A DNA stretch of 64,000 nucleotides from Candidatus Melainabacteria bacterium. Its GTDB lineage: Bacteria > Cyanobacteriota > Vampirovibrionia > 2-02-FULL-35-15. This document shows, in pieces, positions 1-64,000 of this stretch; position 1 is the stretch's first letter; the number at the start of each line of letters is the position of its first letter. The DNA lies in NCBI GenBank assembly GCA_016201905.1, contig JACQBQ010000001.1, positions 3,405 through 67,404 on the forward strand. Direction: 5' to 3'. Both the position numbers and the translations under genes were made by a program. The notes under the pieces are model-generated. The model worked only from the letters and a program-made list of their open reading frames with translations. It was not told the DNA's origin and searched no databases.

Positions 1-65
1 ATGTACCGAGTAAATCCTATCATTTCTTAGGTACAAGAACTGAACGAGTTGTTTTCCTTACTTTA

Positions 66-1796
66 ATGACTTTGCTCTCCGTTGCACCTATAATTTTCGG
101 AAAAACTATTCCAAGTCATGCAGACTGGCATATTCATATTGAGCATGCTTATAACTTTAAAAGATGTTTCTGGCAAGGACAATTATTGCCAAGGTGGATT
201 GATGTACAGGTAAATGGATATGGTGAACCAATATTTAACTACTATGCACCTTTGGTTTATTATCTCTTTACGTTCCTAGAAATATTTTTTAGAGATCCAA
301 TTCTTTCAATGAAATGGTCATTTGTTATTCCAATGGTTTTATGCACGGTATTTGGTTATATTTACCTGAGACGCCATGGTTCTGCAGTTTCATCTGCAAT
401 GGCAATGGCATTTATAATATTTTCTCCTGCAATTCATATTTTTATTTATAATACTAACTGGCCTACAAGCACATTAGGTCTTGCATTTTTGTTTTTAACG
501 TATTACGGAATAGATAGTTTTAATAAAAATGCTGATTTTGATTTTAAGTCTTTTTTAACTACATCAATTGGTTTTGCTGGTATGGCACTGGCACATTTAG
601 CGACAGCATTTCTTTTTATACTTTTATCAGTACCTTACTTTTTTCTTAGTTTATATATTTATAGAAGTAAAAAGTTTGTAAAAAGCTTTTTTTTGAGTCT
701 TGCCCTAGGTGCAGCTATGGCGGGATTTTATTTATTTCCTGCATGTCTTGAAAAAAATGTCGTGCGTACTGATGAAGTACTAACTGCAGGACCTTTATGG
801 GATTACTCAAAAAACTTTTTGTATACGTATCTGGACAGACATAGAGATGATGGTTATGCATGGGCAATTTTTGATCACAGATATTATGAAGTGAGCAATG
901 CACTCTTTTCTTTGGCAGTATTGTTTTGTTTGATTCCACTACTTCTGAACATGGATAAAGTGAAACGTTACTTTGCAGAACCTTTTAGAGTTAATATTGC
1001 AATCACTATGTTTACCGTTTGCTTTTTAATGATGACTCCAGTATCTATGCTGGTTTGGCTTATGATAAAACCAATGCAAACGGTTCAGTTTCCATGGAGA
1101 TTTACAAGTTTTATTCTCCCTTTTGGTGCATCTATTTTGGTATATGCTTTTGATTTGATTGGCAAGCTTGTTAAGGAAAAAATAGATATGTCCGGTTATA
1201 AAATTATTTTATATTGCCTAGGATGTATATTTTCCATGCTTGTGTTTGTAGATTTTATAAATGTATATTATTGGAAATGGGTTCCACAGCAGAATTTAAT
1301 TAAAGCAGGAATAAATGTTCTTTGGGGAAATGAAGAATACAGACCAAACCTGACTGGTGATCCAAACTGGAAACAGATAGATTTCAAGCATGACTTTTCA
1401 CCGACAATTGTTACAAGTTCGCCAACTGATATTACACTTGTGAAATGGGTGTCACACGAACGTATTTTTGAGGTTTTTTCACAGGAAGATAATCAAATTA
1501 GACTAAGGATTTTTAATTTCCCGGGGTGGGCAGTATATATTGATGGAAATAAAACTCAGATTGATATGGATCCAAAATCTGGCTCTATATTATTTAAAGT
1601 ATTGCCTGGGAAGCATCAGGTAATTGTAAGGTTTGAACATACCCCTTTAAGAAAAGCCTCTGGTTATATTAGTTTAGGTGCATTTATCTTATATTTATAT
1701 TTGTTATCAAAGTCTATTCAAAACAGGAAATTTTTAATTAGAAATTTAGCTGAAACACGTGATGAAAAAATATCTACTGAGGTGCCAACAACTTGA
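66..1796 (+). CDS. Polytopic membrane protein, possible GT-C-type (ArnT/PMT/YfhO-like) membrane glycosyltransferase: N-terminal multi-TM region plus a C-terminal soluble domain
   Basis: 576-aa ORF. About 10 hydrophobic helices fill the first ~400 aa, followed by a hydrophilic ~170-aa tail. The family call rests on general architecture only. Confidence 0.35.
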   Translation: MTLLSVAPIIFGKTIPSHADWHIHIEHAYNFKRCFWQGQLLPRWIDVQVNGYGEPIFNYYAPLVYYLFTFLEIFFRDPILSMKWSFVIPMVLCTVFGYIYLRRHGSAVSSAMAMAFIIFSPAIHIFIYNTNWPTSTLGLAFLFLTYYGIDSFNKNADFDFKSFLTTSIGFAGMALAHLATAFLFILLSVPYFFLSLYIYRSKKFVKSFFLSLALGAAMAGFYLFPACLEKNVVRTDEVLTAGPLWDYSKNFLYTYLDRHRDDGYAWAIFDHRYYEVSNALFSLAVLFCLIPLLLNMDKVKRYFAEPFRVNIAITMFTVCFLMMTPVSMLVWLMIKPMQTVQFPWRFTSFILPFGASILVYAFDLIGKLVKEKIDMSGYKIILYCLGCIFSMLVFVDFINVYYWKWVPQQNLIKAGINVLWGNEEYRPNLTGDPNWKQIDFKHDFSPTIVTSSPTDITLVKWVSHERIFEVFSQEDNQIRLRIFNFPGWAVYIDGNKTQIDMDPKSGSILFKVLPGKHQVIVRFEHTPLRKASGYISLGAFILYLYLLSKSIQNRKFLIRNLAETRDEKISTEVPTT

Positions 1797-2767
1797 AATA
1801 TTCCGTCATATTAAGCTTATTTTTATTAATTCTTCCTACCTGGTTAACTAATCTTAGTAAGGATAAATTGATAGTATTTGCATCACTGTCTTATTATGGC
1901 TGTGATTTTGATGGAGATAAACTTACTGATCTTTCTCTTTGGGATCCAAAAACAAATACCTTGTACTATCAGTTATCAACTACTAAGCGTTCTTATCAAA
2001 AAAGATTTTTTGAAAGCGATATATCATTTGAACCTGTTTTTGCAGATTATGATGGTGATGGAAAAACTGATTTTGCTTTTTTTCAAAAGGATTCTGGTCA
2101 GTGGGTTGTAAGTTTAACTTCAAATCCTAACAGGCCTCAGAAAACATTTTTAGGATCAATAGGAGATATGCCTGTTCCAACTGACATAAAAGGTACCGGG
2201 AGTTATAAACCAGCAATTTGGAGACCAAATGCAAGTAGCTGGTTAATAACAGAGGTCACAAATGAAGGACAAGAAATACAGCGTAGAGTTTTAGAAGGAC
2301 AATATCAGGATTGTCCTTCCTCAGCAGATTATGATGGTGATGGAATATCTGATCTTTCAGTATGGAGACCTGACGATGGTTACTGGCATATTGTAAAATC
2401 ATCTGCTGACTTTGATTTTGGCAAAAGTGATCATACTAAACACGGGCAAGAATGGGATGTAATAGTGCCAAATGACTATGATGGAGATGGAAAATGTGAT
2501 CTTGTCTTCTGGAGACCAGAAAATCAGGTTTGGTACTTTTTATATTCGGGTACAAATGAACAAAATCAAATAAAATTTGGTTTTAAAGATGACATACCGC
2601 TTTCTGGTGATTTAGATGGTGACGGTATACCTGAACTCATTACCTGGAGTAAGGCAAAGAATTCATGGAATGTCCTGAATTTCAGAAAGCAAGAGTCTTT
2701 TTCATATAAGTGGACAGTTCCGAATGATTGTTTACCAGCCGTTTCAATATTACAGAAGTATGAGTAA
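1793..2767 (+). CDS. Secreted FG-GAP/VCBS-type repeat protein (Ca-binding beta-propeller repeats)
   Basis: Signal-peptide-like N-terminus. DYDGDG(K/I)xD motifs each followed by W/F recur 4-5 times (DYDGDGKTD, DYDGDGISD, DYDGDGKCD, DLDGDGIPE). TTG start overlaps the upstream stop by 4 nt. Confidence 0.6.
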   Translation: MKYSVILSLFLLILPTWLTNLSKDKLIVFASLSYYGCDFDGDKLTDLSLWDPKTNTLYYQLSTTKRSYQKRFFESDISFEPVFADYDGDGKTDFAFFQKDSGQWVVSLTSNPNRPQKTFLGSIGDMPVPTDIKGTGSYKPAIWRPNASSWLITEVTNEGQEIQRRVLEGQYQDCPSSADYDGDGISDLSVWRPDDGYWHIVKSSADFDFGKSDHTKHGQEWDVIVPNDYDGDGKCDLVFWRPENQVWYFLYSGTNEQNQIKFGFKDDIPLSGDLDGDGIPELITWSKAKNSWNVLNFRKQESFSYKWTVPNDCLPAVSILQKYE

Positions 2768-4691
2768 AAGGATTATATTTTTTTTTGCAATAATATGCAC
2801 CTTTTTTTTCTTTGGTTGTTCGAATTCAGATACTCCTTTTGGTTTTTTAAATCACCAGACACAAAATATAAATAACCTAATTGATTTTAATGGTGACAAA
2901 TGCTCTGAACTTGTTTTCTGGAATACTTCATCCATGTCTAAGTCTGATAAGTTTCTTGAGCTTTGTTTTTTTGAAACTTTGAACTTAAAAGAAAACAAAT
3001 ATTCAAAATTAAATCTAGGAGAAGTTGGTGATATTCCTTTTGTTGGATACTTTGATGAAGACTCAGTTGCAGATTATGGACTTTATAGAAGTAGTTCAGA
3101 AGGTTTTGGTAGCTGGATTATACAAAGTGGTGCAAATTCAAATCTAGTTAACATAAAGTTTGGAAAGTCTGGAGATATTCCTGTTCCAAATGATTATGAT
3201 GGAGATGAAAAATATGACATTGCAATTTATCATCCACTAGATAGTAGCTTTGAGGGAATTTTTAGCAGAAACCAGATTCCATTTCACTTCAAGCTTGGCA
3301 TAAATGGTGATATTCCTGTATCAAAGGACTATGACGGTGATGGTAAAGCTGACTTTACGACATACAGACCCAGAAACGGTGTCTGGACAATAAGATCATC
3401 GAGAGATGGAAGTGTTACAGAAAAAGAACTTGGCGGTCCATATTTTTTGCCTATACCTAGTGACTATGATGGTGATGGTAAGGCTGATTTATGTGCATGG
3501 AATAGTTTTAATAATTCATTAAAAGTAATATTAACTTCCTTTAAGGCACCATTATCAGGTGATATTTTAGAAAAGATTCAGAATGAATTAAATGGCAAAG
3601 ACTTTTTTCCTGTTCCTTTAGATTATGATGGTAATGGAGTTAGTGAGCTTGCTTTCTGGAGTAACTCATTAAAAATACTTTTAACATTTGACATAAGAGG
3701 GAATTTAAAACAAAAAACTTATTATTTCCCTAAAGTAACGAATTCGCTCCCCGTTAACAATTTCCTTTTAAGAAAACTAGTCTTAGAAAATATTAGTAGA
3801 ACTTCTGCTGTACTTTTTAAAGATGGTGAGATTATTCGTTATCCGCTTTCCGGGCTTAAAACTAAAAGCTTACACATATTTAAATGGAATAAAAAAGAAA
3901 AAGTTATACCGTTTGCTTCTGATTTTGATGGAGATTATGTTTTAGATTCGTGCTTGTGGTCAGTTAACACTGGAACATTTTTATGTAGTTCAAGTAGAGT
4001 TGGCTGGAAATTTGCTCTACCGCTTGGTCAGAAGATAGATGTGCCAGTAGTTGGCAATTTTAATAGCGATAATATTACTGACATAGGTGTTTATAGAAAT
4101 GCTGAAAGAAGTTTTTATTACCGATTTTTGGGGAAATCAGCACCGAAGGAAATCCAAACTTTTCAGTTAAGTGAAGATGCAGGTGTGTATGGTGTGCCAC
4201 AAATAGCTGATTATGATGGAGACAGAATAGATGACTTTGCGATTTTTAATCCTCAAAACAATATTTTTATAATTAAAAGATCATCTGATTTGCTGGAAGC
4301 GAAGATAAACCTAACTAATACCGGTGAATCTATCCCTGTAGTTGGGGATTTTGATGGTGATGGCAAAGCAGATCCTGCCATTATTAGTACTGACCAGCAC
4401 GATTCTAAATTTACTTATTATTCCAGTACATATGGAAAGTCATTTGATTTTCCTATTAGTGCATTTTATGGACTACCAATTGCTTCTGATATTGATCATG
4501 ACTTAAAATCCGATCTACTGTTTTTTGACAATAATAAAGGAAACTTAGTCATTGCTCTGTCTTCTCAAAATCAGGGAGGTAATAAAGAAAAACTCCTTGA
4601 TTATAAGTTTATAAAAGATGCCAGCCCAGTAAATTGTCCATGGCTATATAATATTATTTATGCAAAAACAAAAAATAAAAATAGTTCTTGA
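2760..4691 (+). CDS. FG-GAP repeat lipoprotein, a larger paralog of the preceding gene
   Basis: The N-terminus MSKRIIFFFAIICTFFFFGCS has a lipobox-like FGC. At least 8 DYDGDGKAD/DFDGDGKAD-type repeats follow. The ORF track opens at 2724; the Met at 2760 is the more likely start. Confidence 0.55.
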   Translation: MSKRIIFFFAIICTFFFFGCSNSDTPFGFLNHQTQNINNLIDFNGDKCSELVFWNTSSMSKSDKFLELCFFETLNLKENKYSKLNLGEVGDIPFVGYFDEDSVADYGLYRSSSEGFGSWIIQSGANSNLVNIKFGKSGDIPVPNDYDGDEKYDIAIYHPLDSSFEGIFSRNQIPFHFKLGINGDIPVSKDYDGDGKADFTTYRPRNGVWTIRSSRDGSVTEKELGGPYFLPIPSDYDGDGKADLCAWNSFNNSLKVILTSFKAPLSGDILEKIQNELNGKDFFPVPLDYDGNGVSELAFWSNSLKILLTFDIRGNLKQKTYYFPKVTNSLPVNNFLLRKLVLENISRTSAVLFKDGEIIRYPLSGLKTKSLHIFKWNKKEKVIPFASDFDGDYVLDSCLWSVNTGTFLCSSSRVGWKFALPLGQKIDVPVVGNFNSDNITDIGVYRNAERSFYYRFLGKSAPKEIQTFQLSEDAGVYGVPQIADYDGDRIDDFAIFNPQNNIFIIKRSSDLLEAKINLTNTGESIPVVGDFDGDGKADPAIISTDQHDSKFTYYSSTYGKSFDFPISAFYGLPIASDIDHDLKSDLLFFDNNKGNLVIALSSQNQGGNKEKLLDYKFIKDASPVNCPWLYNIIYAKTKNKNSS

Positions 4692-5634
4692 TGACGATAA
4701 AATCAAAAAAGTTTTAAAGATAAAAGATGTAATTAAAGTAGTAGAAGAAGGATTTAAAAAAAAAGGACTAGGCTTAGTAAATTTGCCACCAAAACTTGGA
4801 CCCAAACTTGATACTCTTGGTGCATTTGCTGATTCTATGACAGTATCTGTGTTTACTAATGGAGGTGGGCGAGCGTATCCCCACCTCCAAATATTTGGAG
4901 TTAAGTGGCTTAGTGCATATACTAGCAATTTAAAAAAAAGATTGCCTTATTTAAACAGTGTAATTGTTTTAAATGAACCTGAATGCGGCATGCCAATTGC
5001 AGTTCTAAGCGGAAACTGGATTACAGCTATTCGTACAGCAGGAGTTAGTGCGGTTTGTGCCAAGTACTTAGCACCAAAGAAAAAAGAGCTAACTGTTGGA
5101 ATGTTTGGGCTTGGTGTGCAGGCATATGTTCATGTCTTAGCATTTAAATCAATTTTTAAGAATGTAAAATTTATACTGTATAATCATGATTCAAAATTAC
5201 TGAGTGATTTTTTAAGAAAGTTTCCAAAAGAAAGATTTAAAGTCACAAAGGATTTTCATGAAGTAGTAAAAAACTCTGACGTGATTTTATCTGCCACAAC
5301 ATTTCCACCCAAAATTGCCCCATATATTTTTTCTCGGGATTTAAAAAATGATGTATTAATCTTGCCTCTAGAATATGGAACAAGAATTGATCCTGGACTT
5401 TATAAGAAACTAGATGAGATTTATACAGATGATATTCCTCAGTATGAACTAAAGAGCAAATTCAGAAATTATTTTCCCCAGAACAAACCCAAAATAAAAA
5501 AAGAAATCGGTGAAATTATTGCAAAAAATTATAAGAGAGGAAATAAACCTAAAAAAATTCTTGTCTTCAATCTAGGTATTGCGCTTTTTGATATTTTGAC
5601 TGCAAAGGAATTTTTGAATAGGTTGCAAAGTTAA
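4660..5634 (+). CDS. Ornithine cyclodeaminase/mu-crystallin family NAD(P)-dependent enzyme
   Basis: Rossmann motif VGMFGLGVQA preceded by the ITAIRTAGVSAV block typical of the OCD/mu-crystallin family. The start is uncertain because it overlaps the upstream gene. Confidence 0.55.
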   Translation: MQKQKIKIVLDDDKIKKVLKIKDVIKVVEEGFKKKGLGLVNLPPKLGPKLDTLGAFADSMTVSVFTNGGGRAYPHLQIFGVKWLSAYTSNLKKRLPYLNSVIVLNEPECGMPIAVLSGNWITAIRTAGVSAVCAKYLAPKKKELTVGMFGLGVQAYVHVLAFKSIFKNVKFILYNHDSKLLSDFLRKFPKERFKVTKDFHEVVKNSDVILSATTFPPKIAPYIFSRDLKNDVLILPLEYGTRIDPGLYKKLDEIYTDDIPQYELKSKFRNYFPQNKPKIKKEIGEIIAKNYKRGNKPKKILVFNLGIALFDILTAKEFLNRLQS

Positions 5635-6033
5635 GAGTTTAATTTTATTGCCTGCAAAGGCTTTCGTAGAAAGCCATAGAATGCTATAAATAATCATTTC
5701 AATAGAATGGTTAAGCACCTTAACCTTAATATGAAGTACAAATCTGAAAATAAGATAAAGAAGTGCCTAATTATGCAAAATATGAATGTTAGAATCAATA
5801 CGTTTTAAGAATGTATGAAGTCCTTACATTTTCAACTCAATAATTTCAGAAGACATATTTAAATAATATAGAAACGACAAATCAATGGCGATGGGGTCGA
5901 GAAAATTTAATAAAAAGTTTAGATGTTTCCTGAACATAGGCCTTGTCAACTGTTTTGGTAATATCTTTTTGTTCCATGAAACAAAATCACAAAATAATTT
6001 TAAAAAGCAGGATTATTCAAAGGAGAATAAGAC

Positions 6034-9000
6034 TTGACATCAATAAGAAAATCAAATTTATCTTCTAGCAACACAATTCCTATACAGGTTTTAAGAACTG
6101 AAAAATCAACCCCATTAGTTCCAGAGCAAGCTGGTAAAACACAAACAATCAGTTCAGATGCAAAGCGATCTTTACTTAAAAGCTTGTGGGAGCGGACAGT
6201 TGATTTTGTTAAGAGTCTTTTTGGTATTGCTAGACCTGATGGCACTCTTCATCAGAAGTTTGAAGAAAGATTTATAAGTGAGATTCAAAACGAACCTCAA
6301 GATCCTAAGCATAGTAAAAATCCTAGGGCTGTAGTTTCTCTAAAGTATGCTGGTGCTGCAATAAAGTATGCAGATGAAAATAATACGAAAATAGTACCTG
6401 CTGATAAAGGTATTCCAAGATCATCTAAATTACAGTTTTTAGCTGATGGTCCAGAGCAGGATTACTACTATAACTGCATAATTAATTTTATTGCATCAAG
6501 CATCTTAGATGGCTATAGTATTGAATCTCATGAAGACATGGATGATACAAATACTCATAAAGTTGAAGCTTATAGTACAGCAGCTCTTCAGCCTGTTTCA
6601 CAAATTTATGAGCTTAGACAGACTATAAAAGCACTAAGGGAAGAAGGTGCAAAAATATTTATTAACACTGCAAGATCTTTATTCCGTACAAGAATATTTG
6701 TAAGAAATAAAGGACTGGAAGGTGAATCTACAATTGTAACCCTTGATGATGCTTTGAATGAACTGGGTGCATTTTCGACAAAGGAAAAACTTGAGCTATC
6801 AAAAGAAATCGGAATTGCTGCTTTTACAGGCGGTATAGTTCATACGCCTCTTGAAAAAACTGAGTGGTCTCCTGAGTTATTGCTCATGATGGATTTGCTT
6901 AAATTCCTTGGTCCAGAATTTATTCAAGAATGTTTTATTGATCCTACTATTAAACATGAGTTTGCTCAGCTTGAACCAAAGGCACTGTTTGCAGGTATTC
7001 ATGATTTACAGCGAACTACCGGGAAGTCCTACTATCCACATAGCTTTAATATTGTTGAGCTAAAAGAAAAGTTTGTAGATAATAGAAATTCTAATAAATC
7101 AATTGAAGAGGGATGGAAGGATTTTGCTTGTGCTGTAAAAGAAAATATTGATGCAGGGGCACAACGTATACCACAGTTAGAACATTCTATTGAAGAAATT
7201 CAACAAGAGTTAAATCAGCTAAAAGCATCAAATCAAGATCAAGAGTTGAATAAAAAAGTTGAAGAGCTTGAACAAAAATTAAAAAATAAAAAAGAAGAAT
7301 ATTTTTCCTATATAAGAGTTCCTGGTTCTCCATTGGATCCAAAAACAACTTACGTGAATGGCTGGGGAAAAACTGTACAGTGTCCGGATTATTATGACTT
7401 TTTATGTGAAGTGCCAAAGCAGTCAGAGCTAAAAGCTATGTCAAAAGAAGAAAGGGCTCAAGCCTTCTTTGAATTATATACAGATGGCAAAGCAGGCGCT
7501 ATGTGTTTTCATTTTTATAACAGTAGACAAACACCATATCAAAATGCCATACCAGACTTTATATCTATGTTAAGAGGGCATGCTAACGGTATAAAAGTTG
7601 ATGAAGGTAATGAAGTCTTAGCTAGAGACATATTCAGACGTTTAAACTACACCTTTAAAAAAGATAATCCTGATGTGAAAGCATTTGTGGCAAAAGGTAA
7701 GAAAATCTTTAATAATGGTAGTCCAACCTGTGTTCAAAGCTACCTTATGTGGCGCTTGCTTAGACACATGAAGCATACTTACAATAAAGAAGAAAGAGAC
7801 AATTCTTCAATCCTTGTCTTTAAAAATAGCACAGTTAGGTTTAGTGATGGTTTTTTACAGGAGTGGAAAGATTTTTGTAAAGAAAATAAGCTCAATGAAA
7901 GTGCTAGCCCATTTGAATTTAAAAACTGGTTAAATAAACGACTTACCAAGTCTAATGGAATTGAAAGAGAATTAGTAGAATATATTGAAACAATTTTCCC
8001 TCCGGATTTTTTTGAGCAACGTAATAAATTTCATCTCTCAGAAGAATACTTTTATCCAGATGAATTATTTAGCAGGAATAACAGAGATGGTAATGGTAAT
8101 TATTCATTTATTTCTAACTCATCAGTAGTAGATAAAACTACCCCAATTAGAAAATCTGCTAATGGGTATGGTGAGTTTCAGCCTGATCAGGATAAAAAAA
8201 ATGTTCTTCCTTCCTTTAGGCAGTGTGTAGAAAATTATATAAGGCCGATAGCTGCTGGTGATAGCCCGTCTGATATTGGTATGCTTGTTGGATCTCTTGA
8301 AAGGAATGGCTTGGCTATTGTTGTTTCAAATAAAACAACTGATAGAGGACTTTATAATGAAGCCATTAAACAGCGTATTAAATACGTAAAAGAAGCAAAG
8401 ATAATGGATGACAGCTTTGATTATCTAGCTGAAACATGTAGCAGGTTTGGAATTTATGGACTTGAATCAGTAAATGGTGGATATAGAAAAATAACAAGCC
8501 TCTCTGATACGGAGCATCAGGATAAAAAAATATATTCTAAAGAAGAAATCATTGAAGATTTAAAATCGCATTATAAACATAGGATAGCTCGTGTAGAATC
8601 TCCTGCTGCTAAGATTCGCACAATGGCAGAAGCACTTAGGTGTTTAACTGGAATTGATATAGACTTTGATAGAGCGAAATTTAAAAAAGCAAAAGAAATA
8701 TTTAAAAATAATCCAGATGGTATAGGGTTATCAAAATCAGATAGGGACTTATTTGAAGCTTATAGGTGGGCAGTGGTTCGAGAAAAGAACCGCTTTGTAT
8801 TGTCTGATGATTCCACCAGATTCAGGGCATTTTTTGAATATCATTACTATAATCCTAATACTGAGAAAAAAGAAATTTTTATAAAAAGGAAGTCAGATGG
8901 AAAGCTAGTTAATAAAGATGCATTTTTATTCCGAAAGGAAGAATTGTTTACTGGGGATGAAAGTGAATTAAAAAGAGTTTTAATTAAACGAAACAACCAA

Positions 9001-10365
9001 GGTGTATTTGTTAAGTATTTTGGTGATAAAGAAGATGTTATTAAAGATCCTACTTATCTAAATTATTGCTTTCCTGAAGAAGAATTCTTACCAAGTACAT
9101 CTCCTATTAAGGGGATATTTGCACGAGAAGGACTTTTAAAATTCATAGGATTGGGAAATATTGATAAAGGTAGAAAACATTTAAAGAATTTTCTTGTTAA
9201 ACTCCCACTTGGATTTAATAAAATGCTTGAGTGGTGTGGTGGATTGATGGCTCTGGGTGGCTTAGTCAGGCTTGGCAGTAAGCTAACTGGTGGTTTTGAA
9301 GAACCGATTTATAAAGCTGGCTACTGGTTATCAAATAGTATTAGAGCAGTTTCTGCACTTGCTGGTGGTTTACGTGGTCAGTTTAATGTTCAAAAATATC
9401 ATGATATTACGTTTGCTGAAATAATAAATATCTTCTCTGCTCTAAAACTTCCTAATGGATTCAAGCATCTTGGTATAGGTGTTGGAAACTTTCTTTTGTT
9501 TTTAGGCAGAGGCAGGCAAAGAGCACAGGCTCAGCAGATGGTAAACAGTCTTACTCCTAAAGAAGTTAAAACTGATAAACCAGAAGAAGGTGTTATTGAC
9601 CCAAGACCATTTGTAAGAGACATTACAAAATTTAGTAATGAGGATATGATCTTAAGTCTTAAAAATGCAGCAAGAAAAAATGCTCAACCTCCAATTTTAG
9701 GGGAAATTGTTGGAAACATGGCAAGTGCAATAATGACACCTGTAAAGATGATGAAAGATATAATTCAAAATCCTAAGCTAATCTTCCAGATGAAAAAGAG
9801 AGTATCTGAAAGATCAGGAAATATATATAGAACTGTACCAAGTGCTGGTCACTTGATGACTTTAGTCGGTGCTTTAAGTGGTATCGGAGCACTTATAGGA
9901 GGGACATTTGGAAGAATTGGTGAAGTAGCAGAAGATGGATTTAATAGACTAGGTAAGTATGCAATTTCATTTGCAAATTCAATACCAGCGCTTGGAATAA
10001 TTGCAAATGGGTTTGAGGTAGCTGCAAGTCCACAAGGATTACAAAAAACATATGGAAGTATTGATGGAAGTGATTCTACATATGATCCAAAAGGTGCCGG
10101 TTTAGGTCAGGTGCTAGCAGGAATAGGTTATGGTATTTTACCTTGGTTTGGCTTGCACAATAATTCAGTTGCTGCTTCTTATGATGTTGTAAATGGGTTG
10201 TACTTTGGATTACCTAATGCAGGTATTAGTGTTTCTGAAGAAGAGAAACATAATACAGAAAGTTTAGTTAGAAGTATTTTAATAGAAGGACAAGAATTGT
10301 ATACTGAAAATGAGTCTAGTTTAATGGCTTCTAAAAAATCAAAGCAAAAAGGTGCTGCTGATTAA
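6034..10365 (+). CDS. Very large (1443 aa) hypothetical protein with a coiled-coil segment, a HAD-like GDSPSDIGM motif and a C-terminal glycine-zipper hydrophobic region; candidate secreted effector or toxin
   Basis: Uninterrupted 4.3-kb ORF. A TTG start lies 8 nt after a perfect AGGAG. Coiled-coil stretch EIQQELNQLKASNQDQELNKKVEELEQKLKNKK. The C-terminal ~400 aa are rich in GxxxG/AxxxG (GALSGIGALIGGTFGRIG, VLAGIGYGILPWFG). Confidence 0.7.
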   Translation: MTSIRKSNLSSSNTIPIQVLRTEKSTPLVPEQAGKTQTISSDAKRSLLKSLWERTVDFVKSLFGIARPDGTLHQKFEERFISEIQNEPQDPKHSKNPRAVVSLKYAGAAIKYADENNTKIVPADKGIPRSSKLQFLADGPEQDYYYNCIINFIASSILDGYSIESHEDMDDTNTHKVEAYSTAALQPVSQIYELRQTIKALREEGAKIFINTARSLFRTRIFVRNKGLEGESTIVTLDDALNELGAFSTKEKLELSKEIGIAAFTGGIVHTPLEKTEWSPELLLMMDLLKFLGPEFIQECFIDPTIKHEFAQLEPKALFAGIHDLQRTTGKSYYPHSFNIVELKEKFVDNRNSNKSIEEGWKDFACAVKENIDAGAQRIPQLEHSIEEIQQELNQLKASNQDQELNKKVEELEQKLKNKKEEYFSYIRVPGSPLDPKTTYVNGWGKTVQCPDYYDFLCEVPKQSELKAMSKEERAQAFFELYTDGKAGAMCFHFYNSRQTPYQNAIPDFISMLRGHANGIKVDEGNEVLARDIFRRLNYTFKKDNPDVKAFVAKGKKIFNNGSPTCVQSYLMWRLLRHMKHTYNKEERDNSSILVFKNSTVRFSDGFLQEWKDFCKENKLNESASPFEFKNWLNKRLTKSNGIERELVEYIETIFPPDFFEQRNKFHLSEEYFYPDELFSRNNRDGNGNYSFISNSSVVDKTTPIRKSANGYGEFQPDQDKKNVLPSFRQCVENYIRPIAAGDSPSDIGMLVGSLERNGLAIVVSNKTTDRGLYNEAIKQRIKYVKEAKIMDDSFDYLAETCSRFGIYGLESVNGGYRKITSLSDTEHQDKKIYSKEEIIEDLKSHYKHRIARVESPAAKIRTMAEALRCLTGIDIDFDRAKFKKAKEIFKNNPDGIGLSKSDRDLFEAYRWAVVREKNRFVLSDDSTRFRAFFEYHYYNPNTEKKEIFIKRKSDGKLVNKDAFLFRKEELFTGDESELKRVLIKRNNQGVFVKYFGDKEDVIKDPTYLNYCFPEEEFLPSTSPIKGIFAREGLLKFIGLGNIDKGRKHLKNFLVKLPLGFNKMLEWCGGLMALGGLVRLGSKLTGGFEEPIYKAGYWLSNSIRAVSALAGGLRGQFNVQKYHDITFAEIINIFSALKLPNGFKHLGIGVGNFLLFLGRGRQRAQAQQMVNSLTPKEVKTDKPEEGVIDPRPFVRDITKFSNEDMILSLKNAARKNAQPPILGEIVGNMASAIMTPVKMMKDIIQNPKLIFQMKKRVSERSGNIYRTVPSAGHLMTLVGALSGIGALIGGTFGRIGEVAEDGFNRLGKYAISFANSIPALGIIANGFEVAASPQGLQKTYGSIDGSDSTYDPKGAGLGQVLAGIGYGILPWFGLHNNSVAASYDVVNGLYFGLPNAGISVSEEEKHNTESLVRSILIEGQELYTENESSLMASKKSKQKGAAD

Positions 10366-10592
10366 GTTTTACTTATGATACTTTCTTTGTCTTTGGTTAT
10401 TTTAAAAATATTTGTTAGTGGATGAAGAAATGCAGCAATTGTTAAAATAGGTTTTCTTTTTAAGAGATTATAAACCCTATTCATTACGTCATTTATATTT
10501 TCTTGCCTGGCTCGTTTTTTAATTTCTTTTTTTAACTGTTTGAGCTCAACTTTTCTTTCAATTTCTTCTTCGAAAATTGGATTGTAAATCAT
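10362..10592 (-). CDS. Small basic hypothetical protein (76 aa)
   Basis: AAGAGG lies 9 nt upstream of the ATG. The ORF is convergent with the giant ORF and overlaps it by 4 nt. Confidence 0.35.
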   Translation of the reverse strand: MIYNPIFEEEIERKVELKQLKKEIKKRARQENINDVMNRVYNLLKRKPILTIAAFLHPLTNIFKITKDKESIISKT

Positions 10593-10878
10593 GGCCTTAT
10601 ACCTCTTTGTATTTTAATTGTCCTTCCTACATAGGCTTTAAGATTGTGATGTCACTAACTCAGGACCAACCCTAAACCTTTTATACCCATAATATAGATT
10701 TTTATGGTTATAGGACTGTTAAATTACCTAATAATTTTTTAGGACTAAACCTCTTTTTAAGCAGTCCACAGATAAGAAATTTCTGACGACCATTGCTTGT
10801 TTTGTCAGTTTAAAAAAAGAATTTGTCTCGAGGTGTTAAAGATTTGATTAAATAAAAAAGTTGCTAGAATAAACTTCT

Positions 10879-11610
10879 ATGACAAGAATTGATAATAGAA
10901 AAAGCGACGAACTTAGGCCAATGACGTTTAAATGCGATTTTGCTAAAAATGCTGACGGGTCTGTGCTTGTTGAACTTGGACAAACAAAGGTTCTGGTTAC
11001 AGCCATGATAGAAGAAAGAGTCCCGCAATTTTTAGAAGGCTCAAATAAAGGCTGGCTTACAGCTGAGTATTCTTTATTGCCAGGTTCAACAAAGCCAAGA
11101 AATGTCAGAGAAGTTACAAAAGGACGACCTTCAGGAAGAACAAATGAGATACAAAGATTAATCGGAAGAAGTTTAAGAGCTGCATTTGATTTAAATTCTT
11201 TGGGCCCACGAACAGTAGCAATTGATGCGGATGTAATTAATGCAGATGCTTCAACAAGAGTTGCCAGCATATGTGGAGGATATATTGCAGTCTATAAAGC
11301 ACTTTCTAAGTTAAAAAATAAAAGAATTATTTCTGAAATACCATTAATAGAACCAGTTGCTGCAGTTAGTGTTGGAATAGTAAATGGTGAGATACTTTTA
11401 GATCTTTCTTATAATGAGGACTCAAAGGCTGAAGTAGATTGTAATGTTGTTATGAACAAATCGGGTCAGATCATTGAATTACAAATGACTGCTGAAGGAA
11501 AACCGTTTAATCCAGAACTTGTAAATAAGTTTGTAAGTATGGCTTATAAAGGGATTAAAGAAATTATTCAAAAACAAATTCAAGTTACTGAACTGTCTCT
11601 TGTTTCCTAA
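10879..11610 (+). CDS. rph: Ribonuclease PH
   Basis: RNase PH motifs across the full length: RPMTFKCDFAKNADGSVLVELGQTKVLVTA, RPSGRTNEIQRLIGRSLR, DADVINADASTRVASICGGYIA. Confidence 0.9.
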   Translation: MTRIDNRKSDELRPMTFKCDFAKNADGSVLVELGQTKVLVTAMIEERVPQFLEGSNKGWLTAEYSLLPGSTKPRNVREVTKGRPSGRTNEIQRLIGRSLRAAFDLNSLGPRTVAIDADVINADASTRVASICGGYIAVYKALSKLKNKRIISEIPLIEPVAAVSVGIVNGEILLDLSYNEDSKAEVDCNVVMNKSGQIIELQMTAEGKPFNPELVNKFVSMAYKGIKEIIQKQIQVTELSLVS

Positions 11611-11780
11611 ACCTGATACTTATACACCAAAACATTTTTTAGTAACCAGGGTTATCTTTAATAATTTCATAAGCTTGAAATTTTAAGCTGTCTACCATGT
11701 TTCTCAAGAGGGATACCTGCAAAGCCAATATTAAAGATCTAGTTCAAACGAACGATACCTAAATCAGGAGTAGAAAGTTT

Positions 11781-12296
11781 ATGAAAAGGGTTGAAAGACT
11801 TTTTCTGGTCTCAATTATAGGATTTTTTTTATCTTTTAATAATTTTTTACTTGCTGAGGAAATAAAATATTCTTTTGGCCCGGTTTGTAAAAATGGAGAA
11901 GTCATTTGCCCTGACAAAAATGAAAAAGCAGTTTGTTTTTCTACAGATACAAGAATCCATTTAACAAAGATAATAATAAACGGTGAAATTAAAAATCAAT
12001 ATCAACCCAGCTGTGGTACTTATAACAACAATTTAATACCTATGTGCATTGATGAAGCTCGTCCTGACGAACAAGTTCCAAGCCATATTGTTATTGGTTG
12101 TGTTGAATTTCCGACTTGTACAATAAAAGAAAATAATAAATTAGTCTCAGTTTGTTCAGATGGAAAACTACCAACATGCCTTGGCGATGATGACGAGCCC
12201 AATTGTGATCCAGATGCTAATTCTGTTTGTAAGAAAGGTGTAGCAGTATGTGACTATAACTGGCAAGCAAGTGCATATAGTCCTTCTTATCAATAA
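11781..12296 (+). CDS. Secreted cysteine-rich small protein (171 aa, about 20 Cys)
   Basis: Signal peptide MKRVERLFLVSIIGFFLSFNNFLLA. Cys residues are regularly spaced through the mature part. Confidence 0.5.
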   Translation: MKRVERLFLVSIIGFFLSFNNFLLAEEIKYSFGPVCKNGEVICPDKNEKAVCFSTDTRIHLTKIIINGEIKNQYQPSCGTYNNNLIPMCIDEARPDEQVPSHIVIGCVEFPTCTIKENNKLVSVCSDGKLPTCLGDDDEPNCDPDANSVCKKGVAVCDYNWQASAYSPSYQ

Positions 12297-12303
12297 TAAA
12301 GCT

Positions 12304-12510
12304 TTATAAAAGTCCTACACCTTTATCAAAATACTCTTTCATTAATTTTTTGATTTTTTCTCTCTGTTCTTCAGAACGTGCACGCTCAAGACACCATACA
12401 AAAGCTGTCCTTGGACTTACATTTCTTGTGGCACAAAACTTATCTATCTCAAGCTCACCGCTTAAGACTAAATCCAAATCTGATCCCATGTCTCTTCGTC
12501 TTGAGGTCAT
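12304..12510 (-). CDS. Small hypothetical protein (68 aa)
   Basis: The ATG is preceded by GAGG and by the conserved hairpin motif. Confidence 0.4.
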   Translation of the reverse strand: MTSRRRDMGSDLDLVLSGELEIDKFCATRNVSPRTAFVWCLERARSEEQREKIKKLMKEYFDKGVGLL

Positions 12511-12524
12511 AATTTTTTTACCTC

Positions 12525-12603
12525 GGAAAAATCTCGCTTTGAAACAAGATTTTTCCTTTTCCTTCCCGGCGCTCAGAATATTGCTTACCGCAACATTCTT
12601 TGC
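12525..12603 (-). promoter_or_regulatory. Conserved two-hairpin element, copy A, ending 14 nt before the start codon of the 68-aa ORF
   Basis: Minus-strand sequence GAATGTTGC-GGTAA-GCAATATTC ... GGAAAAATCT-TGTTTCAAAGCG-AGATTTTTCC, then GAGG and ATG. Confidence 0.5.
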
Positions 12604-12655
12604 TTATCTTATGCTGCTTTTTGAGTTAATCTCCTCCTCAAGCTTTTTTTATTAA

Positions 12656-12877
12656 TTATGCTGTTTTCTGAGTTAGTTTTCTTTTTAAACTCTCTTTATT
12701 AATGAGTTGTAGTGATTCATACAGTTCAAGAGTCCATTTCCCACGATTTTTCCTGGCGATTTTACGCATCTTGTCACGAATGCTTAATATATTTTTATCT
12801 GACCATTTTGAAAAATCGCCAAATTTTTTCTTACTGCCTTTATACAGTTTAATGGCCTTTTTAACTACATCTGCCAT
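12656..12877 (-). CDS. Small, very basic hypothetical protein (73 aa)
   Basis: ORF with an AT-rich promoter-like upstream region. No recognisable domain. Confidence 0.35.
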   Translation of the reverse strand: MADVVKKAIKLYKGSKKKFGDFSKWSDKNILSIRDKMRKIARKNRGKWTLELYESLQLINKESLKRKLTQKTA

Positions 12878-12971
12878 GTGAATACCTCCAGTGATTAGTT
12901 GATAATTGGTAATTTCCTAGATTATTATATTACGTAATAATGATGATAGTATACCTAATAGAAAACAAACA

Positions 12972-13700
12972 ATGAATAACCTTACACTAGAACTTGCTTA
13001 TCTCTATCCAAAACTTTTGAATATTTATGGAGATCGTGGCAATGTATTAACTTTGCTGTTTAGATGTAAAGCTAGAGGAATTAATTTAAATGTGTCAACA
13101 ATAGGACTTGGGGACAGGCTTGACCATGCAAAATTTGATATTTACTTTATTGGTGGAGGACAGGATCAGCAACAAATCCTGGTTTCAAATGATTTACAGA
13201 CTAAAAAAGAGGGCTTAGTTTCTGCAATAGAAAATAAAACTATTTTCTTAACTGTTTGTGGTGGGTATCAATTGCTTGGTAAGTATTACAAAACGCATGA
13301 TGGAACAGAGCTTAAGGGTATAGAAGCATTGGATCTTTTTACTGTTGCTGGAAGTAAAAGAATGATAGGAAATGTTTTATGCAAAGAGCTTGAGTCCGGT
13401 AAAACTCTTGTTGGCTTTGAAAATCATTCAGGGAAAACTTATTTAGCAAAATCATTAACACCGCTTGCAAAAGTCTTACGTGGTAATGGAAATAATAGTG
13501 AAGACGGTTTTGAAGGCGTAAGATATAAAAATGTTTTTGGAACTTACTTACATGGCTCGTTGTTACCAAAAAATTCACATCTTGCAGATAAAATCATTAG
13601 ACTTGCTTTGGAAAAAAAAGGATTACAAATGCCGGATTTGAAAGTAGACGATACGTTTGAGATGCTAGCTCATAAAAAAGCTGAACAGCTCAGCTACTAG
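12972..13700 (+). CDS. gatD: Lipid II isoglutaminyl synthase glutaminase subunit GatD (CobB/CobQ-like type-1 glutamine amidotransferase)
   Basis: Near-identical blocks to GatD as recalled from memory: TVCGGYQLLGKYYKTHDGTELKGIEALD, VGFENHSGKTY, YKNVFGTYLHGSLLPKN. No murT is adjacent. Confidence 0.75.
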   Translation: MNNLTLELAYLYPKLLNIYGDRGNVLTLLFRCKARGINLNVSTIGLGDRLDHAKFDIYFIGGGQDQQQILVSNDLQTKKEGLVSAIENKTIFLTVCGGYQLLGKYYKTHDGTELKGIEALDLFTVAGSKRMIGNVLCKELESGKTLVGFENHSGKTYLAKSLTPLAKVLRGNGNNSEDGFEGVRYKNVFGTYLHGSLLPKNSHLADKIIRLALEKKGLQMPDLKVDDTFEMLAHKKAEQLSY

Positions 13701-13703
13701 ACA

Positions 13704-13799
13704 TGTCATTGCGAGCCCGACTCAGGCGGGCGAAGCAATCCCAAATGTTTTCATATTACAATCTGGACTGCTTCATTGCTTATGCTCCTTGCAGTGACA
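13704..13799. repeat. GC-rich palindromic mini-element, copy 1 (termini TGTCATTGCGAGC...GCAGTGACA), in the convergent intergenic region gatD / M16 peptidase
   Basis: About 60% GC in a ~30% GC background. Shares the CGAAGCAATC module and terminal inverted repeats with the other copies. Confidence 0.7.
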
Positions 13800-13801
13800 A
13801 A

Positions 13802-15076
13802 CTACCCCAGGCTAAACTTTTTAGGCATTTCATTTCTTGGTCCAACTGCTGTAAGTGTGTAATATTTAGAATTAAATATTACATTTGCTAGTTTAATAAT
13901 TCTTTCATTGGTAATTAATTGTACCGAACTATTTATTTCATCTGGTGTTAAAAATCTCTTGTAGTATAAGTCATATAATGCATTTCTCGATGCTCTAACC
14001 ATTGTTGATTCGAGTTCAAGAAATAAGCTGGTTTTTAGTTGCATCTTTGCTCTTTCAAGTTCATCAGGCTTTAGCCCATCTTTTTTAACTGCATTTAACT
14101 CTTTTAAAATAAGCTCTATAACATGGCTTGATTCTTTGGCAGTAGTTCCTGCATAAACCCCAAATAGTCCACCTAATTTATTCGTGTGATAGTAAGAAGA
14201 AATTACATAAGCAAGGCCTCGCTTTTCCCTCACTTCTTGAAAGAGCCTTGAACTCATGCCTCCACCCATTGCAATGTCAATTACAGCCAGCGTATATCTT
14301 TCTTCATCGTAGACTGAAACACCTTTTGTAGCAAAGCTCAGATGGGTTTGTTCAATATCTTTGTCTTTAATGAATATATCTGGAGTTATTATTAATGGCG
14401 GTGCATCTTTCTTTTTGTTTTTGTTATTTATGTTAGAAGTGAGTTTTTCGGTTTTTTGTATAATTGCAGCCAGGTCATATTTACCAGCCAGTGAAATTAT
14501 CATATTATCAGGGGTGTAAAGATCACTTAAAAAATTGAATACTGATTTTTTCTTAAGGTTTGTAATTGATTCTATAGTTCCGGTAATTGGTTTTCCAAGA
14601 GGATGTCCTTTCCATACAACTTCATATAAGAGATCCTGAACAAGATCTTCAGGAGTATCTTCATACATTTTAATTTCTTCTAGGATTACTTGTTTTTCAA
14701 GGTCAAAATCGTTGTCCTGCATTCTTGAATTAAATAACATATCTAAGAAAAGCTCCAGTGCAACTAAAACATGTTCACTTAAGATCCGCGTATGGTAACA
14801 GGTATGTTCTCTGTCAGTAAATGCATTCAGGTTAGCTCCAACATTTTCACTTTGTTCGGCAATCTCTAAAGCAGTTCTTGTTTTTGTACCCTTAAAAATT
14901 ATATGTTCAATAAAGTGTGAAACGCCATTATTACTTACTTCTTCATCAATCGATCCTACGTTAATCCATATACTCAATGTGCATGATAATGCACCTGGAA
15001 TTTCTTCTGAAATTATTCTTAAGCCATTTTCTAAAGTTATTATTTTAGGTGGCTTGTAATTTGCTGAAGTTAACAT
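13802..15076 (-). CDS. M16 family (insulinase/pitrilysin-like) zinc peptidase
   Basis: Inverted zinc motif HFIEHIIFKGT (HxxEH), followed by NAFTDREHTCYH and a C-terminal inactive M16 domain. Confidence 0.85.
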   Translation of the reverse strand: MLTSANYKPPKIITLENGLRIISEEIPGALSCTLSIWINVGSIDEEVSNNGVSHFIEHIIFKGTKTRTALEIAEQSENVGANLNAFTDREHTCYHTRILSEHVLVALELFLDMLFNSRMQDNDFDLEKQVILEEIKMYEDTPEDLVQDLLYEVVWKGHPLGKPITGTIESITNLKKKSVFNFLSDLYTPDNMIISLAGKYDLAAIIQKTEKLTSNINNKNKKKDAPPLIITPDIFIKDKDIEQTHLSFATKGVSVYDEERYTLAVIDIAMGGGMSSRLFQEVREKRGLAYVISSYYHTNKLGGLFGVYAGTTAKESSHVIELILKELNAVKKDGLKPDELERAKMQLKTSLFLELESTMVRASRNALYDLYYKRFLTPDEINSSVQLITNERIIKLANVIFNSKYYTLTAVGPRNEMPKKFSLG

Positions 15077-15137
15077 TGGGGCTTTTGATTTTAGGGTTGC
15101 GATTTATAAGTAGTAATAAAATACTACTCGTAATCTT

Positions 15138-17108
15138 TTATTCCTTTGTTCTTAAAATATGCCAGTTTCTATTTACTGTTACTTTATCTACTGTTGGAGT
15201 AATTGTTACACTAATTTCATCATTAGCGCCATTTTCACATGTGACATTTACTGTAGCTGTATCTGAAACTTCATTGCTAATTAAATTCAGAGCTTCTGCC
15301 TTTGGAACTATCAGCATAAATGTTTTACTGGTCATTGAAGAGCTTAATGAAAACTTTGCTGGTCTGGTTTTTAAATGAGTATTATTTTCGCTTGATGTAA
15401 AAACCTTACATTTGCTGCTAGCTGAAAAATCTGTTGCCATGGCCATTATTGAAGCCTTGTTTGAACCTACTGGCTTTAGAATTATTGAGTCTGGTCCAGA
15501 TAAATTTAATACAGGTATTCCTTGAGAACCTCCCGACACAGTTAGTGCAAGTGTGTAAGGTGTAGTACCACTAAATGCACCCACACCGAGTAAATAAGTG
15601 CCTGCCATGAGTGATTTGGTGATTAATTCATCTACATTCCCTGTTTGACTAGAAGTATCTATAATTTCTGAGGCATTTGAATTAAATAAAACCAGATCAA
15701 GATCATTTCCAGGTGAATCACTTTCAAGAGTTAAAAGAGCATTAATACTTGTTGATTGTGTAAGGGTGAATTTAAAAATATCACTAATTGTAATCATGGC
15801 TCCAGTATCAGAACCAAGCTCTATATCACCTGTATCTGAAGATGAGCAATTGCCTAATATAGAAACTGGTGGAGTAATGACTTGTGCTTGTGCAACTGAA
15901 TCATTGGGCTCTTCTTCGTTTATTAGATTTGGAGATCCTGATGAACTGGTGCTTGAGCTTGAAGCTACGCTTTCTGAAGCAATAATATTTGCATTGCTTA
16001 TTGCCTGTCCTGCATGTACTGTGACAACCTGTGCTTTACTTTGATCAGTGGTAATTGGTAAGTCTGGTCCAGTGTAAAATCCTTTTGGTACAGGGTCTTG
16101 GAATGATTTATCTGTTTTACTTGCTGCAAATGGACCCACGCCTGAGCCTCCAGTGAAAGAAAGATCAATTGGCTCAAGTTCAATCCTATAATCTCCTGGT
16201 GGAACTGCAAATAGAGTATAAGAACCTGATTCGTTATTAAGGTAATCAGATACGGACGAAATTGCTTCTAGTGCGGGGTCATTTATATTTCTTGCAATTA
16301 CATTTGCACCTTGTACTATTGTCATTCCATTTGCTCTAAAAATCTTGCCTTCAATTTTTCCAAATCCTGTAAGTTGACTTTGATTTGGATATAACAATGA
16401 TACTGCTGATGCATCATCACGTCTGATTAAAAATAAATCATTTACAGCAACAGGAAACATTAATGGTACAGTATCTTTTATCGTTTGTGAGGAACCAGGC
16501 TTTATTGCTTCTAAGTTTATTTGTGCGTGGTCTAACCCAATGCCATGGCCAGTTTCATGGATAATAGTACCTTTAAGAGCATCAGGACTTGATTCAGGAT
16601 CAGAAGGTGTATCAATGCCATTTACAAATTTGCCGTTAAAAATTGCTTGAGATTCAGCAATCTGATTAACTAGAGGCCCTGAGCTTACTGTAATAGGTCC
16701 AGAAAGTCCAAGAACAGAATTGCCAGCACCATTTCCTAAGAAAGCATCAAGTAATTTTCCATCGGTGTCAAAAATTACAGGTGTATAACCTAAAAGATCC
16801 TGGGAATTTAATATCGGGTCAAAGTTTTTTTCAGTAACATCAACGTCTAATGAGCCGGGGTTATCACGCTCGAATTTTATTTCACCGGTTGGAACTGCCT
16901 GCCAGGACATATATAAACTTTCGATAATATCAATGGCTTCAGAATTTGAAAATGTTCCAAGTGTACCTTTGTCATATCTGTAAAGAAAAGGCCTTGTACC
17001 ATAAGTAACTGCCATTCCACCTTTTACTACAAGTGGACCACCAGCATATGCATTGCAATAGCTTGTTGCAATAAAAATTAGAATTATAAATAATAATATT
17101 TTCTTCAT
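15138..17108 (-). CDS. Secreted metzincin-type zinc metalloprotease with a carboxypeptidase-regulatory-like domain and a C-terminal PPC (pre-peptidase) domain
   Basis: Signal peptide. HETGHGIGLDH (HExxHxxGxxH) with a downstream Met-turn (LMFP). PPC-type block NEEEPNDSVAQAQ...DTGD...D.FKFTL. Confidence 0.65.
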   Translation of the reverse strand: MKKILLFIILIFIATSYCNAYAGGPLVVKGGMAVTYGTRPFLYRYDKGTLGTFSNSEAIDIIESLYMSWQAVPTGEIKFERDNPGSLDVDVTEKNFDPILNSQDLLGYTPVIFDTDGKLLDAFLGNGAGNSVLGLSGPITVSSGPLVNQIAESQAIFNGKFVNGIDTPSDPESSPDALKGTIIHETGHGIGLDHAQINLEAIKPGSSQTIKDTVPLMFPVAVNDLFLIRRDDASAVSLLYPNQSQLTGFGKIEGKIFRANGMTIVQGANVIARNINDPALEAISSVSDYLNNESGSYTLFAVPPGDYRIELEPIDLSFTGGSGVGPFAASKTDKSFQDPVPKGFYTGPDLPITTDQSKAQVVTVHAGQAISNANIIASESVASSSSTSSSGSPNLINEEEPNDSVAQAQVITPPVSILGNCSSSDTGDIELGSDTGAMITISDIFKFTLTQSTSINALLTLESDSPGNDLDLVLFNSNASEIIDTSSQTGNVDELITKSLMAGTYLLGVGAFSGTTPYTLALTVSGGSQGIPVLNLSGPDSIILKPVGSNKASIMAMATDFSASSKCKVFTSSENNTHLKTRPAKFSLSSSMTSKTFMLIVPKAEALNLISNEVSDTATVNVTCENGANDEISVTITPTVDKVTVNRNWHILRTKE

Positions 17109-17755
17109 TTTTTATTTACCAGATATCTGACTGCTTCAATAAACTCTCTATATCTCATGGACAATCCAAGCTCTGAGCAGCGGTGAACATAGTCATTTAC
17201 GAACTTATTATTTTCAATTGAAATCCTTTTTTGTGTTTTAAGATTTCTGCTTAATCCTTTGTTTCCAAGTCTGTTCCTTACGATCTCTCTTTTTAAAATG
17301 AAACCTTCTTCTAATATTTCAAAATAACCTTGCCCATCTGTGCCAATTGTACTTGTTAAGCCTCTGCTACTTTCAGGATATAAAAAAAGTACATATTTTT
17401 TCCCAATCTCATAACCAACAGATCTTGCAGTTGGCTGCCATTGTTTAAAAGTAATTTCGTTTTGATCATCTACACCTTTTATTCCTTCAGTAATTTTAAA
17501 TGTGTACTTAATCACTGGTAGATGTGATTCCGGATCGTTTTCAATTTCTTCAACGCCTGTACAAATCCCAGCAAAAATTTTTCCTGAGTATTTTATAATC
17601 TCTTCCAGATTCATTGGAATAGCTTCAAATATAAAATGTCTCTCAAGTTTTGGCTTAGATTTTTCAGGCTCATTTCCAAAAGATAAACCACAGTAAGAAA
17701 AGATAAATATAAACGAAATGAATAGTGTTGTTAGAAGTTTATTTATTTTTTTCAA
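17105..17755 (-). CDS. Secreted hypothetical protein, translationally coupled to the downstream metalloprotease
   Basis: 216-aa ORF with an N-terminal signal peptide. Its stop overlaps the protease start (ATGA). Confidence 0.5.
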   Translation of the reverse strand: MKKINKLLTTLFISFIFIFSYCGLSFGNEPEKSKPKLERHFIFEAIPMNLEEIIKYSGKIFAGICTGVEEIENDPESHLPVIKYTFKITEGIKGVDDQNEITFKQWQPTARSVGYEIGKKYVLFLYPESSRGLTSTIGTDGQGYFEILEEGFILKREIVRNRLGNKGLSRNLKTQKRISIENNKFVNDYVHRCSELGLSMRYREFIEAVRYLVNKK

Positions 17756-17901
17756 TTTTAATCTCCAGCAGTTGTAAACAGCTCTTAGGGTATTAATACC
17801 CGGCTCTTTGCTAAAGCTAACTTTTTAATGTAACTTTAAAGTCAAACAAATAAATAGGAGCTAGCCTAAGGTTATTTTGTTCCATATATAATTAAATCTG
17901 T

Positions 17902-20442
17902 ATGGTTACATCTTTTATTTTATATAATCCAAAACAAATTGAAAATAAATGGCAAAAACATTGGGAATCAACTCAGATTTATAAGGCTATTGATTTTGAT
18001 AGTAAACCTAAATACTACTCACTGGTAATGTTTCCATATCCAAGTGGGGATTTGCATATGGGCCATATGAGGGTTTACACGATTAGTGATGTTATCTCAA
18101 GACACAGACGCATGTGTGGTTTCAATGTACTCAATCCAATGGGTTTTGATGCATTTGGATTGCCGGCAGAAAATGCAGCTATTGAAAGAAAAATACCGCC
18201 TGCTGAATGGACACAAAAAAATATTGACTACATGAAAAACCAGCAGTTAAAAAGAATGGGTACAAGCTATGACTGGAGCCGTGAGGTAATTTCATGTAAT
18301 AGTGATTATTACAAATGGACACAGTGGCTATTTTTACAGTTTTATAAAAACAATCTTGCTTATCAGAAAGAAGCTCCGGTGAATTGGTGTACTAAGTGTC
18401 AAACCGTTTTAGCTAATGAACAGGTTGAAGACGGAATGTGCTGGCGTCACGATGATACACCTGTAGAAAGAAAGATGATGCGACAGTGGTTTTTGAAAAT
18501 CACTAATTATGCTGAAGAACTTTTAAGTGATCTTGATAAGTTAACCGGTTGGCCTGAGCGTGTAAAGTTAATGCAAAAAAACTGGATTGGGAAATCACTT
18601 GGAGCTGAAATTGATTTTTTAATAGATGGAAAACCAAATATTAAAATTCCTGTTTACACAACAAGACCTGATACAGCTTTTGGGATTACTTATCTGGTTT
18701 TAGCTCCTGAACATAATCTGGTTGAAAAGCTGTCAGGTGAGCAAAATAAATCAAAGGTTCAAGAGTATATAAAAAAGACAAGTCTATTATCTGAGATTGA
18801 AAGACTAGCAGAAGGAAAAGAAAAAACAGGTGTACCGCTTGGCAGTTTTGCAATAAATCCTTTTAACGGAAAGAAGATCCCTATATGGACTAGTGATTAT
18901 GTTCTTTTAGAGTATGGGACTGGGGCTGTAATGGGTGTGCCTGCTCATGACCAGAGAGATTTTGAATTTGCCAAAAAGTTTAAGCTTGAAATTAAACAAG
19001 TAATTTCACAGGATGGCTTGGAAAGGCAGTTGACAAGTGCTTATACAGATCCTGGAATTATGATTAACTCTGATATTTTTAATGGGCTGAGTAATGAAGA
19101 CGGAAAGAAGAAAATCATTGACCATGCAGAAAAAAATGGTTTTGGCAGGCATAAAGTAACCTATCGTTTGCGTGACTGGTTAATTAGCAGACAAAGATAC
19201 TGGGGATGCCCGATTCCAATTGTTTACTGTGCATCGTGTGGACTTTTGCCTGTAGAGGAAAATAGTCTTCCAGTTCTTTTGCCTGAAGGTGGCATTGAGT
19301 TTGCTGGGAGCGGAGGATCGCCACTTGAAAAATGTACTGAGTGGTTAAGTATTAATTGTCCACAATGCGGACAAAAAGCAAAAAGAGAAACCGACACCAT
19401 GGATACATTTATTTGTTCAAGCTATTATTACCTTCGCTATGCTGATGCAAATAATGACAAAAAAATCTTTGATAAAGAAAAAGTAAACTACTGGCTGCCT
19501 GTGGATCAATATGTAGGTGGAATTGAACATGCTATTTTGCATCTCTTATATTCCAGGTTTTTTACAAAGGCGCTCTACGACTTTGGTCTTTTAACTTTTG
19601 ATGAACCGTTTACAAATCTTCTTAGCCAGGGCATGGTAACGATGCATAGTCCTAAAGAAGGTAAGATTGCCAAAATGTCAAAGTCCAAAGGTAATGTTGT
19701 TGGTACTTCAGAGTTCTTTGATGAGTATGGTGCAGATGCTGCTAGATTATTTATTTTATTTGCAGCACCTCCTGAGCAGGAAGTAGAATGGTCAACACAG
19801 GGTGCTATAGGGCAGTATCGTTTTCTTGAAAGGATCTGGAGGTTATTTTTTAATTTAAAAGAAAACGCCAGCTTGCGAATTGTTGAGGCAATTCATGTAA
19901 AGGTAATTCATGAATTACCTCAACAGGGGCTACCTTTGCGAGACTTATACAGAATTGCAAACTATACTATTAAATCTGTCTCTGAAGATATTTCTGATAA
20001 AAAATATATTTTCAATACAGCTATTGCAAGGATGACTGAACTGGTTAATAATATGTACAAATTTATCCTGGACAAAAAATCTTATACAGATATTGAGTGT
20101 CAGGTATTAAGTTTTTCTTTTACAAATCTCATAAAACTTTTAGCACCATTTGCACCACATATTTCTGAAGAGCTTTGGGAAAAACTTGATGGACAGGATT
20201 CGATTCACAGGCAAAAATGGCCGACTTATGATAAGGAATCTTTAGTTACAGATGAAATAGAACTTGTTATTCAAATGGGTGGCAAAAAAGTTGATGTCCT
20301 TACTACTAAGAAAGGTCAATCGCAAAAAGAGCTTGAAAATATTGCATTGAATCAAGAAAAGGTAAAGGCAAAATTAGAAGGAAAAGAACTTGTAAAAGTT
20401 GTCGTAATTCCTGACAAGATTGTAAATATAGTCGTGAAATGA
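17902..20442 (+). CDS. leuS: Leucine--tRNA ligase
   Basis: HMGH ([11 protein letters not shown]) and KMSKS motifs, zinc-binding cysteines, and class I LeuS architecture along the full length. Confidence 0.95.
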
Positions 20443-20448
20443 CCTGTA

Positions 20449-20474
20449 GGGGCGTGCCAGTGGCGCGCCTTTCT
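20449..20474 (+). terminator. GC-rich hairpin (GGCGTGCC-AGT-GGCGCGCC) followed by TTTC immediately after the leuS stop; possible terminator or attenuator
   Basis: A 7/8-bp GC stem inside an AT-rich context; only a short T-run follows. Confidence 0.3.
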
Positions 20475-20501
20475 AATACATTAAGGAAAAATAGAATAAC
20501 A

Positions 20502-21080
20502 ATGAAAAAGAAAATATCCTTAATTGATTTTGGTGCAGGTAATTTGCACAGTGTTTATAAAGCATTTAAGTTTATTGGTGCTGATATTGAGATTACAAAT
20601 GATTCAAATAAAATTGAAAAATCAGATGCAGTGGTATTTCCTGGTGTTGGTGCATTTGGTGAAGTGATGAAATCAATAAGAAATAATAACCTGGAGGAAA
20701 TAATTGTAAAGTCAGCAAAAAGTTCTAAGCCCTTTCTTGGTATATGTGTAGGGATGCAGGTTTTATTTGAGTGTGGTGAAGAAAATCCTTATGAAAAAGG
20801 ACTCAGTATTTTTAAGGGTAAAGTAATTAAATTTAAGAAAGCAAAAAAGATTCCGCATATTGGATGGAATGATGTAAACGGACAAAAATATTATTTCGTC
20901 CATTCTTATTATGTTTTACCAGAAGATAAAAACATTATTTGTGGAGAAACTGATTATGATGGTGAAAAGTTTACTTCAATGATAAAAAAAGATAATTTGC
21001 TTGCAGTTCAGTTCCATCCCGAAAAGAGTGGGGATGCTGGACTTGAGCTATTAAAGTCATTTATTTTTGATTTGTCTTAA
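20502..21080 (+). CDS. hisH: Class I glutamine amidotransferase, HisH-like (imidazole glycerol phosphate synthase glutaminase subunit family)
   Basis: ISLIDFGAGN, GICVGMQVLFE (catalytic Cys), HIGWN and FHPEKSG motifs. The Met at 20502 with AAGGA upstream is preferred over the ORF-track start at 20439. No hisF or other his genes are nearby. Confidence 0.7.
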   Translation: MKKKISLIDFGAGNLHSVYKAFKFIGADIEITNDSNKIEKSDAVVFPGVGAFGEVMKSIRNNNLEEIIVKSAKSSKPFLGICVGMQVLFECGEENPYEKGLSIFKGKVIKFKKAKKIPHIGWNDVNGQKYYFVHSYYVLPEDKNIICGETDYDGEKFTSMIKKDNLLAVQFHPEKSGDAGLELLKSFIFDLS

Positions 21081-22219
21081 ATGACCGGAGTTAGATTTTT
21101 GACGTCATATCCTGTACTTTTGATCTTTGAAAGAATTAAATTAGCAATGTCCTGAGTAGCATTAGGCTTACTAAAAGATTTTGTGATAGTAGACATTTTA
21201 TTTAATTTATTTAAATCGTTTAAAAGTTCTTGAATTGTACTTAACAAAGCTTTGCTTCGTAAGCCTTTCTGTTTGAGCAATATACAGCCACCTGCATTTA
21301 CTAAGTGTGTAACATTTGCTTCCTGATGATTTCCTGCAAATGGGTATGGGATAAATATTGCTGGCTTGCCAAGAGTTATAATTTCTGTAGTGGTCATTGC
21401 ACCAGAACGGGAAATAACTAAATCAGCCAGGTGGTAACACTTCTCTGGGTTTTCAAAGAATGGCTTTGCAATGTAGTTTGTGGTTTCAAGTACTCTTGCT
21501 GGTATTCTTTTTGTAAAAGCTTCATGAGTATATTCACCAGTCTGATGAATGATTTGAATATCATGGTTTAAAACTAATTCTTTCAATATTTCTAGAAGTG
21601 ACTCGTTAATTGCATTTGCACCTTGTGAACCACCGATTACAAAAATCACTTTTTTATTTGGATCTAAATTAAATTCTTTATATAAAACTGATTTATCTGT
21701 TTTTTCAATTTCTAAAAAGCTGTTTCTTACAGGATTTCCTGTGATTACAATGTTTGAATTATTGGGAAGAATTTCCTCCTCTGGTTTAAACCCAAGTGTT
21801 AGGATTGCTGCTCCAGTTGAACAAAATTTGTTTGCAAGTCCAAGTCTTACATCAAGATTGTGTATTATGTATGGGATTCCCAGTCTTTTTGCTGCAATAA
21901 AGACAGGAGCTGCAGAATATCCTCCTGTGCCAAAAACCATATCAGGCTTAAAATGTTTTAAGTAGAGTTTTGCTTTTGACACTGCATTTAAAAGCTTAAA
22001 TGGCCAAAATAAAATCTCTGTTTCTAACTTTCTTGGAAAACCGGAGAATTCATAGCCGTAAAAATCAATTCCATTTTTCTCAGCGATTAATTCTTCAGGC
22101 TTGCCTGTTACGCCAATGTAAAACAAATCACAGTTTTCTTTCTTTAAAATCTCACTAACAGCAATACTTGGGAAAATGTGCCCACCTGTTCCACCACCAC
22201 ACAGTACAATTTTTTTCAT
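21077..22219 (-). CDS. murG: Undecaprenyldiphospho-muramoylpentapeptide beta-N-acetylglucosaminyltransferase
   Basis: N-terminal GGGTGGHIFP motif and the C-terminal GT28 domain. Confidence 0.9.
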   Translation of the reverse strand: MKKIVLCGGGTGGHIFPSIAVSEILKKENCDLFYIGVTGKPEELIAEKNGIDFYGYEFSGFPRKLETEILFWPFKLLNAVSKAKLYLKHFKPDMVFGTGGYSAAPVFIAAKRLGIPYIIHNLDVRLGLANKFCSTGAAILTLGFKPEEEILPNNSNIVITGNPVRNSFLEIEKTDKSVLYKEFNLDPNKKVIFVIGGSQGANAINESLLEILKELVLNHDIQIIHQTGEYTHEAFTKRIPARVLETTNYIAKPFFENPEKCYHLADLVISRSGAMTTTEIITLGKPAIFIPYPFAGNHQEANVTHLVNAGGCILLKQKGLRSKALLSTIQELLNDLNKLNKMSTITKSFSKPNATQDIANLILSKIKSTGYDVKNLTPVI

Positions 22220-22236
22220 GTTCGTTCTTTTAAATC

Positions 22237-22683
22237 CTACCCTGTTGATTGCACAGGTACTAATCTACATTCAAATGGAATATTGCAAACTGATTCCATA
22301 GGTCCTTCTTGTCTGCCGATTGAAATAGTGACAAAGTAAACCCCTGTTTCACGAAGAGTAAGCATCATTGAAAATGAATCAATACACCAATGACAGGAAA
22401 TTGGAGGACTTGATGTAATAGTAAACTGATTTTTTCTTTCTGCAAGCAATTGTCCGCTGGGCGTAAAGATTTCTAATTGTTGTAAAAATGTGCCCTGAGC
22501 ATTGGTCCATTGATTTGCTACTACAAACTGTGAAAGTGTAGCAGGCAGTGTTGGTGTTTGAAAAACATTTTGAATGTTTAGAAGATGAACAGCATGAGTG
22601 ACTTTATCAAAGCTTACCTGACTGCATATTGCACCAATATTATGTCTTGGGAGAGAGGTTGTCATGTCTATTATTATACCCAA
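22237..22683 (-). CDS. Hypothetical protein between ctpA and murG
   Basis: 148-aa ORF, same strand, tightly spaced within the ctpA-murG string. Confidence 0.4.
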   Translation of the reverse strand: MGIIIDMTTSLPRHNIGAICSQVSFDKVTHAVHLLNIQNVFQTPTLPATLSQFVVANQWTNAQGTFLQQLEIFTPSGQLLAERKNQFTITSSPPISCHWCIDSFSMMLTLRETGVYFVTISIGRQEGPMESVCNIPFECRLVPVQSTG

Positions 22684-22685
22684 CT

Positions 22686-23891
22686 TTACAAAGAAGCAAG
22701 CCTTGCTTTTTCTTTATTACTTTTTAAAGTAAGCAGAATTTCTTTTGCTCTTTCTAATTGTTTATTTTCATTAAGAACGATTTCATCTGGTATTAAACCA
22801 ATCTTGTTTAAACTCTTACCACTTGGGGTCAAGTAAGCCCCGATTGTTACATGTAGTGCAGAGTCATCTGGTAGTTTTACAATTTCCTGAACAAGCCCTT
22901 TTCCAAAAGTCCTTTTGCCAATTACAATAGCTCTTTGATTTTCTTTCAGCGCGCCAGTTAAAATCTCACTTGCACTTGCTGTGTTTTCATTTACAAGGAT
23001 AATTATATTTGAGTCATATAACTGACTAGAATTAGCATACTCATTTACTTTTGCTAAATTGTTTATAGTGCTGACTATTTTACCTTCACTTAAAAACATA
23101 TCAGCAATTTCAACTGCGTTTTTAACAAGACCACCTGAATTATTCCTGAGGTCAAGAATAAGCCCATTTGCAGACATTAATTTTAAGAGCTCATCTTTGA
23201 AGGCTTTGCTTGTATTCTCTGGAATAAAAGAATCAATTTTTACAAGCGCTATATCGTTATCTAAAAGCTCAGTTGAAACAGTTTTAAAATTAAACTCTTT
23301 ACGTATAAGAGTTTTGGTTATTATTTCATCATGTCTTTTTATTTTAATCGTGAGGCTGGAATCTTTAGGTCCTCTTATTAAGTTTGCTACCTGGCTTGAG
23401 CTTAAGCCAAATGTACTTTTGTCATTTACACTTAAAATATAATCGTTTGGTTTTAAGCCCCCTGCATAAGCAGGACTATTAGTCAGAATATCTATAATAA
23501 AAGGGTTTTTACTTCCAAGCTTTACACCTATTCCAATAAGGGTTGAGTTCATTATGTTCTGTTCGTCTTTAAACTCTTCTTTTGTTAAAAACCTTGTATA
23601 AGGATCTTTAAGTTCTTTTACTAACTTATTTATATATTTGTGTGCATCGTTAAGATCGTTGATTTTGTTTGAGAATTTGTTTTGCCATCTATCCAGATTA
23701 ATTTTTGATTTGAAATAAAATTTTTCATTTATGGTGTTCCAGGCAACATTATAAACTTCATATGCCTTTGGATCTCCAAAATCAGCACTAACTTTCTCGC
23801 CAAAGATTGTTGCAGAAGAAAATAAAAATAAGACAAGGAAAGTTAATAAATTAAACTTTAAATAATTTTTTGTATCGTTTTTATAGTGCAT
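22686..23891 (-). CDS. ctpA: Carboxy-terminal processing protease (S41 family, PDZ domain)
   Basis: PDZ region, DLRNNSGG, and GKRTFGKGLVQ with the catalytic Ser/Lys region; signal/anchor N-terminus. Confidence 0.85.
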   Translation of the reverse strand: MHYKNDTKNYLKFNLLTFLVLFLFSSATIFGEKVSADFGDPKAYEVYNVAWNTINEKFYFKSKINLDRWQNKFSNKINDLNDAHKYINKLVKELKDPYTRFLTKEEFKDEQNIMNSTLIGIGVKLGSKNPFIIDILTNSPAYAGGLKPNDYILSVNDKSTFGLSSSQVANLIRGPKDSSLTIKIKRHDEIITKTLIRKEFNFKTVSTELLDNDIALVKIDSFIPENTSKAFKDELLKLMSANGLILDLRNNSGGLVKNAVEIADMFLSEGKIVSTINNLAKVNEYANSSQLYDSNIIILVNENTASASEILTGALKENQRAIVIGKRTFGKGLVQEIVKLPDDSALHVTIGAYLTPSGKSLNKIGLIPDEIVLNENKQLERAKEILLTLKSNKEKARLASL

Positions 23892-23954
23892 TTTGTAATA
23901 TCTTATTCTTTAATTGAAGACATATACTATTCTATAACATAGCTCGTATGCGTG

Positions 23955-24036
23955 CTGAGCGAAGAATATTGCGGTGAGCAATATTCTAAGCGTCGGGAAG
24001 GAAAAGGAAAAATCTTGTTCAAAGCGAGATTTTTCC
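23955..24036 (+). promoter_or_regulatory. Conserved two-hairpin element, copy B, in the 5' region of the Na+/Ca2+ exchanger gene
   Basis: GAATATTGC-GGTGA-GCAATATTC ... GGAAAAATCT-TGTTCAAAGCG-AGATTTTTCC; about 90% identical to copy A over 75 nt. One stem position is A-U in one copy and G.U in the other. Confidence 0.5.
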
Positions 24037-24047
24037 GCTTAAAAAAC

Positions 24048-25115
24048 GTGGAAACTTTATTTTATTTTATTATTTCACTTTTTGCAATTTTAATTTCCTG
24101 CATTATTTTTAGCAATTCTGTTGAATGGCTTGGTGCAAGGCTAAATTTATCCCATGGCATCACTGGAAGCATTCTGGCAGCCGTAGGCACGGCTTTACCT
24201 GAAACTGTAGTCCCATTAGTGGCAATTTTTTGGGGTATAAATAAAGAAAATTTGGTTAAGGTTTTAACGGGTCATGCAGATTCCCTTAACTCTGTTAACC
24301 AAATAAGCATGGGGGCAATAATCGGAGCTCCATTTATGCTTAGCACCGTAGCATTTTTTTTAATAGGCTTTAGCAGCTGGACTTATTTTAAAACAGGCAG
24401 AAGAAAATCAAAAATAATAAATATGGATAAAACGGTTCTGGAGAGAGATCTTACATTTTTTATTGTTTCTTTTTCACTTGCATTTTTAGCTATTTTTTTA
24501 AGCCATTTATTTCATGTGATCTTTGCAGTTTTAATGCTAATTCTTTATGCAGTTTATCTTTATTTAACAATAAAAGAAGAATCAAATAATGAGTATAAAG
24601 GGGAAGAGCTTGAAGAAAACTTAGATCCTTTTTTACTCACAAAAATTATTCCTGCATTAAAACCAACAATGTTTTTAATCTGGTTACAATTAATTGTTTC
24701 TTTGGCTTTACTTATATTTAGTGCACACTATTTTGTGGAAGTGATAAAAGAGGTTTCAAGCCAATTGTTGCTTCCTGCATTTGTTATAAGTCTTTTACTT
24801 ACACCAATTGCTACTGAGCTTCCTGAAAAGTTTAATAGCTGGATGTGGATTAGACAAAAAAAAGATACTCTTGCAGTTGGCAATATATCTGGTGCTCTTG
24901 TCTTCCAGAGCACTTTTCCGGTTACAATTGGACTTTTATTTACAAGCTGGCAGGTACAATCATCAATTTCATATTTAATTTTTATCTTCTGTTTAATATG
25001 TGCAAGCATAGTTTTATTTGCACTAAAGAAAAATAAACTTAGCTATAAAACGTTTCTGTTCTGTGGGGTATTTTATTTAATTTATTTAACTTTAGTCTTT
25101 TGTAGGTGTAGATGA
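24048..25115 (+). CDS. CaCA-family Na+/Ca2+ (cation/Ca2+) exchanger
   Basis: Alpha-repeat motifs GITGSILAAVGTALPE and GNISGALVFQ; about 10 TM helices. The ORF track starts at 23952 but that N-terminus translates a conserved hairpin element. An in-frame GTG at 24048 is a plausible true start; the start remains uncertain. Confidence 0.65.
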   Translation: METLFYFIISLFAILISCIIFSNSVEWLGARLNLSHGITGSILAAVGTALPETVVPLVAIFWGINKENLVKVLTGHADSLNSVNQISMGAIIGAPFMLSTVAFFLIGFSSWTYFKTGRRKSKIINMDKTVLERDLTFFIVSFSLAFLAIFLSHLFHVIFAVLMLILYAVYLYLTIKEESNNEYKGEELEENLDPFLLTKIIPALKPTMFLIWLQLIVSLALLIFSAHYFVEVIKEVSSQLLLPAFVISLLLTPIATELPEKFNSWMWIRQKKDTLAVGNISGALVFQSTFPVTIGLLFTSWQVQSSISYLIFIFCLICASIVLFALKKNKLSYKTFLFCGVFYLIYLTLVFCRCR

Positions 25116-25724
25116 GATAGCTTCACGCCAAAGAATTGCTTCCATAGCTAACAGAGCTTCCCTATTAAAGCCCCTTTTATCTGAGTAATCTTTAGAGAAT
25201 TCATGCAAAGCATCATACCCTTCTTTACCACCAACATATTTCAAAGCAGTTATTGCTGCGTCACAAACCTGAAAATCAGGGTCATTTAAGTGCTTAACTA
25301 AAAGTGGCAAAACACGGTCTTTTTCCCTATTATGATTTTGTCCAATTGTTAAAATAGCAGCTTCACGTATATAAGGGCTTTTATCACCAAGGAGATTAAT
25401 TAAGTGCTCTATATTTTCTTTATGACGAAAATGTCCAAAGCATTTTATTGCCTGGCAACGATATTTTATATCCTCTTTTTCACTTGACATAACTTCACTA
25501 AGCCAATTTACGATTTCGTCTTGCTTTCTGAAGTATTTTTGTACTAATTTTTCCCTGAGATTATGTACTTTGGCTTCATGGCCTTCTTCACCAGAGTACC
25601 TAGAATAAACTTTGCCTATTTCTTTTAACTCGTCTAAAAAATGTTCTTTATCTAAAACTATTGGCTTAGGATTATAAACTAGACCAACAGCACCTTTTAT
25701 TGCATTAGATATTATTCTTGTCAT
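25092..25724 (-). CDS. HEAT-like (PBS-lyase type) repeat protein
   Basis: Repeated ...VR.AA..ALG.IGG... units; paralogous to the two genes upstream. Confidence 0.6.
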   Translation of the reverse strand: MTRIISNAIKGAVGLVYNPKPIVLDKEHFLDELKEIGKVYSRYSGEEGHEAKVHNLREKLVQKYFRKQDEIVNWLSEVMSSEKEDIKYRCQAIKCFGHFRHKENIEHLINLLGDKSPYIREAAILTIGQNHNREKDRVLPLLVKHLNDPDFQVCDAAITALKYVGGKEGYDALHEFSKDYSDKRGFNREALLAMEAILWREAISSTPTKD

Positions 25725-25750
25725 TTTAAGTTACCTCCAAATATTTAGCT

Positions 25751-26572
25751 TCAAGACCTATCGTATACACCTTTAATTAAAGCTTTAAAAGCCTTTTCTC
25801 TAGGAGCTTCTTCAAGACATTTTGCTGCTTCTTCAATATCTTTTCTTTCTAAATCAAAATTCAAAGCAATGTCAGCAAGCACCTCTAAAGTTTTTTCTTC
25901 ACCATACATATCAGTAAACTTTTCAATGATCTGAACCCGCCTTGCTTTCATTTCTTTTTCAGATTCTGTTATTGGCCCACTGTCAAATTCACCTAAAACT
26001 TCCTCAAGAATATTTCCATTAATAATCTCTAAAGCGTCACTCAAGCAGTCTTTGTGAAGACAGCCTTCATCAGCTTTTCTAGCATCTAATATTTTACGAG
26101 CTTCTTTTCCACCTATTTCACCTATTGCTTTTGCTGCTGCAGCACAGACATAATAATCTTTGTGATTTAAATATTTTGCAAATAGTGGCAAAAACCTTTC
26201 ATCTCTTAAAACTGATAATTTTCTAATTGCCTCTTCACGAACAAAGGTTATATTTCCATCTTCTGCACATTTTTCAAGACATGAAATAATCTCAGGATTT
26301 CTACTGAAAAATTTTGTGACTAAAACTGCCTGATATTGATATTCTACCTTCTCTTTTTTATTAAGAGCTATCTCAGTAATCCACTGTACTACTTCATCCT
26401 CTCTGCCAGTGTATTTAGATACAAGGGCAGTTAATAAATGATCTTTTGTTGAAGAGTGGTCTTCCCCATCGCATATTTTTTTTAGCTGTGCAATAAAATA
26501 ATTTTTATCTAGAACAACAGGTTTGCCCCAGCTAGCTATTTTATTTAATGCCCCAGTTACAAGCTTTGACAT
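25751..26572 (-). CDS. HEAT-like repeat protein (paralog)
   Basis: Its N-terminal block GKPVVLDKNYFIAQLKKI parallels NPKPIVLDKEHFLDELKEI of the downstream paralog. HEAT-like AAAKAIGEIGGKEA. Confidence 0.6.
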   Translation of the reverse strand: MSKLVTGALNKIASWGKPVVLDKNYFIAQLKKICDGEDHSSTKDHLLTALVSKYTGREDEVVQWITEIALNKKEKVEYQYQAVLVTKFFSRNPEIISCLEKCAEDGNITFVREEAIRKLSVLRDERFLPLFAKYLNHKDYYVCAAAAKAIGEIGGKEARKILDARKADEGCLHKDCLSDALEIINGNILEEVLGEFDSGPITESEKEMKARRVQIIEKFTDMYGEEKTLEVLADIALNFDLERKDIEEAAKCLEEAPREKAFKALIKGVYDRS

Positions 26573-27191
26573 TTGTTACCTCCGACTTTTTCAATATTTC
26601 CCTTATAGATTTTTGAGCTTGGAGATATATTGGATCATCTTCTTCTACTTTCTCTAGAACTTCTAAGGCTACCTTGCCTCCAATATAACCAAGTCCCATT
26701 GCTGCTACTTCCCGTACCCCAGGATCATCACTATCTACAATTACACGATATATGAAAGTAAGAGCTGCACTTTTATCTTTTCTGTCAATTAATTCATCTA
26801 CAGCTAAACTGCGAGCAATGGGATTGTTTTCTTCAGTGCTTACATAGTCATGGAGTTCCAGGTTTTCTTTTCCAGCCAAAATTTTATTTATAAATAAAGT
26901 AGCTTGATCTCTTACCTCTTTAGAATGTACTTTACTTATGGATATATAACTAAAAATATCTATTAGCTCAGCTTCATTAAACTCCATTAAAAAATCATCT
27001 AAGAGAATTTCTCTTTTTTCTTTTTGTTCTTTCCGGTTTGCTTCAGATACCTCAGTAAGTTTTTCTATAAAAGATCCTGATTGTTGTAAGTTACCAAATA
27101 CTTTTATTTGATGATTATTTAAATTAGAGCCGGCCATTGTATTTCTGGCTGTCCCAAATAAGCTTGAAAAAAGTCTTCTTATACCTAGCAT
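26541..27191 (-). CDS. HEAT-like repeat protein (paralog)
   Basis: REVAAMGLGYIGGKVALEVL HEAT-like unit. Overlaps the downstream paralog by about 30 nt. Confidence 0.5.
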   Translation of the reverse strand: MLGIRRLFSSLFGTARNTMAGSNLNNHQIKVFGNLQQSGSFIEKLTEVSEANRKEQKEKREILLDDFLMEFNEAELIDIFSYISISKVHSKEVRDQATLFINKILAGKENLELHDYVSTEENNPIARSLAVDELIDRKDKSAALTFIYRVIVDSDDPGVREVAAMGLGYIGGKVALEVLEKVEEDDPIYLQAQKSIREILKKSEVTNVKACNWGIK

Positions 27192-27272
27192 TTATAATTT
27201 TCACTAACTTTAGAAATTGTTTTTAATTATAAACCTATTGCTGAAATTACAAAGCAAGTAATACTTGTTAGG

Positions 27273-28034
27273 CTATTTCTTAGTCTTAGTAAAATGCTCT
27301 AATGTTTCTCTAGCTTCTTGGCTTAGCTTGTGCTTGCTGGAAGTGTCATTTAAAAGTCCGTGTAAAGCATTGTGCCCGATTTTTTCTAAGGCTAAAACCA
27401 CTGCTTCTAAAACTGTTTTAATCTTTTTTGTAGAAAGATTTTCTTTTAACCAGGTTATTAAAGGCTCTATTGCTTTTTGTACTTTTTCTAATTCCATTTT
27501 GCCTAATTCTTTAGCAGCTTGTGCACGTGTTTTAACATCATAGTCTTTATTTTTGACTTCGTTTCGTACTATAGCAATTAATTCCTTTATGCTTAGATCT
27601 TTTAAACCATTTGTTTCTTGTTGCTCTGCTTTTTTCCTTGAGGCTTTTTTCTTTGAAATACTTTGCTCAGAATTTGCTGGAGCCTTATCGATATTGTCTT
27701 CTAGTTGTTGTGGATTTACTATTTTAGAAGGAGTAATAAGTAATCTTTCTTCCTCTTCTTCTTTTTTACCAACAACTCCGCCAATAATACCTCCTAAGCC
27801 AACTAAAGATAAAATGGCACCAAATGCTTTTCCGCCTTTTTCACTGAACAGTGCAATGAGTGCACCAAAAGCTGAGATGATAAACCCACCAAGAGTTAAA
27901 TAATTCATCCTTTGAATTGGATTTAGATCTTTTTTCAGCCAGTCAGATTTTTCTTGTTTATATTCTATTGGGCTTAAGTTTTTTCTGCTTGGAGTAAATC
28001 CAGATGGCCTGAGTGCTATTTCATAAATTCCCAT
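27273..28034 (-). CDS. Membrane-anchored protein with a glycine-zipper TM segment and a C-terminal HEAT-like region
   Basis: TM segment GALIALFSEKGGKAFGAILSLVGLGGIIGGVVG; the C-terminus has DVKTRAQAAKELGKM / VLALEKIGHNALHGLL. Confidence 0.45.
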   Translation of the reverse strand: MGIYEIALRPSGFTPSRKNLSPIEYKQEKSDWLKKDLNPIQRMNYLTLGGFIISAFGALIALFSEKGGKAFGAILSLVGLGGIIGGVVGKKEEEEERLLITPSKIVNPQQLEDNIDKAPANSEQSISKKKASRKKAEQQETNGLKDLSIKELIAIVRNEVKNKDYDVKTRAQAAKELGKMELEKVQKAIEPLITWLKENLSTKKIKTVLEAVVLALEKIGHNALHGLLNDTSSKHKLSQEARETLEHFTKTKK

Positions 28035-28243
28035 TTTAAAAATATCCTTATAATAGTAAGATTTAACAAGATTATTTAGTAGTTATTATTGTATTTCAAT
28101 ACCGGCTAGCAAAAGTTAAGAAACTACCCATAGGATAGTAATTAGATTATAAATTTAGAATTATTTAATAATTTCCAGTTAAAAAATAGTGCAGTGCTAA
28201 GATTTAACAAAACAGGGTATTTAACCATGGGGAGATTAAGGCT

Positions 28244-28735
28244 ATGACAAAAACAAATGGAAAAACATTAAATGAGACAGGATTTTTATTACAAGCTGGT
28301 GAAACTTTACAGACAGCAATAGTTGGTGTACTGGATGGAAGCAGCACAATTTTTAGGTCGATTTTTGGGACTTTGAAGGACTCAGCAGTTTTTGCAATCA
28401 GATCTACAAAAGAAGTAACAGATGAAATGGGCAGAAGTGTAAAATCAAGTACCTTAGGAACTATTGAAGGAACACATGAAGTTAGTGTTAAAGCAGCAAA
28501 TACTTTAGGAAAAGCTATTGTTGATCTTAGTCAGTGTGCTTACAATACCGGAGCTAAAGTAGGTGATATTGCTAAGACTGCTGCACTAAATACAATACGT
28601 GGTACAGCAGAAATTGGAGAAGAACTTTTTGGGAAAATAAAATCTAGTGTTGGTGGTGTGATTAATCTAGAAAAAGTAAGACTGGGCAAAAAGAAAATTG
28701 TTAATGGTCCAGGTGAAAATATAGAAAATAATTAG
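28244..28735 (+). CDS. Hypothetical protein (163 aa, Ala/Gly/Thr-rich amphipathic)
   Basis: ORF with upstream GGAG. No recognisable domain. Confidence 0.4.
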   Translation: MTKTNGKTLNETGFLLQAGETLQTAIVGVLDGSSTIFRSIFGTLKDSAVFAIRSTKEVTDEMGRSVKSSTLGTIEGTHEVSVKAANTLGKAIVDLSQCAYNTGAKVGDIAKTAALNTIRGTAEIGEELFGKIKSSVGGVINLEKVRLGKKKIVNGPGENIENN

Positions 28736-30072
28736 GATTTAGTTACTGGTTCTTTAATTCTCTTAGAAGCTAATAATCCTGCTGCTTCTCCCATAGCCCA
28801 GCAATTTGCCTGAATACGTGCTGATCCCTGTGCTTCAAAAGTAGCTGAGAGACATCGCCCTGCAACAATTAAATTTTTTATTTCATTTTCCTTTGGTAGA
28901 AGTGATCTAAGAGGTATTTGATAGTAATCATCTTTTGGTGGATGACGTAATTGTCCTTTTTCATTTATATTCGATGGGTGAATATCTATAGGCCAATTAG
29001 AATTTGCAACAGAGTCTTCAAATTTTTTCCCATTTAGTACATCATTAGCTGTTAGAACATACTGTCCAATAAGTCTTCTTGATTCACGTACACCAATATT
29101 AGGGGCAATCTGGCAAACATATGAACTGCTAAATCCAGGCAAGTACTTTTTACAAAAGGCACTTATCCTTTTTATCATTTGTCTGCCTTGAACTAAAACC
29201 CATGAGGTGTCTTCATTGTTTAAAGGGTCTAAGGTTTTATTTTCTGGTGTAAGTCTTGGGCAGTTAAATGCAATAAGCCCTGGAGAGCCTGGTACTGAAA
29301 AGATCTGAAAATAAGCCGCATCCTCTTTTTTTAAATCCTTGTTTTTTAAAGCAGCCTCAAAAAATGATTTTAAAGTCCAGTCTTTTTCAAATGTATAAGC
29401 ACTTGAAAGTAAAATGTCTCCATTGTCGAGAAAGTAAACCGGTGAGTCGCCTGATTTATCATTTTCTTGCAGCCATTTAGCAAAAGTTCTCAAATCAATA
29501 TTACTCATCATAAAGCGAAGAGACATAGCTTGTCTTGCATTATCTTTCCCGGATTCATAACTAATACCTGATAGTGTAACCAGATCCGCATCACCGGTGC
29601 AGTCAATGAACTCTTTTGCACAAATCGAAAAACAACCGCTTTTGTTAATAAAAAAAACTTTTTTAATTTCTTTATTTATAATTTCTGCTGAAACAAGGTG
29701 ATTTTCAAACATAAGCTTGACACCAGCTTCAATGCACATTTCATCCAGCACCCACTTATAAATCTCAGGATTAAACCAGCCTGGATTGCCATCTTTGAAA
29801 GTGGCTCCGCCACCTGCTTTTACAAGACGTTCACACGCTTCTAAAAATAAACCTTTTGTTAAAATATTTTTAGCATCCAGTGCATTTTTCATCATTGGTG
29901 TAACAAGAGCACCAGTTGCCATGCCACCTAGAAATGTACTTTTTTCAATTAAAACTGTTTTTGCACCTGATCTTCCTGCACTGACTGCAGCACTAACACC
30001 AGCTGAACCGCCACCAGCTACAAGCACATCGCATGGTGGTAATTCTTTGTAAGTTAGTTCTAGCTTTGGCAT
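28732..30072 (-). CDS. FAD-dependent oxidoreductase
   Basis: N-terminal dinucleotide-binding motif VLVAGGGSAGVSAAVSAGRSGAKTVLIEKSTFLGG; C-terminal GEAAG. Confidence 0.7.
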   Translation of the reverse strand: MPKLELTYKELPPCDVLVAGGGSAGVSAAVSAGRSGAKTVLIEKSTFLGGMATGALVTPMMKNALDAKNILTKGLFLEACERLVKAGGGATFKDGNPGWFNPEIYKWVLDEMCIEAGVKLMFENHLVSAEIINKEIKKVFFINKSGCFSICAKEFIDCTGDADLVTLSGISYESGKDNARQAMSLRFMMSNIDLRTFAKWLQENDKSGDSPVYFLDNGDILLSSAYTFEKDWTLKSFFEAALKNKDLKKEDAAYFQIFSVPGSPGLIAFNCPRLTPENKTLDPLNNEDTSWVLVQGRQMIKRISAFCKKYLPGFSSSYVCQIAPNIGVRESRRLIGQYVLTANDVLNGKKFEDSVANSNWPIDIHPSNINEKGQLRHPPKDDYYQIPLRSLLPKENEIKNLIVAGRCLSATFEAQGSARIQANCWAMGEAAGLLASKRIKEPVTKS

Positions 30073-30249
30073 TTTACTTTCAATAAAGTAGCATAACTTG
30101 AGGCAAAATTCTAATTTCTGTGCTGAATCTTTAGCGAAAAGTTCAAACTTACTTTAATTTAATGATAAAATATTTTCTCTCATGAGGAAGATAGTGGAAC
30201 TAATTTAGCTAGTCTCATTTCTTTTTTCCTTAAAGGTAGAACAATAACT

Positions 30250-32169
30250 ATGTCAGCACCTTCACCAGCCTTAATAGCTAAAGATGAAAAAATGAGTGCT
30301 GCCAATACTATAAAGAGATTTTTGTTAAGTTTGAATCAAAGTTTTAGTGAAAAAAAAATAATAGAACAAATATTTACTAATAAACAGTTCTTATCTCAAG
30401 TTTTTATGGGAGAAGAACAGAGGATGGAAATCAATCTTGAAATTAATGATGAATACAAATCTGTAAATCGGCTCTTGAAAGAGCTTTCAATTCAAATACA
30501 TATAGAAACAGGTGCCTCCCTTTATTTTTATACAGTATCTCCATTTATGGGTTCAGGCTGGGTTGTAAGGAAAGAAAAACCTGCTAATAGGAAAGTAGCA
30601 GGACTTATAGAAGATGAACCACCTGAAATTAAAGATATTGATCTGGATAAGTTTGTAGAAATTATAATGGATGCCACAAAAAAGATATATTATGTTTCCT
30701 TGTTTGAAAATAAGATAAAAAACATAGCATTTTTTTCTCACAATAGAGACGTGATCTTAAAAACAGTAGAAGAATTTGTAGAAAACTTTATTTTTTTTGG
30801 ACATACAAAGAGCGGATTAAACTTGTTTATTTTAGATGATTCTGATGATTCTGAAAGAAAAGTTAGAAAAAATAAAATTATAGACTTTGCTTCCAGTAGA
30901 TGTAAAGAAGCTGGAATAACAGTATTTTATTTAGGAGAAGAAGAAAAAAATAACAAAATCAACGATTATGAAAAAACAATCTCTAACATTCCACAGTTAA
31001 AACTAGAAAAGGGGAAAATTATAAGACTAATAAATTCAGCATTAGGACTGAAAGGAGGTCCTGGAGCAAATAGGAACTGGGCTTTTTTGCATAACTGTAT
31101 TCAAATAGATGATGATGTTCATCCATATACAAAGGTAAAAATTGATGGAGTGGAAAAAAATATTCCGATTGATATTCTTACTGGAATTAATAGAAGCTTA
31201 TTAAAGGAAGAAAGCAATGGAGTAAATTATGAATATTGTGGAGCAAGAGATGGTCCAGGTATAAGAAAACTTGCATTGTATTTTTCTGTTGATAAAGAGC
31301 CATATCCTCTTAGTTATCATTTAGATTATCTTTCTATGGTCAATGAAGACAAGCCTTTATTTACTCTTTATTCTTATTTTGATCCACGCAATTATCCTCC
31401 TCATGGAGGTGTTTTTGCTGTATTGCCAATGAACAATGATGTGCCAATTGTTCCTTCATCACCTACTTGTGAGAATTACTTAAGAGTAGAAGATTTTATC
31501 TTTCCTGCCATTGTTGAAAGAATAATTCTCATAAGGAGCAATAATAAAAGCAAAGGAAAGTTTTATCATCCTGGCGGAGCAGTATTTCATGAGCCTAAAT
31601 TTGGTCAAGCGCCAATAAATATTGCCAAGTCTGTAATAAATGAAATAATTGGTTTTATTTTTATTTATATTGTTATTAATGTATTTAAAAAAGAGGTGAT
31701 TAGCAAAAATGACCTTACTGAATTAGAGAAAAATTATACTGGCCTTTTAGAAAGATTAGGTGAAGCCTTAAATCAAATTATAGTAAACGATCAAATTGAA
31801 TTTTATGTTAAGTCATGGATTGAAAATACTGAAAGTCCAGACTTCGCGCTAGAAAGTGATTTCAAAGGTTTTAGCAAAAAAATAAATCTATTTTTTTCAT
31901 TATATGATAAACACAATCATTTACTTAATGAAACCAATCATCCTAAAAAAGCAGCAGTCGAAAGTATAAAAACAGTTTTAAAAGAATTAAACTGGTTAAC
32001 ATCTTTTGAAGAATGGAAGAGTAATAATTGCTCTATTGATTGGAAAAAATTAGATTTTTCTAAAGTCAACGATATCTTAAAAAAGGAAATAAAAACCTAT
32101 GCTGATACATTAATTATTTGGCCTTACTTACTTATAGCAGCTGGCTTGAATAATAAAAACGCTTTCTGA
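30250..32169 (+). CDS. Large hypothetical protein (639 aa)
   Basis: Uninterrupted ORF with one internal hydrophobic segment (IIGFIFIYIVINVF). No confident family assignment. Confidence 0.55.
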   Translation: MSAPSPALIAKDEKMSAANTIKRFLLSLNQSFSEKKIIEQIFTNKQFLSQVFMGEEQRMEINLEINDEYKSVNRLLKELSIQIHIETGASLYFYTVSPFMGSGWVVRKEKPANRKVAGLIEDEPPEIKDIDLDKFVEIIMDATKKIYYVSLFENKIKNIAFFSHNRDVILKTVEEFVENFIFFGHTKSGLNLFILDDSDDSERKVRKNKIIDFASSRCKEAGITVFYLGEEEKNNKINDYEKTISNIPQLKLEKGKIIRLINSALGLKGGPGANRNWAFLHNCIQIDDDVHPYTKVKIDGVEKNIPIDILTGINRSLLKEESNGVNYEYCGARDGPGIRKLALYFSVDKEPYPLSYHLDYLSMVNEDKPLFTLYSYFDPRNYPPHGGVFAVLPMNNDVPIVPSSPTCENYLRVEDFIFPAIVERIILIRSNNKSKGKFYHPGGAVFHEPKFGQAPINIAKSVINEIIGFIFIYIVINVFKKEVISKNDLTELEKNYTGLLERLGEALNQIIVNDQIEFYVKSWIENTESPDFALESDFKGFSKKINLFFSLYDKHNHLLNETNHPKKAAVESIKTVLKELNWLTSFEEWKSNNCSIDWKKLDFSKVNDILKKEIKTYADTLIIWPYLLIAAGLNNKNAF

Positions 32170-32193
32170 GAATTGAGCAATTTGTAAGCTATA

Positions 32194-32961
32194 CTACTTT
32201 ATCCCAAATAACTTCTTTGTGTTTTTAGATGTAATCTCTCCTACTTCATCTACGCTGACATTGTGAATCTTTGCAAGTTCTTCTGCAACAAATCTTACAT
32301 ACTTTGGTTCATTGCGTTTACCACGATGAGGAATTGGTGTTAAAAATGGGCAATCCGTTTCAATAAGACTATTTGTTAATGAGATCTCTCTAGCTGCTTC
32401 TTTTAGTTTTGTGGCATTGTTGAAAGTTAAAATCCCAGACCAGGAAATATAAAAACCAAGTTTAATTGCTTCTCTTGCTGTCTGTAAGTCTCCTGTGTAA
32501 CAGTGAAAAACCCCTGCACATTCCGGCTTTTCTTCTTTTAACATTTCAAGCGCTTCTTTAAATGCATCACGACAATGGATAATTAATGGAAGTGAAACTT
32601 CTTTTGCAATTTTTATTTGTTCTTTAAATGCAAGAAGTTGTTCTTCTTTAGAACTGTAGTTATAATAAAAATCTAAACCTGTTTCACCTATTGCTATTAC
32701 TGTTTCTTCTTTTGTGTATTTAATGATTGTGTCTTTTGTCACAGCTTGCCACAATTTTGCTTCATGAGGGTGAATTCCAACACTTGAATACAGATTTTTA
32801 TACTTTTTTGTTAAGATTAGATTCCTTTCTACCTCCTCGAGATTATCGCAAGACTGGACAATATGTGTAATTCCGTTAGAAAATGCTTCTTGTATAACTG
32901 TATCCCTGTCGTTATTAAACGGTTCGAGAATTAAATGGGAATGTGAGTCAATGAAAGTCAT
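32194..32961 (-). CDS. tatD: TatD family metal-dependent DNase/hydrolase
   Basis: Starts MTFIDSHSHL and carries the TatD His/Glu/Asp pattern (IVQSC, GLDFYY, HCRDA, ETDCPFL). Confidence 0.85.
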   Translation of the reverse strand: MTFIDSHSHLILEPFNNDRDTVIQEAFSNGITHIVQSCDNLEEVERNLILTKKYKNLYSSVGIHPHEAKLWQAVTKDTIIKYTKEETVIAIGETGLDFYYNYSSKEEQLLAFKEQIKIAKEVSLPLIIHCRDAFKEALEMLKEEKPECAGVFHCYTGDLQTAREAIKLGFYISWSGILTFNNATKLKEAAREISLTNSLIETDCPFLTPIPHRGKRNEPKYVRFVAEELAKIHNVSVDEVGEITSKNTKKLFGIK

Positions 32962-32988
32962 AGGTTTCTTAAAAATGGAAAAAAGAAC

Positions 32989-34953
32989 ATGAAAAAAACA
33001 AAAGAAGTTGAAAAGTATTTGATAAGAAAGAGACTTTTAGGACTTGCTCTTGGACTTGTTCTGGCTATTATTGTACTAAATGTAGATAAAAAATTGTGGT
33101 GGCCACTGGAACTTGAAACTACAAACAGCCGTAATACCAGGAATTGGTTGGTCAAGGATAAACTATCAACGAAAGATATTGTGGTTATCCTTTTTGATGA
33201 TAAAACACAATTTTTGCTCAGGCAGCATGGCATGCCCATAAAAGATTTCGAAAAAAAAGGCAGAGATTTAATTAATGTAGCGATTCAAAAACTTGAAGCA
33301 AGTCATGTGAGAGCCATAGGAATAAATTTAAACTTAAATAGTTCCTCCGAAACAAAATCAGATGAAAAGCTCGCAAGCACTATCTCGAAATATAAGAATA
33401 TAGTTATTGCTGATTCAATAAATTCTATTCTTGCATCTTCTTCAAATAAAATTTTAAAACGTGCCTCAAGTATTGGTTATGGTGAATTATATGCTGATTA
33501 TGACAGAATCGTTCACAAGATAAAGTTGGTTGATAAGGGATATAGAGACATTCAGTCTTTTTCTTATGCCTTATATAAAGTGGCAGCTAGGTCAGATGTT
33601 CCTTCTGATTTAAAAAATAGAAATGAGTTTTTTTTAAAGTATTCACAAGAACCAGTCATCAAATATTCCTTTATAGACTTAATTCAAGGAAAAATTAATC
33701 CGACCATGTTAAGTGGAAAAATTGTTGTTTTGGGTCTTGGTTTAAACAGCAAGCTAATCAGGGAGCAGCTTTTAAATCCTTATGAGAAAGATTCATTTAC
33801 TTCTGGCAGTGAGGTCCAGGCTACATCTTTAGCAAATCTTTTAAGTAAATCTTATTTGTTTAATTTTAGTTTTGATGAATATCCATTACATTTTATAATT
33901 CTAAGTGTAATATTGGGTACTATTTTTAGCAGTATACCGATTTTTAGAGGCTTTATAATTGCTCTTGTTCTTTTTATCGTGCAGGTTTTAATTAGTCATC
34001 TTGCTTATGACTACCATCAGATTTTACTTGACATAGTTCCTCTTTCATTCATACTGTTAGGAAATTTTGTTATTGGCTCTCTTATTTTCCTTCAGTTGAA
34101 TTTACAAGAACAAAACCTGGAGCTCGCTGAAGCCCTTACTATGTTGAGTTTACGAGGCAATGAACTAGAAAATTCTCAAAAGCAGCTTGAAAATAAAAAT
34201 ATTCAGTTAAGTAGCGCTCTTACAGAATTACACAAAAAAGTAAATGAATTAAAAGAGGTAAGAAAGCAGTTATCAGGTAGAAGTGAAGAAGAAAGAAAAA
34301 GAATAGCAAGAGAGTTGCATGATGATACTTTGGCAAGAGTGACTGACTTAAGAATTTGCATTGAATCAATGTTGAGCTCGAAAGGTTTTCCTTTAAATGA
34401 AAAAAGACAACTTGGCGGATTAATTCAGATTTTAGACAATGTAACCTGTGAAGTAAGAAGAATTATTAATGCTTTAAGGCCTTCTATGCTGGACAATGTT
34501 TTGGGATTAATTCCTGCAATTGAAAGTCTTTTAGATGAGCTTTCCGGAAGATCAAACCATAAAATACAAACAAAACTTACTACTTCTATTTCAAGATTAA
34601 AATTATCTGAGTCAGATGAAATAAATCTCTACCGCATAATCCAGGAGTCTTTAAATAATGTTTTTAAACATTCAAATGCTACAAAAGTCGAAATTATAAT
34701 TGACGAACAACCAGGGCAAGTTTTATTTTTAGTGCGTGATAATGGAGTCGGACTTAGTAGTGATAGCGGCAGTAGGGGCTTTGGTCTTGTAGACATGAAT
34801 GAAAGAGCTGAACTTATAGGTGCTTCTCTTCAGTACTTAAATAAACCAGCAGGTACTGGAGTTACTCTGGAAATCACCATTCCAATTAGTAAAATTATAA
34901 AGATTGAAAAAATAAGTTTTGAAAATGAAGTATTAGTGCATTCTGGTAAATAG
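32989..34953 (+). CDS. Sensor histidine kinase with a periplasmic CHASE2 domain, HisKA_3 (NarX/LiaS-type) and HATPase_c
   Basis: N-terminal TM, a ~270-aa extracytoplasmic domain, a TM cluster, H-box RIARELHDDTLAR, and ATP-lid motifs (NALRP, VRDNGVGL, GFGLVDMNERAELIGA). No response regulator is adjacent. Confidence 0.8.
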   Translation: MKKTKEVEKYLIRKRLLGLALGLVLAIIVLNVDKKLWWPLELETTNSRNTRNWLVKDKLSTKDIVVILFDDKTQFLLRQHGMPIKDFEKKGRDLINVAIQKLEASHVRAIGINLNLNSSSETKSDEKLASTISKYKNIVIADSINSILASSSNKILKRASSIGYGELYADYDRIVHKIKLVDKGYRDIQSFSYALYKVAARSDVPSDLKNRNEFFLKYSQEPVIKYSFIDLIQGKINPTMLSGKIVVLGLGLNSKLIREQLLNPYEKDSFTSGSEVQATSLANLLSKSYLFNFSFDEYPLHFIILSVILGTIFSSIPIFRGFIIALVLFIVQVLISHLAYDYHQILLDIVPLSFILLGNFVIGSLIFLQLNLQEQNLELAEALTMLSLRGNELENSQKQLENKNIQLSSALTELHKKVNELKEVRKQLSGRSEEERKRIARELHDDTLARVTDLRICIESMLSSKGFPLNEKRQLGGLIQILDNVTCEVRRIINALRPSMLDNVLGLIPAIESLLDELSGRSNHKIQTKLTTSISRLKLSESDEINLYRIIQESLNNVFKHSNATKVEIIIDEQPGQVLFLVRDNGVGLSSDSGSRGFGLVDMNERAELIGASLQYLNKPAGTGVTLEITIPISKIIKIEKISFENEVLVHSGK

Positions 34954-35553
34954 TCCTGAAAACACTATGCTTACTAAGTTTGCAAGCAAAAAAGTAAATA
35001 AGAAAAGCCCAAGAAGAAATGGAATAATTGCCATTAAAAGAACTCTCCATGCCTCCAGCTGAAAACTTTTAGCCAGCGCAATCCAAAATAAAACAAAACC
35101 CCAGATGCTTACTATTACTTCAAAAAAATTATATATTGAAGGATTTATAAAACCACTGATTAAATTAATAGGTGCCATTAGTAAAAAAGGAATACTGGAT
35201 AATCCAGTGAAACCAAGAAGTCTTGCCATATTGTTGTTTGGAGTTTTAAAGACTATGCTGAAGAAAGTAATAAACAACCCTACAAAAAACCAGCTTACAA
35301 AACCAATTACTTCAACACCAATAATATTCAGAATGCTTATATTATTAGGCTCTAGCTTCCCGAGATTTGATAAAAATACAGCTAAAATCCCATAGACAAT
35401 TACAGCAAAATTATCCTCAGTATATAATTCCTGAAAAGTAGTTCTTGGAGAAAATAAAATCCCATAAAATACTTCTAAAAAACTAATTTTTGGTCCGTCA
35501 GTTGGTAGGTTCTGCTCAAAATTTATATTTTCTGTATTCATTTTAATTCTCAA
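34933..35553 (-). CDS. Yip1-like polytopic membrane protein
   Basis: 206 aa with about 5 TM helices. Weak family call. Confidence 0.4.
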   Translation of the reverse strand: MRIKMNTENINFEQNLPTDGPKISFLEVFYGILFSPRTTFQELYTEDNFAVIVYGILAVFLSNLGKLEPNNISILNIIGVEVIGFVSWFFVGLFITFFSIVFKTPNNNMARLLGFTGLSSIPFLLMAPINLISGFINPSIYNFFEVIVSIWGFVLFWIALAKSFQLEAWRVLLMAIIPFLLGLFLFTFLLANLVSIVFSGLFTRMH

Positions 35554-35568
35554 TTCTTAATTCTGTTC

Positions 35569-36867
35569 TTATCTCACAATCTCATGGACTAATTTTAATT
35601 TACCAGGCTCATTCTGTCCAAATTTTAAAGCTGAAGATAATTTTCTCTTAGCAAACTCGGCATCTTCTTTGCATTTAGCATGGATTTCTAAAATAGGCTC
35701 GTCTTTAACCACTTTATCGCCATGTTTTTTATGGAATAAAATTCCAACTGAGTGATCTATTTGGTCAGATACAGATTTTCTGCCAGCACCAAGTTCATGA
35801 ACTACTTCACCGATTAAAAGAGCATCTATATTTTGTATATAGCCTTCACAATTACTTTTTAAAGATTCAATGTATTTTGCTTTTTTCTCTGGATTAAAGA
35901 TAGACTTTAAATTACCGCCTTGAGCTGAAATCATCTCTTCAAACTTTTTTAAGGCTTTACCGTGTAAAAGAATTTCTCTTAATTTACTTTCCAGATTTCC
36001 TTCTTGGGGTTTTAGATTTGCTCCTGCAATAGCTTCTTTTGCAAGACATATAACAATTTCAATTAAATCTTTTATTTCTTTTCCTGACAAAACTTCAAGT
36101 ACTTCTTTAATTTCTAAAGTATTGCCTACTGCATAACCTAGTGGCTGGTTCATATCTGAAATAACAGCCTTGGTATTTTTGTTTAGGTTTTTTCCTATAG
36201 TTACCATCTTTCTTGCAAGAGCTTGAGCCTCTTTTAAAGTTTTCATAAATGCTCCAGAGCCAAACTTTACATCAAGAATAATATTCTTTGATCCGCCCGC
36301 GATTTTTTTACTCATTATGGAAGATGCAATCAGTGGAATTGAATCTACAGTATCAGTCACGTCACGTATGAAATAAAGCTTTTTGTCGGCAGGAGCAAGT
36401 TCAGTGCTTGCACTACAGATAGCAAGCCCAATCTTTTTTACTTGTTCTTTTATTTGTTCAGTGCTTAAATTTGTTTTAAATCCTGATATTGACTCAAGCT
36501 TATCAATAGTCCCCCCGGAAAATCCAAGAGAGCGTCCTGAAAGTTTTGGTACGTTAATTCCATATGCTGCAATAAGTGGTGCAAAAAGCAAGGTCACTTT
36601 ATCACCGATGCCACCTGTACTATGCTTATCAATAGTAGGTTCCAGCCCTTCCCAGCTAAGCACAGTGCCTGAGTTTGCCATTGCTAAAGTTAAAGAAGTG
36701 GTTTCTTTATCATCCATTCCATTTCTCTTTACTGCTTTTAGCCATTCTGTAATTTCATCTTGAGTGAATTGACTCAAGTTTTTTATAAAAAAATTAATTT
36801 CTTCTTCTGTATGTGACTTAGAATCTTGTTTTGTTTTTATAAAATCTTTTATTTCTAGGGTTTGCAT
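35569..36867 (-). CDS. deoA: Thymidine/pyrimidine-nucleoside phosphorylase
   Basis: HSTGGIGDKVTL motif and family-wide similarity along the length. Confidence 0.9.
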   Translation of the reverse strand: MQTLEIKDFIKTKQDSKSHTEEEINFFIKNLSQFTQDEITEWLKAVKRNGMDDKETTSLTLAMANSGTVLSWEGLEPTIDKHSTGGIGDKVTLLFAPLIAAYGINVPKLSGRSLGFSGGTIDKLESISGFKTNLSTEQIKEQVKKIGLAICSASTELAPADKKLYFIRDVTDTVDSIPLIASSIMSKKIAGGSKNIILDVKFGSGAFMKTLKEAQALARKMVTIGKNLNKNTKAVISDMNQPLGYAVGNTLEIKEVLEVLSGKEIKDLIEIVICLAKEAIAGANLKPQEGNLESKLREILLHGKALKKFEEMISAQGGNLKSIFNPEKKAKYIESLKSNCEGYIQNIDALLIGEVVHELGAGRKSVSDQIDHSVGILFHKKHGDKVVKDEPILEIHAKCKEDAEFAKRKLSSALKFGQNEPGKLKLVHEIVR

Positions 36868-36869
36868 TT

Positions 36870-37634
36870 TTATTCCTTTGTGACCGCATTTAAAATTTCT
36901 TCCTTGATGTCAAAATTGGAATAAACATTCTGAACGTCATCATGGTCTTCTATGGCTTCAAGCAATTTTACAATGTTTTTTGCAGCTTCAATATCTGTAA
37001 TTTCAATATGTTCTTTGGGGCTGTAGGAGATCTGTGTTTCATTTGGTTTTATATTTTTTGCAAGAATATTTTTTTGTACTTTTTCCAGCTCTTCAGGCTT
37101 TGTAATTATGACGGCATAGTCATCGTCAGAAAAGTCAATGTCACTGGCTCCAGCTTCAATTGCAAGCTCATAGATTTCATCCTGATTTTTAAAGGAGGAG
37201 TTAGGTATTTTTATTTCACCACGTTTAATAAACATCCAGCTTACAGCACCTGCTTCGGCTAGTTTCCCGTGATATTTTGTAAAATAACTTCTCAGGTCAG
37301 AAACAGTTCTGTTTTTATTGTCAGTTGTGCACTGTATTAAAACTGCAGCACCACCAGGGCCATATCCTTCGTAAATGATTTCTTCGATTTTATAATCTTC
37401 CTGACCAATGCCTGCACCTTTTTCAATGGCTCTTTGAATATTGTTTTGTGGTACAAGACTTGTCTTTGCTTTTTCAATTGCAAATCTTAAACGAAAGTTG
37501 GCTTGCGGATCAGGTCCACCAAGTCTGGCAGCTACCATAATTTCCTTTGCAATTTTTGAAAATACAGCACCTCTTTTAGCATCTGTAACTGCCTTTTTAC
37601 GTTTTATTTGTGCCCATTTAGAATGTCCTGACAT
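36870..37634 (-). CDS. yebC: YebC/PmpR family DNA-binding transcriptional regulator
   Basis: N-terminus MSGHSKWAQIKRKKAVTDAKRG is the family hallmark. Confidence 0.9.
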   Translation of the reverse strand: MSGHSKWAQIKRKKAVTDAKRGAVFSKIAKEIMVAARLGGPDPQANFRLRFAIEKAKTSLVPQNNIQRAIEKGAGIGQEDYKIEEIIYEGYGPGGAAVLIQCTTDNKNRTVSDLRSYFTKYHGKLAEAGAVSWMFIKRGEIKIPNSSFKNQDEIYELAIEAGASDIDFSDDDYAVIITKPEELEKVQKNILAKNIKPNETQISYSPKEHIEITDIEAAKNIVKLLEAIEDHDDVQNVYSNFDIKEEILNAVTKE

Positions 37635-37740
37635 GGTTTTTATTTACAGTCTATCATTTTATTTTCCTTAGCTGCTATATTCTTATAGGTAAAATGTAAT
37701 CGGCAACGATACAAAGTAAGGAAATAAAAAAAACACGGAA

Positions 37741-38685
37741 ATGAAAGTCGATATAGTTAAGTTTAGATGGTTTTGGTTTGGATTTTCTCTTGCAGTATTA
37801 ATTCCAGGTATCTTTGCAATAGGAATGTGCATCAGTAAATATGGAGCACCGATAAAACTTGGACTGGATTTTACAGGTGGTACAAAACTCGAATATAAGT
37901 TTTCTCACAAAGTAGAATTAGAAGAAGTAAGAAAGATTTTAGATAGCCATAGGCTAGGTGGCAGTAACATTCAGCTTTCAAAACCAGCTAGTGATGGTTC
38001 ACAGGTAGTAATCATTAGATCAAAGGCTATTAAGGAAAGAAAATCCACACAAAAAAAAGCCAGTCAAAAAGAAAAACTAGATCAAAATCTCAGACAATCG
38101 CTTGGGGATTTTGAAATTTTATCCATAGACACGGTTAGCCCACTTATAGGCCCGGAGCTTTTGACTTCTGGACTGCTTGCTATGTTATTTACTATGGTTG
38201 GTATAGTGCTTTATATCAGCTATAGGTTTAAAAGAGACTATGCTATCTGTGCAATCATTGCTTTGCTTCATGACGTATTTATTTTAGTTGGTTTGTTTGC
38301 AATTTTTAGTTTATTGTGGGGTTTGGAAATTGATAGTTTGTTTATAACAGCCACATTAACCGTAATTGGTTTTTCTGTTCATGACACTATTGTTGTCTTT
38401 GACAGGATAAGGGAAAATTCAAAATATTTAAATAAAAATAAAGCATTTGGTGAGATAGCAAATGACAGCATAAATCAGACTCTCGTTCGCAGTATAAATA
38501 CGTCCATGACTACTTTAATTACTCTGGCTACATTGTATCTGCTCGGTGGGGAGACCACAAAAATGTTTGTCGGAGCTATGTTTCTTGGAATTGCCTCAGG
38601 TACCTATTCAAGTATTTTTGTAGCAAGCGCTCTTTTAGTCTGGTGGAGAGAAATGGCTAAAAGAAAAAGACTAAAGACAGCATGA
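37741..38685 (+). CDS. secF: Protein translocase subunit SecF
   Basis: GLDFTGGT motif and the 6-TM SecF architecture. No secD is adjacent. Confidence 0.85.
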   Translation: MKVDIVKFRWFWFGFSLAVLIPGIFAIGMCISKYGAPIKLGLDFTGGTKLEYKFSHKVELEEVRKILDSHRLGGSNIQLSKPASDGSQVVIIRSKAIKERKSTQKKASQKEKLDQNLRQSLGDFEILSIDTVSPLIGPELLTSGLLAMLFTMVGIVLYISYRFKRDYAICAIIALLHDVFILVGLFAIFSLLWGLEIDSLFITATLTVIGFSVHDTIVVFDRIRENSKYLNKNKAFGEIANDSINQTLVRSINTSMTTLITLATLYLLGGETTKMFVGAMFLGIASGTYSSIFVASALLVWWREMAKRKRLKTA

Positions 38686-38831
38686 TTAACCAGGACTTAC
38701 TAATCGGCGCAGGGTGTGCTTTTACAATATTAACCATCATCTTTACTTTATATTTAACTGTTTTTAGAAAAATTATGCCTGATCACAAAGAAGAAGATGG
38801 CAAACCATTTTTTCCTTTTGATGAGAAATAA
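38682..38831 (+). CDS. Possible 49-aa single-TM small protein, translationally coupled to secF
   Basis: Its ATG overlaps the secF stop (ATGA). One hydrophobic helix: LLIGAGCAFTILTIIFTLYLTVF. Too short to confirm. Confidence 0.3.
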   Translation: MINQDLLIGAGCAFTILTIIFTLYLTVFRKIMPDHKEEDGKPFFPFDEK

Positions 38832-38891
38832 TTCTACATGAGAAGTCATGATAAAATAAAATCTAGTTTTAATTTCTAAAGGAGGACTTAC

Positions 38892-39482
38892 ATGCGAATT
38901 TTCCCAGCGTCAATGCTTAAAGGTTTATCAAGTACTTATAAAAATGCACCTGACAGAGTAAATGGATTATTTTTTCTAGCAGTAGAAGCAGGAGATATAA
39001 AAGCAGTTAATAAAATAATTTCTATACCAGGTTTTGATGTTAACAAACCAAAAGATGTTCGTGGACACACAGCTTTAATGAATGCAGCTTTTAATAACTG
39101 TTATAAAATTGTTCAAGCTTTAATTAATAAAGGTGCAAATGTAAATGTAAAAACTGAAGGCCCTGCAGGAGGTTATACAGCGCTTCATGCTGCTATTGAA
39201 GGCAGTGTTCTTGAAGATACAGATGGAAACATAGGTATTATTAATTTACTTTTAAAGCATGGCGCAAATATAAATGGAGGGGATGGGTTTACTCCTTTAA
39301 TGGAAGCAGCAATACAGGCAAATAAAGAGATAGTAGAACTACTTCTCAGTAACGGTGCAGATCCCAATCTTAAGGATAATGAAGGACACACAGCACTTGA
39401 TTTTATAAAAGATGGAAGAGCTCATGGAAATACTCAGTTAATACGAGAACTGACTGATCTGTTAAGTAAAGCAATGAAATAA
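38892..39482 (+). CDS. Ankyrin repeat protein
   Basis: At least 4 ANK repeats (G.TALM.AA..N....V..L...GANVN; GYTALHAAIEGS; GFTPLMEAAIQANKEIVELLLSNGADPN; GHTALDF). Confidence 0.85.
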   Translation: MRIFPASMLKGLSSTYKNAPDRVNGLFFLAVEAGDIKAVNKIISIPGFDVNKPKDVRGHTALMNAAFNNCYKIVQALINKGANVNVKTEGPAGGYTALHAAIEGSVLEDTDGNIGIINLLLKHGANINGGDGFTPLMEAAIQANKEIVELLLSNGADPNLKDNEGHTALDFIKDGRAHGNTQLIRELTDLLSKAMK

Positions 39483-39490
39483 TTTTTTAG

Positions 39491-39550
39491 TGTCATTCCA
39501 GGCTTGACCTGCAATCCAGTATAGGTACGCTTGTAGAAATGGCATGATCA
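39491..39550. repeat. Possible degenerate remnant of the same element (TGTCATTCC...GGCATGATC)
   Basis: Left terminus resembles TGTCATTGC; weak overall. Confidence 0.2.
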
Positions 39551-39555
39551 AATTG

Positions 39556-40641
39556 TTAGTTCTCAGCAACTCTAAGAGCAATAGTTTTTTGTTCGATTTT
39601 CTTTTTAATTTTTGGCAGCATGTTTATTGCTTCTTCTTCGCCTACTTTAATTGCTTTTGCAAGACTTACTTTATCAAGGTTTAATATGCCCACTTCTTTT
39701 AAGTCCGGGCTTATAACAATATCTGCTTTATCCAGAGCTGCCTCTGACTGTGCCCTTAATCCAAGACCAATAACACGGATAATAATGCCTTCAAAAGATC
39801 TAAAGTTTTCTGATTTTATTTCTTCAAGCTTTCTATCGACATCCACAGCAATAACAATATCTGCTCCCATTTTTTTTGCCTCATCAACAGGAATATTTTT
39901 TAAAATCCCGCCATCGACAAGTAGCTGGTTGTTAATCGGAATTGGCTGACGCAGTGTAGGTATTGAAGTGCTTGCCTGAACTGCAAGGCCAACATCCCCG
40001 GATTTTATTACCACTGGCAAGCCACTAATTAAATCAACTGCAATAATGTGTAATGGAATACTTATGTTAATTGTTCCATCTTTTTTTGAAATCAGTTGGT
40101 TTACAAAATGATGTAATCTATGGTCATTATATAAGCCAGCATAAAAAGGTTTTCCTACAATAGTCCGAAATCCTCTATTTAGATAGAGGAAAAATGCTCT
40201 AAAGATAGAAAAATCTGTTTTATATACTTTTGTTATTGCACCTGTTAAAACCTGCTCTTCAATTTCATCTGGACTTAGTCCTCCTGAATATAGTGCTGCA
40301 ATTAAAGCTCCAGCACTAGTACCGACAAGGTAATCAACAGGAATATTTTCTCTTTCAAGAACTCTTAAAACACCAATTTGTGCAGCACCACGTGCGCCAC
40401 CACCGCCCAACGCTAATCCAATCTTTGGTCTTATTACAGAACTATTTTTTGCAAGGGCAGATGAGGTAGTAAAAATGAGTAGAAAGCAAAGAAAAAGAGA
40501 AAAGTTCTTTACGTCATTGCGAGGAGTGAAAAGACGTTGCATGCAACGTCTCCACGGCAATCTCCCAAACGTTAATGAGATTGCTTCGTCGTCCGCCTGG
40601 GCGGACTCCTCGCAATGACGTGTCACATTTTTTTTCTTCAC
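39556..40641 (-). CDS. Patatin-like phospholipase
   Basis: GGGARGAAQIG, GTSAGAL (catalytic Ser) and VDGGILKN (catalytic Asp). The first ~35 codons, including both candidate start ATGs at 40641 and 40542, come from a GC-rich repeat element. Confidence 0.8.
   Translation of the reverse strand: MKKKNVTRHCEESAQADDEAISLTFGRLPWRRCMQRLFTPRNDVKNFSLFLCFLLIFTTSSALAKNSSVIRPKIGLALGGGGARGAAQIGVLRVLERENIPVDYLVGTSAGALIAALYSGGLSPDEIEEQVLTGAITKVYKTDFSIFRAFFLYLNRGFRTIVGKPFYAGLYNDHRLHHFVNQLISKKDGTINISIPLHIIAVDLISGLPVVIKSGDVGLAVQASTSIPTLRQPIPINNQLLVDGGILKNIPVDEAKKMGADIVIAVDVDRKLEEIKSENFRSFEGIIIRVIGLGLRAQSEAALDKADIVISPDLKEVGILNLDKVSLAKAIKVGEEEAINMLPKIKKKIEQKTIALRVAEN
40513..40619. repeat. GC-rich palindromic mini-element, copy 2 (GTCATTGCGAGGAG...CTCCTCGCAATGAC), forming the 5' coding end of the patatin gene
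   Basis: Perfect 14-nt terminal inverted repeats. Internal palindromes GACGTTGCATGCAACGTC and GTCCGCCTGGGCGGAC. Confidence 0.8.
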
Positions 40642-40644
40642 ACT

Positions 40645-41217
40645 TTATACCCCAATAAAACCATTTTCTTTTAACCACTTTAAAATTTTATCAGCGCTTT
40701 CTTCTGGACTTTGTTTATCAGTCTCGACAATAATTTCAGGATTTAAGGGCTCTTCATATGGATCGGATATCCCTGTAAATTGGGGCAACTCACCTGCCCT
40801 TGCTTTTTTGTATAAACCTTTTACATCTCTTTTTTCTGCAACTTCAAGTGGGCATTTTGCATAGACTTCTACAAAGTTTTCATGTAGGTTTCTTACTTCA
40901 TTTCTGATTTCCCTATATGGCGAGATGGCAGCAGTAACAGCAATGACGCCGTTTCTTGAGAGAAGACTTGCAACATATCCGATTCTTCTGATGTTTGCGT
41001 CGCGATCTTCTTTACTAAAACCAAGACCTTTACTTAGGTGGGTTCTAACAACATCACCGTCCAGAATTTCAATTTTTAGTCCTTGGGTTTTAAATCTTTT
41101 TTCAAGTATGTCAGCTATGGTAGATTTTCCTGCACCTGATAATCCTGTAAACCACAGGGTAAAGCCTATTTGTGTTTTGCTTGATTTTTTGCTTGTTTCA
41201 GTCGTTATGGAATTCAT
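40645..41217 (-). CDS. cysC: Adenylylsulfate (APS) kinase
   Basis: P-loop [18 protein letters not shown] and the full APS-kinase fold. No sulfate adenylyltransferase is adjacent. Confidence 0.9.
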
Positions 41218-41245
41218 TTTTATATATTACTATACTCTTTGTTTT

Positions 41246-41878
41246 TTATTCTTGGTTTTCTTTTTTTTCTTCTTTTTCTTCTTTTTCTTCTTCCTTGATA
41301 GATACTGATACAAGAGCCGGCCTGATTACTTTTTTATTTAATGTATAGCCTTTTTTTAAGACCTGCATTACTGTGTGGTCTGGAAGCTCATTTGTGGGAA
41401 CCTGATGAAGAGGTTCATGATAAAAAGGATCAAAAGGTATTCCTGTTTCATCTATTGGATCCAATCCTATATCTTTTAAGCATTTTAATAACATCTCAAA
41501 AACCAAATTAAAGTCTTCAACTATTTTTTCAGTTTTTGAATCTGGCTTTACGGCAGATTTTGCATAATCAAAAGTATCCAGCGCTGGTAAAAGTACTTCA
41601 ATGGTTTTTTGAGCAGCAAATTTATAAAGCTCTTCTTTTTCCTGAGTAGTTCTCTTTTGAAGGTTTTGGTAATCGGCCAAAAGTCTAAGATACTGATTTT
41701 CTGTGCTTATAAGTTTTTCTTTAATTTTTTGAAGTTCCTCTACTGAGATATCTGGTTTTTCTAAATTTTGGTTTAAGGGTTGTTCTTCTTCTTTTATTTG
41801 ATTAGAAGGTTCTAGGGTTTCATTTGGTTGATTCATTTCTTTTTCTTCCTTTTTTCTTTCTTTATTATCCTTTGACAT
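41246..41878 (-). CDS. grpE: Nucleotide exchange factor GrpE with E/K-rich low-complexity termini
   Basis: Core LLPALDTFDYA and the C-terminal beta-domain. N- and C-terminal (GAA/AAG)n-encoded EEKEEKEEK tails. Confidence 0.8.
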   Translation of the reverse strand: MSKDNKERKKEEKEMNQPNETLEPSNQIKEEEQPLNQNLEKPDISVEELQKIKEKLISTENQYLRLLADYQNLQKRTTQEKEELYKFAAQKTIEVLLPALDTFDYAKSAVKPDSKTEKIVEDFNLVFEMLLKCLKDIGLDPIDETGIPFDPFYHEPLHQVPTNELPDHTVMQVLKKGYTLNKKVIRPALVSVSIKEEEKEEKEEKKENQE

Positions 41879-42015
41879 GGCTAATCCCTTTATAAATTTA
41901 GCTAAATTTTAACTTTTTTTAGTAATGACCCCGCCTACTTCAAAACCTTTTCATAACCTTTATGTAGGATTCTATTACCCATCAGGACAGAGCCAGTAAC
42001 TCAAAAGAGGGAAAT

Positions 42016-42495
42016 ATGAAGACAAATACACATGAAGAAATATCATTTACCAATTGCTACGCTGGTATTTATTTAAATAAGAAGGAAGGGACAATAGCTG
42101 TAGACTTTAAATCGTCTGAAATTGTTCTATACCTAAATACATCTTTATATCAATCCTTTGCCTGGCTTTTAAGCAGCGCTAGCGAGTCCAAAGAATTAAT
42201 GGATTTTGTAACCTGGACAATAGATCCTAAGTCTGCCAGTAGAAATGCTTTAATTGAAGTTCACGGGCCGGAGCATGCAGCATGTTTGATTTGCTCACCT
42301 TTGCATGAAAGGGTTCAATTAAATTTAGAAATAGGGCTTTCAATAGATCTTAAGTTTACTGATTTTAAAGGTTTAACTGAGCTTATAAAAGAAGCACAAA
42401 ACGATCTGGAGTGGAGACGTCAGCTTTTACAATGGACCCTTGAAAGAGATATAAGAGATCATCAAAGCGACAGCAAAGATAGAAAAGCAATATAA
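42016..42495 (+). CDS. Hypothetical protein (159 aa)
   Basis: ORF with balanced composition. No domain recognised. Confidence 0.4.
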   Translation: MKTNTHEEISFTNCYAGIYLNKKEGTIAVDFKSSEIVLYLNTSLYQSFAWLLSSASESKELMDFVTWTIDPKSASRNALIEVHGPEHAACLICSPLHERVQLNLEIGLSIDLKFTDFKGLTELIKEAQNDLEWRRQLLQWTLERDIRDHQSDSKDRKAI

Positions 42496-42636
42496 AAAGA
42501 GAATTTAAGCTAGCTGGGAAATCTGCTATAGGGATTTTGAGGTGAGCTTTAGGTCCATAGGAATATTTATTGTATCTATTTTCTTTCCGGACTTAATTGT
42601 ATAATATAAAAAATGAGTTGCAAACGGTTTACAAAT

Positions 42637-42745
42637 ATCGGATTTGAGTGATTTTCCACCTGAGGCGGACCAGCCTTTGGCTGGATTCACCAAATCCGAT
42701 CCTGTGAAAGGGATCGACAGAAGGAAGGTTCAACTTGTTTGAACC
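42637..42745 (+). promoter_or_regulatory. Structured, comparatively GC-rich 5' leader upstream of the PDRP-ppdK operon (nested hairpins)
   Basis: A 10-bp perfect stem ATCGGATTTG/CAAATCCGAT (+4 bp after a bulge) encloses CCAGCC-TTT-GGCTGG. A GGTTCAA-CTTG-TTGAACC hairpin sits 16 nt before the ATG. Confidence 0.35.
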
Positions 42746-42761
42746 TATATAAATAAAAGAA

Positions 42762-43568
42762 ATGTTTAAGGTTTACACGCTATCGGACTCCAGCGGTGAA
42801 ACAGCTGAGCTTGTTGCCAAATCAGCTTTAAGTCAGTTTGAATCTTATAAGACAGAGATTCACAGGCTTCCTCAGGTTAGATCAGCTGAACAGGTAAAAG
42901 AGCTTTTTTCAAATGAAATAAAATCCCCAGCTATTATAGTTTATACATTAGTTTTACCTGAAGTCAGGCAGGCGCTAATTGAACAAGCTCAAAAGCACTC
43001 AATACCTATTTATGATGTGCTTGGGGATTTAGTTAGCAAATTAGAAGGCATTCTTCATGCCCCGCCTTTGCGTGAACCTGGTCTTAGATTAAAAGTCGAT
43101 CAATCTTATTTCAATAGGATGGATGCAATTCACTATGCGATTAAGTTTGATGATGGTCAGAGTTTAAATGGAATTGAAAGTGCTGATGTGGTTTTAATAG
43201 GTGTATCAAGAACTGGTAAAACACCAAGCTGTATGTATCTAGCACAACACTATGGCTTAAAAGCAGCAAATATTCCAATTGTTTCTGGAGTTGAACTACC
43301 CAAAAAATTGTTTCAGGTTCCAAGCAGTAAAATCATAGGACTAATGTGTGATCCTTTAATTTTACAGTCATTTAGAAGTACAAGAGCAAGCTCACTTCAA
43401 ATGGATTATAGTTCTGAGTATTGTGATTTTGATCATATTACAAAAGAAGTTGAACATTCAAAAAAAATCTTTCGTGACTTAAAATGTGAAGTGGTAGATA
43501 TGACAAATAGAGCTGTAGAAGAAACTGCAGTTGAGATAGTAGCAAAATTGCAACTAGTAAAGAAATGA
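42762..43568 (+). CDS. Pyruvate, phosphate dikinase regulatory protein (PDRP, DUF299, bifunctional kinase/pyrophosphorylase)
   Basis: P-loop VLIGVSRTGKTP plus family-wide similarity. Stop overlaps the ppdK start. Confidence 0.85.
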   Translation: MFKVYTLSDSSGETAELVAKSALSQFESYKTEIHRLPQVRSAEQVKELFSNEIKSPAIIVYTLVLPEVRQALIEQAQKHSIPIYDVLGDLVSKLEGILHAPPLREPGLRLKVDQSYFNRMDAIHYAIKFDDGQSLNGIESADVVLIGVSRTGKTPSCMYLAQHYGLKAANIPIVSGVELPKKLFQVPSSKIIGLMCDPLILQSFRSTRASSLQMDYSSEYCDFDHITKEVEHSKKIFRDLKCEVVDMTNRAVEETAVEIVAKLQLVKK

Positions 43569-46243
43569 AAAAAGTTTTCTTGTTTTCTGAAGCATTTAAA
43601 GCTTTTAATGGTGATGATTCCTTAATGCGTGAATATCTTGGCGGTAAAGGTACTGGCTTAGCCCAGATGACTAATGCAGGACTTAATGTGCCACCTGGAT
43701 TGACCATTACTACTAAAGCATGTGTGGAATACATGCAGAGTAAAAACATGTTTCCGCAAGGACTTTTTGATGAAATATTAGAAAAGTTGTCAGTTATCGA
43801 AGGTGAGCTGGGAAAAAAATTAGGTGATAAAAATAAACCGCTTTTAGTATCTGTCCGCTCTGGTGCCAGATTTTCAATGCCGGGCATGATGGATACAGTT
43901 TTAAATCTGGGTTTAAACGATGAAACTGTTGTAGGACTTGCCAAAGCTACTGCTAATGAGCGTTTTGCACTGGATAGCTATAGAAGGTTTATCCAGATGT
44001 TCGGTGATATTGTACTTGGGATTAATAAAGAATCCTTTGAGAGAGTTTTAACTGACTTTAAATCAAAAACAAAAATAACTTCAGATGCCCAGTTAGACGT
44101 CAGTGTATTGAAGGAGATAATTAAAGAGTTTAAAAACATTGTAAAAGAAAAAACAAAAAATGATTTTGTGCAGGATGTAAAAATCCAGCTTAAACTTGCT
44201 ATTGAAGCGGTTTTCAAATCCTGGAATAATCCCCGTGCCAAGTACTATAGAAAGTTAAATAAAATACCTGATGAGTCTGGAACTGCTGTAAGTGTTCAGG
44301 CAATGGTCTTTGGAAATATGGGCGATGATTCTGCAACTGGTGTTGCATTTACAAGAAATCCATCTACCGGGGAAGCTGAGCTTTATGGCGAATATTTGAT
44401 CTGTGCTCAGGGAGAAGATGTAGTAAGTGGCATCAGAACGCCAAAAAAAATAAGCGAAATGGGTAAAGAGCTGCCAAGTGTCTATAAACAATTTACCGAA
44501 TGTGCAAAAAAAATGGAAACTTACTATAGAGATGTTCAGGATATTGAGTTTACGATTGAATCTGGAAGGCTTTGGGTTTTACAGACAAGAGCAGCTAAAA
44601 GAACAGCACAAGCCTCTGTAAAAATTGCAGTTGATTTTGTCAGTGATAAAATTATCTCAAAAGAAGAAGCAATAACCAGAATTGATCCTGTGATCTTAAA
44701 TCAGTTTTTATTAAAAAGCTTTAACCCGAAAGCAAAAGAGCTTGCTCAAAAAGAAGGAAAACTACTTGCAGTTGGTTTAAATGCATCTCCAGGTGCAGCG
44801 ATTGGAAAAATTGTTTTTAATCCTGATGAATCTGAAAAACTTTCTTTAGCCGGGCAAAAAGTTATTTTAATAAGAGTAGAAACATGCCCTGATGACATTC
44901 ATGGAATAGTGTCTGCCGAGGGTGTTCTAACAAGTCGTGGTGGCATGACGAGCCATGCAGCAGTGGTAGCACGTGGCATGGGAAAACCATGTGTTGTTGG
45001 CTGTGAGGCTTTAAAGATTGATCTGGAAAAAGAAATTGTTTCAAGCAATGGTTACATTTTAAAAAAAGGAGATTTAATTTCTATCGATGGTTCTACTGGA
45101 CAGGTTTTTACTGGTGACATAGAGACTCAAGAACCAAAGATGAGTAAAGAACTTAAAACTTTGCTTTTGTGGGCAGATGAAATTAAAAAGCTTGGTGTTA
45201 GAGCAAATGCAGATACACCGACTGATGCTAAAAGAGCCTTGGACTTTGGGGCTTGCGGCATTGGGCTTTGCAGAACAGAGCATATGTTTATGCAGCAGGA
45301 GCGTTTAGTCTGGGTACAGAAGATGATTATGGCAAGCACTCACAGCGAAAGAGAAGAAGCCTTAAAAAAACTTTTGCCTTTTCAAAAACAAGATTTTAAA
45401 GATATTTTTAAAGTAATGGCAGGGCTTCCAGTAACTATTAGACTTTTGGATCCACCGCTACATGAGTTTTTGCCAAAACGTGATGAATTAATTGCTCAGG
45501 TGGGTGACTTAAAGTGTAAAGGACTTGATTATTCAAAAGAAGAAAAACTTTTAAATAAAGTCAGACATCTTCATGAAGTAAATCCAATGATGGGCTTACG
45601 TGGCTGTAGGCTGGGGATTTCTTATCCGGAAATAAATAAAATGCAGGTTGAGGCAATCTTTGAAGCAGCTTGTGAACTTGTGCAGGAAAAAATTGATGTA
45701 AAAGTAGAGATAATGATTCCGTTAATTAGTGAAGCAAAAGAACTAAAGCATGTTAAAGATCAACTTGAAAATACTGCAAAAGAAATTATGGAAAAATATA
45801 AAACACAAATTGATTATAAATTTGGCACGATGATTGAGGTTCCACGTGCTGCACTGACTGCTTATGAAATAGCTGAACATGCTGAGTTTTTTAGTTTTGG
45901 GACAAATGATCTGACTCAGATGACATTTGCTTTTAGCCGTGATGATGCAGAAGGCAACTTTTTACCCAAATACATTGAAACAAAAATCTTACCTGAAAAC
46001 CCATTTGAAGTTTTGGATACAAAAGGAGTAGGACGTCTTATGAGAATAGCTGTTGAAGACGGTAGAAAAAAAAGAAAAGATTTAAAGATTGGAATATGCG
46101 GAGAGCATGGCGGTGAACCTAAATCCATATCTTTTGCAAATGAGTTAGGTCTTGACTATGTAAGCTGTTCACCGTTTCGTATTCCTATAGCTAGATTAGC
46201 TGCAGCACAAGCTTGTTTGAAAGTAAAAGAGAGAGATAAGTAA
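43565..46243 (+). CDS. ppdK: Pyruvate, phosphate dikinase
   Basis: GGKGTGLAQM (ATP-grasp), catalytic His region GGMTSHAAVVARGMGKPCV, and the PEP-utilising C-terminal TIM barrel (GLCRTEHMF, NDLTQ). Confidence 0.95.
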   Translation: MKKVFLFSEAFKAFNGDDSLMREYLGGKGTGLAQMTNAGLNVPPGLTITTKACVEYMQSKNMFPQGLFDEILEKLSVIEGELGKKLGDKNKPLLVSVRSGARFSMPGMMDTVLNLGLNDETVVGLAKATANERFALDSYRRFIQMFGDIVLGINKESFERVLTDFKSKTKITSDAQLDVSVLKEIIKEFKNIVKEKTKNDFVQDVKIQLKLAIEAVFKSWNNPRAKYYRKLNKIPDESGTAVSVQAMVFGNMGDDSATGVAFTRNPSTGEAELYGEYLICAQGEDVVSGIRTPKKISEMGKELPSVYKQFTECAKKMETYYRDVQDIEFTIESGRLWVLQTRAAKRTAQASVKIAVDFVSDKIISKEEAITRIDPVILNQFLLKSFNPKAKELAQKEGKLLAVGLNASPGAAIGKIVFNPDESEKLSLAGQKVILIRVETCPDDIHGIVSAEGVLTSRGGMTSHAAVVARGMGKPCVVGCEALKIDLEKEIVSSNGYILKKGDLISIDGSTGQVFTGDIETQEPKMSKELKTLLLWADEIKKLGVRANADTPTDAKRALDFGACGIGLCRTEHMFMQQERLVWVQKMIMASTHSEREEALKKLLPFQKQDFKDIFKVMAGLPVTIRLLDPPLHEFLPKRDELIAQVGDLKCKGLDYSKEEKLLNKVRHLHEVNPMMGLRGCRLGISYPEINKMQVEAIFEAACELVQEKIDVKVEIMIPLISEAKELKHVKDQLENTAKEIMEKYKTQIDYKFGTMIEVPRAALTAYEIAEHAEFFSFGTNDLTQMTFAFSRDDAEGNFLPKYIETKILPENPFEVLDTKGVGRLMRIAVEDGRKKRKDLKIGICGEHGGEPKSISFANELGLDYVSCSPFRIPIARLAAAQACLKVKERDK

Positions 46244-46294
46244 TTTATGTTATTTGTGAATAGTAATTCATCAAACTAGTTCTTGCCATTGGTG

Positions 46295-47790
46295 CTAGTT
46301 GCAAGTATATTGATAAAACAAAGTTTTTTCAGGTTTTCCTATACCTTCTTTAGAAATTGTATAATTCTGTATTAAATAGATTTCAAATGATTTTATTTTC
46401 TTATCTTCTGGATGATTAGAGTTCCAGTCATTGCATAGAAATTTAGCATAAGAAGGCAAGTAATAAGGGTTATTTGGACCCCAGACAGTTGTTCTTAAAA
46501 TATAAACTAACCAGTAGTGGTTCTTAAAAATAGCTGAAAGATTTTTGGATTTTTCCCAGCTAACTGGTTGTCCATTTCTAAACAAATCAACTTCTTCTCC
46601 ATTTTTAAGTTTTGCAGGAATTACAGGCCATGTGCTGTATCTCTGTATAGGTGAAAACATATTCCATTTTTGTTCTATTAAAAGTGATTTTCCTATCCAC
46701 TTATATTTTTCAGGGATTAACTGTTTTGAACAAAGCCCTCCTAAGTTCCAAAGGAATATATATGTTATAAAAAATAACGATAAGAAATTTGCAATTGGTA
46801 AATTTTTTAAGTCAGCAAAATTATTACCTGTAAACTTAGAATTAGTCATTTTATCCCAAAAAACAGGAGGTATAAAAATAAACAAAGCTGCAATATCAAC
46901 AAAATGAAATAAGCCTAAATTAAAAAAAATAGAAAAAATTAAGTGTAAACAAATAAGCACTGTTACTGCAAAAAGACGAATTAATCCATTCTTTCTAGGA
47001 GCCAATAGGAATAACGGCAAAATGACTTCAGCCAAGACTATTGCATAAGTAAGAAATGTTAAAAAGTTCTTAGGAAGGTTCAAAAGAAAAGATGCTGCTG
47101 GTCTTGCATATTGTGCTAGGTTTAAAGAAAAATATAATGCAGATCCATTTTGCCATTCAGAAGTCTGTAATTTACATGCAACTGAAAACCAATATATAAA
47201 TAAAACTTGTAGAATGATTCCCATAGTGCAAAAAGATGCAATTTGCTTCGACAATTTTTTTTTATTAAAACCAAAAAAATTATCTAATGAATAACACTCT
47301 CCCATCGGCAAAAATAAGCTCCAGAAAAATAGCAATCTGAGCATTAGGTCTCCCCCTGAAAGAATGTGATCATTTCTGGCATGCAACGATATCAATAAAT
47401 ACCAACATATAAATGTTGTAATTCTAGTTTTAAATCCTAATATAAGAAGTAATGCAAATATTCCAGAAACAACAAATAGCATTACCTGTACAGAGTAGTC
47501 TCCGCTTATATCATAAATAGATGGTAGTAAAGGGTGTAATGAATAATAGCGTTCAATTTCTCTAGGAAAAATACCTTCATCTGTATAAAATGCTTTTATG
47601 TCAGAGGAACGAAGAACTAATTCAACAATAAATAATAAAGGCTATGCTTATCCTAAAAAGAGCAAGGGATCTTATATCAATGCCAAATAATTCGATGATT
47701 TTAGATTTAAATAGTGTTAAAATTTTTTTTCTCTCCTGGAATGCTCTTATACACTAGAGCAATTAAGAAAAATAAAAGTAGCAATTCCAT
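46295..47790 (-). pseudogene. HTTM-domain (vitamin K-dependent gamma-carboxylase-like) membrane protein gene, interrupted by two frameshifts near its 5' end. The intact C-terminal ORF is 46295..47482.
   Basis: The main ORF has LISLHARNDHILSGGDLMLRLLFFWSLFLPMGECYSLDN. Upstream, other frames encode IDIRSLALFRISIAFIIY and ELVLRSSDIKAFYTDEGIFPR, matching the HTTM N-terminus as recalled (RSLAAFRI...L.RL.D.EAFYSD.G.LPR). Frame changes sit at an A8 run (47723-47730) and a TTATT-rich run (about 47625-47640). Confidence 0.5.
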
Positions 47791-47805
47791 ATTTTATGAA
47801 TTATT

Positions 47806-48102
47806 CTATTCTTTGCTCATCTTGCCAATTACTTCTTTTATAATCTTTACACCCTTATATTCATCTGGTAGTTTTTTTAATGAATCATTTGTTTCTCCAT
47901 AAATAAAGATAACCCAATTAGTTTTCTTACTATTAGGATCTTTAACTTTATCCCATCCATAACTAATATCCTGTCTTCCTTTGAAAAACTTTTTCTCATA
48001 TTCTTCAGCTAATTTTTCTATTTCTTTCTTTGTAAGATTTTTGCTATGGTTTGCTTTATTAATATTGGATGGATTTGTAGAGTCCTTTGGTATTTTTGGC
48101 AT
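47806..48102 (-). CDS. Hypothetical 98-aa hydrophilic protein
   Basis: Perfect AAGGAG lies 8 nt before the ATG. Same strand, between the HdrDE-like and HTTM genes. Confidence 0.5.
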   Translation of the reverse strand: MPKIPKDSTNPSNINKANHSKNLTKKEIEKLAEEYEKKFFKGRQDISYGWDKVKDPNSKKTNWVIFIYGETNDSLKKLPDEYKGVKIIKEVIGKMSKE

Positions 48103-48129
48103 TGTTAAGTCTCCTTTATTTATAATAAG

Positions 48130-50280
48130 CTACATAGTTGCACTAGCAACCAATTCACTAATATCTTTTACAGTTGGTGGTTCCCCGCTTTTATCAAGTG
48201 TTCTTGCAGTTTCAAGCATAATAGTACAGAAAGGACATGCGCTTGCAGCTGTCTTTGCACCTGATTCTTTAATTTCATTTAACCTCATAACGTTAATTTG
48301 TTTTCCAGGTGCTTCATACCAGAGCTGTGCTCCACCACCACCACAGCATGTCCCTTTTTCACGAGAGTTTTCCATTTCAATATATTTTAAGCCGGGGATT
48401 TTATTTAAAATGTTTCTTGGAGCATCATATTGACCATTATGACGACCAAGATAACAAGAATCGTGATAAGTTATTTCTTCACTGATTTCCTTTGTCATTG
48501 AGAGCTTTCCTTCTTTTATTAATTCCCATAAGATTTCAGTATGATGAAATACGCTGACATCTTTTAAGCCAAAGTCTGGATATTCATTTTTAAATGTATT
48601 AAAACAGTGGGGACAATGAGTAATAATTTTTTTAACATTTTTGCCTTTAAATATTTCAATATTTTCAATTGCCAGTTCCTGAAAAAGCCCTTCATCGCCA
48701 GCTCTGCGAGCTGTATCACCTGTGCATTTTTCTTTTTTGCCTAAAATTGCAAACTTTACATTTGCTTTTTTAAGTAAACTTACCATTGTCTTTGCAATAT
48801 TTTGATTTCTTGAATCATAAGCTCCAGCACAACCAACCCAGTATAAATATTCAAAGTCACTGGTAGTTTCAATGTTTGGAACATTCAGACCTTCTGTCCA
48901 TTTTTCACGATCTTCTGGTGGCTGCCCCCATGGATTTGAACGTGAACGAATATTTTTTAGGGTATTAAGCAGATTATTTGGTGCTTTATTTTCTGAAATT
49001 AATGACCTTCTTAAATCAATGATTTTTGTTAATTGATCAATTCCAACAGGGCAGGTCTCTACACAAGCTCGACAGGAAGTGCATGACCATAGGGTTTCAG
49101 GAGTAAGTAGATCAGATAAAGTTAGCGTTGTAGTGTCATTGCGAGCCGAAGGCAAAGCAATCTCGCTAACTGTTTCACGTTGTTGAGATTGCTTCGCTCG
49201 CCTCGTCGGAGACGAGTCGGAGCGGGTCGCTGCACTCCTCGCAATGACGCTATTCGGTTTCTCTTCCTGCTTTCCACCTTTAAACCCATGATTGAGAATA
49301 GGTTCCTTATTCATGATTTGCTTCAAATCTAAAATTATCCATTTAGGTGAAAGTGGTTTTTCTGAATTTGTTGCAGGACATACTTCATGACATTTTCCAC
49401 AGGCTGTACATGTGTCCAGATCCATTAAATCTTTCCATGTAAAATCTTCTATCTTTGAAACTGTTTGTGCAAAATCATCTGGTGGATTTTCCATTGCCAT
49501 GATCTCTACTAAGTTAAACGGTGTACTTAAAGCCCCTTTTGGTTTTAAGTCGCTAAAAAATATATTTATTGGTGCTATAAACATATGACTAAACTTTGTA
49601 AATGGAATTAGAGCAATAAATGAAAATGTTTGTATTGAATGAAGCCACCATAAAATGAGATGTAGTGTCTTTTGTGTTTCATAAGAAAATCCTTGAACGC
49701 TATTTGCTATAAGTGCTCCAAGAAATGCATAAGGTTCAATCTGATCTGTTGCTGATTGTCTTAAACCTTCGATTAAAAATCCAAGAACTACAAATAATGC
49801 CAAGTAGACTAATTGAAACCAATCGTTCTGAAAATTATCTAGTCTTTTTGGTTTTACAACATACCTAATAAATGCAAAAAATCCAAGACCAACGAGCATT
49901 AACACGCCAGATAAGTCCATTAAAAAAGAATAGGACTTGTAAAACATGCCATGAAAAAAATATTCAGGCATGCGATCCTGAACTGTAAGTATGTCAGTCC
50001 CTATCCACAAAACAAAAAATCCATAAAAAACTAATATATGTGCAAGGATTGGAAGCTTATCCTTTCCCCAGCCTTTATATAAAAAACTTCTTACAAACAT
50101 GTTTTGAATGCGCTTGCTGAAGTCAGTAAGGTTATTTTTTGGTTTGCCTCTTGCCCAGCTTTTAATTTTTAAATAAAACCCAGAGATAAAAAATATTGCT
50201 GAAATAAAAAATAAAGAATAGAAAATTTCTTTGTAATGAGGCACATCGTGAATATTCCACCATAGACCGCGTGTTTCCAT
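48130..50280 (-). CDS. HdrDE/DsrMK-like membrane-bound Fe-S oxidoreductase: N-terminal NarI-like di-heme b membrane domain fused to two [4Fe-4S] ferredoxin motifs and two CCG cysteine-rich domains
   Basis: 5-6 TM helices with paired His (ILAHILVFYGFF, HLILWWLHSIQT). CTACGKCHEVCP and CTSCRACVETCP motifs. CCG-type clusters (CCGGGG, CPFC, HCPHC). Carries an in-frame 114-nt repeat insertion. Confidence 0.7.
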   Translation of the reverse strand: METRGLWWNIHDVPHYKEIFYSLFFISAIFFISGFYLKIKSWARGKPKNNLTDFSKRIQNMFVRSFLYKGWGKDKLPILAHILVFYGFFVLWIGTDILTVQDRMPEYFFHGMFYKSYSFLMDLSGVLMLVGLGFFAFIRYVVKPKRLDNFQNDWFQLVYLALFVVLGFLIEGLRQSATDQIEPYAFLGALIANSVQGFSYETQKTLHLILWWLHSIQTFSFIALIPFTKFSHMFIAPINIFFSDLKPKGALSTPFNLVEIMAMENPPDDFAQTVSKIEDFTWKDLMDLDTCTACGKCHEVCPATNSEKPLSPKWIILDLKQIMNKEPILNHGFKGGKQEEKPNSVIARSAATRSDSSPTRRAKQSQQRETVSEIALPSARNDTTTLTLSDLLTPETLWSCTSCRACVETCPVGIDQLTKIIDLRRSLISENKAPNNLLNTLKNIRSRSNPWGQPPEDREKWTEGLNVPNIETTSDFEYLYWVGCAGAYDSRNQNIAKTMVSLLKKANVKFAILGKKEKCTGDTARRAGDEGLFQELAIENIEIFKGKNVKKIITHCPHCFNTFKNEYPDFGLKDVSVFHHTEILWELIKEGKLSMTKEISEEITYHDSCYLGRHNGQYDAPRNILNKIPGLKYIEMENSREKGTCCGGGGAQLWYEAPGKQINVMRLNEIKESGAKTAASACPFCTIMLETARTLDKSGEPPTVKDISELVASATM
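49135..49248. repeat. GC-rich palindromic mini-element, copy 3, inserted in-frame (114 nt = 38 codons) in the HdrDE-like gene
   Basis: Termini GTCATTGCGAGC...CCTCGCAATGAC. Internal CTCGTCGGAGACGAG and GCAAAGCAATCTC/GAGATTGCTTCGC. Confidence 0.8.
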
Positions 50281-50339
50281 AGGAAATAATTTTAACAGTG
50301 GTATCTGGCACCAAGCGACTGGTAAGTATAAAAGTTAAT

Positions 50340-50720
50340 CTATGCTAGTGCTTTTTCTATTCCGGGTAAGTTATCTAATAGTATTTGCTTAGTATCTATA
50401 TTATTTAAAAATAATTCTTTGCAAACCTCAAAATTTGCACGAGTCATTTTCTTAGTACTTGAAACACCTGGTCCTCCAGGACTAAGCACCAATAATTCTG
50501 GTAAACCTCTTGTTTCCTTAGTTCCTTGCAAGTTGATAAAGTATCTTTTACCATCTTGATGGTTTACACCAAGTCCGTATGGGTTACCAGTTTCCTCTTT
50601 TACAAAAAGTTGAGGTTCACATAATGGAAACTCAAGAATCACTTTATTCTGCTTATCTCTTTTGCAAGGAGCATGACCTGGATATGGACCATTAAGCTGA
50701 GTTGAAAGTATTTTTACCAT
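50340..50720 (-). CDS. Hypothetical protein (126 aa)
   Basis: ORF on the same strand between the TPR lipoprotein and HdrDE-like genes. Confidence 0.4.
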   Translation of the reverse strand: MVKILSTQLNGPYPGHAPCKRDKQNKVILEFPLCEPQLFVKEETGNPYGLGVNHQDGKRYFINLQGTKETRGLPELLVLSPGGPGVSSTKKMTRANFEVCKELFLNNIDTKQILLDNLPGIEKALA

Positions 50721-50746
50721 TTGTTTTCCTCCTGATTTTCTTCTAT

Positions 50747-51634
50747 TTAGCCTGTAGCGTGATTTGTTTGTCTTATACCTTTTGCTCTGTCAGCAAAAAT
50801 TTTAGCTTCATTTTCTTTGCCCAGCTTTTTACAAACCTCTGCCATATTTTCAAGTACGACTACTGTTTCAGGATGGTTTTTACCCAGCTTTTTTTCAAGT
50901 ATAGATAATGTTTGCTTGAAAAGAGACTCTGATTCAGGATATTTGCCTTGGAAGTAATAAACTGTTGCAAGGTCATTTAAAGATTTTGCATAAGCAGGTT
51001 CTTCTTTCTTATTTGCTTTTTCAAAAATTGAAAGAAGTCTTTTTAAAGCCAGCTCTGAATCAAGATATTTTCCTTCTATTTTATAGAGGTCAGCCAAATT
51101 GTTTAGTGGTGTTTGTAATTCTATATGTTCTTTTCCTAGTTGCTTTTCTAATATTGACAGAGATTCTTTATAAAGGGATTCGGCTTGATTATATTTCTTT
51201 TGTGAAACATAAAGTGTTGCAAGATTATTTAAAGATAATGAAACGTCTGGATGCTCATTTCCTAACACTTGTTTTCTCATTAAAAGTGCTTGATTGTAAT
51301 ATGATTCTGCTTTTTTAAAATCGCCTTGAACACGATAAAGTTCTGCTAAATTGTTTAGAGATGTAGCTACTTTTGCATTGCTTGATCCAAATGCTTTTTT
51401 TGCAAAGTTTAGTGCATCATTAGCTGCAGATGTTGCTTCTCTAATTTTTCCTTGCTGGTAAAGTTGAACAGCTTTTATGTTAAGTGATTTCCACTCTTCC
51501 TGTTTTTTTAATATTTCTCCAGGACTTTGATTGCTGGCACATTGTAAGCATGGTACTTTAGCGCAGCCTGTAAAAGAAATAGCTATAACTAGAATTAGTA
51601 GTGTACTAATAAAACTTTTTAATCTCAGCATCAT
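50747..51634 (-). CDS. TPR-repeat lipoprotein
   Basis: Signal peptide plus lipobox (ISFTGC). About 6 TPR units with LNNLA.LY..QG.Y..AE consensus. Confidence 0.75.
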   Translation of the reverse strand: MMLRLKSFISTLLILVIAISFTGCAKVPCLQCASNQSPGEILKKQEEWKSLNIKAVQLYQQGKIREATSAANDALNFAKKAFGSSNAKVATSLNNLAELYRVQGDFKKAESYYNQALLMRKQVLGNEHPDVSLSLNNLATLYVSQKKYNQAESLYKESLSILEKQLGKEHIELQTPLNNLADLYKIEGKYLDSELALKRLLSIFEKANKKEEPAYAKSLNDLATVYYFQGKYPESESLFKQTLSILEKKLGKNHPETVVVLENMAEVCKKLGKENEAKIFADRAKGIRQTNHATG

Positions 51635-51737
51635 ATTTTTATCTCCATTTATTTGTTAGGCATAAAACAATGATAATTTTAGCTTGCAACCTATTATTTG
51701 AATATGTTAATCAGTCCAATTTTCTAAGTATTACAGT

Positions 51738-51980
51738 TTAATTCTTAGCTTTTTCCTTGAATACATTACACTTAGCAATTGCTCCATCTTCTTCAAAAAT
51801 TACATCCGGTCTTAAATTAAAAATACACCTTACACCAGGCTGGTAAGGTTTTTGTGGTGCAAAGAATTGACATTTATTACAAAGCTCATAACGAGCAGTA
51901 GTGGTTGCCTTGCGACGCCACGGATCGCTTGTTATTTCTGAATCAACATTTTCATTTAGGTCGGACATGAATCCTCTCAC
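51738..51980 (-). CDS. Small hypothetical protein (80 aa) with a CxxC pair
   Basis: ORF only. Confidence 0.3.
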   Translation of the reverse strand: MRGFMSDLNENVDSEITSDPWRRKATTTARYELCNKCQFFAPQKPYQPGVRCIFNLRPDVIFEEDGAIAKCNVFKEKAKN

Positions 51981-52038
51981 AAGATCTCTTTCAAATAAAC
52001 ATTGACAGGGCAGGATAAATCCTGCTCCTACAACTTTG

Positions 52039-52494
52039 CTACGTAATTGCTTTTATCAAAGCTTGCAGTCCTAATAGATAGCTATCTTTCCCAAATCCTG
52101 TTATCTGCCCCATACTAACAGGTGCTATAAGGGACTTATGCCTAAACTCTTCTCTTTGGTAAATATTTGACAGGTGTACTTCTACTGTAGGCAGTTTTAT
52201 AGCAAGGATTGCATCTCTTATTGCAACGCTTGTATGTGTGTATGCTGCTGGGTTTATGAGTATCCCTTTGATTCTGCCTCTTGAAGCTTTCTGAATAAAG
52301 TTTACAATCTCACCTTCAATATTTGACTGCTTTATTTCAAGATCAATATTTGAATCCTTTGCTAGTTTTTTTAGCTCAGCATTAATCTTTTCCAGGCTTA
52401 TTTTCCCATAAACATTTTTTTCTCTTTTGCCCAGCATGTTTAAGTTAGGGCCATGAAGAACAAGGATTTTCTTATGTTTGTTTTTCTTTGGCAT
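52039..52494 (-). CDS. aroQ: 3-dehydroquinate dehydratase, type II
   Basis: [32 protein letters not shown], and [13 protein letters not shown]. Confidence 0.9.
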
Positions 52495-52511
52495 ATGGTT
52501 ATTAATTATAA

Positions 52512-52585
52512 CGCTCCTTGCTCGCCTCTCTACGCGGGTCGCCTTTGGCGAATCTTGCTAGGGGTGGGGAGAGCGGACAATGACA
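52512..52585. repeat. Truncated or degenerate copy of the GC-rich element in the aroQ / 71-aa ORF divergent region
   Basis: Right terminus GGACAATGACA; shares a CCTTTGGC module with copy 6; GC-rich. Confidence 0.45.
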
Positions 52586-52623
52586 TAAAATGTGTTATCT
52601 TATTCTTTCAGGAGGTATTTAAA

Positions 52624-52836
52624 ATGTCATCAATTTTAAAAAATGTTTCAAATGAAGAAAAACTAAAAGCAGTAAAAGATATTGTTGTAGCTTATATAAA
52701 CAGCTCAGTAAGAAAAAAAGGTGATGATGCTGAACCTACAATAAAGCCAGATCAAGTATGCGAGCTTATAAAAAAAGTGTTTAATACTATGGAAGAGCTT
52801 TTGCCTGTTACAGAGACAAAGGTGGGACTACATTAA
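52624..52836 (+). CDS. Small hypothetical protein (71 aa)
   Basis: AGGAGG lies 9 nt upstream of the ATG at 52624. The longer ORF-track start at 52453 overlaps aroQ and a repeat. Confidence 0.4.
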   Translation: MSSILKNVSNEEKLKAVKDIVVAYINSSVRKKGDDAEPTIKPDQVCELIKKVFNTMEELLPVTETKVGLH

Positions 52837-52876
52837 GCTTAGACTGGTTTTTGCCTAATGAGCTATAATTTTACTT

Positions 52877-53716
52877 ATGACTACGGCAATAATCATTCCT
52901 GCCCGCTATGAAAGTATTCGCTTTCCTGGAAAGCCACTAGCATTAATTAGTGGAAAACCAATGATTGAGTGGGTTCTTAGTGCTGCTAAAAAATCAAAGC
53001 TTGCAAATAAAATAATCGTTGCAACGGAGGACAAAAGGATTTTTGACTTTGTAAAAGAAAAATTAAATGCAGAAGCCTGCTTAACTTCTAAAGATCATAA
53101 ATGCGGCACAGATAGAATTACTGAAGTTGTTAAAAAGCACCCTGATGTTAAATATATAGTTAACTTGCAGGGTGATGAGCCTCTTATGCCACCTGAATAT
53201 ATTGATAAAGTACTTGAGCCTTTACTGGAATCCAGCTCCATTCAAATGTCAAGCCTTGTTGCACCCATAACAAACCCTGAAGAACTAAATAATCCAAATA
53301 TAGTTAAAGCTGTAGTAGACAAAGATGGATTTGCACTTTATTTTTCAAGATCACAAATTCCATATAACAGGGACAACAGAAAAAATATTCAATATTATAA
53401 ACATATTGGGATTTATGCTTATACAAGAGAAACTATTTTACAGTTTAGCCTGTTACCTCAATCTTCACTTGAGATAGCAGAACAATTAGAACAACTTAGA
53501 GCACTTGAAAATGGGATTAAAATTAAACTTGCAGTAGTTCCGAAATCTTATCCTGCAGTAGACAGACCTGAAGATGTAAAAGTTGTAGAGAGTTTACAGC
53601 TAATTAACTTCAGTAGTCATCATGGTTTGACCAGTTTCTTGGTCTTGTTGTATTTTATGAATAGTTTGAGTTCCATTTTGAAGGCGGGATTTTGCAGCCT
53701 CGCCTTCACCATTTAA
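52877..53716 (+). CDS. kdsB: 3-deoxy-manno-octulosonate cytidylyltransferase (CMP-Kdo synthetase)
   Basis: IIPARY.S.R.PGKPL, VQGDEPL, YFSR..IPY, HIGIYAY, LEQLR.LE.G. The ~30-aa C-terminal tail overlaps the convergent gene and may be spurious. Confidence 0.85.
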   Translation: MTTAIIIPARYESIRFPGKPLALISGKPMIEWVLSAAKKSKLANKIIVATEDKRIFDFVKEKLNAEACLTSKDHKCGTDRITEVVKKHPDVKYIVNLQGDEPLMPPEYIDKVLEPLLESSSIQMSSLVAPITNPEELNNPNIVKAVVDKDGFALYFSRSQIPYNRDNRKNIQYYKHIGIYAYTRETILQFSLLPQSSLEIAEQLEQLRALENGIKIKLAVVPKSYPAVDRPEDVKVVESLQLINFSSHHGLTSFLVLLYFMNSLSSILKAGFCSLAFTI

Positions 53717-55024
53717 CTTATTACTTCTAGACTTGTCTGGGTTTTGTTTTAATAAATCATCTTTTATTTTATTTACCCGCAAGTATAAGCTTATTGCAAT
53801 GCTTTTAGCAGTGCCCAATTCCTCTCTGAGTGAATTAGCTTTAGATTCAAACCCAGGGATTGCTTCGACTTTTTGTTGCAATGATGCGATTTTTTCATGT
53901 AGTTTTTCTATTGTTTCAGTTTTATCCTGGAGTTCTTTCTCCATATTTGCATTTCTTTCTTCTGTAGTCTTTGACTTCTCATTTAAATTCAATAAATCGT
54001 GTTCAAGCTGGTTTTTTACAAAAACTATATTTTCGTAGTCAGACTGTAATTTTTGTACAAGAAAAGCCTTTTCACTAATTTGCTTGTTTGCTTTACCGTT
54101 TAAGTTATTTATCTCGTTTATAGAATTTATTACCTCATCGATTTTTTGGATAACACCTTCTTTGTTTTTTACTTTTCCTGAGAATAATTTACTTAAAACT
54201 CCACCTTCATGAGACTCGTTTACAATTTCCTGAACTTCTTTTAATTGTTCTATTATATTTTCAATTAATTTGTTTTGGTCTTTCAGGTCAGCCTGACTAG
54301 ACATTTCTCCGTCAGCTGATTTTTTATAGGTATTAAAAATGGTTTGATAACTTGATAGCAACTCTTTAAACCTGGTTTCTGAAATGTTTTTTGGGAAATA
54401 CTTTTCAACAAACCTTTCACAGAGTCTCTGCATTGTTTTACCGACTTTTTCACTGACAGCAGGAAACTTTTCCTTAAACTCACTAACAAGTATCGAAGAT
54501 AATCCCTGAATGGTTACAGCTAAATCCATGTTTAAATTAGCTAAAATAATTCTGCATAGCCACATAGCCTGGATATTTATATCTAAATCGTTTTGGATGG
54601 ATAAATCTTTTTGGAATTTTCTAAACTTTCCAAGATTTTTCCCTTCTACAGTGAGAACTGCTTGAATGTGCCTGATTAAATCCTTTGGGACCTTAGATTG
54701 TTTGTTTTGTAGCCTGATTTGATTAAACTCGGCTACAGTTGTTTCTTTTTGTTTTGTTGGAAGTAGAAATAAAATCTGTGTTTCTAAAGTCCATATGAAA
54801 TCGAGTATTTCTTTTTGAGTATCTTCTGGTGTAGCTCTATGCCAGTTTTTATTTGGTGAGATGCTGTGAATAACCTGTAGAATTTCTTCCTGAGTGATTT
54901 TATTTACTCTGCTTTTAAGAAGCAATGATAGTTCCTCAACTGTTAAAGTAGGCTGTTCGCTAATTGTCTTTAGAACAATTTTTTGTGTTTCTTTTGTAAC
55001 TGCTTGAATTTCCTGTGTTGGCAT
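53600..55024 (-). CDS. Hypothetical protein with an N-terminal globular region and a long C-terminal coiled coil
   Basis: Start at Met16 (AAGGA 7 nt upstream) is preferred over the ORF-track start 55069. Heptad-rich C-terminal half. Confidence 0.5.
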   Translation of the reverse strand: MPTQEIQAVTKETQKIVLKTISEQPTLTVEELSLLLKSRVNKITQEEILQVIHSISPNKNWHRATPEDTQKEILDFIWTLETQILFLLPTKQKETTVAEFNQIRLQNKQSKVPKDLIRHIQAVLTVEGKNLGKFRKFQKDLSIQNDLDINIQAMWLCRIILANLNMDLAVTIQGLSSILVSEFKEKFPAVSEKVGKTMQRLCERFVEKYFPKNISETRFKELLSSYQTIFNTYKKSADGEMSSQADLKDQNKLIENIIEQLKEVQEIVNESHEGGVLSKLFSGKVKNKEGVIQKIDEVINSINEINNLNGKANKQISEKAFLVQKLQSDYENIVFVKNQLEHDLLNLNEKSKTTEERNANMEKELQDKTETIEKLHEKIASLQQKVEAIPGFESKANSLREELGTAKSIAISLYLRVNKIKDDLLKQNPDKSRSNKLNGEGEAAKSRLQNGTQTIHKIQQDQETGQTMMTTEVN

Positions 55025-55040
55025 TTGTTTTCCTTTAAAG

Positions 55041-56228
55041 TCAGTTTTCAAGTTTTTCCCCTGTATCACCTTCCAGATTGCATAAAGGCAGATTATCTAA
55101 ACTAAGCTGTGGACTGGCTATGGTTAAGCTATCCTCATCACTTTCAGGTGTTGGAGATTGAGTTTGTTCTTGTTGTTGTTGATTTTGTTCTCCACTTTCT
55201 ATTTTTTGTTCTATGTTTCTAAATGAGAGCCCAACTTTTCTTTGTTCAAGATCAATTTTAATTATTTTTGTGGTTATAACAGTACCAACTTTTGGTTTTT
55301 CCATTCCTTCGGGAATTTCAGAATTGTGTAATAGTGCTTCAATGCCTGGTTTTAACTGAACAAATACTCCAAAAGGAGCCTCACTAATAACTTTTCCAGA
55401 TACAAGGTTATCAACTTCAAGCTCATTATGAATTTGTTCCCATGGATCTCCTAAAACCTGTTTAATACTAAGAGCAACTCTTTGATTTCCTCTTTCAATT
55501 CTAAAAATCCTGGCTTGAATAACCTGACCTGTTCTAACTACTTCTTTTGGGTGTCCAAACCTTCCCCAGCTAAGCTCAGATGCTGGAATTAATCCATCAA
55601 GCCCGCCAAGATCTACAAATACCCCAAAATCTGCAACCCTTAAAACTGGAGCTTCTACAATATCTCCTTCATTTAATTTTTGAATTGTTACTTCAGCTCT
55701 TTTTTGTTTTTCAATGTCAATTGCTTTTTTATGATTTAAAATTATTTTCTTTTCTTTATAGTCAAGTTCTTCAATAAGAACCTCTATTTCCTGATTTATC
55801 CAGTTTTCCTGGCTAATGCCTGGCAGTCTTATATATCTGCCCGGTAAAAATGCTCTTAGTCCGTCGATAAAAACCTCAGCACCACCTTTTACTACTTTTG
55901 AAATTGTAACTTTAAGTGCTGTGTTTTCTTCTTTTGTTTTTTCTAGCTTTTCAAAACCTTGCTTTTCTTTTAGTGCCTTTGGAGAAACCATATAACGATC
56001 GCTTTTATCTGGTCCTGAAATTACAAGTGCTTGAAATGACTCTTGCAGGGCTTGTTCACTTCCAGCATTATTTATGTGGCTGCTTGGTATAAAACCTTCC
56101 CATTCATTGTTTACATCGACAAGATAACCATCTTTTAACTTTGCAAGGAACTTACAGGTTACTTCATTTTCTTTTGTAAGCTTATTTTGATATTTGTTTT
56201 TTAATTCTTCAAAAGTTGTTGCTGACAT
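55041..56228 (-). CDS. rpsA: S1 RNA-binding domain protein (short ribosomal protein S1-like, about 4 S1 domains)
   Basis: Repeated S1-domain blocks (G.V...GAEV.IDGLRAFLP; G.IV.A.V....DFGVFVDLGGLDGLI; VSGKV......FGVFV.L..GIEAL). Q/E-rich C-terminus. Confidence 0.7.
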   Translation of the reverse strand: MSATTFEELKNKYQNKLTKENEVTCKFLAKLKDGYLVDVNNEWEGFIPSSHINNAGSEQALQESFQALVISGPDKSDRYMVSPKALKEKQGFEKLEKTKEENTALKVTISKVVKGGAEVFIDGLRAFLPGRYIRLPGISQENWINQEIEVLIEELDYKEKKIILNHKKAIDIEKQKRAEVTIQKLNEGDIVEAPVLRVADFGVFVDLGGLDGLIPASELSWGRFGHPKEVVRTGQVIQARIFRIERGNQRVALSIKQVLGDPWEQIHNELEVDNLVSGKVISEAPFGVFVQLKPGIEALLHNSEIPEGMEKPKVGTVITTKIIKIDLEQRKVGLSFRNIEQKIESGEQNQQQQEQTQSPTPESDEDSLTIASPQLSLDNLPLCNLEGDTGEKLEN

Positions 56229-56240
56229 TTACGGACCTCT

Positions 56241-56660
56241 TTACTGATTCTTGTCATTAAAAAATATTTTACTAGCATACACTAAAGCAATACCAACTGC
56301 CAGATAGATTATCCCTAAAATTGGTCTATCAATAGGACTACGCCTTAAAATCCCACCCATCCCCATCATAAGACCAATTAGAACAAATCCTCTTACACCT
56401 AGTATTTTTATCCAGCCTATTAGTATGTCATTTTTATTAAACTGGATAACATCAGCTCTCTTATAATATTTTAAAGCAATTTTCTGAAGTATAAATCTTC
56501 CTTTTAGCAGGCCCACAGTTACACTTGATGTAATAAAAATAATTAGTTTTATACCAAAGCTTAGTTTTAATAACCAGCTTATCCCGGCAATCGATAATCC
56601 TAAACCTACAAGTAGCCAAATTATTCCAACAATTACCAGACTGGCTTTTTTAGTATTCAT
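56241..56660 (-). CDS. Small polytopic membrane protein (139 aa)
   Basis: 4 TM helices. Preceded by the conserved hairpin element. Confidence 0.5.
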   Translation of the reverse strand: MNTKKASLVIVGIIWLLVGLGLSIAGISWLLKLSFGIKLIIFITSSVTVGLLKGRFILQKIALKYYKRADVIQFNKNDILIGWIKILGVRGFVLIGLMMGMGGILRRSPIDRPILGIIYLAVGIALVYASKIFFNDKNQ

Positions 56661-56667
56661 TTTTTGT

Positions 56668-56700
56668 CAAAAAAATCCTGCTTTGAACAAGATTTTTTCT
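56668..56700 (-). promoter_or_regulatory. Third, partial copy (second hairpin only) ending 8 nt before the start codon of the 139-aa membrane protein
   Basis: Minus strand AGAAAAAATCTTG-TTCAAAG-CAGGATTTTTTT. The loop TTGTTCAAAGC is conserved; the stem is kept by a U.G pair. Confidence 0.4.
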
Positions 56701-57109
56701 TTTCCCTTTACTTATTTTTTTTGTCTACTAACATTAATTTATTATCACGTAAAATATTCATAACAACAAGTAAAATGTTAAAAGATAAAGTTGATGAGAT
56801 AATTTGCTAACAATTGTTGTCGGTATATGTCTTTTTTTTAGAAGATATTTACCTCTTAATCAACTTCCGGCTCCCTTCAAAACGGTACGTAATAAGGTTT
56901 ATAAACCATTCTGAATATAAAATTTTTTTAATCTTTAGCCTTATTATGTGACTTAAGAGCTATTTTCTTATTAATTCTCTCGAAGATTAAATTTTTCTTA
57001 TTTGATTTACTTGTTTAAAGTCTTTTAAATTACCTCTAAAAAAGCTATTATTGTGTCATAAGTAATTTTTACTTATTAAAGATAAAGTTAAGAACAGTTA
57101 AAGGAAAGA

Positions 57110-57418
57110 ATGAGACAAAATCCAAAGAATGAAATTGTAGGTTCAATAAGGGCACTTGACCAAGAGTTAATTGATCGCTTATATAAAGATCTTACTAAAG
57201 AATTATCAGAGTTAATTAAAGAGCTGAATGACTCATCCAAAATAGGTGCATTTGGTGCAATGGCTACCTTATCAACTAAAATTTCAGATATGGCCTCAGA
57301 TTTAAAAAAATTACAGCACTTACCTACTATGCTTACAAATCCTTTTATAATGGCAGACCCAAGAACTATTCTTGATGAAATAAGCAAGAAGTACGGGAAG
57401 AAGAAAAATAAAAAGTAA
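57110..57418 (+). CDS. Hypothetical hydrophilic protein (102 aa)
   Basis: AAGGA upstream of the ATG and balanced composition. Preferred over the overlapping antisense ORF 57088..57429. Confidence 0.45.
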   Translation: MRQNPKNEIVGSIRALDQELIDRLYKDLTKELSELIKELNDSSKIGAFGAMATLSTKISDMASDLKKLQHLPTMLTNPFIMADPRTILDEISKKYGKKKNKK

Positions 57419-57423
57419 AAAAG

Positions 57424-57574
57424 TGTCATTGCCCGGCTCCGCCTCGTCGGAGACGAGGCGAGCGAGGAGCGAAGCGACGAAGCAATCCCGATCGCAATTA
57501 AATCAAGACTTAACTAATAACCATTTTCATAATATTCTTAGTCTGGGACTGCTTTGCCTTTAGCTCGCAGTGAC
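57424..57574. repeat. Composite ~150-nt copy of the GC-rich element (TGTCATTGCCCGG...AGCTCGCAGTGACA) in the convergent region between the 102-aa ORF and pilC
   Basis: Termini match copy 1. It shares CCTCGTCGGAGACGAGG with copy 3 and GAAGCAATCCC with copy 1. The AT-rich middle suggests a two-module arrangement. Confidence 0.6.
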
Positions 57575-57579
57575 AATAA

Positions 57580-58923
57580 TTACTTAATCTGTGATATCAC
57601 AGTAAATATCGGCAAATACATTCCTATAACTATTGCACCGACAAGACCACCAAGTGTAACTATCATAAAAGGCTCCATAAGTGAAGTTAATCCTTCCACT
57701 GCTGTTGCTACTTCTATATCATAAAAGTCAGCTACTTTTTCGAGCATATTTTCAAGCTGACCGGTTTCTTCACCGATGGCTATCATCTGAGTAACCATTT
57801 GGGGAAACAATTTGCTTTCAGACATTGGTCCGCTTATTGTTCCGCCTTCCTGGACCTTTGCCTGAACAGCTTCTACTGCTCTTGCTAAAACTGCATTTCC
57901 AGCAGAATCTTTTACTACTTCAAGTGCAGTTATTATTGGAACTCCGCTTTTAGTAAGTGTTCCAAATGTTCTTGTAAATCTTGCTACAGCAACTTTCCTT
58001 AAAATATCTCCGAGCACTGGCAACTTGAGCATTGTAAAGTCAAGGGTAAACTTACCTTCTTTTGTCTGGTACCAATTTTTTAAAGCCCAAACTGTTCCTA
58101 CTATAATTCCAATCACAGCAAGCATATACCACGATCTTAAAAACTCACTGATTCTAATCAAAAGTCTTGTGTAAGCAGGCAGTTCACTTCCAAGCGAATT
58201 AAATAATCCTGAAAAAGTTGGAAGTACGAGAGTTAACATTGCATAGAAGACACCAACTGCAATAAACATAACAACTACAGGGTATGTCATTGCTGCTTTG
58301 ACTTGCTGTGTAAGGCGGCTGCGCTCTTCCATAAACATTGCTAAACGATTTAAGACTTGATCTAGAACACCGCCTGCTTCTCCAGCTTTAACCATTGAAA
58401 TATACAGGCGATCAAAAATTTTTGGATGTTTGTCAAGTGCATCAGAAAGAGTGCTTCCTTGTTCAATATCGTATCTAACTTGACTCAATGCTTTTTTTAG
58501 TCTTGGGTTTTGAGTTTGCTCAGTCATGACGTTAAGTGCTCTGAGCATTGCAACGCCGGCTTCTACCATTGAAGCAAACTGTCTTGAAAAAATAACCATA
58601 TCTTTTAAAGATATAGGCTGATACTTTGTTAAAAAATCTTCCAGGAAAGGCTTAGCTTTTTTTATTGCAGTTGCACTAGCTGGCTCTTCTATCTCAGTTC
58701 TTGGATCTGAACTTTCAGCTCTTTGTGTTGTAAAAGGCATTGCAGAACCAAAATCTCCCACATCAACTTCTTTTGATTCAGCTGCATCAATTTGTTTTAG
58801 GTCAAGTACCCAAAGTCCTTCTTGCTTTAGTGAAGCTTTTGCTTGATCCGGTGTATCAGCTAAAATGGATGATTCTTTTAGTTCTCCTTTATTGTTTCTT
58901 GCTTTGTATGTAAATGTAGGCAT
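57580..58923 (-). CDS. pilC: Type II secretion / type IV pilus inner-membrane platform protein (GspF/PilC family)
   Basis: Two T2SSF repeats with 3 TM helices and family-wide similarity. No pilB/pilT is adjacent. Confidence 0.85.
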   Translation of the reverse strand: MPTFTYKARNNKGELKESSILADTPDQAKASLKQEGLWVLDLKQIDAAESKEVDVGDFGSAMPFTTQRAESSDPRTEIEEPASATAIKKAKPFLEDFLTKYQPISLKDMVIFSRQFASMVEAGVAMLRALNVMTEQTQNPRLKKALSQVRYDIEQGSTLSDALDKHPKIFDRLYISMVKAGEAGGVLDQVLNRLAMFMEERSRLTQQVKAAMTYPVVVMFIAVGVFYAMLTLVLPTFSGLFNSLGSELPAYTRLLIRISEFLRSWYMLAVIGIIVGTVWALKNWYQTKEGKFTLDFTMLKLPVLGDILRKVAVARFTRTFGTLTKSGVPIITALEVVKDSAGNAVLARAVEAVQAKVQEGGTISGPMSESKLFPQMVTQMIAIGEETGQLENMLEKVADFYDIEVATAVEGLTSLMEPFMIVTLGGLVGAIVIGMYLPIFTVISQIK

Positions 58924-59065
58924 ATAGAAAATTGAGAATTAATAATTGAGAATTAACAATTCACAATTTTGTTCCTTAAGTTATCAATTGTCAATTTTAC
59001 TCTTGTCTTTACTGTAACCTAAGGTTACATAGAAAAGAGATGCAAGATGCTATTATTTCTTTTAA

Positions 59066-61585
59066 ATGAAATACAAATGGCTCATAAGAGAATCAAAAGA
59101 AATTACAAAGGATTTTCTTCATACTGCTTTTGATTCAAGAGTTATTGCCAAGTTACTTTTAAATAGAGGAATTGATTCACCTGAAAAAGCAAAATCTTAT
59201 TTAGAGCCAAAGTTTTATAAAGAATCCAGACCAGAAGAAATCCAGGATCTGATAAAAGCAAAAGATCGAATCATTGAAGCAATAAATAAAAAAGAAAAAA
59301 TTACTATTTTTGGAGATTATGATGTAGATGGTGTTACTTCTACAGCTTGTTTACTAATTGCCCTTAGACAATTTACCGATAACATTGACTTTTATATTCC
59401 AAATAGGCTTACTGAAGGCTATGGATTAAATAATGAAGCAGTTAAAATTATAGCTAAAAAAAATAAAAAGGCTTGCCATGGCAAGCCTTTACTGATTACC
59501 TGTGACTGTGGAATAACAAACCATAAAGAAGTCAAGCTTGCAGGTGAGCTTGGTATGGATGTAATAGTCACTGATCACCATTCTTTACCTGAAGTTTTGC
59601 CCGATGCTTATGCAGTCTTAAATCCAAAACTTTTGCCAGGTGATCATAAACTACACTTTTTGCCCGGAGTAGGCGTTGCTTATAAACTTGCTAAGGCAAT
59701 TTTAGAGGAAAGAAAAGGAGAAGTTTGCAAAGAAGATCTTCTTGATCTTGTAGCACTTGGAATGATTGCTGACCTTGCACCGCTTGTAGATGAAAACAGG
59801 TATTTAGTTCAGATTGGTCTTGAAAAATTAGCAAGAACTGAAAAGATTGGTTTAAGAGAACTGCTTAGGATGTGTGGCTTTACTCCACAGGATAAAAATA
59901 GTCCTACGACAGAACATGTTGGCTTTGGAATTGCACCAAGGATAAATGCTGTAGGCAGGCTTACAGATGCAGCTCTGGCTGTAAGGCTTTTAACTACCTG
60001 TGATTTATTTGAAGCTGTTCAAATAGCTGGTGAACTTGAAAGTCAAAACAGACAGAGACAGTCACTCTGTGAAAGCACATTAAATGAAGCTGTTACGCTT
60101 GTATCTGAGCAGGTAGATTTTAAAAATGATAAATGCATTGTGCTGGCTAAAGATAGCTGGCATCATGGAGTAATTGGGATTGTAGCTTCAAGAGTAGTTG
60201 AAAAATTTAGTTTACCTACTGTTTTAATCGCCATTGATAAAGAACAAAACATAGCGCGAGGTTCAGGGCGCAGCATTGAGAAGTTAAATATTGTAGATGC
60301 TTTAACTAAAAGCTCTAAACATCTTGAGAAATATGGCGGTCATAAAGCTGCATGCGGACTAAGTGTAAAACCTGAGTTTGTTAATGATTTTATTTTTGAT
60401 TTTAAAGACAATGTAAATAAAATGCTTGACAATCAGAATTTAGAACCTGTTTTAAAGATTGATATGGAATTACCGCTTTCAGCTTTAGTTATGGATTTAA
60501 TGAATAAAGTAAATAAATTATCGCCTTTTGGTTTAGGAAATCCTATGTCAATTTTTACAAGCGATGAAATTGAAATAATTGGCATTAAAAATATTGGTAA
60601 AAACGGCCAGCATTTGAAGCTGACCTTAAGAACTTTGGATAGTGTCATTGCGAGGAGCAAAGAGACGTTGCATGCAACGTCTCCACAGCAATCTCAACAA
60701 CATGAAGAAGTGATCGAGATTGCTTCGCCTTTGGCTCGGAATGATGTGAAGCAGTTTGAAGCTCTAATCTGGAATCATAATGTTAATTTGCGATTTAATT
60801 TAGGAGATCAAATAAAAATCGCCTACACGCCAAAGTTAAATAATTACAATGGTGAGACATTTATACAGCTGGAAGTAAAAGACTGGCAGATCTTAAATGA
60901 TAAGAGTTTAGAAAATAAGAAAATTAAAAAAGAAGAAAAAGAAATTGAAATTTATGATTTTAGAGACAAAACACAAGAATTGTTAAGTATTCTTTCCTCA
61001 AGGCTTGATTCTGTAACCTGTTTTGCTGAGATTGAGCAAAAAAATCATTTAGATCTAAAAACCTTTTCAAGAAACAAAATTAAAAAAGCTGAAAGCCTTG
61101 TTTTTTTGGAAATCCCTCCTGACGAGTTTGTCTTTTTAGATATAATAAAACGCTCATGTGCTAAAAAGATTTACTTTGCATTTACCCAGCATCAAAATAA
61201 CTTAGAACCCCAGAATTTATTAAAAAGACTCATTGGTATGCTTAAATATGCAGTAAGCAATAAAAACTCAATCATAAACGAAACGGAGCTCCAGTCAGCT
61301 TTAGGTATAAATAGAACATCACTGGCTTATGCACTGGAAATACTTGTAAAGATAGGACTCTTATCGTATGAAAAGACAAACGGTGAATTAAATATCAATC
61401 TTTTAACTCCTGCTCGACAGAATTTCCTAGAGTTAATAGAATATAACCTGCTGGTTTCAGAGTTAAAACAAATTTTAGATTTTAAGAACTGGCTTTGTGA
61501 ATCTGATATTCTGCAAATAGAAAAGATGTTGAATGAACACAATATTTTGGCAAAGTTTATTTCTTATGAATCAATAAAGGTATAG
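59066..61585 (+). CDS. recJ: Single-stranded-DNA-specific exonuclease RecJ with a ~280-aa C-terminal extension
   Basis: DHH motifs (GDYDVDGVTS, TDHHS), the DHHA1 domain, and an OB-fold region carrying an in-frame GC-rich repeat insertion. Confidence 0.85.
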   Translation: MKYKWLIRESKEITKDFLHTAFDSRVIAKLLLNRGIDSPEKAKSYLEPKFYKESRPEEIQDLIKAKDRIIEAINKKEKITIFGDYDVDGVTSTACLLIALRQFTDNIDFYIPNRLTEGYGLNNEAVKIIAKKNKKACHGKPLLITCDCGITNHKEVKLAGELGMDVIVTDHHSLPEVLPDAYAVLNPKLLPGDHKLHFLPGVGVAYKLAKAILEERKGEVCKEDLLDLVALGMIADLAPLVDENRYLVQIGLEKLARTEKIGLRELLRMCGFTPQDKNSPTTEHVGFGIAPRINAVGRLTDAALAVRLLTTCDLFEAVQIAGELESQNRQRQSLCESTLNEAVTLVSEQVDFKNDKCIVLAKDSWHHGVIGIVASRVVEKFSLPTVLIAIDKEQNIARGSGRSIEKLNIVDALTKSSKHLEKYGGHKAACGLSVKPEFVNDFIFDFKDNVNKMLDNQNLEPVLKIDMELPLSALVMDLMNKVNKLSPFGLGNPMSIFTSDEIEIIGIKNIGKNGQHLKLTLRTLDSVIARSKETLHATSPQQSQQHEEVIEIASPLARNDVKQFEALIWNHNVNLRFNLGDQIKIAYTPKLNNYNGETFIQLEVKDWQILNDKSLENKKIKKEEKEIEIYDFRDKTQELLSILSSRLDSVTCFAEIEQKNHLDLKTFSRNKIKKAESLVFLEIPPDEFVFLDIIKRSCAKKIYFAFTQHQNNLEPQNLLKRLIGMLKYAVSNKNSIINETELQSALGINRTSLAYALEILVKIGLLSYEKTNGELNINLLTPARQNFLELIEYNLLVSELKQILDFKNWLCESDILQIEKMLNEHNILAKFISYESIKV
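60644..60746. repeat. GC-rich palindromic mini-element, copy 6 (near-identical 5' half to copy 2), inserted in-frame in recJ
   Basis: GTCATTGCGAGGAGCAAAGAGACGTTGCATGCAACGTCTCCAC...GAGATTGCTTCG...CTCGGAATGATG. Confidence 0.75.
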
Positions 61586-61587
61586 GA

Positions 61588-62121
61588 ATGACAGTGAAAG
61601 AACCAGAGTTAATAAAGTCAAAAATAAGGGATGTTCCTGATTTCCCACGAGAAGGAATTATCTTTAAAGATATCACTACTGTTTTGCGTGATCATGAAGC
61701 ATTTAAACATTCAGTTGATCTTTTAGCAAAGCATTTTGAGAAACAAAAAATTGATTATATAGCTGGTATTGAAGCAAGAGGATTTATTTTTGGCAGTGCG
61801 CTTGCATATAAGCTTGGAGTTGGTTTTATACCCATACGAAAGCCAGGGAAACTCCCTTCAAAGACTGAACGAATCTCATATGATCTTGAATATGGTAAAG
61901 ATAGCCTTGAGATTCATATAGATGCAATTGAGCCAGGGAAGAGGGTTTTAATAGTAGATGATTTGCTTGCTACAGGTGGTACAGCAGAAGCTGCAATTAA
62001 ACTTGTTAAAAAAATTGGTGGTGTAATTATTGGAATAGCATTTGTAGTTGAACTTGAGTTTTTAAAAGGAAGAGAAAAATTACCTGAGGATTGCAAGATA
62101 ACAAGATTGATTAGTTTTTAA
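61588..62121 (+). CDS. apt: Adenine phosphoribosyltransferase
   Basis: PRPP-binding VLIVDDLLATGGT and the flanking Apt-specific blocks. Confidence 0.9.
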   Translation: MTVKEPELIKSKIRDVPDFPREGIIFKDITTVLRDHEAFKHSVDLLAKHFEKQKIDYIAGIEARGFIFGSALAYKLGVGFIPIRKPGKLPSKTERISYDLEYGKDSLEIHIDAIEPGKRVLIVDDLLATGGTAEAAIKLVKKIGGVIIGIAFVVELEFLKGREKLPEDCKITRLISF

Positions 62122-62290
62122 AAATATTTCATTGTTAAACTTGAAGTTCCTGCTTTTTCCTGAACATAACACATCTAACTTGAAGTAATAAAGAATCTAC
62201 AAACAAATTACAGTGCATTACGAATAAAGCGAATTTGTATTAAGCAATTTTGTTAGAATAAATCTCAAAGTCAATAAAAGGAAATTTCAC

Positions 62291-63835
62291 ATGCCAAGCC
62301 GTATAGATGGGGTCAGGCAAAAGCCTGGCTTTGTACAGTCACAGGAAACCAATCAGGATGCTGCTTCTGCAAAAGCAACATCTACTAAACCTTATATTCA
62401 AAATAATGAAAAGAGTTCAACTTTAAGTAGAATAGCTAGCTTAGCTAGTCTTCTTGCTGCAATATTTGTATTTGAAGCAGGTAGCAAATCTTCTTTAGTA
62501 TCTGACTCACCTTTTAAAGGAATAACTACAGCTGAGAAAACAGATAATATTTTAGGAGACTATTATGCCAGCGAAGACATTGGCAGTGCATTGCGTAACA
62601 TACAAGGCTTTGAAGGAAGAGAAGCATACATTAGATCTTTACTTGGAAGAATGAATCCAGAACTTCTTCTCACTTCATCTAATCCTTATTATGAAACTGC
62701 TCTAGCTGCTTTCAATGAAAGGACTGGCTTACATCTTGCATGCTGGGGTATACAAAAAGGTAGCAATGATTTTATTTTTATAAATGACTTTTTAGGCAGA
62801 AATGCTGAGCCTGTAAGAATTGCTTTAACTTACAATGAAGTATCAAATACCAGAACAAAAGCAGATGTACTTAATTTGTTAGAAGAAAAACTAGCTGGGC
62901 AAAGACGAGAATTAAGTGAACAGTATGCTGTCTGGGCAAGATATCAGGATGGATATGATATTCCAAGAGATGGCAGTACTGCATGTATGGTGGCACTAGC
63001 TCTTAGCAATTTACCTGGTATGGAAACAGATTTAGTAAGAGCAATGGAAGTTTATAGCAGAGATTATGCAATGTCTATTGAATCTATATGTATTGATCCA
63101 GCGCATAAAAATGGAGTAGATGAAGGGGTAAGAGACAGAGGTCTTCGTGATTTACCAGAATACAGATCAGCAACAAGAAGTGAAATACTAAGAGAGTTTG
63201 AACGTGTACTTAAAAAAGCTATTGATGAAGGAAAATCAACAGTCATGTTCCATTACATGACACACGGCGGACAAAACAATCAAATATATGCATCTGACAC
63301 AACAATTGATCCAAGAGAAATAGCAGAATTAATCGCACAGAATTATAATGGAAAACCATTGTGTGCCCAGATAGATATTGTGATTTGGGCAGGCTCTTGT
63401 TATTCCAGAATGCAATTGGACAGAATAAAAGAATATTTTGACCAGCATGAAAACATAGCAGTTAGAAATCTAAGAATAATAAGTGAATCAAAATATACAA
63501 CAGCTGGTGCAAGTACTAGACCAGATAATGCTTCTCTTGTAAGTGACTTAATGACTGATAATTCAGGGCCATTGGATTACTACCGTTCCTGGTACCATGA
63601 ATATTTGCAATATCTTCAAAGTAAAAATATAAGACCAATAAATCCGTTAGGCACTTACCTACATGAAGTTAGATTTGCTGACTTAATGTCACGATTTGAT
63701 ACTTATAATAACCAAGATGCACAAGGCTTTCACTATTACAATGATCCAGAAACACATATGCGAAGTGGACGATTTTTTACCAATTTAAGACCAGTAATAG
63801 TCCAAAACGCAAACAATAAACCAGGATTGGTATAA
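62291..63835 (+). CDS. Hypothetical 514-aa protein with a putative caspase-like (clan CD) His/Cys dyad region
   Basis: STVMFHYMTHGG (beta-strand-His-Gly) then, about 47 aa later, IDIVIWAGSCYS (beta-strand-Ala-Gly-Ser-Cys). N-terminal hydrophobic segment LASLLAAIFVF. Confidence 0.55.
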   Translation: MPSRIDGVRQKPGFVQSQETNQDAASAKATSTKPYIQNNEKSSTLSRIASLASLLAAIFVFEAGSKSSLVSDSPFKGITTAEKTDNILGDYYASEDIGSALRNIQGFEGREAYIRSLLGRMNPELLLTSSNPYYETALAAFNERTGLHLACWGIQKGSNDFIFINDFLGRNAEPVRIALTYNEVSNTRTKADVLNLLEEKLAGQRRELSEQYAVWARYQDGYDIPRDGSTACMVALALSNLPGMETDLVRAMEVYSRDYAMSIESICIDPAHKNGVDEGVRDRGLRDLPEYRSATRSEILREFERVLKKAIDEGKSTVMFHYMTHGGQNNQIYASDTTIDPREIAELIAQNYNGKPLCAQIDIVIWAGSCYSRMQLDRIKEYFDQHENIAVRNLRIISESKYTTAGASTRPDNASLVSDLMTDNSGPLDYYRSWYHEYLQYLQSKNIRPINPLGTYLHEVRFADLMSRFDTYNNQDAQGFHYYNDPETHMRSGRFFTNLRPVIVQNANNKPGLV

Positions 63836-64000
63836 AAGTACTATCTGGTTTTTAACTAATATATAACCTTCTTTGAATTTCCTTTTCAATATAGCTAAAA
63901 ACAAGTAGAAGTTTAGAATATTTTATTGGCTTAAAGTATTAAAAAAAATTAATCTAAACAAATATGAAAATCAATTTTATTGATTCTTTATATCAAGTGG

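What the first reader, a model, noticed from the sequence alone, without database searches (positions are those of the whole stretch)
47600..47800. HTTM gene 5' end is split by two homopolymer-associated frameshifts
The HTTM N-terminus is spread over three frames on the minus strand. (a) ATG at 47790 gives MELLLLFFLIALVYKSIPGEKK. (b) After an A8 run (47723-47730 on the plus strand as T8) a +1 frame gives ILTLFKSKIIELFGIDIRSLALFRISIAFIIY. (c) After a TTTATTATTTATT run (about 47625-47640) the main ORF frame gives ELVLRSSDIKAFYTDEGIFPR...MLFVVSG.... Joining them reconstructs a canonical HTTM N-terminus. Both breaks sit in homopolymer or low-complexity runs. That pattern suggests sequencing/assembly indels or slipped-strand phase variation, not old pseudogenisation, because the rest of the 395-aa ORF is intact.
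Basis: seen in the sequence. Interest (0 to 1): 0.55.

Follow-up and report, generated by a model that had tools for sequence, protein, structure and literature searches.

The report
Freshly broken carboxylase-like membrane gene
A membrane-enzyme gene related to the human vitamin K-dependent carboxylase has been knocked out of frame twice near its start in an uncultured groundwater bacterium; the breaks are real but this is an ordinary, recently dead gene, not a new mechanism.

Summary
On the minus strand the 5' end of the HTTM gene lies in three frames: ORF (a) from ATG 47790, segment (b) 47753-47625, and segment (c) from 47641 into the annotated 395-aa ORF. The b-to-c break is certain. Removing any one base in 47624-47644 restores a full-length protein and adds about 100 bits against a family HMM. 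The a-to-b break at the A8 tract is probable. Segment (a) is not part of the canonical HTTM domain. However, a syntenic Melainabacteria homologue (L003) has a hydrophobic N-terminal extension of the same length, also starting "ME". The sequence is not an assembler artefact. Logan assemblies of two separate sequencing runs reproduce 47600-47800 base for base, and 27 other A/T runs of 8 nt or more in the window sit inside intact ORFs. All 61 homologous loci where the N-terminal motif was found, plus three syntenic relatives, are single-frame. One relative lacks the gene altogether. All conserved residues are retained and there are no further stops, so the damage is young. Best reading: two real 1-nt insertions producing a recent pseudogene or null allele at a variable locus. 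Phase variation and programmed frameshifting are not supported. Interest is low.

The parts
47707..47790 (-). Segment (a): ATG 47790 plus 27 codons and TAA. Encodes MELLLLFFLIALVYKSIPGEKK.., the probable N-terminal transmembrane helix of the ancestral protein.
   Evidence: Searches show the sequence. Its hydrophobic stretch is in the top 1% of short ORFs. L003 has a hydrophobic N-terminal extension of the same length. It has no counterpart in the other homologues.
47723..47730 (-). A8 tract (T8 on the + strand). Probable site of the first 1-nt insertion (A7 to A8). A7 would read GAG AAA AAA ATT, joining frame a to frame b.
   Evidence: The positional orthologue P0003 has an in-frame A8 encoding KKK at the equivalent place.
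47733..47737 (-). AGGAG, 2 nt 5' of the A8 tract and 9 nt 5' of ATT 47723. Either an ordinary Pro-Gly-Glu coding sequence or a Shine-Dalgarno-like element.
   Evidence: AGGAG occurs only 76 times in 128 kb (both strands); genuine starts in the window carry GGAG at -9 to -15.
47625..47753 (-). Segment (b): frame-b open stretch encoding ..KKILTLFKSKIIELFGIDIRSLALFRISIAFIIYC. It is followed by TGA 47624-47622 and contains no ATG, GTG or TTG.
   Evidence: HMM positions 5-31, E 1.4e-8. (tblastx/tblastn from the single-frame relatives L083 and L087 land here in frame -3).
47624..47644 (-). Window containing the second frameshift. Deleting any one base here restores the ORF. The sequence is T-rich, with no run longer than T3.
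46295..47641 (-). Segment (c): frame-c open stretch of 448 codons plus stop. It includes the annotated 395-aa ORF (46295-47482, NCBI MBI3589794.1), whose ATG is internal and has no well-placed Shine-Dalgarno motif (nearest GGAG at -21).
   Evidence: HMM positions 29-470, 463.9 bits.
46246..48130 (.). Block (HTTM gene plus the 98-aa ORF) that is absent from relative L084. There the HdrD-like gene abuts the pyruvate phosphate dikinase (PPDK) gene directly.
47806..48102 (-). Upstream 98-aa ORF of unknown function, with a good Shine-Dalgarno sequence. It is not found in the syntenic relatives.
48130..50280 (-). 716-aa HdrD-like membrane redox protein (NarI-like, 4Fe-4S and CCG domains). It is the conserved upstream neighbour of HTTM genes in related Melainabacteria.
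43565..46243 (+). Pyruvate phosphate dikinase (PPDK), the convergent downstream neighbour. It anchors synteny with L087 and L084.

Best explanation
The gene once encoded a membrane protein of about 497 aa. It had a clade-specific N-terminal transmembrane helix, an HTTM domain and a C-terminal beta-rich domain, with a fold like vitamin K-dependent gamma-carboxylase. It has been inactivated by two real single-base insertions within its first 170 nt.

Shown:
- One extra base within 47624-47644 moves the reading frame from b to c. Translation from upstream therefore stops at TGA 47624-47622.
- The sequence is reproducible across assemblies.
- Relatives are intact.

Inferred:
- One extra A in a Lys-Lys A7 tract (now A8, 47723-47730) moves the frame from a to b. 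Replication slippage in an A/T-rich tract is the likely cause of this insertion and possibly of the second.
- The only product reachable from a canonical start is a short peptide, or the 395-aa fragment from the internal ATG. That fragment lacks the most conserved part of the family (the DxRSLAxFR...R...YxDxGxxPR region), so the allele is most likely null.
- The event is recent. The ORF is otherwise intact and conserved residues are untouched.
- The gene sits in a locus where gene content varies between relatives, so it is probably dispensable and on its way out.
For: - Frames and homology.
- A relative with 85.6% nt identity in the flanking HdrD-like gene (L083) has a single-frame HTTM N-terminus. 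It maps first to window frame -3 (47717-47631) and then to frame -1 (47638-47501).
- The positional orthologue P0003/L087 sits in the same gene order (HdrD-like ... HTTM, then convergent PPDK, PPDK regulator, GrpE, APS kinase). It is intact at 594 aa and was seen on 8 contigs.
- All 61 of the 80 genome loci in which the N-terminal motif could be located are intact and have a canonical start.
- Reproducibility: Logan contigs from SRR12113410 (exact match) and SRR12113409 (one substitution elsewhere, no gaps).
- No intact allele exists anywhere in a 5.8-billion-protein collection. The only hit above 46% identity is the truncated P0001.
- No general frameshift problem: 91.7% coding density, and 27 of 27 long A/T runs within long ORFs are in frame.
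- Segment (a) as a real N-terminus.
- Youth of the lesion.
- Variable locus: L084 lacks 46246-48130, and L087 carries two tandem HTTM paralogues with DCC domains that the window lacks.
- The N-terminal 100 residues are an integral, confidently modelled part of the fold (pLDDT 88-98), and the model matches GGCX.
Against: - No reads were inspected, so a systematic error shared by both runs, or a minority intact allele, cannot be excluded. The two runs may also sample the same population.
- Two lesions both falling in the first 170 of 1,494 nt has a probability of about 1% if placement were random, while an A9 tract further inside the gene is intact. This clustering is unexplained.
- For the first site there is a competing reading. 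Most homologues start 2-5 residues before the K.K..ELFGID motif, exactly where ATT 47723 lies, and an AGGAG sits 9 nt upstream of it. On that reading only one frameshift exists.
- No close orthologue (more than 46% identity) exists, so the ancestral nucleotide state cannot be read directly.
Confidence: 0.72

Rival explanations
1. There is only one frameshift. The gene's initiation site is at 47723, served by the AGGAG 9 nt upstream. The start codon is either a near-cognate ATT or an ATG mutated to ATT. ORF (a) is a separate small ORF or a chance ORF. The gene is still broken by the insertion at 47624-47644.
For: - 18 aligned homologues begin 2-5 residues before K.K..ELFGID.
- With ATT as residue 1 the repaired protein is 475 aa and aligns to HMM position 5 at residue 5. 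Adding (a) adds no score.
- The commonest start distance among the 61 loci is 16 codons before the RSLAxFR motif. ATT lies at 17.
- AGGAG is rare (76 per 128 kb) and its spacing equals that of real starts in the window.
- ATG 47790 has no Shine-Dalgarno sequence.
Against: - None of the 61 homologous loci lacks a canonical start, so ATT would be unique.
- ORF (a) encodes an unusually hydrophobic helix (top 1%).
- The syntenic L003 protein necessarily includes an equivalent hydrophobic extension of identical length starting ME.
- The L087 725-aa paralogue has a hydrophobic extension too.
- The orthologue P0003 codes through an in-frame A8.
Confidence: 0.2
2. Sequencing or assembly artefact. One or both extra bases are not present in the organism's DNA.
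For: - This is a metagenome-assembled genome.
- Some Melainabacteria bins in the probable source study are labelled with about 9x coverage. The link to that study is unverified.
- One site is a homopolymer.
Against: - Three assemblies (the MAG and two Logan run assemblies) agree base for base over 47172-48997.
- The probable platform is Illumina 150-nt paired-end, which has low indel error.
- The second site has no run longer than T3.
- 27 of 27 other long A/T runs that lie in long ORFs are in frame.
- No intact version appears in any public assembly searched.
Confidence: 0.06
3. Functional switch. Either slipped-strand phase variation at the A tract, or programmed recoding (+1 ribosomal frameshifting or transcriptional slippage), lets some full-length protein be made.
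For: - A8 lies in the 5' coding region of a membrane protein gene.
- AGGAG sits 2 nt 5' of the A run, a geometry reminiscent of the prfB +1 site (own knowledge of prfB; sequence).
- The second overlap window ends at UGU UGA, so a shifty-stop site is formally possible.
- Both lesions cluster at the 5' end.
- The coding sequence is undecayed.
Against: - The frameshifts are not conserved in any of 61 homologous loci or 3 syntenic relatives.
- There is no RNA structure downstream of either site (z 0.04 and 0.35).
- There is no Rfam hit.
- The P-site UGU cannot re-pair in the +1 frame, and no Shine-Dalgarno-like element lies near site 2.
- The A-site codon at site 1 is an ordinary AAU.
- A8 tracts are compositional here (32 in 64 kb).
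- Contigs from both runs show the same tract length.
- Two successive +1 events would be needed.
Confidence: 0.05
4. The annotated 395-aa protein starting at ATG 47482 is the real, functional product, and the upstream homology is irrelevant leader sequence.
For: NCBI annotates it this way (MBI3589794.1). The 395-aa ORF is intact.
Against: - It starts at HMM position 81 of 472 and loses about 100 bits of family signal.
- It lacks 3 invariant and 9 near-invariant residues and the first helices of a confidently modelled fold.
- No homologue of the family is this short at the N-terminus.
- There is no Shine-Dalgarno motif at the right distance.
Confidence: 0.04

Closest known systems
[quoted passage not shown]
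   Same: The Pfam HTTM match is above threshold. The AlphaFold model of the repaired protein matches human GGCX cryo-EM structures over about 480 columns, covering both the membrane domain and the C-terminal domain (E 1e-8, TM about 0.5). An invariant Lys lies in the family alignment (K184 in the 475-aa numbering).
   Different: Identity to GGCX is only 14-17% and there is no sequence-level hit to any solved structure. The protein is shorter (about 475-497 aa against 758 aa for human GGCX, length from own knowledge). Substrate and cofactor are unknown. Here the gene is disrupted.
Bacterial HTTM-DCC proteins (annotated 'YuxK/DCC thiol-disulfide oxidoreductase') and the SdpB family
   Same: The positional orthologue P0003 and its tandem paralogue in L087 have an HTTM core followed by a DCC-like insert and the same C-terminal domain. 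There is a weak SdpB-family match (53.8 bits).
   Different: The window's gene belongs to the 475-aa class, which lacks the DCC insert. The SdpB score is far below the family cut-off of 178 bits.
Frameshift pseudogenes arising by slippage in poly(A/T) tracts of AT-rich genomes (for example insect endosymbionts; own knowledge)
   Same: A single-base expansion of a Lys-coding A tract in a 34% GC genome. The ORF is otherwise intact. The gene sits in a region where relatives differ in gene content.
   Different: The second lesion is not in a long homopolymer. No evidence was obtained for rescue by transcriptional slippage.
prfB-type programmed +1 ribosomal frameshifting
   Same: At site 1 a Shine-Dalgarno-like AGGAG lies a few nt 5' of a slippery run. 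At site 2 an in-frame UGA closes the overlap window.
   Different: There is no conservation in relatives, no stop or rare codon in the A site at site 1, a non-slippery P-site codon at site 2, and two events would be needed.

Membership tests
HTTM domain family (PF05090) | Match to the Pfam HTTM model above the gathering score | tested here: met
   44.3 bits against a cut-off of 27.7, residues 37-308 of the 497-aa reconstruction.
HTTM domain family (PF05090) | GGCX-like fold of the membrane domain plus the C-terminal domain | tested here: met
   AF2 model with pLDDT 92 and pTM 0.92. Foldseek against PDB: 15 GGCX entries at E 1e-8 to 1e-5, TMq 0.45-0.52.
Vitamin K-dependent carboxylase (functional GGCX orthologue) | Catalytic lysine equivalent to human K218, and quinone-dependent carboxylation | not tested
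   An invariant Lys exists in the family alignment (K206 in the 497-aa numbering, K184 in the 475-aa numbering). Its structural equivalence to K218 was not checked, and activity cannot be tested here.
Pseudogene (disrupted orthologue of an intact gene) | Homology continues across a change of reading frame with no canonical restart | tested here: met
   HMM positions 5-31 lie in frame b and 29-470 in frame c. Frame c has no ATG, GTG or TTG before 47482. Single-frame relatives map onto two frames.
Pseudogene (disrupted orthologue of an intact gene) | Orthologues and homologues are not disrupted at the same place | tested here: met
   61 of 61 loci with a detected motif are intact. The syntenic L087/P0003, L003 and L083 are all single-frame.
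Pseudogene (disrupted orthologue of an intact gene) | The lesion is present in the DNA and is not an artefact | tested here: inconclusive
   The sequence is identical in the MAG and in Logan assemblies of two runs. Raw reads were not available.
Pseudogene (disrupted orthologue of an intact gene) | Loss of function or expression | not testable with these tools
   Inferred only from the loss of conserved N-terminal residues.
Programmed +1 ribosomal frameshift (prfB type) | The frameshift site is conserved among relatives | tested here: not met
   No relative carries either frameshift.
Programmed +1 ribosomal frameshift (prfB type) | Slippery P-site codon, slow A-site codon and a Shine-Dalgarno-like stimulator about 3 nt upstream | tested here: inconclusive
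   Site 1 has an A run with AGGAG 2 nt upstream, but an ordinary AAU in the A site. Site 2 has UGU UGA, with no re-pairing possible and no nearby Shine-Dalgarno-like element. No flanking structure was found.
Phase-variable contingency locus (slipped-strand mispairing) | An unusually long simple repeat at the switch point | tested here: not met
   A8 is one of 32 A/T runs of 8 nt or more in 64 kb, and 27 of them lie in intact ORFs. The second site has no run longer than T3.
Phase-variable contingency locus (slipped-strand mispairing) | Tract-length heterogeneity in the population | not testable with these tools
   Contigs from two runs show the same lengths, but minority alleles can only be seen in the reads.

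The most novel reading that the evidence does not exclude
The 5' end is a deliberate low-output expression switch. A Shine-Dalgarno-like AGGAG 2 nt upstream of A8 promotes +1 slippage (or RNA polymerase slips on the tract), joining the transmembrane helix (a) to the HTTM core. A second +1 event at UGU_UGA then completes the frame. On this reading a GGCX-like enzyme is made only rarely, or under particular conditions.
Probability: 0.04. Interest if true: 0.6.

Novelty: new member of a known kind. Interest (0 to 1): 0.15.

Why it matters
There are three practical consequences.
- The public protein MBI3589794.1 (395 aa) is an N-terminally truncated call made on a disrupted gene, and it should be flagged as a pseudogene.
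- MAG frameshifts should not automatically be put down to assembly error. Independent run-level assemblies can test that cheaply.
- The case records ongoing loss of an accessory GGCX-like gene at a variable locus in non-photosynthetic Melainabacteria.

It does not open a new biological question by itself. The conserved adjacency of HTTM genes to an HdrD-like quinone-interacting redox protein in this clade may be a more useful lead for working out what bacterial HTTM proteins do.

Tried and rejected
- ATT start. I first favoured this model, in which segment (a) is spurious and initiation occurs at ATT 47723 served by AGGAG. The basis was the 18-homologue alignment and the HMM. I demoted it after finding the syntenic L003 and L087 proteins with hydrophobic N-terminal extensions and after the hydrophobicity statistics. 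It is kept as a rival.
- Closer relatives. I searched for strain variants or close orthologues that would give the ancestral nucleotides. The protein search gave 46% identity as the next best hit. The GTDB genome scan gave 42% at best. Two JGI metagenome scans found nothing.
- L082, a relative of the flanking gene, has an unrelated gene downstream.
- RNA elements. There were no Rfam or tRNA hits in the window, and no significant folding around either site.
- Promoter and terminator scan. Matches were at or below the number expected from shuffled sequence and were not used.
- Sequence search against PDB gave nothing. Only the fold search found GGCX.
- Provenance. I could not confirm that run SRR12113410 belongs to the He et al. 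2021 groundwater study, because its supplements as held do not list it. The Illumina platform is therefore an inference.
- Base composition of the HTTM block is slightly lower in GC (27-32% against 34-39%). I do not treat this as evidence of transfer, because it is a membrane protein gene in an AT-rich genome.

Full report
**What is in the sequence**

- Frame a starts at ATG 47790 and gives MELLLLFFLIALVYKSIPGEKKNFNTI, then TAA (47709-47707).
- Frame b is open over 47753-47625 and gives ..ERKKILTLFKSKIIELFGIDIRSLALFRISIAFIIYC, then TGA (47624-47622). It contains no ATG, GTG or TTG.
- Frame c opens at 47641, after TAG 47644-47642, and runs 448 codons to the stop at 46295-46297. Its first canonical start is the ATG at 47482, which begins the annotated 395-aa ORF.
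- The A8 tract is at 47723-47730.

Removing one A from that tract and one base from the T-rich stretch gives a 497-aa protein with a Pfam HTTM domain above threshold (44.3 bits against 27.7).

**Is it more than chance?**

An HMM built from 18 full-length homologues, run over all six-frame open stretches of the window, hits only two of them. Frame c matches model positions 29-470 at 463.9 bits. Frame b matches positions 5-31 at E 1.4e-8. Deleting any single base in 47624-47644 yields an ORF scoring 503-506 bits, against 406.6 bits for the annotated ORF. The b-to-c break is therefore a true frame disruption inside a homologous coding sequence. The exact extra base cannot be identified, because the score differences are under 3 bits. 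That site has no homopolymer longer than T3. "Low complexity" describes it correctly and "homopolymer" does not.

**The first break**

Segment (a) has no counterpart in most of the family.
- The 18 aligned homologues begin 2-5 residues before the K.K..ELFGIDxRSLALFR motif.
- In the 61 of 80 GTDB loci where the motif could be located, the commonest start is 16 codons before it.
- The equivalent codon in the window is ATT 47723, with AGGAG 9 nt upstream. AGGAG occurs only 76 times in 128 kb, and its spacing here equals that of real starts in the window.

On this evidence I first thought the first "frameshift" was illusory. Syntenic relatives changed that view.
- L003 is a Melainabacteria MAG from the RIFCSPHIGHO2 samples. 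It carries a 75%-identical HdrD-like gene immediately followed by an HTTM gene.
- The first possible start of that HTTM gene after the upstream stop is an ATG 39 codons before the motif.
- Its N-terminus is MESQAIRLLIIITIVFTVYIWRSLKNKDSKAEELFGFDLRSLALFR. This is a hydrophobic helix followed by a Lys-rich linker.
- ATG 47790 is also exactly 39 codons before the motif once one A is removed. It also begins ME and also encodes a hydrophobic helix followed by KSIPGEKK.
- The 725-aa HTTM paralogue in L087 has a similar hydrophobic extension.
- The 12-residue hydropathy maximum of ORF (a) is 3.13. That is exceeded or equalled by 3 of 304 short ATG ORFs in all six frames of the window, and by 0.2% of random open ORFs of that length.
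- The positional orthologue P0003 codes straight through an in-frame A8 (AGT AAA AAA AAG ATA) at the equivalent place.

Either way the gene is broken at the second site.

**Is it an artefact?**

The window comes from an NCBI MAG of Candidatus Melainabacteria. The 395-aa ORF is MBI3589794.1 and the contig is 89,682 nt.
- The Logan assembly of run SRR12113410 contains a 5,106-nt contig that is an exact substring of the window (43892-48997).
- The Logan assembly of a second run, SRR12113409, contains a 3,077-nt contig covering 47172-50248. It has one substitution (at 48352) and no gaps.
- Three assemblies made by different software from two runs therefore agree on both sites.
- The rest of the window is clean. 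It has 53 long ORFs and 91.7% coding density.
- Of 32 A/T runs of 8 nt or more, 27 lie inside intact long ORFs. These include an A8 and an A9 inside this very gene.
- No intact allele exists in the 5.8-billion-protein collection. The only hit above 46% identity is the truncated protein itself.
- The likely source study used Illumina 150-nt paired reads with MEGAHIT. I could not verify that link.

An artefact is therefore unlikely (about 6%), but only the reads can exclude it.

**What relatives show**

Relatives of the flanking 716-aa HdrD-like gene were found through its 90% cluster.
- L083 has 85.6% nt identity in that gene. It is followed 7 nt later by an HTTM gene whose first 127 codons are in one frame. 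By tblastx they map to window frame -3 (47717-47631) and then frame -1 (47638-47501). That HTTM is only 42% identical to ours.
- L084 has 81% nt identity. There the HdrD-like gene abuts PPDK directly, and window 46246-48130 (the HTTM gene plus the 98-aa ORF) is absent.
- L087/L088 carry the full synteny: HdrD-like, TPR, a 725-aa HTTM-DCC-TPR paralogue, the 594-aa HTTM P0003, then convergent PPDK, PPDK regulator, a 158-aa ORF, GrpE and APS kinase. P0003 is the closest homologue (46% identity), is intact, and was seen on 8 contigs.

So orthologues are intact, the locus varies in gene content, and the window lacks the DCC-bearing paralogue.

**Age**

- In the 80 residues upstream of the annotated Met, all 3 invariant and 9 near-invariant family positions are retained.
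- This split N-terminus is 55% identical to P0002 and P0003, higher than the 46% for the whole protein.
- 6.2% of possible single substitutions in the repaired ORF would create a stop. A stop-free ORF would survive 5% neutral divergence only about 1% of the time.

The disruption is recent.

**What the protein is**

An AlphaFold2 model of the repaired 475-aa version is confident, with pLDDT 92 and pTM 0.92. Its first 100 residues score 88-98. Its only significant PDB matches are human vitamin K-dependent gamma-carboxylase structures (E 1e-8, TM about 0.5 over about 480 columns, 14-17% identity). There is no sequence-level PDB hit. The N-terminal helices are an integral part of that fold, so the 395-aa fragment is unlikely to work. 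That last step is inference.

**Recoding and phase variation**

- No relative shares either shift.
- No RNA structure flanks either site (z 0.04 and 0.35), and there is no Rfam hit.
- Site 2 would need a +1 shift from UGU onto GUU, with no stimulator nearby.
- Site 1 has a slippery A run with AGGAG 2 nt upstream. This is reminiscent of prfB, but with an ordinary A-site codon.
- A8 tracts are compositional in this 34% GC genome.
- Reverting the A tract alone would not restore the ORF.

One point remains unexplained. Both lesions fall within the first 170 of 1,494 nt, which has a probability of about 1% if placement were random. I keep a combined probability of about 5% for a functional switch.

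**Verdict**

It is partly wrong: assembly error is unlikely and phase variation is not supported. The best explanation is a real, young pseudogene or null allele of an accessory GGCX-like HTTM gene, produced by single-base insertions. This is an ordinary event. Interest is low.

Noticed in passing
window 49123-49275 (inside the HdrD-like gene 48130-50280); also 40513-40641, 60644-60744, 57433-57578: A dispersed, GC-rich palindromic element of about 115-140 nt, with terminal inverted repeats GTCATTGCGAGGAG...CTCCTCGCAATGAC. Copies lie inside long ORFs. In the HdrD-like protein the element adds an in-frame insertion of about 43 aa (..VIARSAATRSDSSPTRRAKQSQQRETVSEIALPSARNDTT..), which is absent from the orthologues in L087, L003 and L082. 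This resembles the in-frame palindromic elements of Rickettsia.
   Followed up: partly
window 46295-50280; L003 1894-5700; L083 1-1035; L087 16-6785: HTTM genes lie immediately downstream of, or near, the same HdrD-like membrane redox gene (NarI-like, 4Fe-4S and CCG domains) in four Melainabacteria contigs. The HdrD-like proteins are 70-91% identical, while the HTTM proteins are only 36-46% identical. This could reflect a functional pairing in which a quinone-interacting reductase serves a GGCX-like enzyme, with fast-evolving or replaced HTTM partners.
   Followed up: partly
L087 2824-6785; L003 3920-7600: Relatives carry two tandem HTTM paralogues. In L087 both have a DCC-like insert between the HTTM core and the C-terminal domain, and one also has a C-terminal TPR extension. 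This explains the 594-725 aa class that covered only about 60% of the query.
   Followed up: partly
window 46295-47482: The public annotation (MBI3589794.1, 'HTTM domain-containing protein', 395 aa) starts at an internal ATG that has no well-placed Shine-Dalgarno motif. It hides the fact that the gene is disrupted, so the entry is a truncated protein in nr.
   Followed up: yes
window 47733-47737: AGGAG lies 2 nt 5' of the A8 tract and 9 nt 5' of ATT 47723, the codon that aligns with the start codons of most homologues. Whether this is a coincidence, a relic ribosome-binding site or a frameshift stimulator remains unresolved.
   Followed up: partly
window 12515-12604, 23958-24046, 56660-56705: A second small repeat family, in direct and inverted copies (62 nt at 92% complementarity). 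Each copy contains an internal hairpin (AAAAATCTTGTTCAAAGCGAGATTTTT). The copies sit at or near ORF ends and may be terminator-like repeats.
   Followed up: no
window 1793-4691: Two adjacent ORFs contain at least 8 copies of a DYDGDGK(T/A)D-type repeat with a period of about 135 nt, typical of FG-GAP/VCBS-like calcium-binding repeats. No family search was run on them.
   Followed up: no
window 47806-48102: A 98-aa ORF with a good Shine-Dalgarno sequence lies between the HdrD-like gene and the HTTM gene. It has no Pfam or NCBIfam match and no counterpart in any syntenic relative. The identical protein was seen only in the two Logan runs and the MAG.
   Followed up: partly

What the first reader, a model, noticed from the sequence alone, without database searches (positions are those of the whole stretch)
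49135..49248. Palindromic element inserted in-frame inside the HdrDE-like oxidoreductase gene
The element is exactly 114 nt (38 codons). It sits between the first ferredoxin-type Cys cluster (CTACGKCHEVCP) and the second (CTSCRACVETCP) of the minus-strand ORF 48130..50280. It adds the peptide SVIARSAATRSDSSPTRRAKQSQQRETVSEIALPSARND without any stop codon. This behaviour is the hallmark of RPE-1-type elements.
Basis: partly seen in the sequence, partly recalled or inferred. Interest (0 to 1): 0.7.

Follow-up and report, generated by a model that had tools for sequence, protein, structure and literature searches.

The report
In-frame palindromic repeat inside EtfD-like gene
A 114-base copy of a widespread palindromic "selfish" DNA repeat sits in-frame inside an intact respiratory iron-sulfur enzyme gene of a Melainabacteria genome, where it adds a floppy 38-residue surface loop; this behaviour is already known from Rickettsia but is seen here in a new lineage and with a different repeat family.

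Summary
Window 49135..49248 (minus strand) is a 114-nt, 57% GC nested palindrome in a 34% GC genome. It lies in-frame in the intact 716-aa ORF 48130..50280, between its two CxxCxxCxxxCP motifs, and encodes residues 345-382.

It is one of five copies in the window of a dispersed repeat with termini [C/T]GTCATTGCGAG...CTCGCAATGAC. A second copy is in-frame inside recJ. The element is a canonical 84-nt family unit plus a 30-nt nested palindrome.

About 45 of 52 close orthologs (66-80% identity) have no insert at this position. A different, 100%-bootstrap clade carries an 84-nt copy, a half copy, or an unrelated GTAG-type palindrome in the same loop, so this loop has been colonised more than once.

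AlphaFold models the whole protein confidently (pLDDT 89.5) except residues 339-383. The homologous loop is unresolved in the cryo-EM structure of M. smegmatis EtfD, the closest solved relative.

The same repeat family occurs in at least 11 phyla and in phage contigs, and it is in-frame inside uvrA and O-antigen ligase genes elsewhere.

It behaves like Rickettsia RPEs but is not RPE-1. Its CGTC/TGTC tags and ATGAC termini resemble the CGTC-tagged REP / RPE-4/6/7 class. I found no target-site duplication and no associated transposase. Verdict: a new member of a known kind.

The parts
48130..50280 (-). Host gene: intact 716-aa EtfD-like membrane Fe-S oxidoreductase (NarI-like transmembrane domain, two 4Fe-4S motifs, two CCG domains)
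   Evidence: ORF. Pfam CCG, Fer4_x and Nitrate_red_gam. Foldseek to M. smegmatis EtfD 9ojn: E 8e-38, TM 0.80. phmmer 6e-118. All 65 invariant alignment columns are retained. AF2 pLDDT 89.5.
49135..49248 (-). The 114-nt palindromic element, in-frame; encodes residues 345-382 (VIARS...ARND)
   Evidence: Absent from about 45 of 52 close orthologs. pLDDT about 40 and coil over residues 339-383.
49238..49252 (-). 5' (coding-sense) terminus TAG-C-GTCATTGCGAG, with a CGTC tag
   Evidence: Across 129 family copies the base before GTCATTGCGAG is C in 64% and T in 33%.
49131..49145 (+). 3' (coding-sense) terminus, read on the plus strand as TAG-T-GTCATTGCGAG, with a TGTC tag
49152..49197 (-). Inner stem-loop: arms GCGAAGCAATCTC / GAGATTGCTTTGC around a 20-nt loop
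   Evidence: The inner stem is conserved, and its distal pairs covary across the family.
49197..49226 (-). Nested 30-nt palindrome CCCGCTCCGACTCGTCTCCGACGAGGCGAG. Removing it leaves exactly the modal 84-nt family unit.
   Evidence: The same hairpin core is found in the window only here and at 57443-57457, where it sits at a different position of its host element.
60644..60745 (+). Second in-frame copy (102 nt, 34 codons) inside the RecJ-like ORF 59066..61585
   Evidence: Most orthologs are empty at this site.
40513..40619 (+). Copy (107 nt) between the APS-kinase gene and the patatin-like gene. It overlaps the longest-ORF N-terminus of the patatin-like gene.
13705..13798 (+). Copy (94 nt, degenerate right end) packed between the stops of two convergent genes
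57425..57574 (-). Copy (150 nt, AT-rich expanded centre) between the stops of two convergent genes. Its right terminus is split by the same nested hairpin.

Best explanation
The segment is a copy of a dispersed, non-autonomous palindromic repeat of the REP-dimer / MITE-like kind. A family unit is about 84 nt with termini [C/T]GTCATTGCGAG...CTCGCAATGAC[A/G]. This copy also carries a 30-nt secondary palindrome. It landed inside the coding sequence of an EtfD-like membrane Fe-S oxidoreductase, in the loop that links the two [4Fe-4S]-binding motifs.

The copy persists for three reasons. Its length is a multiple of three (84 + 30 nt). It has no stop codon in the frame used. The loop it occupies is an intrinsically disordered, length-variable surface loop. 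The gene is therefore read through, and the enzyme gains 38 hydrophilic residues (rich in S, A, R, T and Q) that most likely neither help nor harm it.

The pattern is insertion followed by a selective filter. Copies elsewhere in the window sit just after the stops of convergent genes, as REPs typically do. Within genes, only in-frame copies in permissive loops are seen.

Shown: membership of a repeat family, the in-frame position, absence from most orthologs, the independent origin of the other filled orthologs, predicted disorder, and intactness of the host gene.

Inferred: that the peptide is translated and neutral, and that the element arrived by transposition-like insertion through an unknown enzyme. 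I found no target-site duplication and no linked transposase.
For: Repeat family:
- Five copies lie in the 64-kb window.
- More than 120 genome loci in at least 11 phyla carry the same architecture.
- Paired positions beyond the conserved cores covary: both sides changed in 9-12 of 37 sequences.

Foreign composition: 57% GC against 34% for the window.

Insertion rather than ancestral linker:
- About 45 of 52 orthologs at 66-80% identity show a gap exactly here. The DNA alignment confirms it.
- With the loop masked, the other filled orthologs fall in a clade with 100/100 bootstrap support. The query joins that clade in 0 of 100 replicates.
- In that clade the same loop holds an 84-nt copy (L001, L002), a half copy (L003), nothing (P0007, P0026), or a different GTAG-type perfect palindrome that also has an intergenic copy (L006).

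Permissive site:
- The AF2 model has pLDDT 89.5, and the only internal low-confidence stretch is residues 339-383.
- The homologous loop (residues 348-373) is missing from the cryo-EM model of M. smegmatis EtfD (PMC13083937; alignment).

Host gene intact: the full ORF and all invariant Cys, CCG and other columns are present.

Generality:
- A second in-frame copy lies in recJ of the same window. Orthologous recJ genes carry family copies at two recurrent sites, in different reading frames.
- In other phyla there are in-frame copies in uvrA and in Wzy_C O-antigen ligase genes.

Coding compatibility: the element is stop-free in 3 of 6 frames. Family members are open in 38-50% of frames, against 23-31% for inner-shuffled controls.
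Against: - No same-species or very close genome with an empty site is available. The closest ortholog is about 85% identical outside the loop. The insertion event, its exact boundaries and any target duplication therefore cannot be reconstructed at this locus.
- The loop varies in length among all homologs, so part of the length difference is ordinary loop variation.
- There are no transcript or protein data, so translation of the insert and activity of the enzyme are inferred.
- No transposase recurs next to family copies, and flanks show no TSD. The mobility mechanism is unknown.
- The right junction of the query copy and of the L001/L002 copies lies within about one codon of the same position. 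This could point to a targeted site, or to a single old event, rather than to pure chance plus selection.
Confidence: 0.85

Rival explanations
1. The insert has been exapted. The extra loop (a new interaction or regulatory surface near the Fe-S relay), or the very stable mRNA hairpin (translation pausing, RNase processing, mRNA stabilisation), now has a function in this gene.
For: The RNA fold is very stable: -57.6 kcal/mol, z = -5.6. The same loop is occupied in several independent lineages. In mycobacterial EtfD, disordered regions are proposed to contact ETF (PMC13083937). Di Nocera et al. speculate that intragenic REPs modify repair proteins.
Against: Most orthologs work without any insert. 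The occupants of the loop are unrelated sequences: the 84-nt family, a GTAG palindrome, and other GC-rich stretches. Copies decay to halves or vanish (L003, P0007, P0026; in recJ P0146 retains only 'SVIARGD'). The peptide is predicted to be disordered and has no conserved motif beyond what the DNA palindrome dictates. No promoter-like, terminator-like or Rfam signal was found.
Confidence: 0.08
2. A single ancient insertion. The element entered the loop once in a common ancestor of the query and the P0001/P0002/P0027 lineage, and was precisely lost many times.
For: The orientation, the reading frame (SVIARS...ARND) and the right junction (within about one codon) are the same in the query and in L001/L002. 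The deep branches of the ortholog tree are short.
Against: The query never joins the filled clade (0/100 bootstraps), while that clade has 100/100 support. Dozens of independent clean losses would be required. The left junction differs by 6 codons. Element DNA is more alike (about 77% in a codon alignment) than host third codon positions (about 55%), as expected if both derive more recently from a conserved family master. recJ orthologs show the same site filled in different element frames, which proves that recurrent insertion occurs.
Confidence: 0.1
3. The segment is an ordinary, lineage-specific linker that only resembles a repeat by chance, or it is an assembly artefact.
For: The loop is variable in length in the whole protein family, and it is long in mycobacterial EtfD.
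Against: The 11-mer termini occur 8 times against 0.36 expected. Four further copies in the window have the same architecture. After removal of the nested hairpin the segment is an exact 84-nt match to the family architecture seen across phyla. There is a GC spike. Related contigs from independent assemblies carry the element at the same loop.
Confidence: 0.02
4. The insertion has inactivated the gene, leaving a young pseudogene whose frame happens still to be open.
For: No expression data exist. The insert sits between two cofactor-binding motifs.
Against: The full-length ORF retains every invariant residue. The structure outside the loop is predicted confidently. The insert lies in a loop that is disordered in the solved homolog. 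Orthologs with an 84-nt insert are likewise intact in two independent assemblies.
Confidence: 0.05

Closest known systems
Rickettsia palindromic elements RPE-1/2/3 (Ogata et al. 2000, 2002; summarised in PMC10969869 and PMC3767692)
   Same: Palindromic repeats of 100-150 bp, found many times in-frame inside unrelated housekeeping genes without breaking the frame. The encoded peptides lie in solvent-exposed regions. No transposase or target-site duplication is evident.
   Different: RPE-1 is specific to Rickettsia. ATGAC is nearly absent from RPE-1/2/3/5 (0.1 per kb), whereas this element ends in GTCAT/ATGAC. RPE-1 inserts are conserved at the same site in orthologs, while here most orthologs are empty. 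Direct sequence comparison with the RPE-1 consensus could not be run.
CGTC-tagged REP superfamily, which includes Rickettsia RPE-4 and RPE-6 (Di Nocera et al. 2013, PMC3733652); also RPE-7 and Wolbachia WPE, which share the ATGAC motif (PMC3767692)
   Same: A terminal CGTC tag, often changed to TGTC, followed by AT; a GC-rich palindrome; a 3-nt tail; inverted dimers that can fold as one large hairpin; placement just downstream of ORFs, especially convergent ones; intragenic in-frame copies, notably in replication and repair genes (uvrA, recB, dnaE; here recJ and uvrA) and in O-antigen ligase; no dedicated transposase; different repeat types at the same site in orthologs.
   Different: Described CGTC monomers have 8-9 bp stems and 4-5 nt loops. 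Here each half pairs only through ATTGC/GCAAT (5 bp) around a long variable segment, and the stable structure is the whole 84-nt unit with arms of about 30 nt. The stem sequence ATTGCGAG...GAAGCAAT does not appear among the REP-encoded peptides listed for CGTC-1 to CGTC-4. The tail is CTC/CCC/CCA rather than a CCA consensus.
Bacterial MITEs (Correia, ERIC, BOX, Nezha and others; review PMC10969869)
   Same: Small non-autonomous elements with terminal inverted repeats, dispersed copies, and occasional in-frame fusions with host ORFs.
   Different: No target-site duplication. No recognisable parent insertion sequence. The distribution spans phyla, with invariant 11-nt termini.
Small dispersed repeats nested in larger repeats of filamentous cyanobacteria (Elhai et al. 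2008, recalled from memory and not read here); GTAG-15 dimers inside long palindromes of Anabaena (PMC3733652)
   Same: Mini-palindromes of 20-30 nt are found inside larger palindromic repeats, at varying positions.
   Different: The sequences are different. The mobility of the nested hairpins here is only inferred, from two copies each.

Membership tests
RPE-1 (Rickettsia palindromic element type 1) | Occurs in Rickettsia genomes | tested here: not met
   Host-gene and recJ homologs are from Melainabacteria, Caenarcaniphilales and Obscuribacterales MAGs. Window GC is 34%.
RPE-1 (Rickettsia palindromic element type 1) | Sequence similarity to the RPE-1 consensus | not testable with these tools
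   No RPE-1 sequence could be retrieved. Ogata 2002 is not held and the literature search found no consensus.
RPE-1 (Rickettsia palindromic element type 1) | ATGAC motif essentially absent (0.1 per kb in RPE-1/2/3/5) | tested here: not met
   The element begins with GTCAT and ends with ATGAC. Frequencies are from PMC3767692.
RPE-1 (Rickettsia palindromic element type 1) | Palindromic, 100-150 bp, inserted in-frame in protein genes, encoding a surface-exposed peptide | tested here: met
CGTC-tagged REP superfamily (includes RPE-4 and RPE-6) | Unpaired terminal CGTC tag (variants TGTC, CCTC) | tested here: met
   CGTC at one end and TGTC at the other end of this copy. Across 129 family copies the base is C in 64% and T in 33%.
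CGTC-tagged REP superfamily (includes RPE-4 and RPE-6) | Monomer stem of 8-9 bp beginning with AT, and a loop of 4-5 nt | tested here: not met
   Each half starts with AT (ATTGC) but pairs with GCAAT over only 5 bp. The intervening segment is 9-40 nt.
CGTC-tagged REP superfamily (includes RPE-4 and RPE-6) | 3-nt tail after the stem (consensus CCA) | tested here: inconclusive
   GCAATC is followed by TC, CC or CA, and this stretch pairs with the opposite half.
CGTC-tagged REP superfamily (includes RPE-4 and RPE-6) | Predominantly inverted dimers able to fold as one large stem-loop, with homo- and heterodimers | tested here: met
   Two mirrored halves of 'long' and 'short' type; both heterodimers and homodimers are seen. 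The query copy is long + short.
CGTC-tagged REP superfamily (includes RPE-4 and RPE-6) | No associated transposase; dispersed copies mostly downstream of ORFs, some intragenic | tested here: met
   Window copies at 13705 and 57425 lie between convergent stops. Two copies are intragenic. No transposase was found among the 10 neighbouring genes or among recurrent neighbours in about 200 loci.
Classical MITE | Terminal inverted repeats flanked by a target-site duplication | tested here: not met
   Terminal inverted repeats are present. Direct-repeat flanks are at or below chance: 4 observed against 8 expected for 2 nt, and 2 against 2 for 3 nt.
EtfD / HdrD-like membrane oxidoreductase (host gene) | NarI-like transmembrane domain, two 4Fe-4S motifs and two CCG domains; full-length similarity to solved EtfD | tested here: met
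   Pfam. 9ojn by Foldseek, E 8e-38, TM 0.80. phmmer 6e-118 over residues 51-692.

The most novel reading that the evidence does not exclude
The element represents an undescribed, pan-bacterial family of 84-nt palindromes with invariant [C/T]GTCATTGCGAG termini. The family is present in at least 11 phyla and in phage structural-gene clusters, and it is coding-compatible. It repeatedly colonises the same positions of conserved proteins (EtfD-like, RecJ at two sites, UvrA, O-antigen ligase). This would imply either real target-site selection or an unknown, widely conserved (possibly host- or phage-encoded) mobilising activity, and a general RPE-like route of protein-loop evolution well beyond Rickettsia.
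Probability: 0.3. Interest if true: 0.65.

Novelty: new member of a known kind. Interest (0 to 1): 0.4.

Why it matters
The finding extends the Rickettsia paradigm of "selfish DNA inside protein-coding genes" to the non-photosynthetic sister lineage of cyanobacteria, and to a repeat family that is shared across many phyla and also occurs in phage contigs.

It provides natural insertion-tolerance maps for EtfD-like enzymes and for RecJ.

It also matters for annotation. These inserts inflate protein lengths, create spurious small ORFs, and can shift predicted start codons, as at 40513-40619.

The recurrent use of the same loops by different repeats poses a testable question: is this a hotspot or a selective filter? 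That question was already raised for RPE-4/6/7 (PMC3767692) and is still unresolved.

Tried and rejected
- Literature string searches for the termini (CATTGCGAG, GTCATTGCGAGG, ATTGCGAGCGAAGC) returned only primers in unrelated papers. No name for this family was found.
- A search for papers on Melainabacteria palindromic repeats found nothing relevant.
- The RPE-1 consensus could not be retrieved.
- A profile of element-encoded peptides, searched against the 5.8-billion-protein database, gave only 17 weak hits. All were short (31-72 aa) unannotated ORFs, so it gave no census of decorated proteins. The first attempt failed on the minimum query length.
- The exact host protein is not on record in the contig index, so no source genome or same-species empty site could be obtained.
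- Rfam gave nothing at gathering thresholds for the whole window. At relaxed thresholds it gave only a sub-threshold SAH-riboswitch match (18.6 bits against a gathering score of 37, E = 0.26), which I regard as chance.
- No promoter-like or terminator-like consensus lies in or near the element.
- Guilt by association for a transposase: 1691 neighbour ORFs from about 200 family loci were clustered. The recurrent clusters are phage structural genes and short-chain dehydrogenases, not transposases.
- Target-site duplication test was negative.
- Intein, intron and translational-bypass readings were considered and dropped. The segment is only 114 nt, stop-free and in-frame, and it has no catalytic motifs.
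Full report
**1. Observation**

The minus-strand ORF 48130..50280 encodes a 716-aa protein. Window 49135..49248 is 114 nt. In the ORF's frame it reads VIARSAATRSDSSPTRRAKQSQQRETVSEIALPSARND, residues 345-382, with no stop. It lies between CTACGKCHEVCP (residue 291) and CTSCRACVETCP (residue 400).

The segment is a nested palindrome.
- The outer arms are GTCATTGCGAG/CTCGCAATGAC, and pairing extends to TAG[C/T]GTCATTGCGAG (49131-49252).
- The inner arms are GCGAAGCAATCTC/GAGATTGCTTTGC.
- A small 9-bp hairpin lies at 49199-49219.

As DNA it folds at -34.9 kcal/mol (z = -4.4). As RNA it folds at -57.6 kcal/mol (z = -5.6). In both cases no shuffle out of 200 folds as well. Its GC content is 57%, against 33.8% for the window.

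**2. It is a copy of a dispersed repeat**

The 11-mer terminus occurs 8 times in the window against 0.36 expected. BLAST and inspection define five copies with the same architecture:
- 13705-13798
- 40513-40619
- 49135-49248
- 57425-57574
- 60644-60745

Two of them (13705 and 57425) are wedged between the stop codons of convergent genes. This is the typical placement of REP-type repeats (PMC3733652). One lies between two co-directional genes and overlaps the longest-ORF start of the downstream gene. The copy at 60644-60745 (102 nt, 34 codons) is in-frame inside a RecJ-like gene and reads VIARSKETLHATSPQQSQQHEEVIEIASPLARND.

**3. Family anatomy**

I scanned one genome per GTDB species for GTCATTGCGAG-N62-92-CTCGCAATGAC. 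The hits came from Pseudomonadota, Bacteroidota, Chloroflexota, Patescibacteria, Planctomycetota, Desulfobacterota, Bacillota, Ignavibacteriota, Zixiibacteriota, Margulisiibacteriota and Melainabacteria (Caenarcanales). A further 87 stretches were found in IMG/VR viral contigs.

The modal unit is 84-88 nt. It consists of the terminus, then a 'short' (GAG-CGAAGC-GAAGCAATC) or 'long' (GAG-GAGCNNAGCGAC-GAAGCAATC) half, then a stem extension that differs between copies but stays complementary, then a loop, and then the mirrored half. In the stem extension both sides changed in 9-12 of 37 sequences.

The base before the terminus is C in 64% of ends and T in 33%, giving a CGTC or TGTC tag. Flanks show no target-site duplication.

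Removing the 30 nt CCCGCTCCGACTCGTCTCCGACGAGGCGAG (49197-49226) from the query copy leaves exactly 84 nt of canonical long-plus-short architecture. The same hairpin core occurs in the window only once more, at 57443-57457, where it splits the right terminus of another copy. The 114 nt are therefore a composite of 84 + 30 nt, and both parts are multiples of three.

**4. It is an insertion relative to orthologs**

The 52 closest homologs are 66-80% identical and come from Melainabacteria MAGs. They align colinearly. About 45 have nothing at this position, and their lengths are 657-680 aa. The query would be 678 aa without the insert.

P0001 and P0002 carry an 84-nt copy (SVIARS[S/Q]ATKQSHKHSNGDEIASPSARND). 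P0027 carries a left half only. The DNA alignment confirms these states and the empty sites in L004 and L005.

With the loop masked, P0001, P0002, P0007, P0023, P0026 and P0027 form a clade in 100/100 bootstrap replicates. The query falls inside that clade in 0/100 replicates, and its sister is always an empty-site taxon. The left junctions differ by 6 codons, while the right junctions coincide within about one codon.

Host third codon positions are about 55% identical between the query and any ortholog. The aligned element positions are about 77% identical.

Within the filled clade, P0007 and P0026 are empty. P0023 (L006, GCA_023250195.1) carries in the same loop a different, perfect 15+15-nt GTAG-type palindrome, which has a second, intergenic copy 3 kb away.

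The most economical reading is repeated, independent colonisation of one permissive loop, with decay and loss. A single ancient insertion followed by many clean losses cannot be strictly excluded. I give it about 0.1.

**5. Structural context**

Pfam finds a NarI-like membrane domain, 4Fe-4S dicluster motifs and two CCG domains. The AlphaFold model, built from an 88-sequence alignment, has pLDDT 89.5 and pTM 0.87. The only internal segment below pLDDT 50 is residues 339-383, modelled as coil. This is the insert plus a few flanking residues.

The best structural match is M. smegmatis EtfD (9ojn; Foldseek E 8e-38, TM 0.80; phmmer 6e-118). EtfD is the membrane protein that links ETF and beta-oxidation to menaquinone (PMC13083937). 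In that cryo-EM structure, loop 348-373 is one of only two internal loops that could not be modelled. In the pairwise alignment it corresponds to the query's insert region.

All 65 invariant columns of the family alignment are present in the query. The host gene therefore looks functional, and the insert occupies an intrinsically disordered, length-variable loop.

**6. In-frame residence is a property of the family**

recJ orthologs show family copies at the query's site in P0123 (read in the HCEE frame), and in P0136 and P0145 (read in the VIAR frame). P0146 retains only a remnant, 'SVIARGD'. A second recJ site, around residues 214-250, is filled in P0122, P0123, P0140 and P0156, with '..ARND' remnants in three others. 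Most orthologs are empty at both sites. Different element frames at the same host site demonstrate independent insertions.

In other phyla the element is in-frame in a UvrA (L032) and in or at the end of two Wzy_C O-antigen ligases (L124, L017). These are gene classes that also carry RPE-4/6/7 or REPs in Rickettsia and elsewhere.

The query element is stop-free in 3 of 6 frames. Family copies are stop-free in 38-50% of frames, against 23-31% for inner-shuffled controls. This is a modest enrichment.

**7. Mechanism**

Shown:
- a multi-copy palindromic repeat
- its in-frame, stop-free presence in a disordered loop of an intact gene
- recurrent occupation of the same loops
- copies that decay

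Inferred:
- The element inserts by an unknown DNA-level process. Hairpin-dependent, Y1-transposase-like mobilisation is the obvious model by analogy with GTAG REPs and RAYTs. However, no transposase lies near the copies in the window or recurs near about 200 family loci. This matches the statement that CGTC REPs lack a dedicated transposase.
- Selection then removes every intragenic insertion except in-frame ones in tolerant loops.
- The peptide is translated and is near neutral.

I found no evidence for a regulatory role. There is no promoter-like or terminator-like consensus and no Rfam family.

**8. Comparison with known systems**

Functionally this is the RPE phenomenon (PMC10969869). It is not RPE-1. 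The taxon is wrong, and the ATGAC/GTCAT termini are a signature of RPE-4/6/7 that is virtually absent from RPE-1/2/3/5.

The closest described class is the CGTC-tagged REP superfamily, which includes RPE-4 and RPE-6. Shared features:
- the CGTC/TGTC tag followed by AT
- inverted dimers that fold as one hairpin
- placement after convergent ORFs
- intragenic copies in repair genes
- no transposase

It fails the stem and loop definition of that class, which is an 8-9 bp stem with a 4-5 nt loop. Here each half has a 5-bp ATTGC/GCAAT stem around a long variable segment. Its sequence is also not among the listed CGTC-1 to CGTC-4 peptides. I therefore treat it as a relative or analogue, not a demonstrated member. 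It lacks the target-site duplication of classical MITEs.

**9. Verdict**

This is a real feature, correctly spotted. It is a new member of a known kind: in-frame palindromic repeat insertion of the RPE/REP type. It occurs in a lineage, and with a repeat family, for which I found no description.

Interest is moderate at 0.4. The single insertion is unsurprising to a specialist. The more interesting aspects are the cross-phylum and phage-associated family with invariant termini, the absence of any known mobilising enzyme, and the repeated hits in the same protein loops.

Noticed in passing
window 60644-60745 (in ORF 59066..61585, +): A second in-frame copy of the same repeat (34 codons) lies inside a RecJ-like exonuclease, just after the HLKLTL strand where similarity to solved RecJ ends. 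Melainabacteria recJ orthologs carry family copies at this site and at a second site around residues 214-250. They are read in different element frames, and some orthologs hold only remnants such as SVIARGD or ..ARND.
   Followed up: yes
window 40513-40619: This copy lies between the APS-kinase gene (40645..41217) and the patatin-like gene. The longest ORF of the patatin-like gene (39556..40641) starts upstream of the element and reads through it (HCEE...PRND). A signal-peptide-like sequence starts right after the element, so the annotated N-terminus may be spurious.
   Followed up: partly
window 49197-49226 and 57431-57462: The same ~30-nt GC-rich mini-palindrome (core CTCGTC-GGA-GACGAG on the plus strand) occurs only inside these two repeat copies, at different positions of the host element. 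In the second copy it splits the terminus CCTCGC|...|GCAATGAC. It may be a nested secondary mobile hairpin or a variable side-hairpin slot.
   Followed up: partly
window 40533-40550 and 60664-60681; L003 6042, L006 6084, L001 2337: An 18-20-nt perfect palindrome, (A)GACGTTGCATGCAACGTC(T), is nested in two other copies in the window. In related contigs it lies inside the methylisocitrate-lyase (prpB-like) coding sequence, giving the peptide ETLHATS. A GTAG-tagged variant, GTAGGGACGTAGCATGCTACGTCCCTAC, sits at the stop codon of the EtfD-like gene in L001.
   Followed up: partly
L006 11017-11047 and 7920-7948: In GCA_023250195.1 the same EtfD-like loop holds a different repeat, the perfect palindrome AGTAGAGGTTGGTTT-T-AAACCAACCTCTACT (GTAG...CTAC type). 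A second copy lies between the citrate synthase and UDG genes. P0033 and P0041 carry further GC-rich inserts in this loop, which I did not characterise.
   Followed up: partly
window 52507-52587: An intergenic GC-rich (65%) stretch upstream of the dehydroquinase gene ends in ...GCGGACAATGACA. It may be a sixth, degenerate or truncated copy of the family, or another repeat.
   Followed up: no
L128-L214 (IMG/VR contigs), e.g. L137 324-409, L142 5836-6627, L148 1122-1335: The same palindrome family occurs in 87 viral-contig stretches. Several lie next to phage portal, capsid, tail-tube and GTA-like (DUF2460, BR0599) genes. This is a possible vehicle for spread between lineages. I did not verify whether these contigs are true phages or proviral or host regions.
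   Followed up: partly
L032 2835-2921; L124; L017: In other phyla the family sits in-frame in a UvrA (SVIASKAKQSHSTGSANNGIATSPLAPRND, between the ABC modules) and in two Wzy_C O-antigen ligases. The same gene classes are decorated by RPE-4/6/7 in Rickettsia.
   Followed up: partly
window 48130..50280: The host gene is better described as EtfD-like (ETF:menaquinone oxidoreductase type) than as HdrDE. It has a full-length match to M. smegmatis EtfD. Mycobacterial EtfD also has a long, unresolved loop at the same position.
   Followed up: yes
window 49116-49246 (-): A sub-threshold Rfam match to the SAH riboswitch aptamer (18.6 bits against a gathering score of 37, E = 0.26). I regard it as a chance match to a GC-rich multi-hairpin.
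   Followed up: no

What the first reader, a model, noticed from the sequence alone, without database searches (positions are those of the whole stretch)
60644..60746. The same element inserted in-frame in recJ, read in the same frame and orientation
RecJ stays open through the copy and gains ...DSVIARSKETLHATSPQQSQQHEEVIEIASPLARNDVK.... The insert begins VIARS and ends ARND, exactly as the HdrDE insert does (VIARS...PSARND). The patatin N-terminus also ends with ...PRND. Recurrent use of one coding frame in both directions suggests the element is selected, or was born, to be translation-compatible.
Basis: seen in the sequence. Interest (0 to 1): 0.65.

Follow-up and report, generated by a model that had tools for sequence, protein, structure and literature searches.

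The report
Palindromic repeat inserted in-frame in recJ
A 102-base selfish palindromic repeat of the known "CGTC-tagged" kind sits in-frame in a floppy surface loop of the DNA-repair gene recJ of a Melainabacteria-like bacterium. This is a new example of a phenomenon already described in Rickettsia and other bacteria.

Summary
Window 60644-60745 is a 102-nt palindromic element that adds 34 residues (VIARS...ARND, aa 527-560) to RecJ. Its closest ortholog has a clean gap there.

- **Other copies:** four more lie in the window. One is in-frame in the HdrD-like gene, in the same frame and orientation.
- **Location in RecJ:** the insert sits between two OB-fold strands, is the lowest-confidence stretch of an otherwise confident model, and leaves the catalytic motifs intact.
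- **What it is:** the ends are YGTCATTGCGAG...CTCGCAATGACR with no target-site duplication and no autonomous copy found. These ends occur in more than 120 genomes of many phyla. It fits the CGTC-tagged REP/RPE-like palindromes of Di Nocera et al. 2013, which are known to sit in-frame in DNA repair genes. Its sequence matches none of their four families, judged from the intragenic peptides they list.
- **Frame claim, partly supported:** palindromic ends plus a TGA in one frame leave two usable frames. Across all copies found, wherever they lie, those two are equally often open. Coding copies mostly use the more hydrophilic ...RND frame (15 of 17 counted), which fits selection after insertion rather than design.
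- **New here:** RecJ orthologs of this clade carry such inserts at two loop hot spots.

Ordinary in kind, moderately interesting in detail.

The parts
60643..60746 (+). CGTC-type palindromic element (REP-dimer/RPE-like) inserted in-frame in recJ. Core 60644-60745 is 102 nt and encodes RecJ residues 527-560. T60643 and G60746 are the outer tag bases (TGTC...GATG).
   Evidence: Orthologs have a gap exactly here.
60644..60658 (+). Left terminus GTCATTGCGAGGAGC. It pairs with the right terminus.
60662..60683 (+). Side hairpin GAGACGTTGCATGCAACGTCTC, a perfect palindrome. The same module is in copy 40513-40619.
   Evidence: D7: 86% over 63 nt.
60687..60724 (+). Inner stem AGCAATCTC / GAGATTGCT around a 20-nt variable loop.
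   Evidence: The inner stem is conserved across phyla.
60735..60745 (+). Right terminus CTCGGAATGAT. It has two substitutions from the consensus CTCGCAATGAC, which weaken the outer stem.
59066..61585 (+). Host gene recJ (839 aa). The DHH, DHHA1 and RecJ_OB domains and the catalytic motifs are intact.
49135..49248 (-). Second in-frame copy (114 nt) in the HdrD-like Fe-S protein gene (ORF 48130-50280 -). It lies between the two CxxCxxCxxxCP motifs and reads VIARS...SARND.
40513..40619 (-). Copy (107 nt) overlapping the 5' end of the patatin-like ORF 39556-40641(-). It reads HCEE...PRND if translated from the upstream GTG.
13705..13798 (.). Intergenic copy (94 nt) between ORFs 12972-13700(+) and 13802-15076(-).
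57425..57574 (.). Intergenic copy (150 nt) just 3' of pilC (57580-58923 -). It is closed in all six frames and shares a side hairpin with the Hdr copy.
   Evidence: (I11, I15).

Best explanation
The feature is one copy of a non-autonomous palindromic repeat with the hallmarks of the CGTC-tagged REP superfamily, the group that includes Rickettsia RPE-4/RPE-6 and Neisseria dRS3.

**Anatomy.** It consists of two inverted halves, YGTCATTGCGAG...AAGCAATCYC and its complement, around a variable loop, with optional small side hairpins.

**What it does to RecJ.** It landed, or was inherited, at a codon boundary in a length-variable loop between two beta-strands of the RecJ OB-fold domain. Because it is 102 nt long and stop-free in that frame, the gene stays open. 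RecJ most likely carries a 34-residue, hydrophilic, disordered loop with no required function.

**Why this frame recurs.** The VIAR...ARND reading follows from three things:
- palindromic termini;
- a TGA that closes one of the three frames;
- purifying selection that keeps only insertions whose peptide a surface loop can tolerate. The ...RND frame is the hydrophilic one.

**How it moves (inferred, not shown).** Mobilisation is probably through single-stranded DNA hairpins, by a trans-acting HUH/Y1-type or other enzyme.
For: - **Repeat family:** five copies in 64 kb share termini and fold.
- **Termini and flanks:** in 153 copies from many phyla, the base before the element is C or T in 93% and the base after it is G or A in 97%, which gives the CGTC/TGTC tag. 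There is no target-site duplication for k=2-5.
- **No autonomous version:** none found among 127 loci.
- **Breadth:** exact termini occur in more than 120 genomes, including Alpha- and Gammaproteobacteria, Bacteroidota, Patescibacteria, Planctomycetota, Chloroflexota, Margulisiibacteriota and Caenarcanales.
- **Literature (PMC3733652):** CGTC REPs carry this tag, have stems starting with AT, are mostly inverted dimers, have no dedicated transposase, and include in-frame intragenic copies that often lie in replication and repair genes (uvrA/B/C, recB, dnaE2, polA, UvrD). Listed dimer peptides such as VIAGLDPAIH...DARVKPGHD use the same VI...xD frame.
- **Insertion, not ancestral sequence:** gap in orthologs and a clean empty site in L125.
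- **Tolerated loop:** AlphaFold2 mean pLDDT is 88.2. The insert accounts for the segments below 50 (residues 532-551 and 553-559), between strands 516-523 and 563-568. Pfam RecJ_OB is split at profile position 60. The DHH motifs are invariant.
- **Frame statistics and hydropathy:**
- **Same element elsewhere:** in-frame in UvrA of an unrelated gammaproteobacterial MAG, reading SVIASKAKQS...APRND (L030).
Against: - The half-unit forms only about 5 Watson-Crick pairs on its own (ATTGC/GCAAT), not the 8-9 bp stem with a 4-5 nt loop that defines published CGTC units.
- The encoded peptides match none listed for CGTC-1 to -4. The figure with the published consensus sequences could not be read.
- Translation through the insert is inferred from the open frame only.
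- Element consensus is retained inside a coding loop in lineages whose RecJ proteins are only about 57-66% identical, with an identical junction. A purely neutral passenger does not predict this.
- The mobilising enzyme is unknown.
Confidence: 0.8

Rival explanations
1. The insert has been exapted. The peptide, or the hairpin in the DNA or mRNA, has a function in RecJ that selection maintains, for example modulating ssDNA binding by the OB fold, or controlling recJ expression or mRNA stability. That would explain why RecJ keeps such elements at the same loops across a clade.
For: - The junction AGT|GTCATT...AATGAC|GTR-AAR is identical in four RecJ lineages of about 57-66% protein identity.
- A second hot-spot loop in the DHH domain is occupied in at least 10 orthologs.
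- In seven related loci (about 118 kb), every complete two-ended copy lies inside recJ.
- The element consensus is well kept in the window copy.
- The literature notes that intragenic copies often lie in repair genes.
Against: - Most orthologs lack the insert or carry decayed or deleted remnants, for example P0026 VIARGD, P0031 ASRNN, and P0005/P0007/P0014 at site 1.
- Interior sequences differ greatly between lineages (60-62% identity).
- The same OB loop holds unrelated insertions in P0002 and P0018, so it is simply permissive.
- The insert is predicted to be disordered.
- The related loci were chosen because of their RecJ inserts, which biases the enrichment.
Confidence: 0.1
2. It is a classical MITE: a deletion derivative of a DDE-transposase insertion sequence, mobilised through its terminal inverted repeats with a target-site duplication.
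For: It has perfect or near-perfect 11-17 nt terminal inverted repeats, is small, is present in many copies, and encodes nothing of its own.
Against: - There is no direct duplication of 2-5 nt at the flanks in 153 copies; counts are at chance.
- No longer version with an ORF between the termini was found.
- The termini are conserved across many phyla, unlike IS-specific inverted repeats.
- The CGTC tag and internal dyad structure match REP-like elements.
Confidence: 0.05
3. The sequence is removed before or after translation, as an intron-like or intein-like intervening sequence or by hairpin-directed RNA processing. Mature RecJ would then lack the peptide, and the frame would be irrelevant.
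For: It has a strong hairpin potential in the transcript.
Against: - No Rfam family, including the intron families in Rfam, matches anywhere in the window.
- None of the three Pfam matches on RecJ (DHH, DHHA1, RecJ_OB) is an intein or other self-splicing protein domain; no dedicated intein-motif search was run.
- All coding copies are kept open and in-frame, including through compensating indels: 99 against 86 nt, plus 2 nt at the junction, in L124 against L127. That is expected only if the copies are translated.
Confidence: 0.03

Closest known systems
CGTC-tagged REP superfamily (Di Nocera, De Gregorio & Rocco 2013, BMC Genomics 14:522; PMC3733652), closest to family CGTC-3
   Same: - Terminal CGTC/TGTC tag, with the stem starting with AT directly after it.
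- An ...AATCC(A) tail in proteobacterial copies.
- Inverted dimers around a variable spacer, sometimes with small stem-loops in the spacer.
- No target duplication and no dedicated transposase.
- In-frame intragenic copies encoding 20-40 residues, many of them in DNA replication and repair genes.
- CGTC-3 units (GTCATTGCCGGG...CCCGGCAATCCA, peptide VIAGLDPAIH...VKPGHD) share GTCATTGC...GCAATC and the same reading frame.
   Different: - The stem sequence is ATTGCGAG(G)...GAAGCAAT.
- A single half forms only about 5 Watson-Crick pairs, and most pairing is between the two halves.
- The tail is CTC, not CCA, in the window copies.
- Its peptides (VIARS/HCEE/SLRG ... ARND/LAMT) are absent from the paper's list of intragenic copies.
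- The hosts here are Melainabacteria, Patescibacteria and others. The paper reported CGTC repeats only in Proteobacteria, Chlorobi, Bacteroidetes, Spirochaetes and Thermotogae.
Rickettsia palindromic elements (RPE; Ogata et al. 2000 Science 290:347; Ogata et al. 2002), as summarised in PMC10969869
   Same: Palindromic repeats of about 100-150 bp inserted in-frame in unrelated housekeeping genes. [quoted passage not shown]
   Different: The sequence family and the host phylum differ. RPE-1 is longer. RPE-4 and RPE-6 are the CGTC-4 and CGTC-1 families, with different stems.
REPIN/RAYT systems (Bertels & Rainey 2011; GTAG-tagged REP doublets)
   Same: An inverted doublet that forms a long hairpin, about 100 nt long, non-autonomous, with no target duplication. 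Copies can persist at orthologous positions, as with the copy 3' of pilC that is shared with L126.
   Different: REPINs carry a GTAG tag, are usually species-specific, and are linked to a flanking single-copy RAYT gene. Here the tag is CGTC, the sequence is shared across phyla, and no RAYT association is known or was seen.

Membership tests
CGTC-tagged REP superfamily | Unpaired terminal tetranucleotide CGTC (variants TGTC, CCTC) at the outer end | tested here: met
   the base before GTCATT is C in 99 and T in 43 of 153 copies, and the mirror base after AATGAC is G in 111 and A in 37. The window RecJ copy has TGTC on the left. On the right its degenerated terminus gives CATC in place of the consensus CGTC. 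The Hdr copy has CGTC and TGTC.
CGTC-tagged REP superfamily | The stem begins with complementary A and T residues directly after the tag | tested here: met
   The sequence reads CGTC-ATTGC...GCAAT in every copy.
CGTC-tagged REP superfamily | Each unit is a short stem-loop with an 8-9 bp stem and a 4-5 nt loop | tested here: not met
   A half-unit (ATTGCGAGGAGCGAAGCGACGAAGCAAT) has only 5 Watson-Crick pairs of its own. The predicted folds pair the two halves with each other instead.
CGTC-tagged REP superfamily | Short unpaired tail, consensus CCA, at the inner end of the unit | tested here: inconclusive
   Proteobacterial copies read ...GCAATCCAG. Window copies read ...GCAATCTC or ...GCAATCCC.
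CGTC-tagged REP superfamily | Mostly organised as inverted dimers with a variable spacer | tested here: met
   All 153 + 24 copies analysed are inverted pairs 70-150 nt apart with variable centres. The search pattern itself required both ends, so this is partly by construction.
CGTC-tagged REP superfamily | No flanking dedicated transposase and no target-site duplication | tested here: met
   One search shows duplications at chance level. One search found no coding version between the termini in 127 loci. Whole genomes were not searched.
CGTC-1 to CGTC-4 families as published | Sequence identity with one of the four consensus units | tested here: not met
   The peptides of all listed intragenic CGTC copies (VIPAKAGI, SFPRKRES, CHSRESGNP, VIAGLDPAIH, VIPWLDHGI and others) differ from ours. 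Searches for VIAR, VIAS, ARND, LAMT and HCE in the supplements gave 0 hits. The consensus figure itself is not held, so this is an indirect test.
Rickettsia palindromic elements (RPE) | Palindromic repeat inserted in-frame in protein-coding genes, adding a peptide that the fold tolerates | tested here: met
Rickettsia palindromic elements (RPE) | Sequence homology to an RPE-1 to RPE-10 consensus | not tested
   No RPE consensus sequences were available. RPE-4 and RPE-6 equal CGTC-4 and CGTC-1, whose peptides differ from ours.
REPIN/RAYT | GTAG tag and an associated single-copy RAYT (Y1 transposase) gene flanked by the repeats | tested here: not met
   The tag is CGTC, not GTAG. No gene bounded by the repeats was found. 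The window ORFs were not individually screened for a Y1_Tnp domain.
Classical MITE (DDE IS derivative) | Terminal inverted repeats plus a target-site duplication of fixed length | tested here: not met
   Inverted repeats are present, but direct duplications of 2-5 nt occur at chance frequency (9 against 9.6 expected; 3 against 2.4; 0; 0).

The most novel reading that the evidence does not exclude
These CGTC-type hairpin elements may not be random passengers in RecJ. They may be repeatedly targeted to, renewed at, or selectively retained in two specific loops of the 5'-3' ssDNA exonuclease.

That would point to a functional link between elements that move or persist as single-stranded hairpins and a nuclease that degrades single-stranded DNA. 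Two forms of the link are conceivable:
- copy-to-copy conversion that refreshes old insertions at a fixed site;
- modulation of RecJ that favours element survival.

The evidence not excluded:
- identical junctions in four divergent lineages;
- an interior that resembles same-genome copies more than same-site copies in other genomes;
- near-exclusive location in recJ in related loci;
- the same element in UvrA of another phylum.
Probability: 0.1. Interest if true: 0.7.

Novelty: new member of a known kind. Interest (0 to 1): 0.38.

Why it matters
**What it adds**
- It extends the "selfish palindromes inside protein-coding genes" phenomenon to Melainabacteria, the non-photosynthetic relatives of cyanobacteria. 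That phenomenon is known from Rickettsia RPEs and CGTC/GTAG REPs.
- The sequence family involved has termini conserved across many bacterial phyla, and its mobilising enzyme is still unknown.

**Practical points**
- Annotators should expect such inserts to create spurious N-termini and small ORFs (SLRG..., HCEE..., ...LAMT, ...ARND peptides).
- Length variation in RecJ, UvrA or Hdr-like proteins can be caused by these repeats.

**Possible follow-up.** The two RecJ hot-spot loops, with fresh, decayed and deleted copies in different lineages, offer a natural series for studying how proteins absorb and lose such insertions. They could also be used to test whether CGTC elements have target preference or undergo copy-to-copy conversion.

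Tried and rejected
- **Rfam** at gathering thresholds over the whole window: no family matched.
- **Full-text search for the terminal sequences:** only unrelated primer hits.
- **Full-text search for the encoded peptides:** nothing relevant.
- **Search for an autonomous element** (termini 250-4000 nt apart enclosing an ORF) in 127 loci plus the window: one chance pair in a high-GC contig, no transposase.
- **Target-site duplication of 2-5 nt:** at chance.
- **"One specially open frame":** rejected by frame counts over all copies found, wherever they lie.
- **RNA fold of the region with flanks:** not significant (z=-1.48). Folding the exact element as DNA is significant.
- **DNA for P0012,** a possible decayed remnant: could not be fetched.
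- **Single ancient insertion or repeated insertion in the RecJ OB loop:** attempted and left unresolved. The NJ tree scatters the inserts, the junctions are identical, and the interiors are genome-specific.
- **Not done:** Pfam screening of all window ORFs for a Y1 transposase, and homolog searches for the patatin N-terminus.
Full report

Yes. Window 60644-60745 reads GTCATTGCGAGGAGCAAAGAGACGTTGCATGCAACGTCTCCACAGCAATCTCAACAACATGAAGAAGTGATCGAGATTGCTTCGCCTTTGGCTCGGAATGAT. It is 102 nt and lies inside the 839-aa ORF 59066-61585(+).

That ORF is RecJ. Pfam finds DHH (E=3.6e-26), DHHA1 and RecJ_OB, and the solved RecJ chain 8y30 matches at E=7.9e-98 over residues 2-524. The ORF reads ...LDS-VIARSKETLHATSPQQSQQHEEVIEIASPLARND-VKQFEAL..., so the insert is residues 527-560.

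The HdrD-like ORF 48130-50280(-) has a NarI-like N-terminus, two Fer4 motifs and two CCG domains. It reads SVIARSAATRSDSSPTRRAKQSQQRETVSEIALPSARND through a 114-nt copy at 49135-49248.

The right half of the RecJ copy is 86% complementary to the plus-strand left half of the Hdr copy (I2). Relative to their genes, the two copies therefore have the same orientation as well as the same frame.

The patatin ORF (39556-40641, -) runs through a 107-nt copy. It starts in another frame (HCEE) and ends in ...PRND.

The 15-nt terminus occurs 6 times in the window against 0.48 expected. Five copies exist:

| Copy | Window coordinates | Context |
|---|---|---|
| c1 | 13705-13798 | intergenic |
| c2 | 40513-40619 | 5' end of the patatin ORF |
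| c3 | 49135-49248 | in-frame in the HdrD-like gene |
| c4 | 57425-57574 | intergenic, 3' of pilC |
| c5 | 60644-60745 | in-frame in recJ |

**2. Is it an insertion?**

Yes. The best RecJ relatives are uncultured Melainabacteria at 57-70% identity, and the window has 33.8% GC.

In an alignment of 44 orthologs, most have only a 2-6 residue loop where the window has 34 extra residues. The nearest ortholog (P0001, locus L125) reads ...AAA GAG AAA GAA ATA GGA AAG ATG TTT GAA... with no trace of the element.

The Hdr ortholog in L123 is 78% identical and lacks exactly the 44-residue segment containing the element.

**3. Where is it in the protein?**

Pfam RecJ_OB is split after profile position 60 of 107.

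An AlphaFold2 model built on a 61-sequence alignment has mean pLDDT 88.2. The only long low-confidence stretches are residues 532-551 and 553-559, which are the insert, and 613-623. The insert is flanked by confident OB-fold strands at 516-523 and 563-568.

The DHH-family motifs (D84/D86/D88, D147, D170-H171-H172, D236, G424-G425-H426) are invariant columns. The enzyme therefore looks intact, with an extra floppy surface loop.

**4. What is the element?**

*Architecture.* As single-stranded DNA, all five copies fold the same way (z = -2.7 to -7.6):
- an outer stem formed by the termini;
- an inner stem, AAGCAATCYC with GRGATTGCTT;
- a variable apical loop;
- optional small side hairpins.

The side hairpins are shared between particular copies. 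GAGACGTTGCATGCAACGTCTC is in the RecJ and patatin copies, and CGCCTCGTCGGAGACGAGGCG is in the Hdr and pilC-proximal copies (D7, I11).

The hits include Bradyrhizobium and other Alphaproteobacteria, Rickettsiales, Legionellales and Coxiellaceae, Bacteroidota, Patescibacteria, Planctomycetota, Chloroflexota, Desulfobacterota, Clostridia, Margulisiibacteriota and Caenarcanales.

*Flanks.* Across 153 copies, the base before the element is C or T in 93% and the base after it is G or A in 97%. The true terminus is therefore YGTCATTGCGAG, that is, a CGTC/TGTC tag. Direct target duplications of 2-5 nt occur only at chance frequency.

*Autonomy.* No longer, coding version was found, and Rfam has no matching family.

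**5. Comparison with what is known**

Di Nocera, De Gregorio and Rocco (2013, PMC3733652) defined GTAG- and CGTC-tagged palindromic repeats. According to that paper, CGTC elements:
- end in CGTC, TGTC or CCTC;
- have stems that begin with A and T;
- end in a CCA tail;
- are mostly inverted dimers with variable spacers that may contain small stem-loops;
- have no dedicated transposase;
- include Rickettsia RPE-4 and RPE-6 and Neisseria dRS3.

Its Additional file 3 lists peptides such as VIAGLDPAIH...DARVKPGHD (CGTC-3), VIPAKAGI...IPAFAGMT and SFPRKRES...DSRFRGND (CGTC-1). These use the same VI.../...xD and .../...MT frames as here.

The element in the window meets these criteria: tag, AT start of the stem, dimer organisation, no duplication and no transposase. 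It departs from the published families in three ways:
- its half-unit forms only about 5 Watson-Crick pairs on its own;
- its tail is CTC in this genome;
- its peptides occur nowhere in that list.

CGTC-3 (GTCATTGCC...GGCAATCCA) is the closest family. I therefore file it as a new member, possibly a fifth family, of a known kind.

In-frame palindromes in housekeeping genes are the classic Rickettsia RPE phenomenon of Ogata et al. 2000 and 2002, as summarised in PMC10969869.

**6. The frame question**

*What the geometry allows.* Because the termini are inverted repeats, either orientation begins GTC ATT GCG AG. (VIAR/VIAS) and, if the length is divisible by 3, ends GCT CGC AAT GAC (ARND). The frame that reads TCG CAA TGA is always closed. 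The remaining frame reads SLRG...LAMT.

*All copies found, intergenic and coding together.* There is no preference for the VIAR frame.

| Sample | Result |
|---|---|
| 52 copies with length = 0 mod 3 (104 orientations) | frame 0 open 68, frame 1 open 64 |
| 42 copies in low-GC hosts | frames 0/1/2 open 21/29/25 times |
| 24 low-GC metagenome copies | ...RND end frame open 25, ...LAMT end frame open 20 |
| 71 low-GC copies, all frames | 129 of 426 open, against 105 +/- 7.5 for interior dinucleotide shuffles |

The excess over the shuffles is modest, and it partly reflects the coding copies in the sample and the stop-free conserved stems. In the window, the two intergenic copies are closed in the VIAR...ARND frame, and copy 57425-57574 is closed in all six frames.

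*Coding copies.* These are biased.
- All 11 in-frame copies in RecJ orthologs read in the ...RND end frame (the P0025 copy has lost its last bases). Eight start VIA and three start HCE.
- The Hdr copy, a UvrA copy in a gammaproteobacterial MAG (L030) and two copies in a glycosyltransferase (L224) also end ...RND.
- HemC in L233 (VIAR...LLAMT) and an ORF in L038 use the other frame.

That gives about 15 copies ending ...RND against 2 ending ...LAMT. These copies are not all independent.

*Why the bias.* Peptides of the ...RND frame are far more hydrophilic (mean Kyte-Doolittle -0.74 against 0.01, p=4e-72). The simplest reading is selection after insertion for peptides that a surface loop tolerates, combined with common descent. 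It does not need an element designed for translation.

**7. RecJ is a repeated host**

*OB-loop site.* The window, L121 (P0016), L122 (P0025) and L123 (P0026) share the junction AGT|GTCATT...AATGAC|GTR AAR.
- P0026 keeps only GTAATTGCGAGG-GGTGAC (VIARGD), which is an internal deletion.
- P0025 has lost the 3' end.
- P0003 has the element in another phase.
- P0031 (ASRNN) and P0012 (ICND) look like remnants.

P0002 and P0018 carry unrelated insertions in the same loop, so the loop is simply permissive.

*DHH-domain site.* A second site lies between AYKLAEAILE and DLLDLV.
- The same element is present in P0002, P0003, P0009, P0010, P0020, P0036 and P0043.
- CGTC-1-like inserts (CHSRLDRES...LHGND) are present in P0012, P0025 and P0026.
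- Decayed traces are present in P0005, P0007, P0014 and P0015.
- The sister copies in L124 and L127 differ by 13 nt inside the element plus 2 nt at the junction. The total of 15 nt preserves the frame and switches the start from VIAR to HCEE.

*History.* An NJ tree scatters the occupied sites among insert-free sisters.

The window's RecJ copy is closer to same-genome copies than to the same-site copies in L121 and L122:
- overall, 70-72% against 60-62%;
- its left half is 86% identical to the patatin copy, and its right half matches the Hdr copy at 86%.

Old insertion with repeated loss and copy-to-copy conversion, and repeated insertion at a preferred site, both remain possible. I could not separate them.

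In seven related loci (about 118 kb), every complete two-ended copy lies in recJ. Those loci were chosen through RecJ, so this is biased.

**8. Mechanism, with status**

- **Shown:** it is a repeat family, it is an insertion relative to orthologs, it is in-frame and stop-free, it is placed in a predicted disordered loop, it has no target duplication, it carries a CGTC tag, and it has a broad distribution.
- **Inferred:**
  - the insert is translated;
  - the peptide is functionally neutral;
  - mobility is through single-stranded hairpin intermediates by a trans-acting HUH/Y1-like or other enzyme, following the REP/RAYT and IS200/IS605 precedents;
  - selection on hydropathy explains the frame bias.

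**9. Verdict**

This is a new member of the known CGTC-REP/RPE-like class, sitting in a DNA-repair gene as that class is already known to do. Interest is moderate. The two RecJ hot spots and the cross-phylum conservation of an orphan mobile palindrome are the parts worth following up.

Noticed in passing
window 40513-40619 (minus strand), patatin ORF 39556-40641: Inside the element's side hairpin, the minus strand reads GGAG, then 7 nt, then ATG (GTGGAGACGTTGCATG). Starting there gives MQRLFTPRNDVKNFSLFLCFLLIFTTSSALA, a typical signal peptide. The element may therefore supply the ribosome-binding site, the start codon and the charged N-region of the patatin-like protein, rather than the longer GTG-initiated reading.
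   Followed up: partly
window 57425-57574 and L126:1-29: The copy immediately 3' of pilC in the window has a counterpart at the same position, just after the pilC stop, in the relative that encodes P0018. This suggests either long persistence at orthologous intergenic sites or repeated use of that site.
   Followed up: partly
window 49194-49226 / 57433-57465, and 40531-40552 / 60662-60683: Small GC-rich side hairpins are shared between particular copies. CGCCTCGTCGGAGACGAGGCG is in the Hdr and pilC-proximal copies, and GAGACGTTGCATGCAACGTCTC is in the patatin and RecJ copies. They behave like exchangeable modules, through nested insertion or recombination between copies.
   Followed up: partly
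window 12515-12604, 23958-24046, 56660-56705: A second, unrelated repeat family is present (GGAAAAGGAAAAATCTTGTTCAAAGCGAGATTTTTCC...). It has three copies, two of them in inverted orientation at 92% over 62 nt.
   Followed up: no
window 1793-4691: Reiterated coding repeats with a DYDGDGK.D motif, spaced about 135 nt apart, occur in two or three large ORFs. They look like FG-GAP/VCBS-type calcium-binding repeats. One chance-level match falls in recJ (GDYDVDG, which is the DHH motif I region).
   Followed up: no
L127:11660-11770 (RecJ ortholog P0002, OB loop): The same RecJ loop holds a different palindromic, low-complexity insert in P0002 (AGAGATCAGAGATCAGAGATCAG...TCTCTCACCTCTCATCTCTCACCTCTC) and a polypyrimidine tract in P0018 (L126). 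The loop accepts several kinds of insertion.
   Followed up: partly
L124:2439-2537, L127:10683-10768 and RecJ orthologs P0009, P0010, P0020, P0036, P0043, P0012, P0025, P0026: There is a second insertion hot spot in the RecJ DHH domain, after AYKLAEAILE. It is occupied by the same element or by CGTC-1-like elements (CHSRLDRES...LHGND), and it shows decayed remnants in other orthologs. The window's RecJ is empty at this site.
   Followed up: yes
L030:2835-2921 (uncultured gammaproteobacterium): The same element sits in-frame in UvrA (SVIASKAKQSHSTGSANNGIATSPLAPRND). A different CGTC-like sequence (CHSEQSEESL...FRMTD) lies at the 5' end of that ORF. This echoes the published observation that intragenic copies often lie in repair genes.
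   Followed up: partly
L047:2729-2790 and L001:3830-3870: Tandem or nested partial left termini occur (GTCATTGCGAGCTTTCTCGTCATTGCGAATTTCGCGTCATTGCGACACGCCGTCATTGCGAGG). This hints that the elements insert into, or abort next to, each other's ends.
   Followed up: no

Follow-up and report, generated by a model that had tools for sequence, protein, structure and literature searches.

The caspase-like gene described here lies close to the end of the window, by which we mean the whole stretch of 64,000 nucleotides that was analysed; the window closes 165 nt past the stop codon of the gene. As described in the initial annotation, the open reading frame at 62291..63835 runs on the plus strand, starts with ATG and encodes 514 residues, its stop codon being included in these coordinates. 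An identical protein, P0001, is present in NCBI under the name 'caspase family protein [Candidatus Melainabacteria bacterium]'. The gene is preceded by two others, and the features of this part of the window are:

59066..61585: RecJ-like exonuclease gene, upstream of the caspase-like gene
61588..62121: adenine phosphoribosyltransferase-type gene (apt), upstream of the caspase-like gene
62277..62282, plus strand: Shine-Dalgarno-like AAAGGA, 8 nt before the ATG, by direct reading of the sequence
62291..63835, plus strand: complete gene of the caspase-like protein, 514 residues, from the list of open reading frames, the translation and the identical NCBI protein P0001

In the alignment, the homologous sequences are similar directly after the start Met, which supports the putative start codon at 62291. 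No sigma-70-like site was found on the plus strand of the 169-nt spacer between apt and the gene, and promoter and terminator scans around the gene gave no more matches than they did in shuffled sequence. The parts of the encoded protein, together with the residues discussed below, are:

62291..62416, plus strand: N-terminal tail (aa 1-42), hydrophilic, net positive (K+R 6 versus D+E 4) and predicted to be disordered (pLDDT <30)
62417..62473, plus strand: single hydrophobic segment (aa 43-61, STLSRIASLASLLAAIFVF), putative signal anchor or signal peptide, with a Kyte-Doolittle mean of 1.73, the highest window of the protein
62474..62572, plus strand: linker (aa 62-94), poorly conserved in the alignment, variable in length and sequence (pLDDT <50 for residues 1-94)
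62573..62965, plus strand: N-domain (aa 95-225), predicted to consist of helices, a small sheet of three strands and one long helix (AlphaFold2 model of the domain alone, pLDDT 90.8)
62966..63787, plus strand: caspase/metacaspase-like catalytic domain (aa 226-499), an alpha/beta fold with a p10-like C-terminal part (AlphaFold2, Foldseek, profile A3, Pfam C14)
63029..63031, plus strand: Asp247 of the GMETD motif, equivalent to the first metacaspase S1 Asp (GCxND motif), 'lsgietD' aligning to LRGCIND of Yca1
63263..63268, plus strand: His325-Gly326, predicted catalytic, invariant in 48/48 sequences, at the C-terminal end of strand 317-324, aligning to metacaspase LHYSGHG
63392..63394, plus strand: Gly368, at Cys-2, where metacaspases have the second S1 Asp, 'aeSCysg' being aligned to FDSCHSG of Yca1
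63398..63400, plus strand: Cys370, predicted catalytic, invariant in 48/48 sequences, two residues after strand 362-368, aligning to the Cys of SCHSG

The caspase-like domain and its predicted active site

The AlphaFold2 model, which was built with an alignment of 16 sequences, has a pTM of 0.74, with pLDDT values mostly of 88-99 in the core and disorder in residues 1-94 and 500-514. Secondary-structure elements of the catalytic domain follow one another as strand 230-237, a helix, strand 262-268, two helices, strand 317-324, a helix, strand 362-368, a helix, strand 391-398, two helices, and strands 478-485 and 490-495. In the model, this order from residue 230 onwards is that of the caspase/hemoglobinase fold, with strand 317-324 leading straight into His325 and strand 362-368 ending two residues before Cys370. 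An equivalent of the p10 region is formed in the model by strand 391-398, two helices and the hairpin 478-495. Comparison with the PDB by Foldseek gave 114 matches at E<=1e-3 (best E 5.2e-6), and the best 50 were all caspases, GPI8 or legumain. Animal caspases came out on top, with TM-scores of 0.5-0.6 normalised to the caspase target and identities of 8-12%, while GPI8 (8imx_K) showed the highest identity (16%) together with a low rmsd, and legumain (6ysa) was also matched. Clan CD enzymes, whose fold is an alpha/beta/alpha sandwich around a central sheet, were thus the only proteins among these best 50, and the non-caspase fold that the initial annotation had named as the counter-case was not what the prediction gave.

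The sequence similarity of the domain to known families is low. Pfam matches it to Peptidase_C14 (PF00656, 'Caspase domain') over residues 291-362 only, with E=1.9e-4 and a score of 21.7 bits that exceeds the gathering threshold of 21.4 by 0.3 bit, and only 5/16 close homologues match the same model at E<0.1. Beyond Peptidase_C14, Pfam contained no domain of significance for this protein, and neither the NCBIfam search nor a single-sequence search of the PDB returned a match, which agrees with the absence of other domain hits reported at the outset. Two further families that had been proposed for checking, CHAT and Peptidase_C13, gave no Pfam match for the window protein. For Peptidase_C13, two close homologues appear at E=0.05 only and one remote homologue scores 22.6 against a cut-off of 22.8; CHAT, gingipain (C25), clostripain (C11) and separase (C50) are listed neither for the window protein at E<=10 nor for members of its family at E<=0.1.

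Metacaspases were reached only with a profile trimmed to the catalytic domain and supplemented with remote homologues (profile A3). Searched against the sequences of the PDB, the full-length family profile returned noise only, its sole caspase match, ancestral caspase-6, being weak (E=0.56). Profile A3, on the other hand, matched the yeast metacaspase-1 Yca1 (4f6o) at E=8.4e-6, the Arabidopsis metacaspase-4 AtMC4 (6w8s) at 0.0036 and Candida MCA1 (7qp0) at 0.019. The bacterial protein GSU0716 (3bij), whose HG and SC motifs align with the profile, was matched weakly at E=0.19, and an asparaginyl endopeptidase (C13) at 0.62. The alignment with Yca1 has three motifs in register, 'lsgietD' with LRGCIND, 'lhytmHG' with LHYSGHG and 'aeSCysg' with FDSCHSG. 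Another deposited Yca1 sequence, 4f6p, which we take to be the C276A mutant, scored lower, and its alignment ended before the Cys motif. In the p10 region, the similarity between profile A3 and Yca1 amounted to 5.9 bits (i-E 81). As judged from these profile comparisons, the closest sequence relatives of the protein are the metacaspases. One match of another kind, to C-phycocyanin alpha subunits, was seen with the family profile at E=0.3 over about 65 residues (aa 379-443 or so, window 63425-63620 approximately); it is curious in a non-photosynthetic sister lineage of cyanobacteria, lies below significance and was set aside as a probable chance similarity.

The first of the two active-site motifs, TVMFHYMTHGG, occupies residues 317-327 and contains His325-Gly326, and the second, IDIVIWAGSCYS, occupies residues 361-372 and contains Cys370. 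The motifs lie where they had been placed by the initial annotation; the distance from His to Cys, however, is 45 residues by our count, not the 47 given there. Clan CD enzymes show distances of about 41-42 residues (legumain, caspase-3) to about 55-56 (metacaspases), a range in which 45 falls. A strict regular expression for both motifs, made post hoc, matched solely the caspase-like reading frame among the 79 stop-free stretches of at least 100 aa in the window, with an expectation of 0.035 from shuffled sequence. Conservation provides the real evidence that the two-motif pattern exceeds chance, because His325, Gly326 and Cys370 are the sole invariant columns in the alignment of 48 family sequences, whose members go down to 18% identity. 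The same three residues are invariant in the alignment of the 16-member clade to which the window protein belongs, and so is a G-M-E-x-D motif that follows the catalytic domain's first strand. Cys370 would be the nucleophile and His325 the general base, and, as elsewhere in clan CD, Gly326 may help to form the oxyanion hole. Four independent tests, namely the Pfam C14 match, the alignment of profile A3 with Yca1, the AlphaFold2 model with its Foldseek matches and the invariant dyad, all point to the caspase-like, clan CD assignment that had been made by eye from the two motifs.

Orthocaspases and metacaspases cleave after basic residues by means of two Asp in the p20 domain, which in TbMC2 are Asp95 and Asp211 and form the S1 pocket (PMC6426788). 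The first of them has its equivalent in Asp247, which is invariant in the 16-member clade and present in 35/48 sequences of the wider family. At the place of the second, Cys-2, the wider family has Glu in 24/48, Asp in 6/48 and Gly in 3/48 sequences, and in the window's clade every one of the 16 sequences has Gly. With Asp247 standing where metacaspases have their first S1 Asp, the P1 residue of the substrate is probably basic, and a preference for Arg or Lys at this position is a reasonable, if uncertain, guess. The pocket itself would be a modified one, since the second acidic residue is replaced by Gly in this clade.

The N-terminal regions

The N-terminal hydrophobic segment noticed in the initial annotation was found again as aa 43-61, and each of the 16 close homologues has a counterpart of it, with Kyte-Doolittle values of 1.3-2.2. 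The tails that precede it, where they are at least 13 residues long, are net positive in all homologues except one, which is balanced. By the positive-inside rule, the tail would remain in the cytoplasm and aa 43-61 would insert into the membrane as an N-in/C-out signal anchor, with the protease on the periplasmic side. Most likely the protein is fastened to the cytoplasmic membrane by this anchor. From the N-terminus onwards, the chain comprises a short positive tail, the single hydrophobic anchor, a linker predicted to be flexible, a domain of 130 residues specific to the family and a complete caspase-like domain, which would lie in the periplasm.

This arrangement does not extend to the entire family. 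The remote homologues P0021-P0068 are longer (675-1133 aa) and carry N-terminal extensions of 250-690 residues that are rich in E, K, L and A and contain no strong hydrophobic segment; ten of these extensions were compared with Pfam, and no significant match was obtained. They are presumably helical-repeat regions. Localisation would therefore differ within the family, the lack of a strong hydrophobic segment suggesting that the long homologues are cytoplasmic versions of the same protease module.

The N-domain that lies between the linker and the catalytic domain has no significant match in Pfam or in sequence-profile searches of the PDB, and a Foldseek search with its predicted fold found no match in the PDB either (best E 1.2). 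It precedes the protease domain in every family member with an intact N-terminus and was seen only alongside that domain; in the profile search, matches confined to the N-domain were short fragments, with no long protein among them. Four of its residues, N142, P174, Q211 and W215, are conserved in 37-42 of the 42-46 wider-family sequences. The N-domain might act as a prodomain, bind substrate or have a regulatory function.

Distribution of the family and its gene neighbourhood

A large protein collection contained 15 homologues at 42-55% identity in addition to the identical protein. When the full-length profile was searched against 1.84 billion cluster representatives, 58 proteins were found at E<=1e-3, and canonical metacaspases were not reached. 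With only 58 matches among 1.84 billion proteins, the family is small and separate from the canonical metacaspases and orthocaspases, of which there are thousands. Members of the close clade came solely from metagenome-assembled genomes of groundwater Melainabacteria, the related-locus search with the close-clade alignment A1 recovering three such genomes and no others. The wider family includes a protein of Candidatus Peregrinibacteria, from at least one genome. Our literature searches found no publication on orthocaspases in Melainabacteria.

The order recJ, apt, caspase-like gene is shared by four Melainabacteria species (the window and loci L003, L005 and L009) and is not present in L007. 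This conserved order indicates vertical inheritance as a chromosomal gene. Between species, identity is about 90% for apt, about 60% for RecJ and about 50% for the caspase-like protein, and the last value, set against that of apt, would fit an exposed, fast-evolving protein. The apt gene, for its part, is unusually conserved relative to its neighbours when the segment 59066-62121 of the window is compared with L003, L005 and L009. Downstream genes vary between loci, and two remote family members (L012 and L013) are likewise situated among housekeeping genes. Across the loci examined no partner gene is conserved, and in none of eight distinct genomic contexts does the gene adjoin one for defence, CRISPR, a gasdermin or a toxin-antitoxin pair. 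The suggestion of the initial annotation that the protease might be an effector thus has no support from the gene context of these loci.

Downstream of the caspase-like gene, beyond window position 64000, the longer version of the locus (L001) contains at 3248-6109 a gene for a protein of 953 residues, which starts about 200 bp past the caspase-like stop codon. Its N-terminal region (aa 69-334) is hydrophobic, rich in Gly and Ala, and 46-57% identical to proteins encoded in L003 (11157-13475) and L009 (7493-9001), and 3/6 species loci have such a Gly/Ala-rich region encoded at 1.5-3 kb downstream of the caspase-like gene. The C-terminus matches Pfam PRTase-CE (27.7 versus 27 bits) and PADLOC PRTase_III-A (2e-7), while the homologue in L003 has a different C-terminus; no literature on PRTase-CE was found. 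A constant N-terminus joined to a variable C-terminus resembles the build of polymorphic effector proteins.

Relation to known clan CD peptidases and possible function

Type I metacaspases (MEROPS C14B), exemplified by Yca1 (4f6o) and T. brucei MCA2, provide the best profile match, with the three active-site motifs in register. The motifs common to Yca1 and the caspase-like protein can be written as L-x-G-x-x-x-D after strand 1, F/L-H-Y-x-x-H-G and S-C-x-S-G. As in these enzymes, the parts that resemble p20 and p10 form, in the model, one contiguous fold in a single chain, and the first S1 Asp is kept as Asp247. Unlike metacaspases, however, the window's clade has Gly in place of the second S1 Asp, the region corresponding to the 'SGCxDxQTSAD'-type part of p10 has no significant sequence similarity, and the Pro-rich or zinc-finger prodomain is absent, a membrane anchor and the new domain of 130 residues being found instead. 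One half of the metacaspase S1 signature is therefore present, and the p10-like region is visible only structurally.

The prokaryotic caspase homologues, such as Microcystis MaOC1 among the orthocaspases and GSU0716 (3bij), possess the His-Cys dyad, as does the protein described here. Orthocaspases are abundant in Cyanobacteria and often fused to extra domains, which are usually C-terminal; they are defined by the absence of p10, the classification being made by the score of a p10 HMM (PMC6426788). The window protein differs from them in that its model comprises the full fold, including what appears to be a p10-like region undetectable by sequence, and in that its extra domain is N-terminal. 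Animal caspases (C14A) give the top Foldseek matches, and the Pfam 'Caspase domain' passes its threshold; yet the QACRG motif is absent and no Arg/Gln S1 pocket for binding Asp is evident. With legumain and GPI8 (C13) the protein has the clan CD fold in common, GPI8 is membrane-tethered, and Glu occurs at Cys-2 in the wider family, whereas the window protein has Gly368 at that position and the C13 profile match is weak. By fold, then, this is a clan CD enzyme, by Pfam a borderline C14 member, and functionally it resembles type I metacaspases most.

Taken as a whole, the evidence makes it quite probable that the gene product is a divergent cysteine endopeptidase of clan CD with a caspase/metacaspase (C14-like) fold, anchored in the membrane, facing the periplasm and probably specific for a basic P1 residue. 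Such a protease would act on one or several proteins that are exported or belong to the envelope, cutting them after a basic residue recognized through Asp247 in a pocket altered by the Gly at the second acidic site, and its role would lie in housekeeping or the cell envelope rather than in defence.

Several other explanations can be considered. The caspase-like protein might be a peptidase that processes or releases the downstream protein of 953 residues, the pair resembling a polymorphic-toxin or conflict module. Caspase-like releasing peptidases are indeed described in polymorphic toxin systems, and the short distance between the two genes, the recurrence of the Gly/Ala-rich region in half of the species loci and the exchange of the C-terminus (PRTase-CE here, another in L003) would fit such a pairing. 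However, the flanks in L005, L007 and L011, and those of L012 and L013 in the wider family, do not contain the Gly-rich protein. In L003 and L009 it is separated from the caspase-like gene by other genes, and no site of cleavage is known. As the three positive loci also share recJ-apt, the co-occurrence may simply be due to synteny among relatives. We regard this explanation as unlikely. An extended form of it, which we consider still more doubtful, would have the N-domain and the caspase-like module as a separate, undescribed clan CD family of groundwater Melainabacteria and candidate-phyla bacteria, periplasmic in the window's clade and there maturing or releasing a neighbouring polymorphic Gly-zipper membrane protein with, in this case, a PRTase-CE C-terminus. 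If it were true, a caspase-processed conflict or effector system would be present in a non-photosynthetic relative of cyanobacteria.

It is very improbable that the protein acts instead as a transpeptidase or transamidase that attaches or remodels envelope proteins at the membrane, in the way of GPI8 and the ligase-type legumains. Both enzymes are among the Foldseek matches, GPI8 with the highest identity and likewise tethered to the membrane, the C13 motif is E-x-C, as would be read from the Glu at Cys-2 in the wider family, and one remote homologue falls just short of the Peptidase_C13 cut-off. Nevertheless, the profile ranks metacaspases far ahead of C13 (8.4e-6 versus 0.62), Cys-2 is occupied by Gly instead of Glu in the window's clade, and neither partner subunits nor candidate substrates are encoded nearby. 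A defence or programmed-cell-death effector, activated by a sensor and cleaving gasdermin, a toxin or an antitoxin, is even harder to accept. The PADLOC 'caspase' model does match the protein, weakly (E=1.5e-4, aa 291-338), but these 48 residues span the generic His-motif region only. Some orthocaspases act on toxin-antitoxin modules, as is reported for MaOC1 (PMC7935541), and the fast evolution of the caspase-like gene would suit an action of this type. Against it, no gene for gasdermin, an NLR/STAND ATPase, CRISPR, CBASS or a toxin-antitoxin pair adjoins in any locus, the neighbours being recJ, apt and varied housekeeping genes, and the gene's constant place on the chromosome of four species speaks against a mobile defence island; a role in a defence system was rejected on this gene context. 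Hardly credible, finally, is a catalytically dead pseudo-protease or scaffold, or a chance motif in an unrelated fold. Pseudo-orthocaspases are common in bacteria, making up 8.6% of bacterial orthocaspases (PMC6426788), and the Pfam score is marginal. Yet such variants are defined by the loss of the His-Cys dyad, which together with Gly326 is all that is invariant in the 48 sequences, and the Foldseek and profile searches both recover clan CD enzymes; the pseudo-enzyme reading was rejected on the invariance of the dyad.

The membrane-anchored clan CD endopeptidase that we favour is a divergent addition to a known enzyme class, not a new kind of system, and it belongs to a small family with an N-terminal domain of its own. 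Thousands of caspase homologues are known from prokaryotes (one survey counted 11,208; PMC6426788) and the NCBI entry is already labelled 'caspase family protein', so that the finding opens no new question. Nonetheless, a His-Gly...Cys signature read by eye has identified here a genuine caspase-fold protein that is barely detected by the standard domain models. Being rare, and having a confidently modelled accessory domain to which no relative is known, as well as, in this clade, an anchor and a changed S1 pocket, this family would be a reasonable target for studying how clan CD enzymes have diversified outside Cyanobacteria and eukaryotes.
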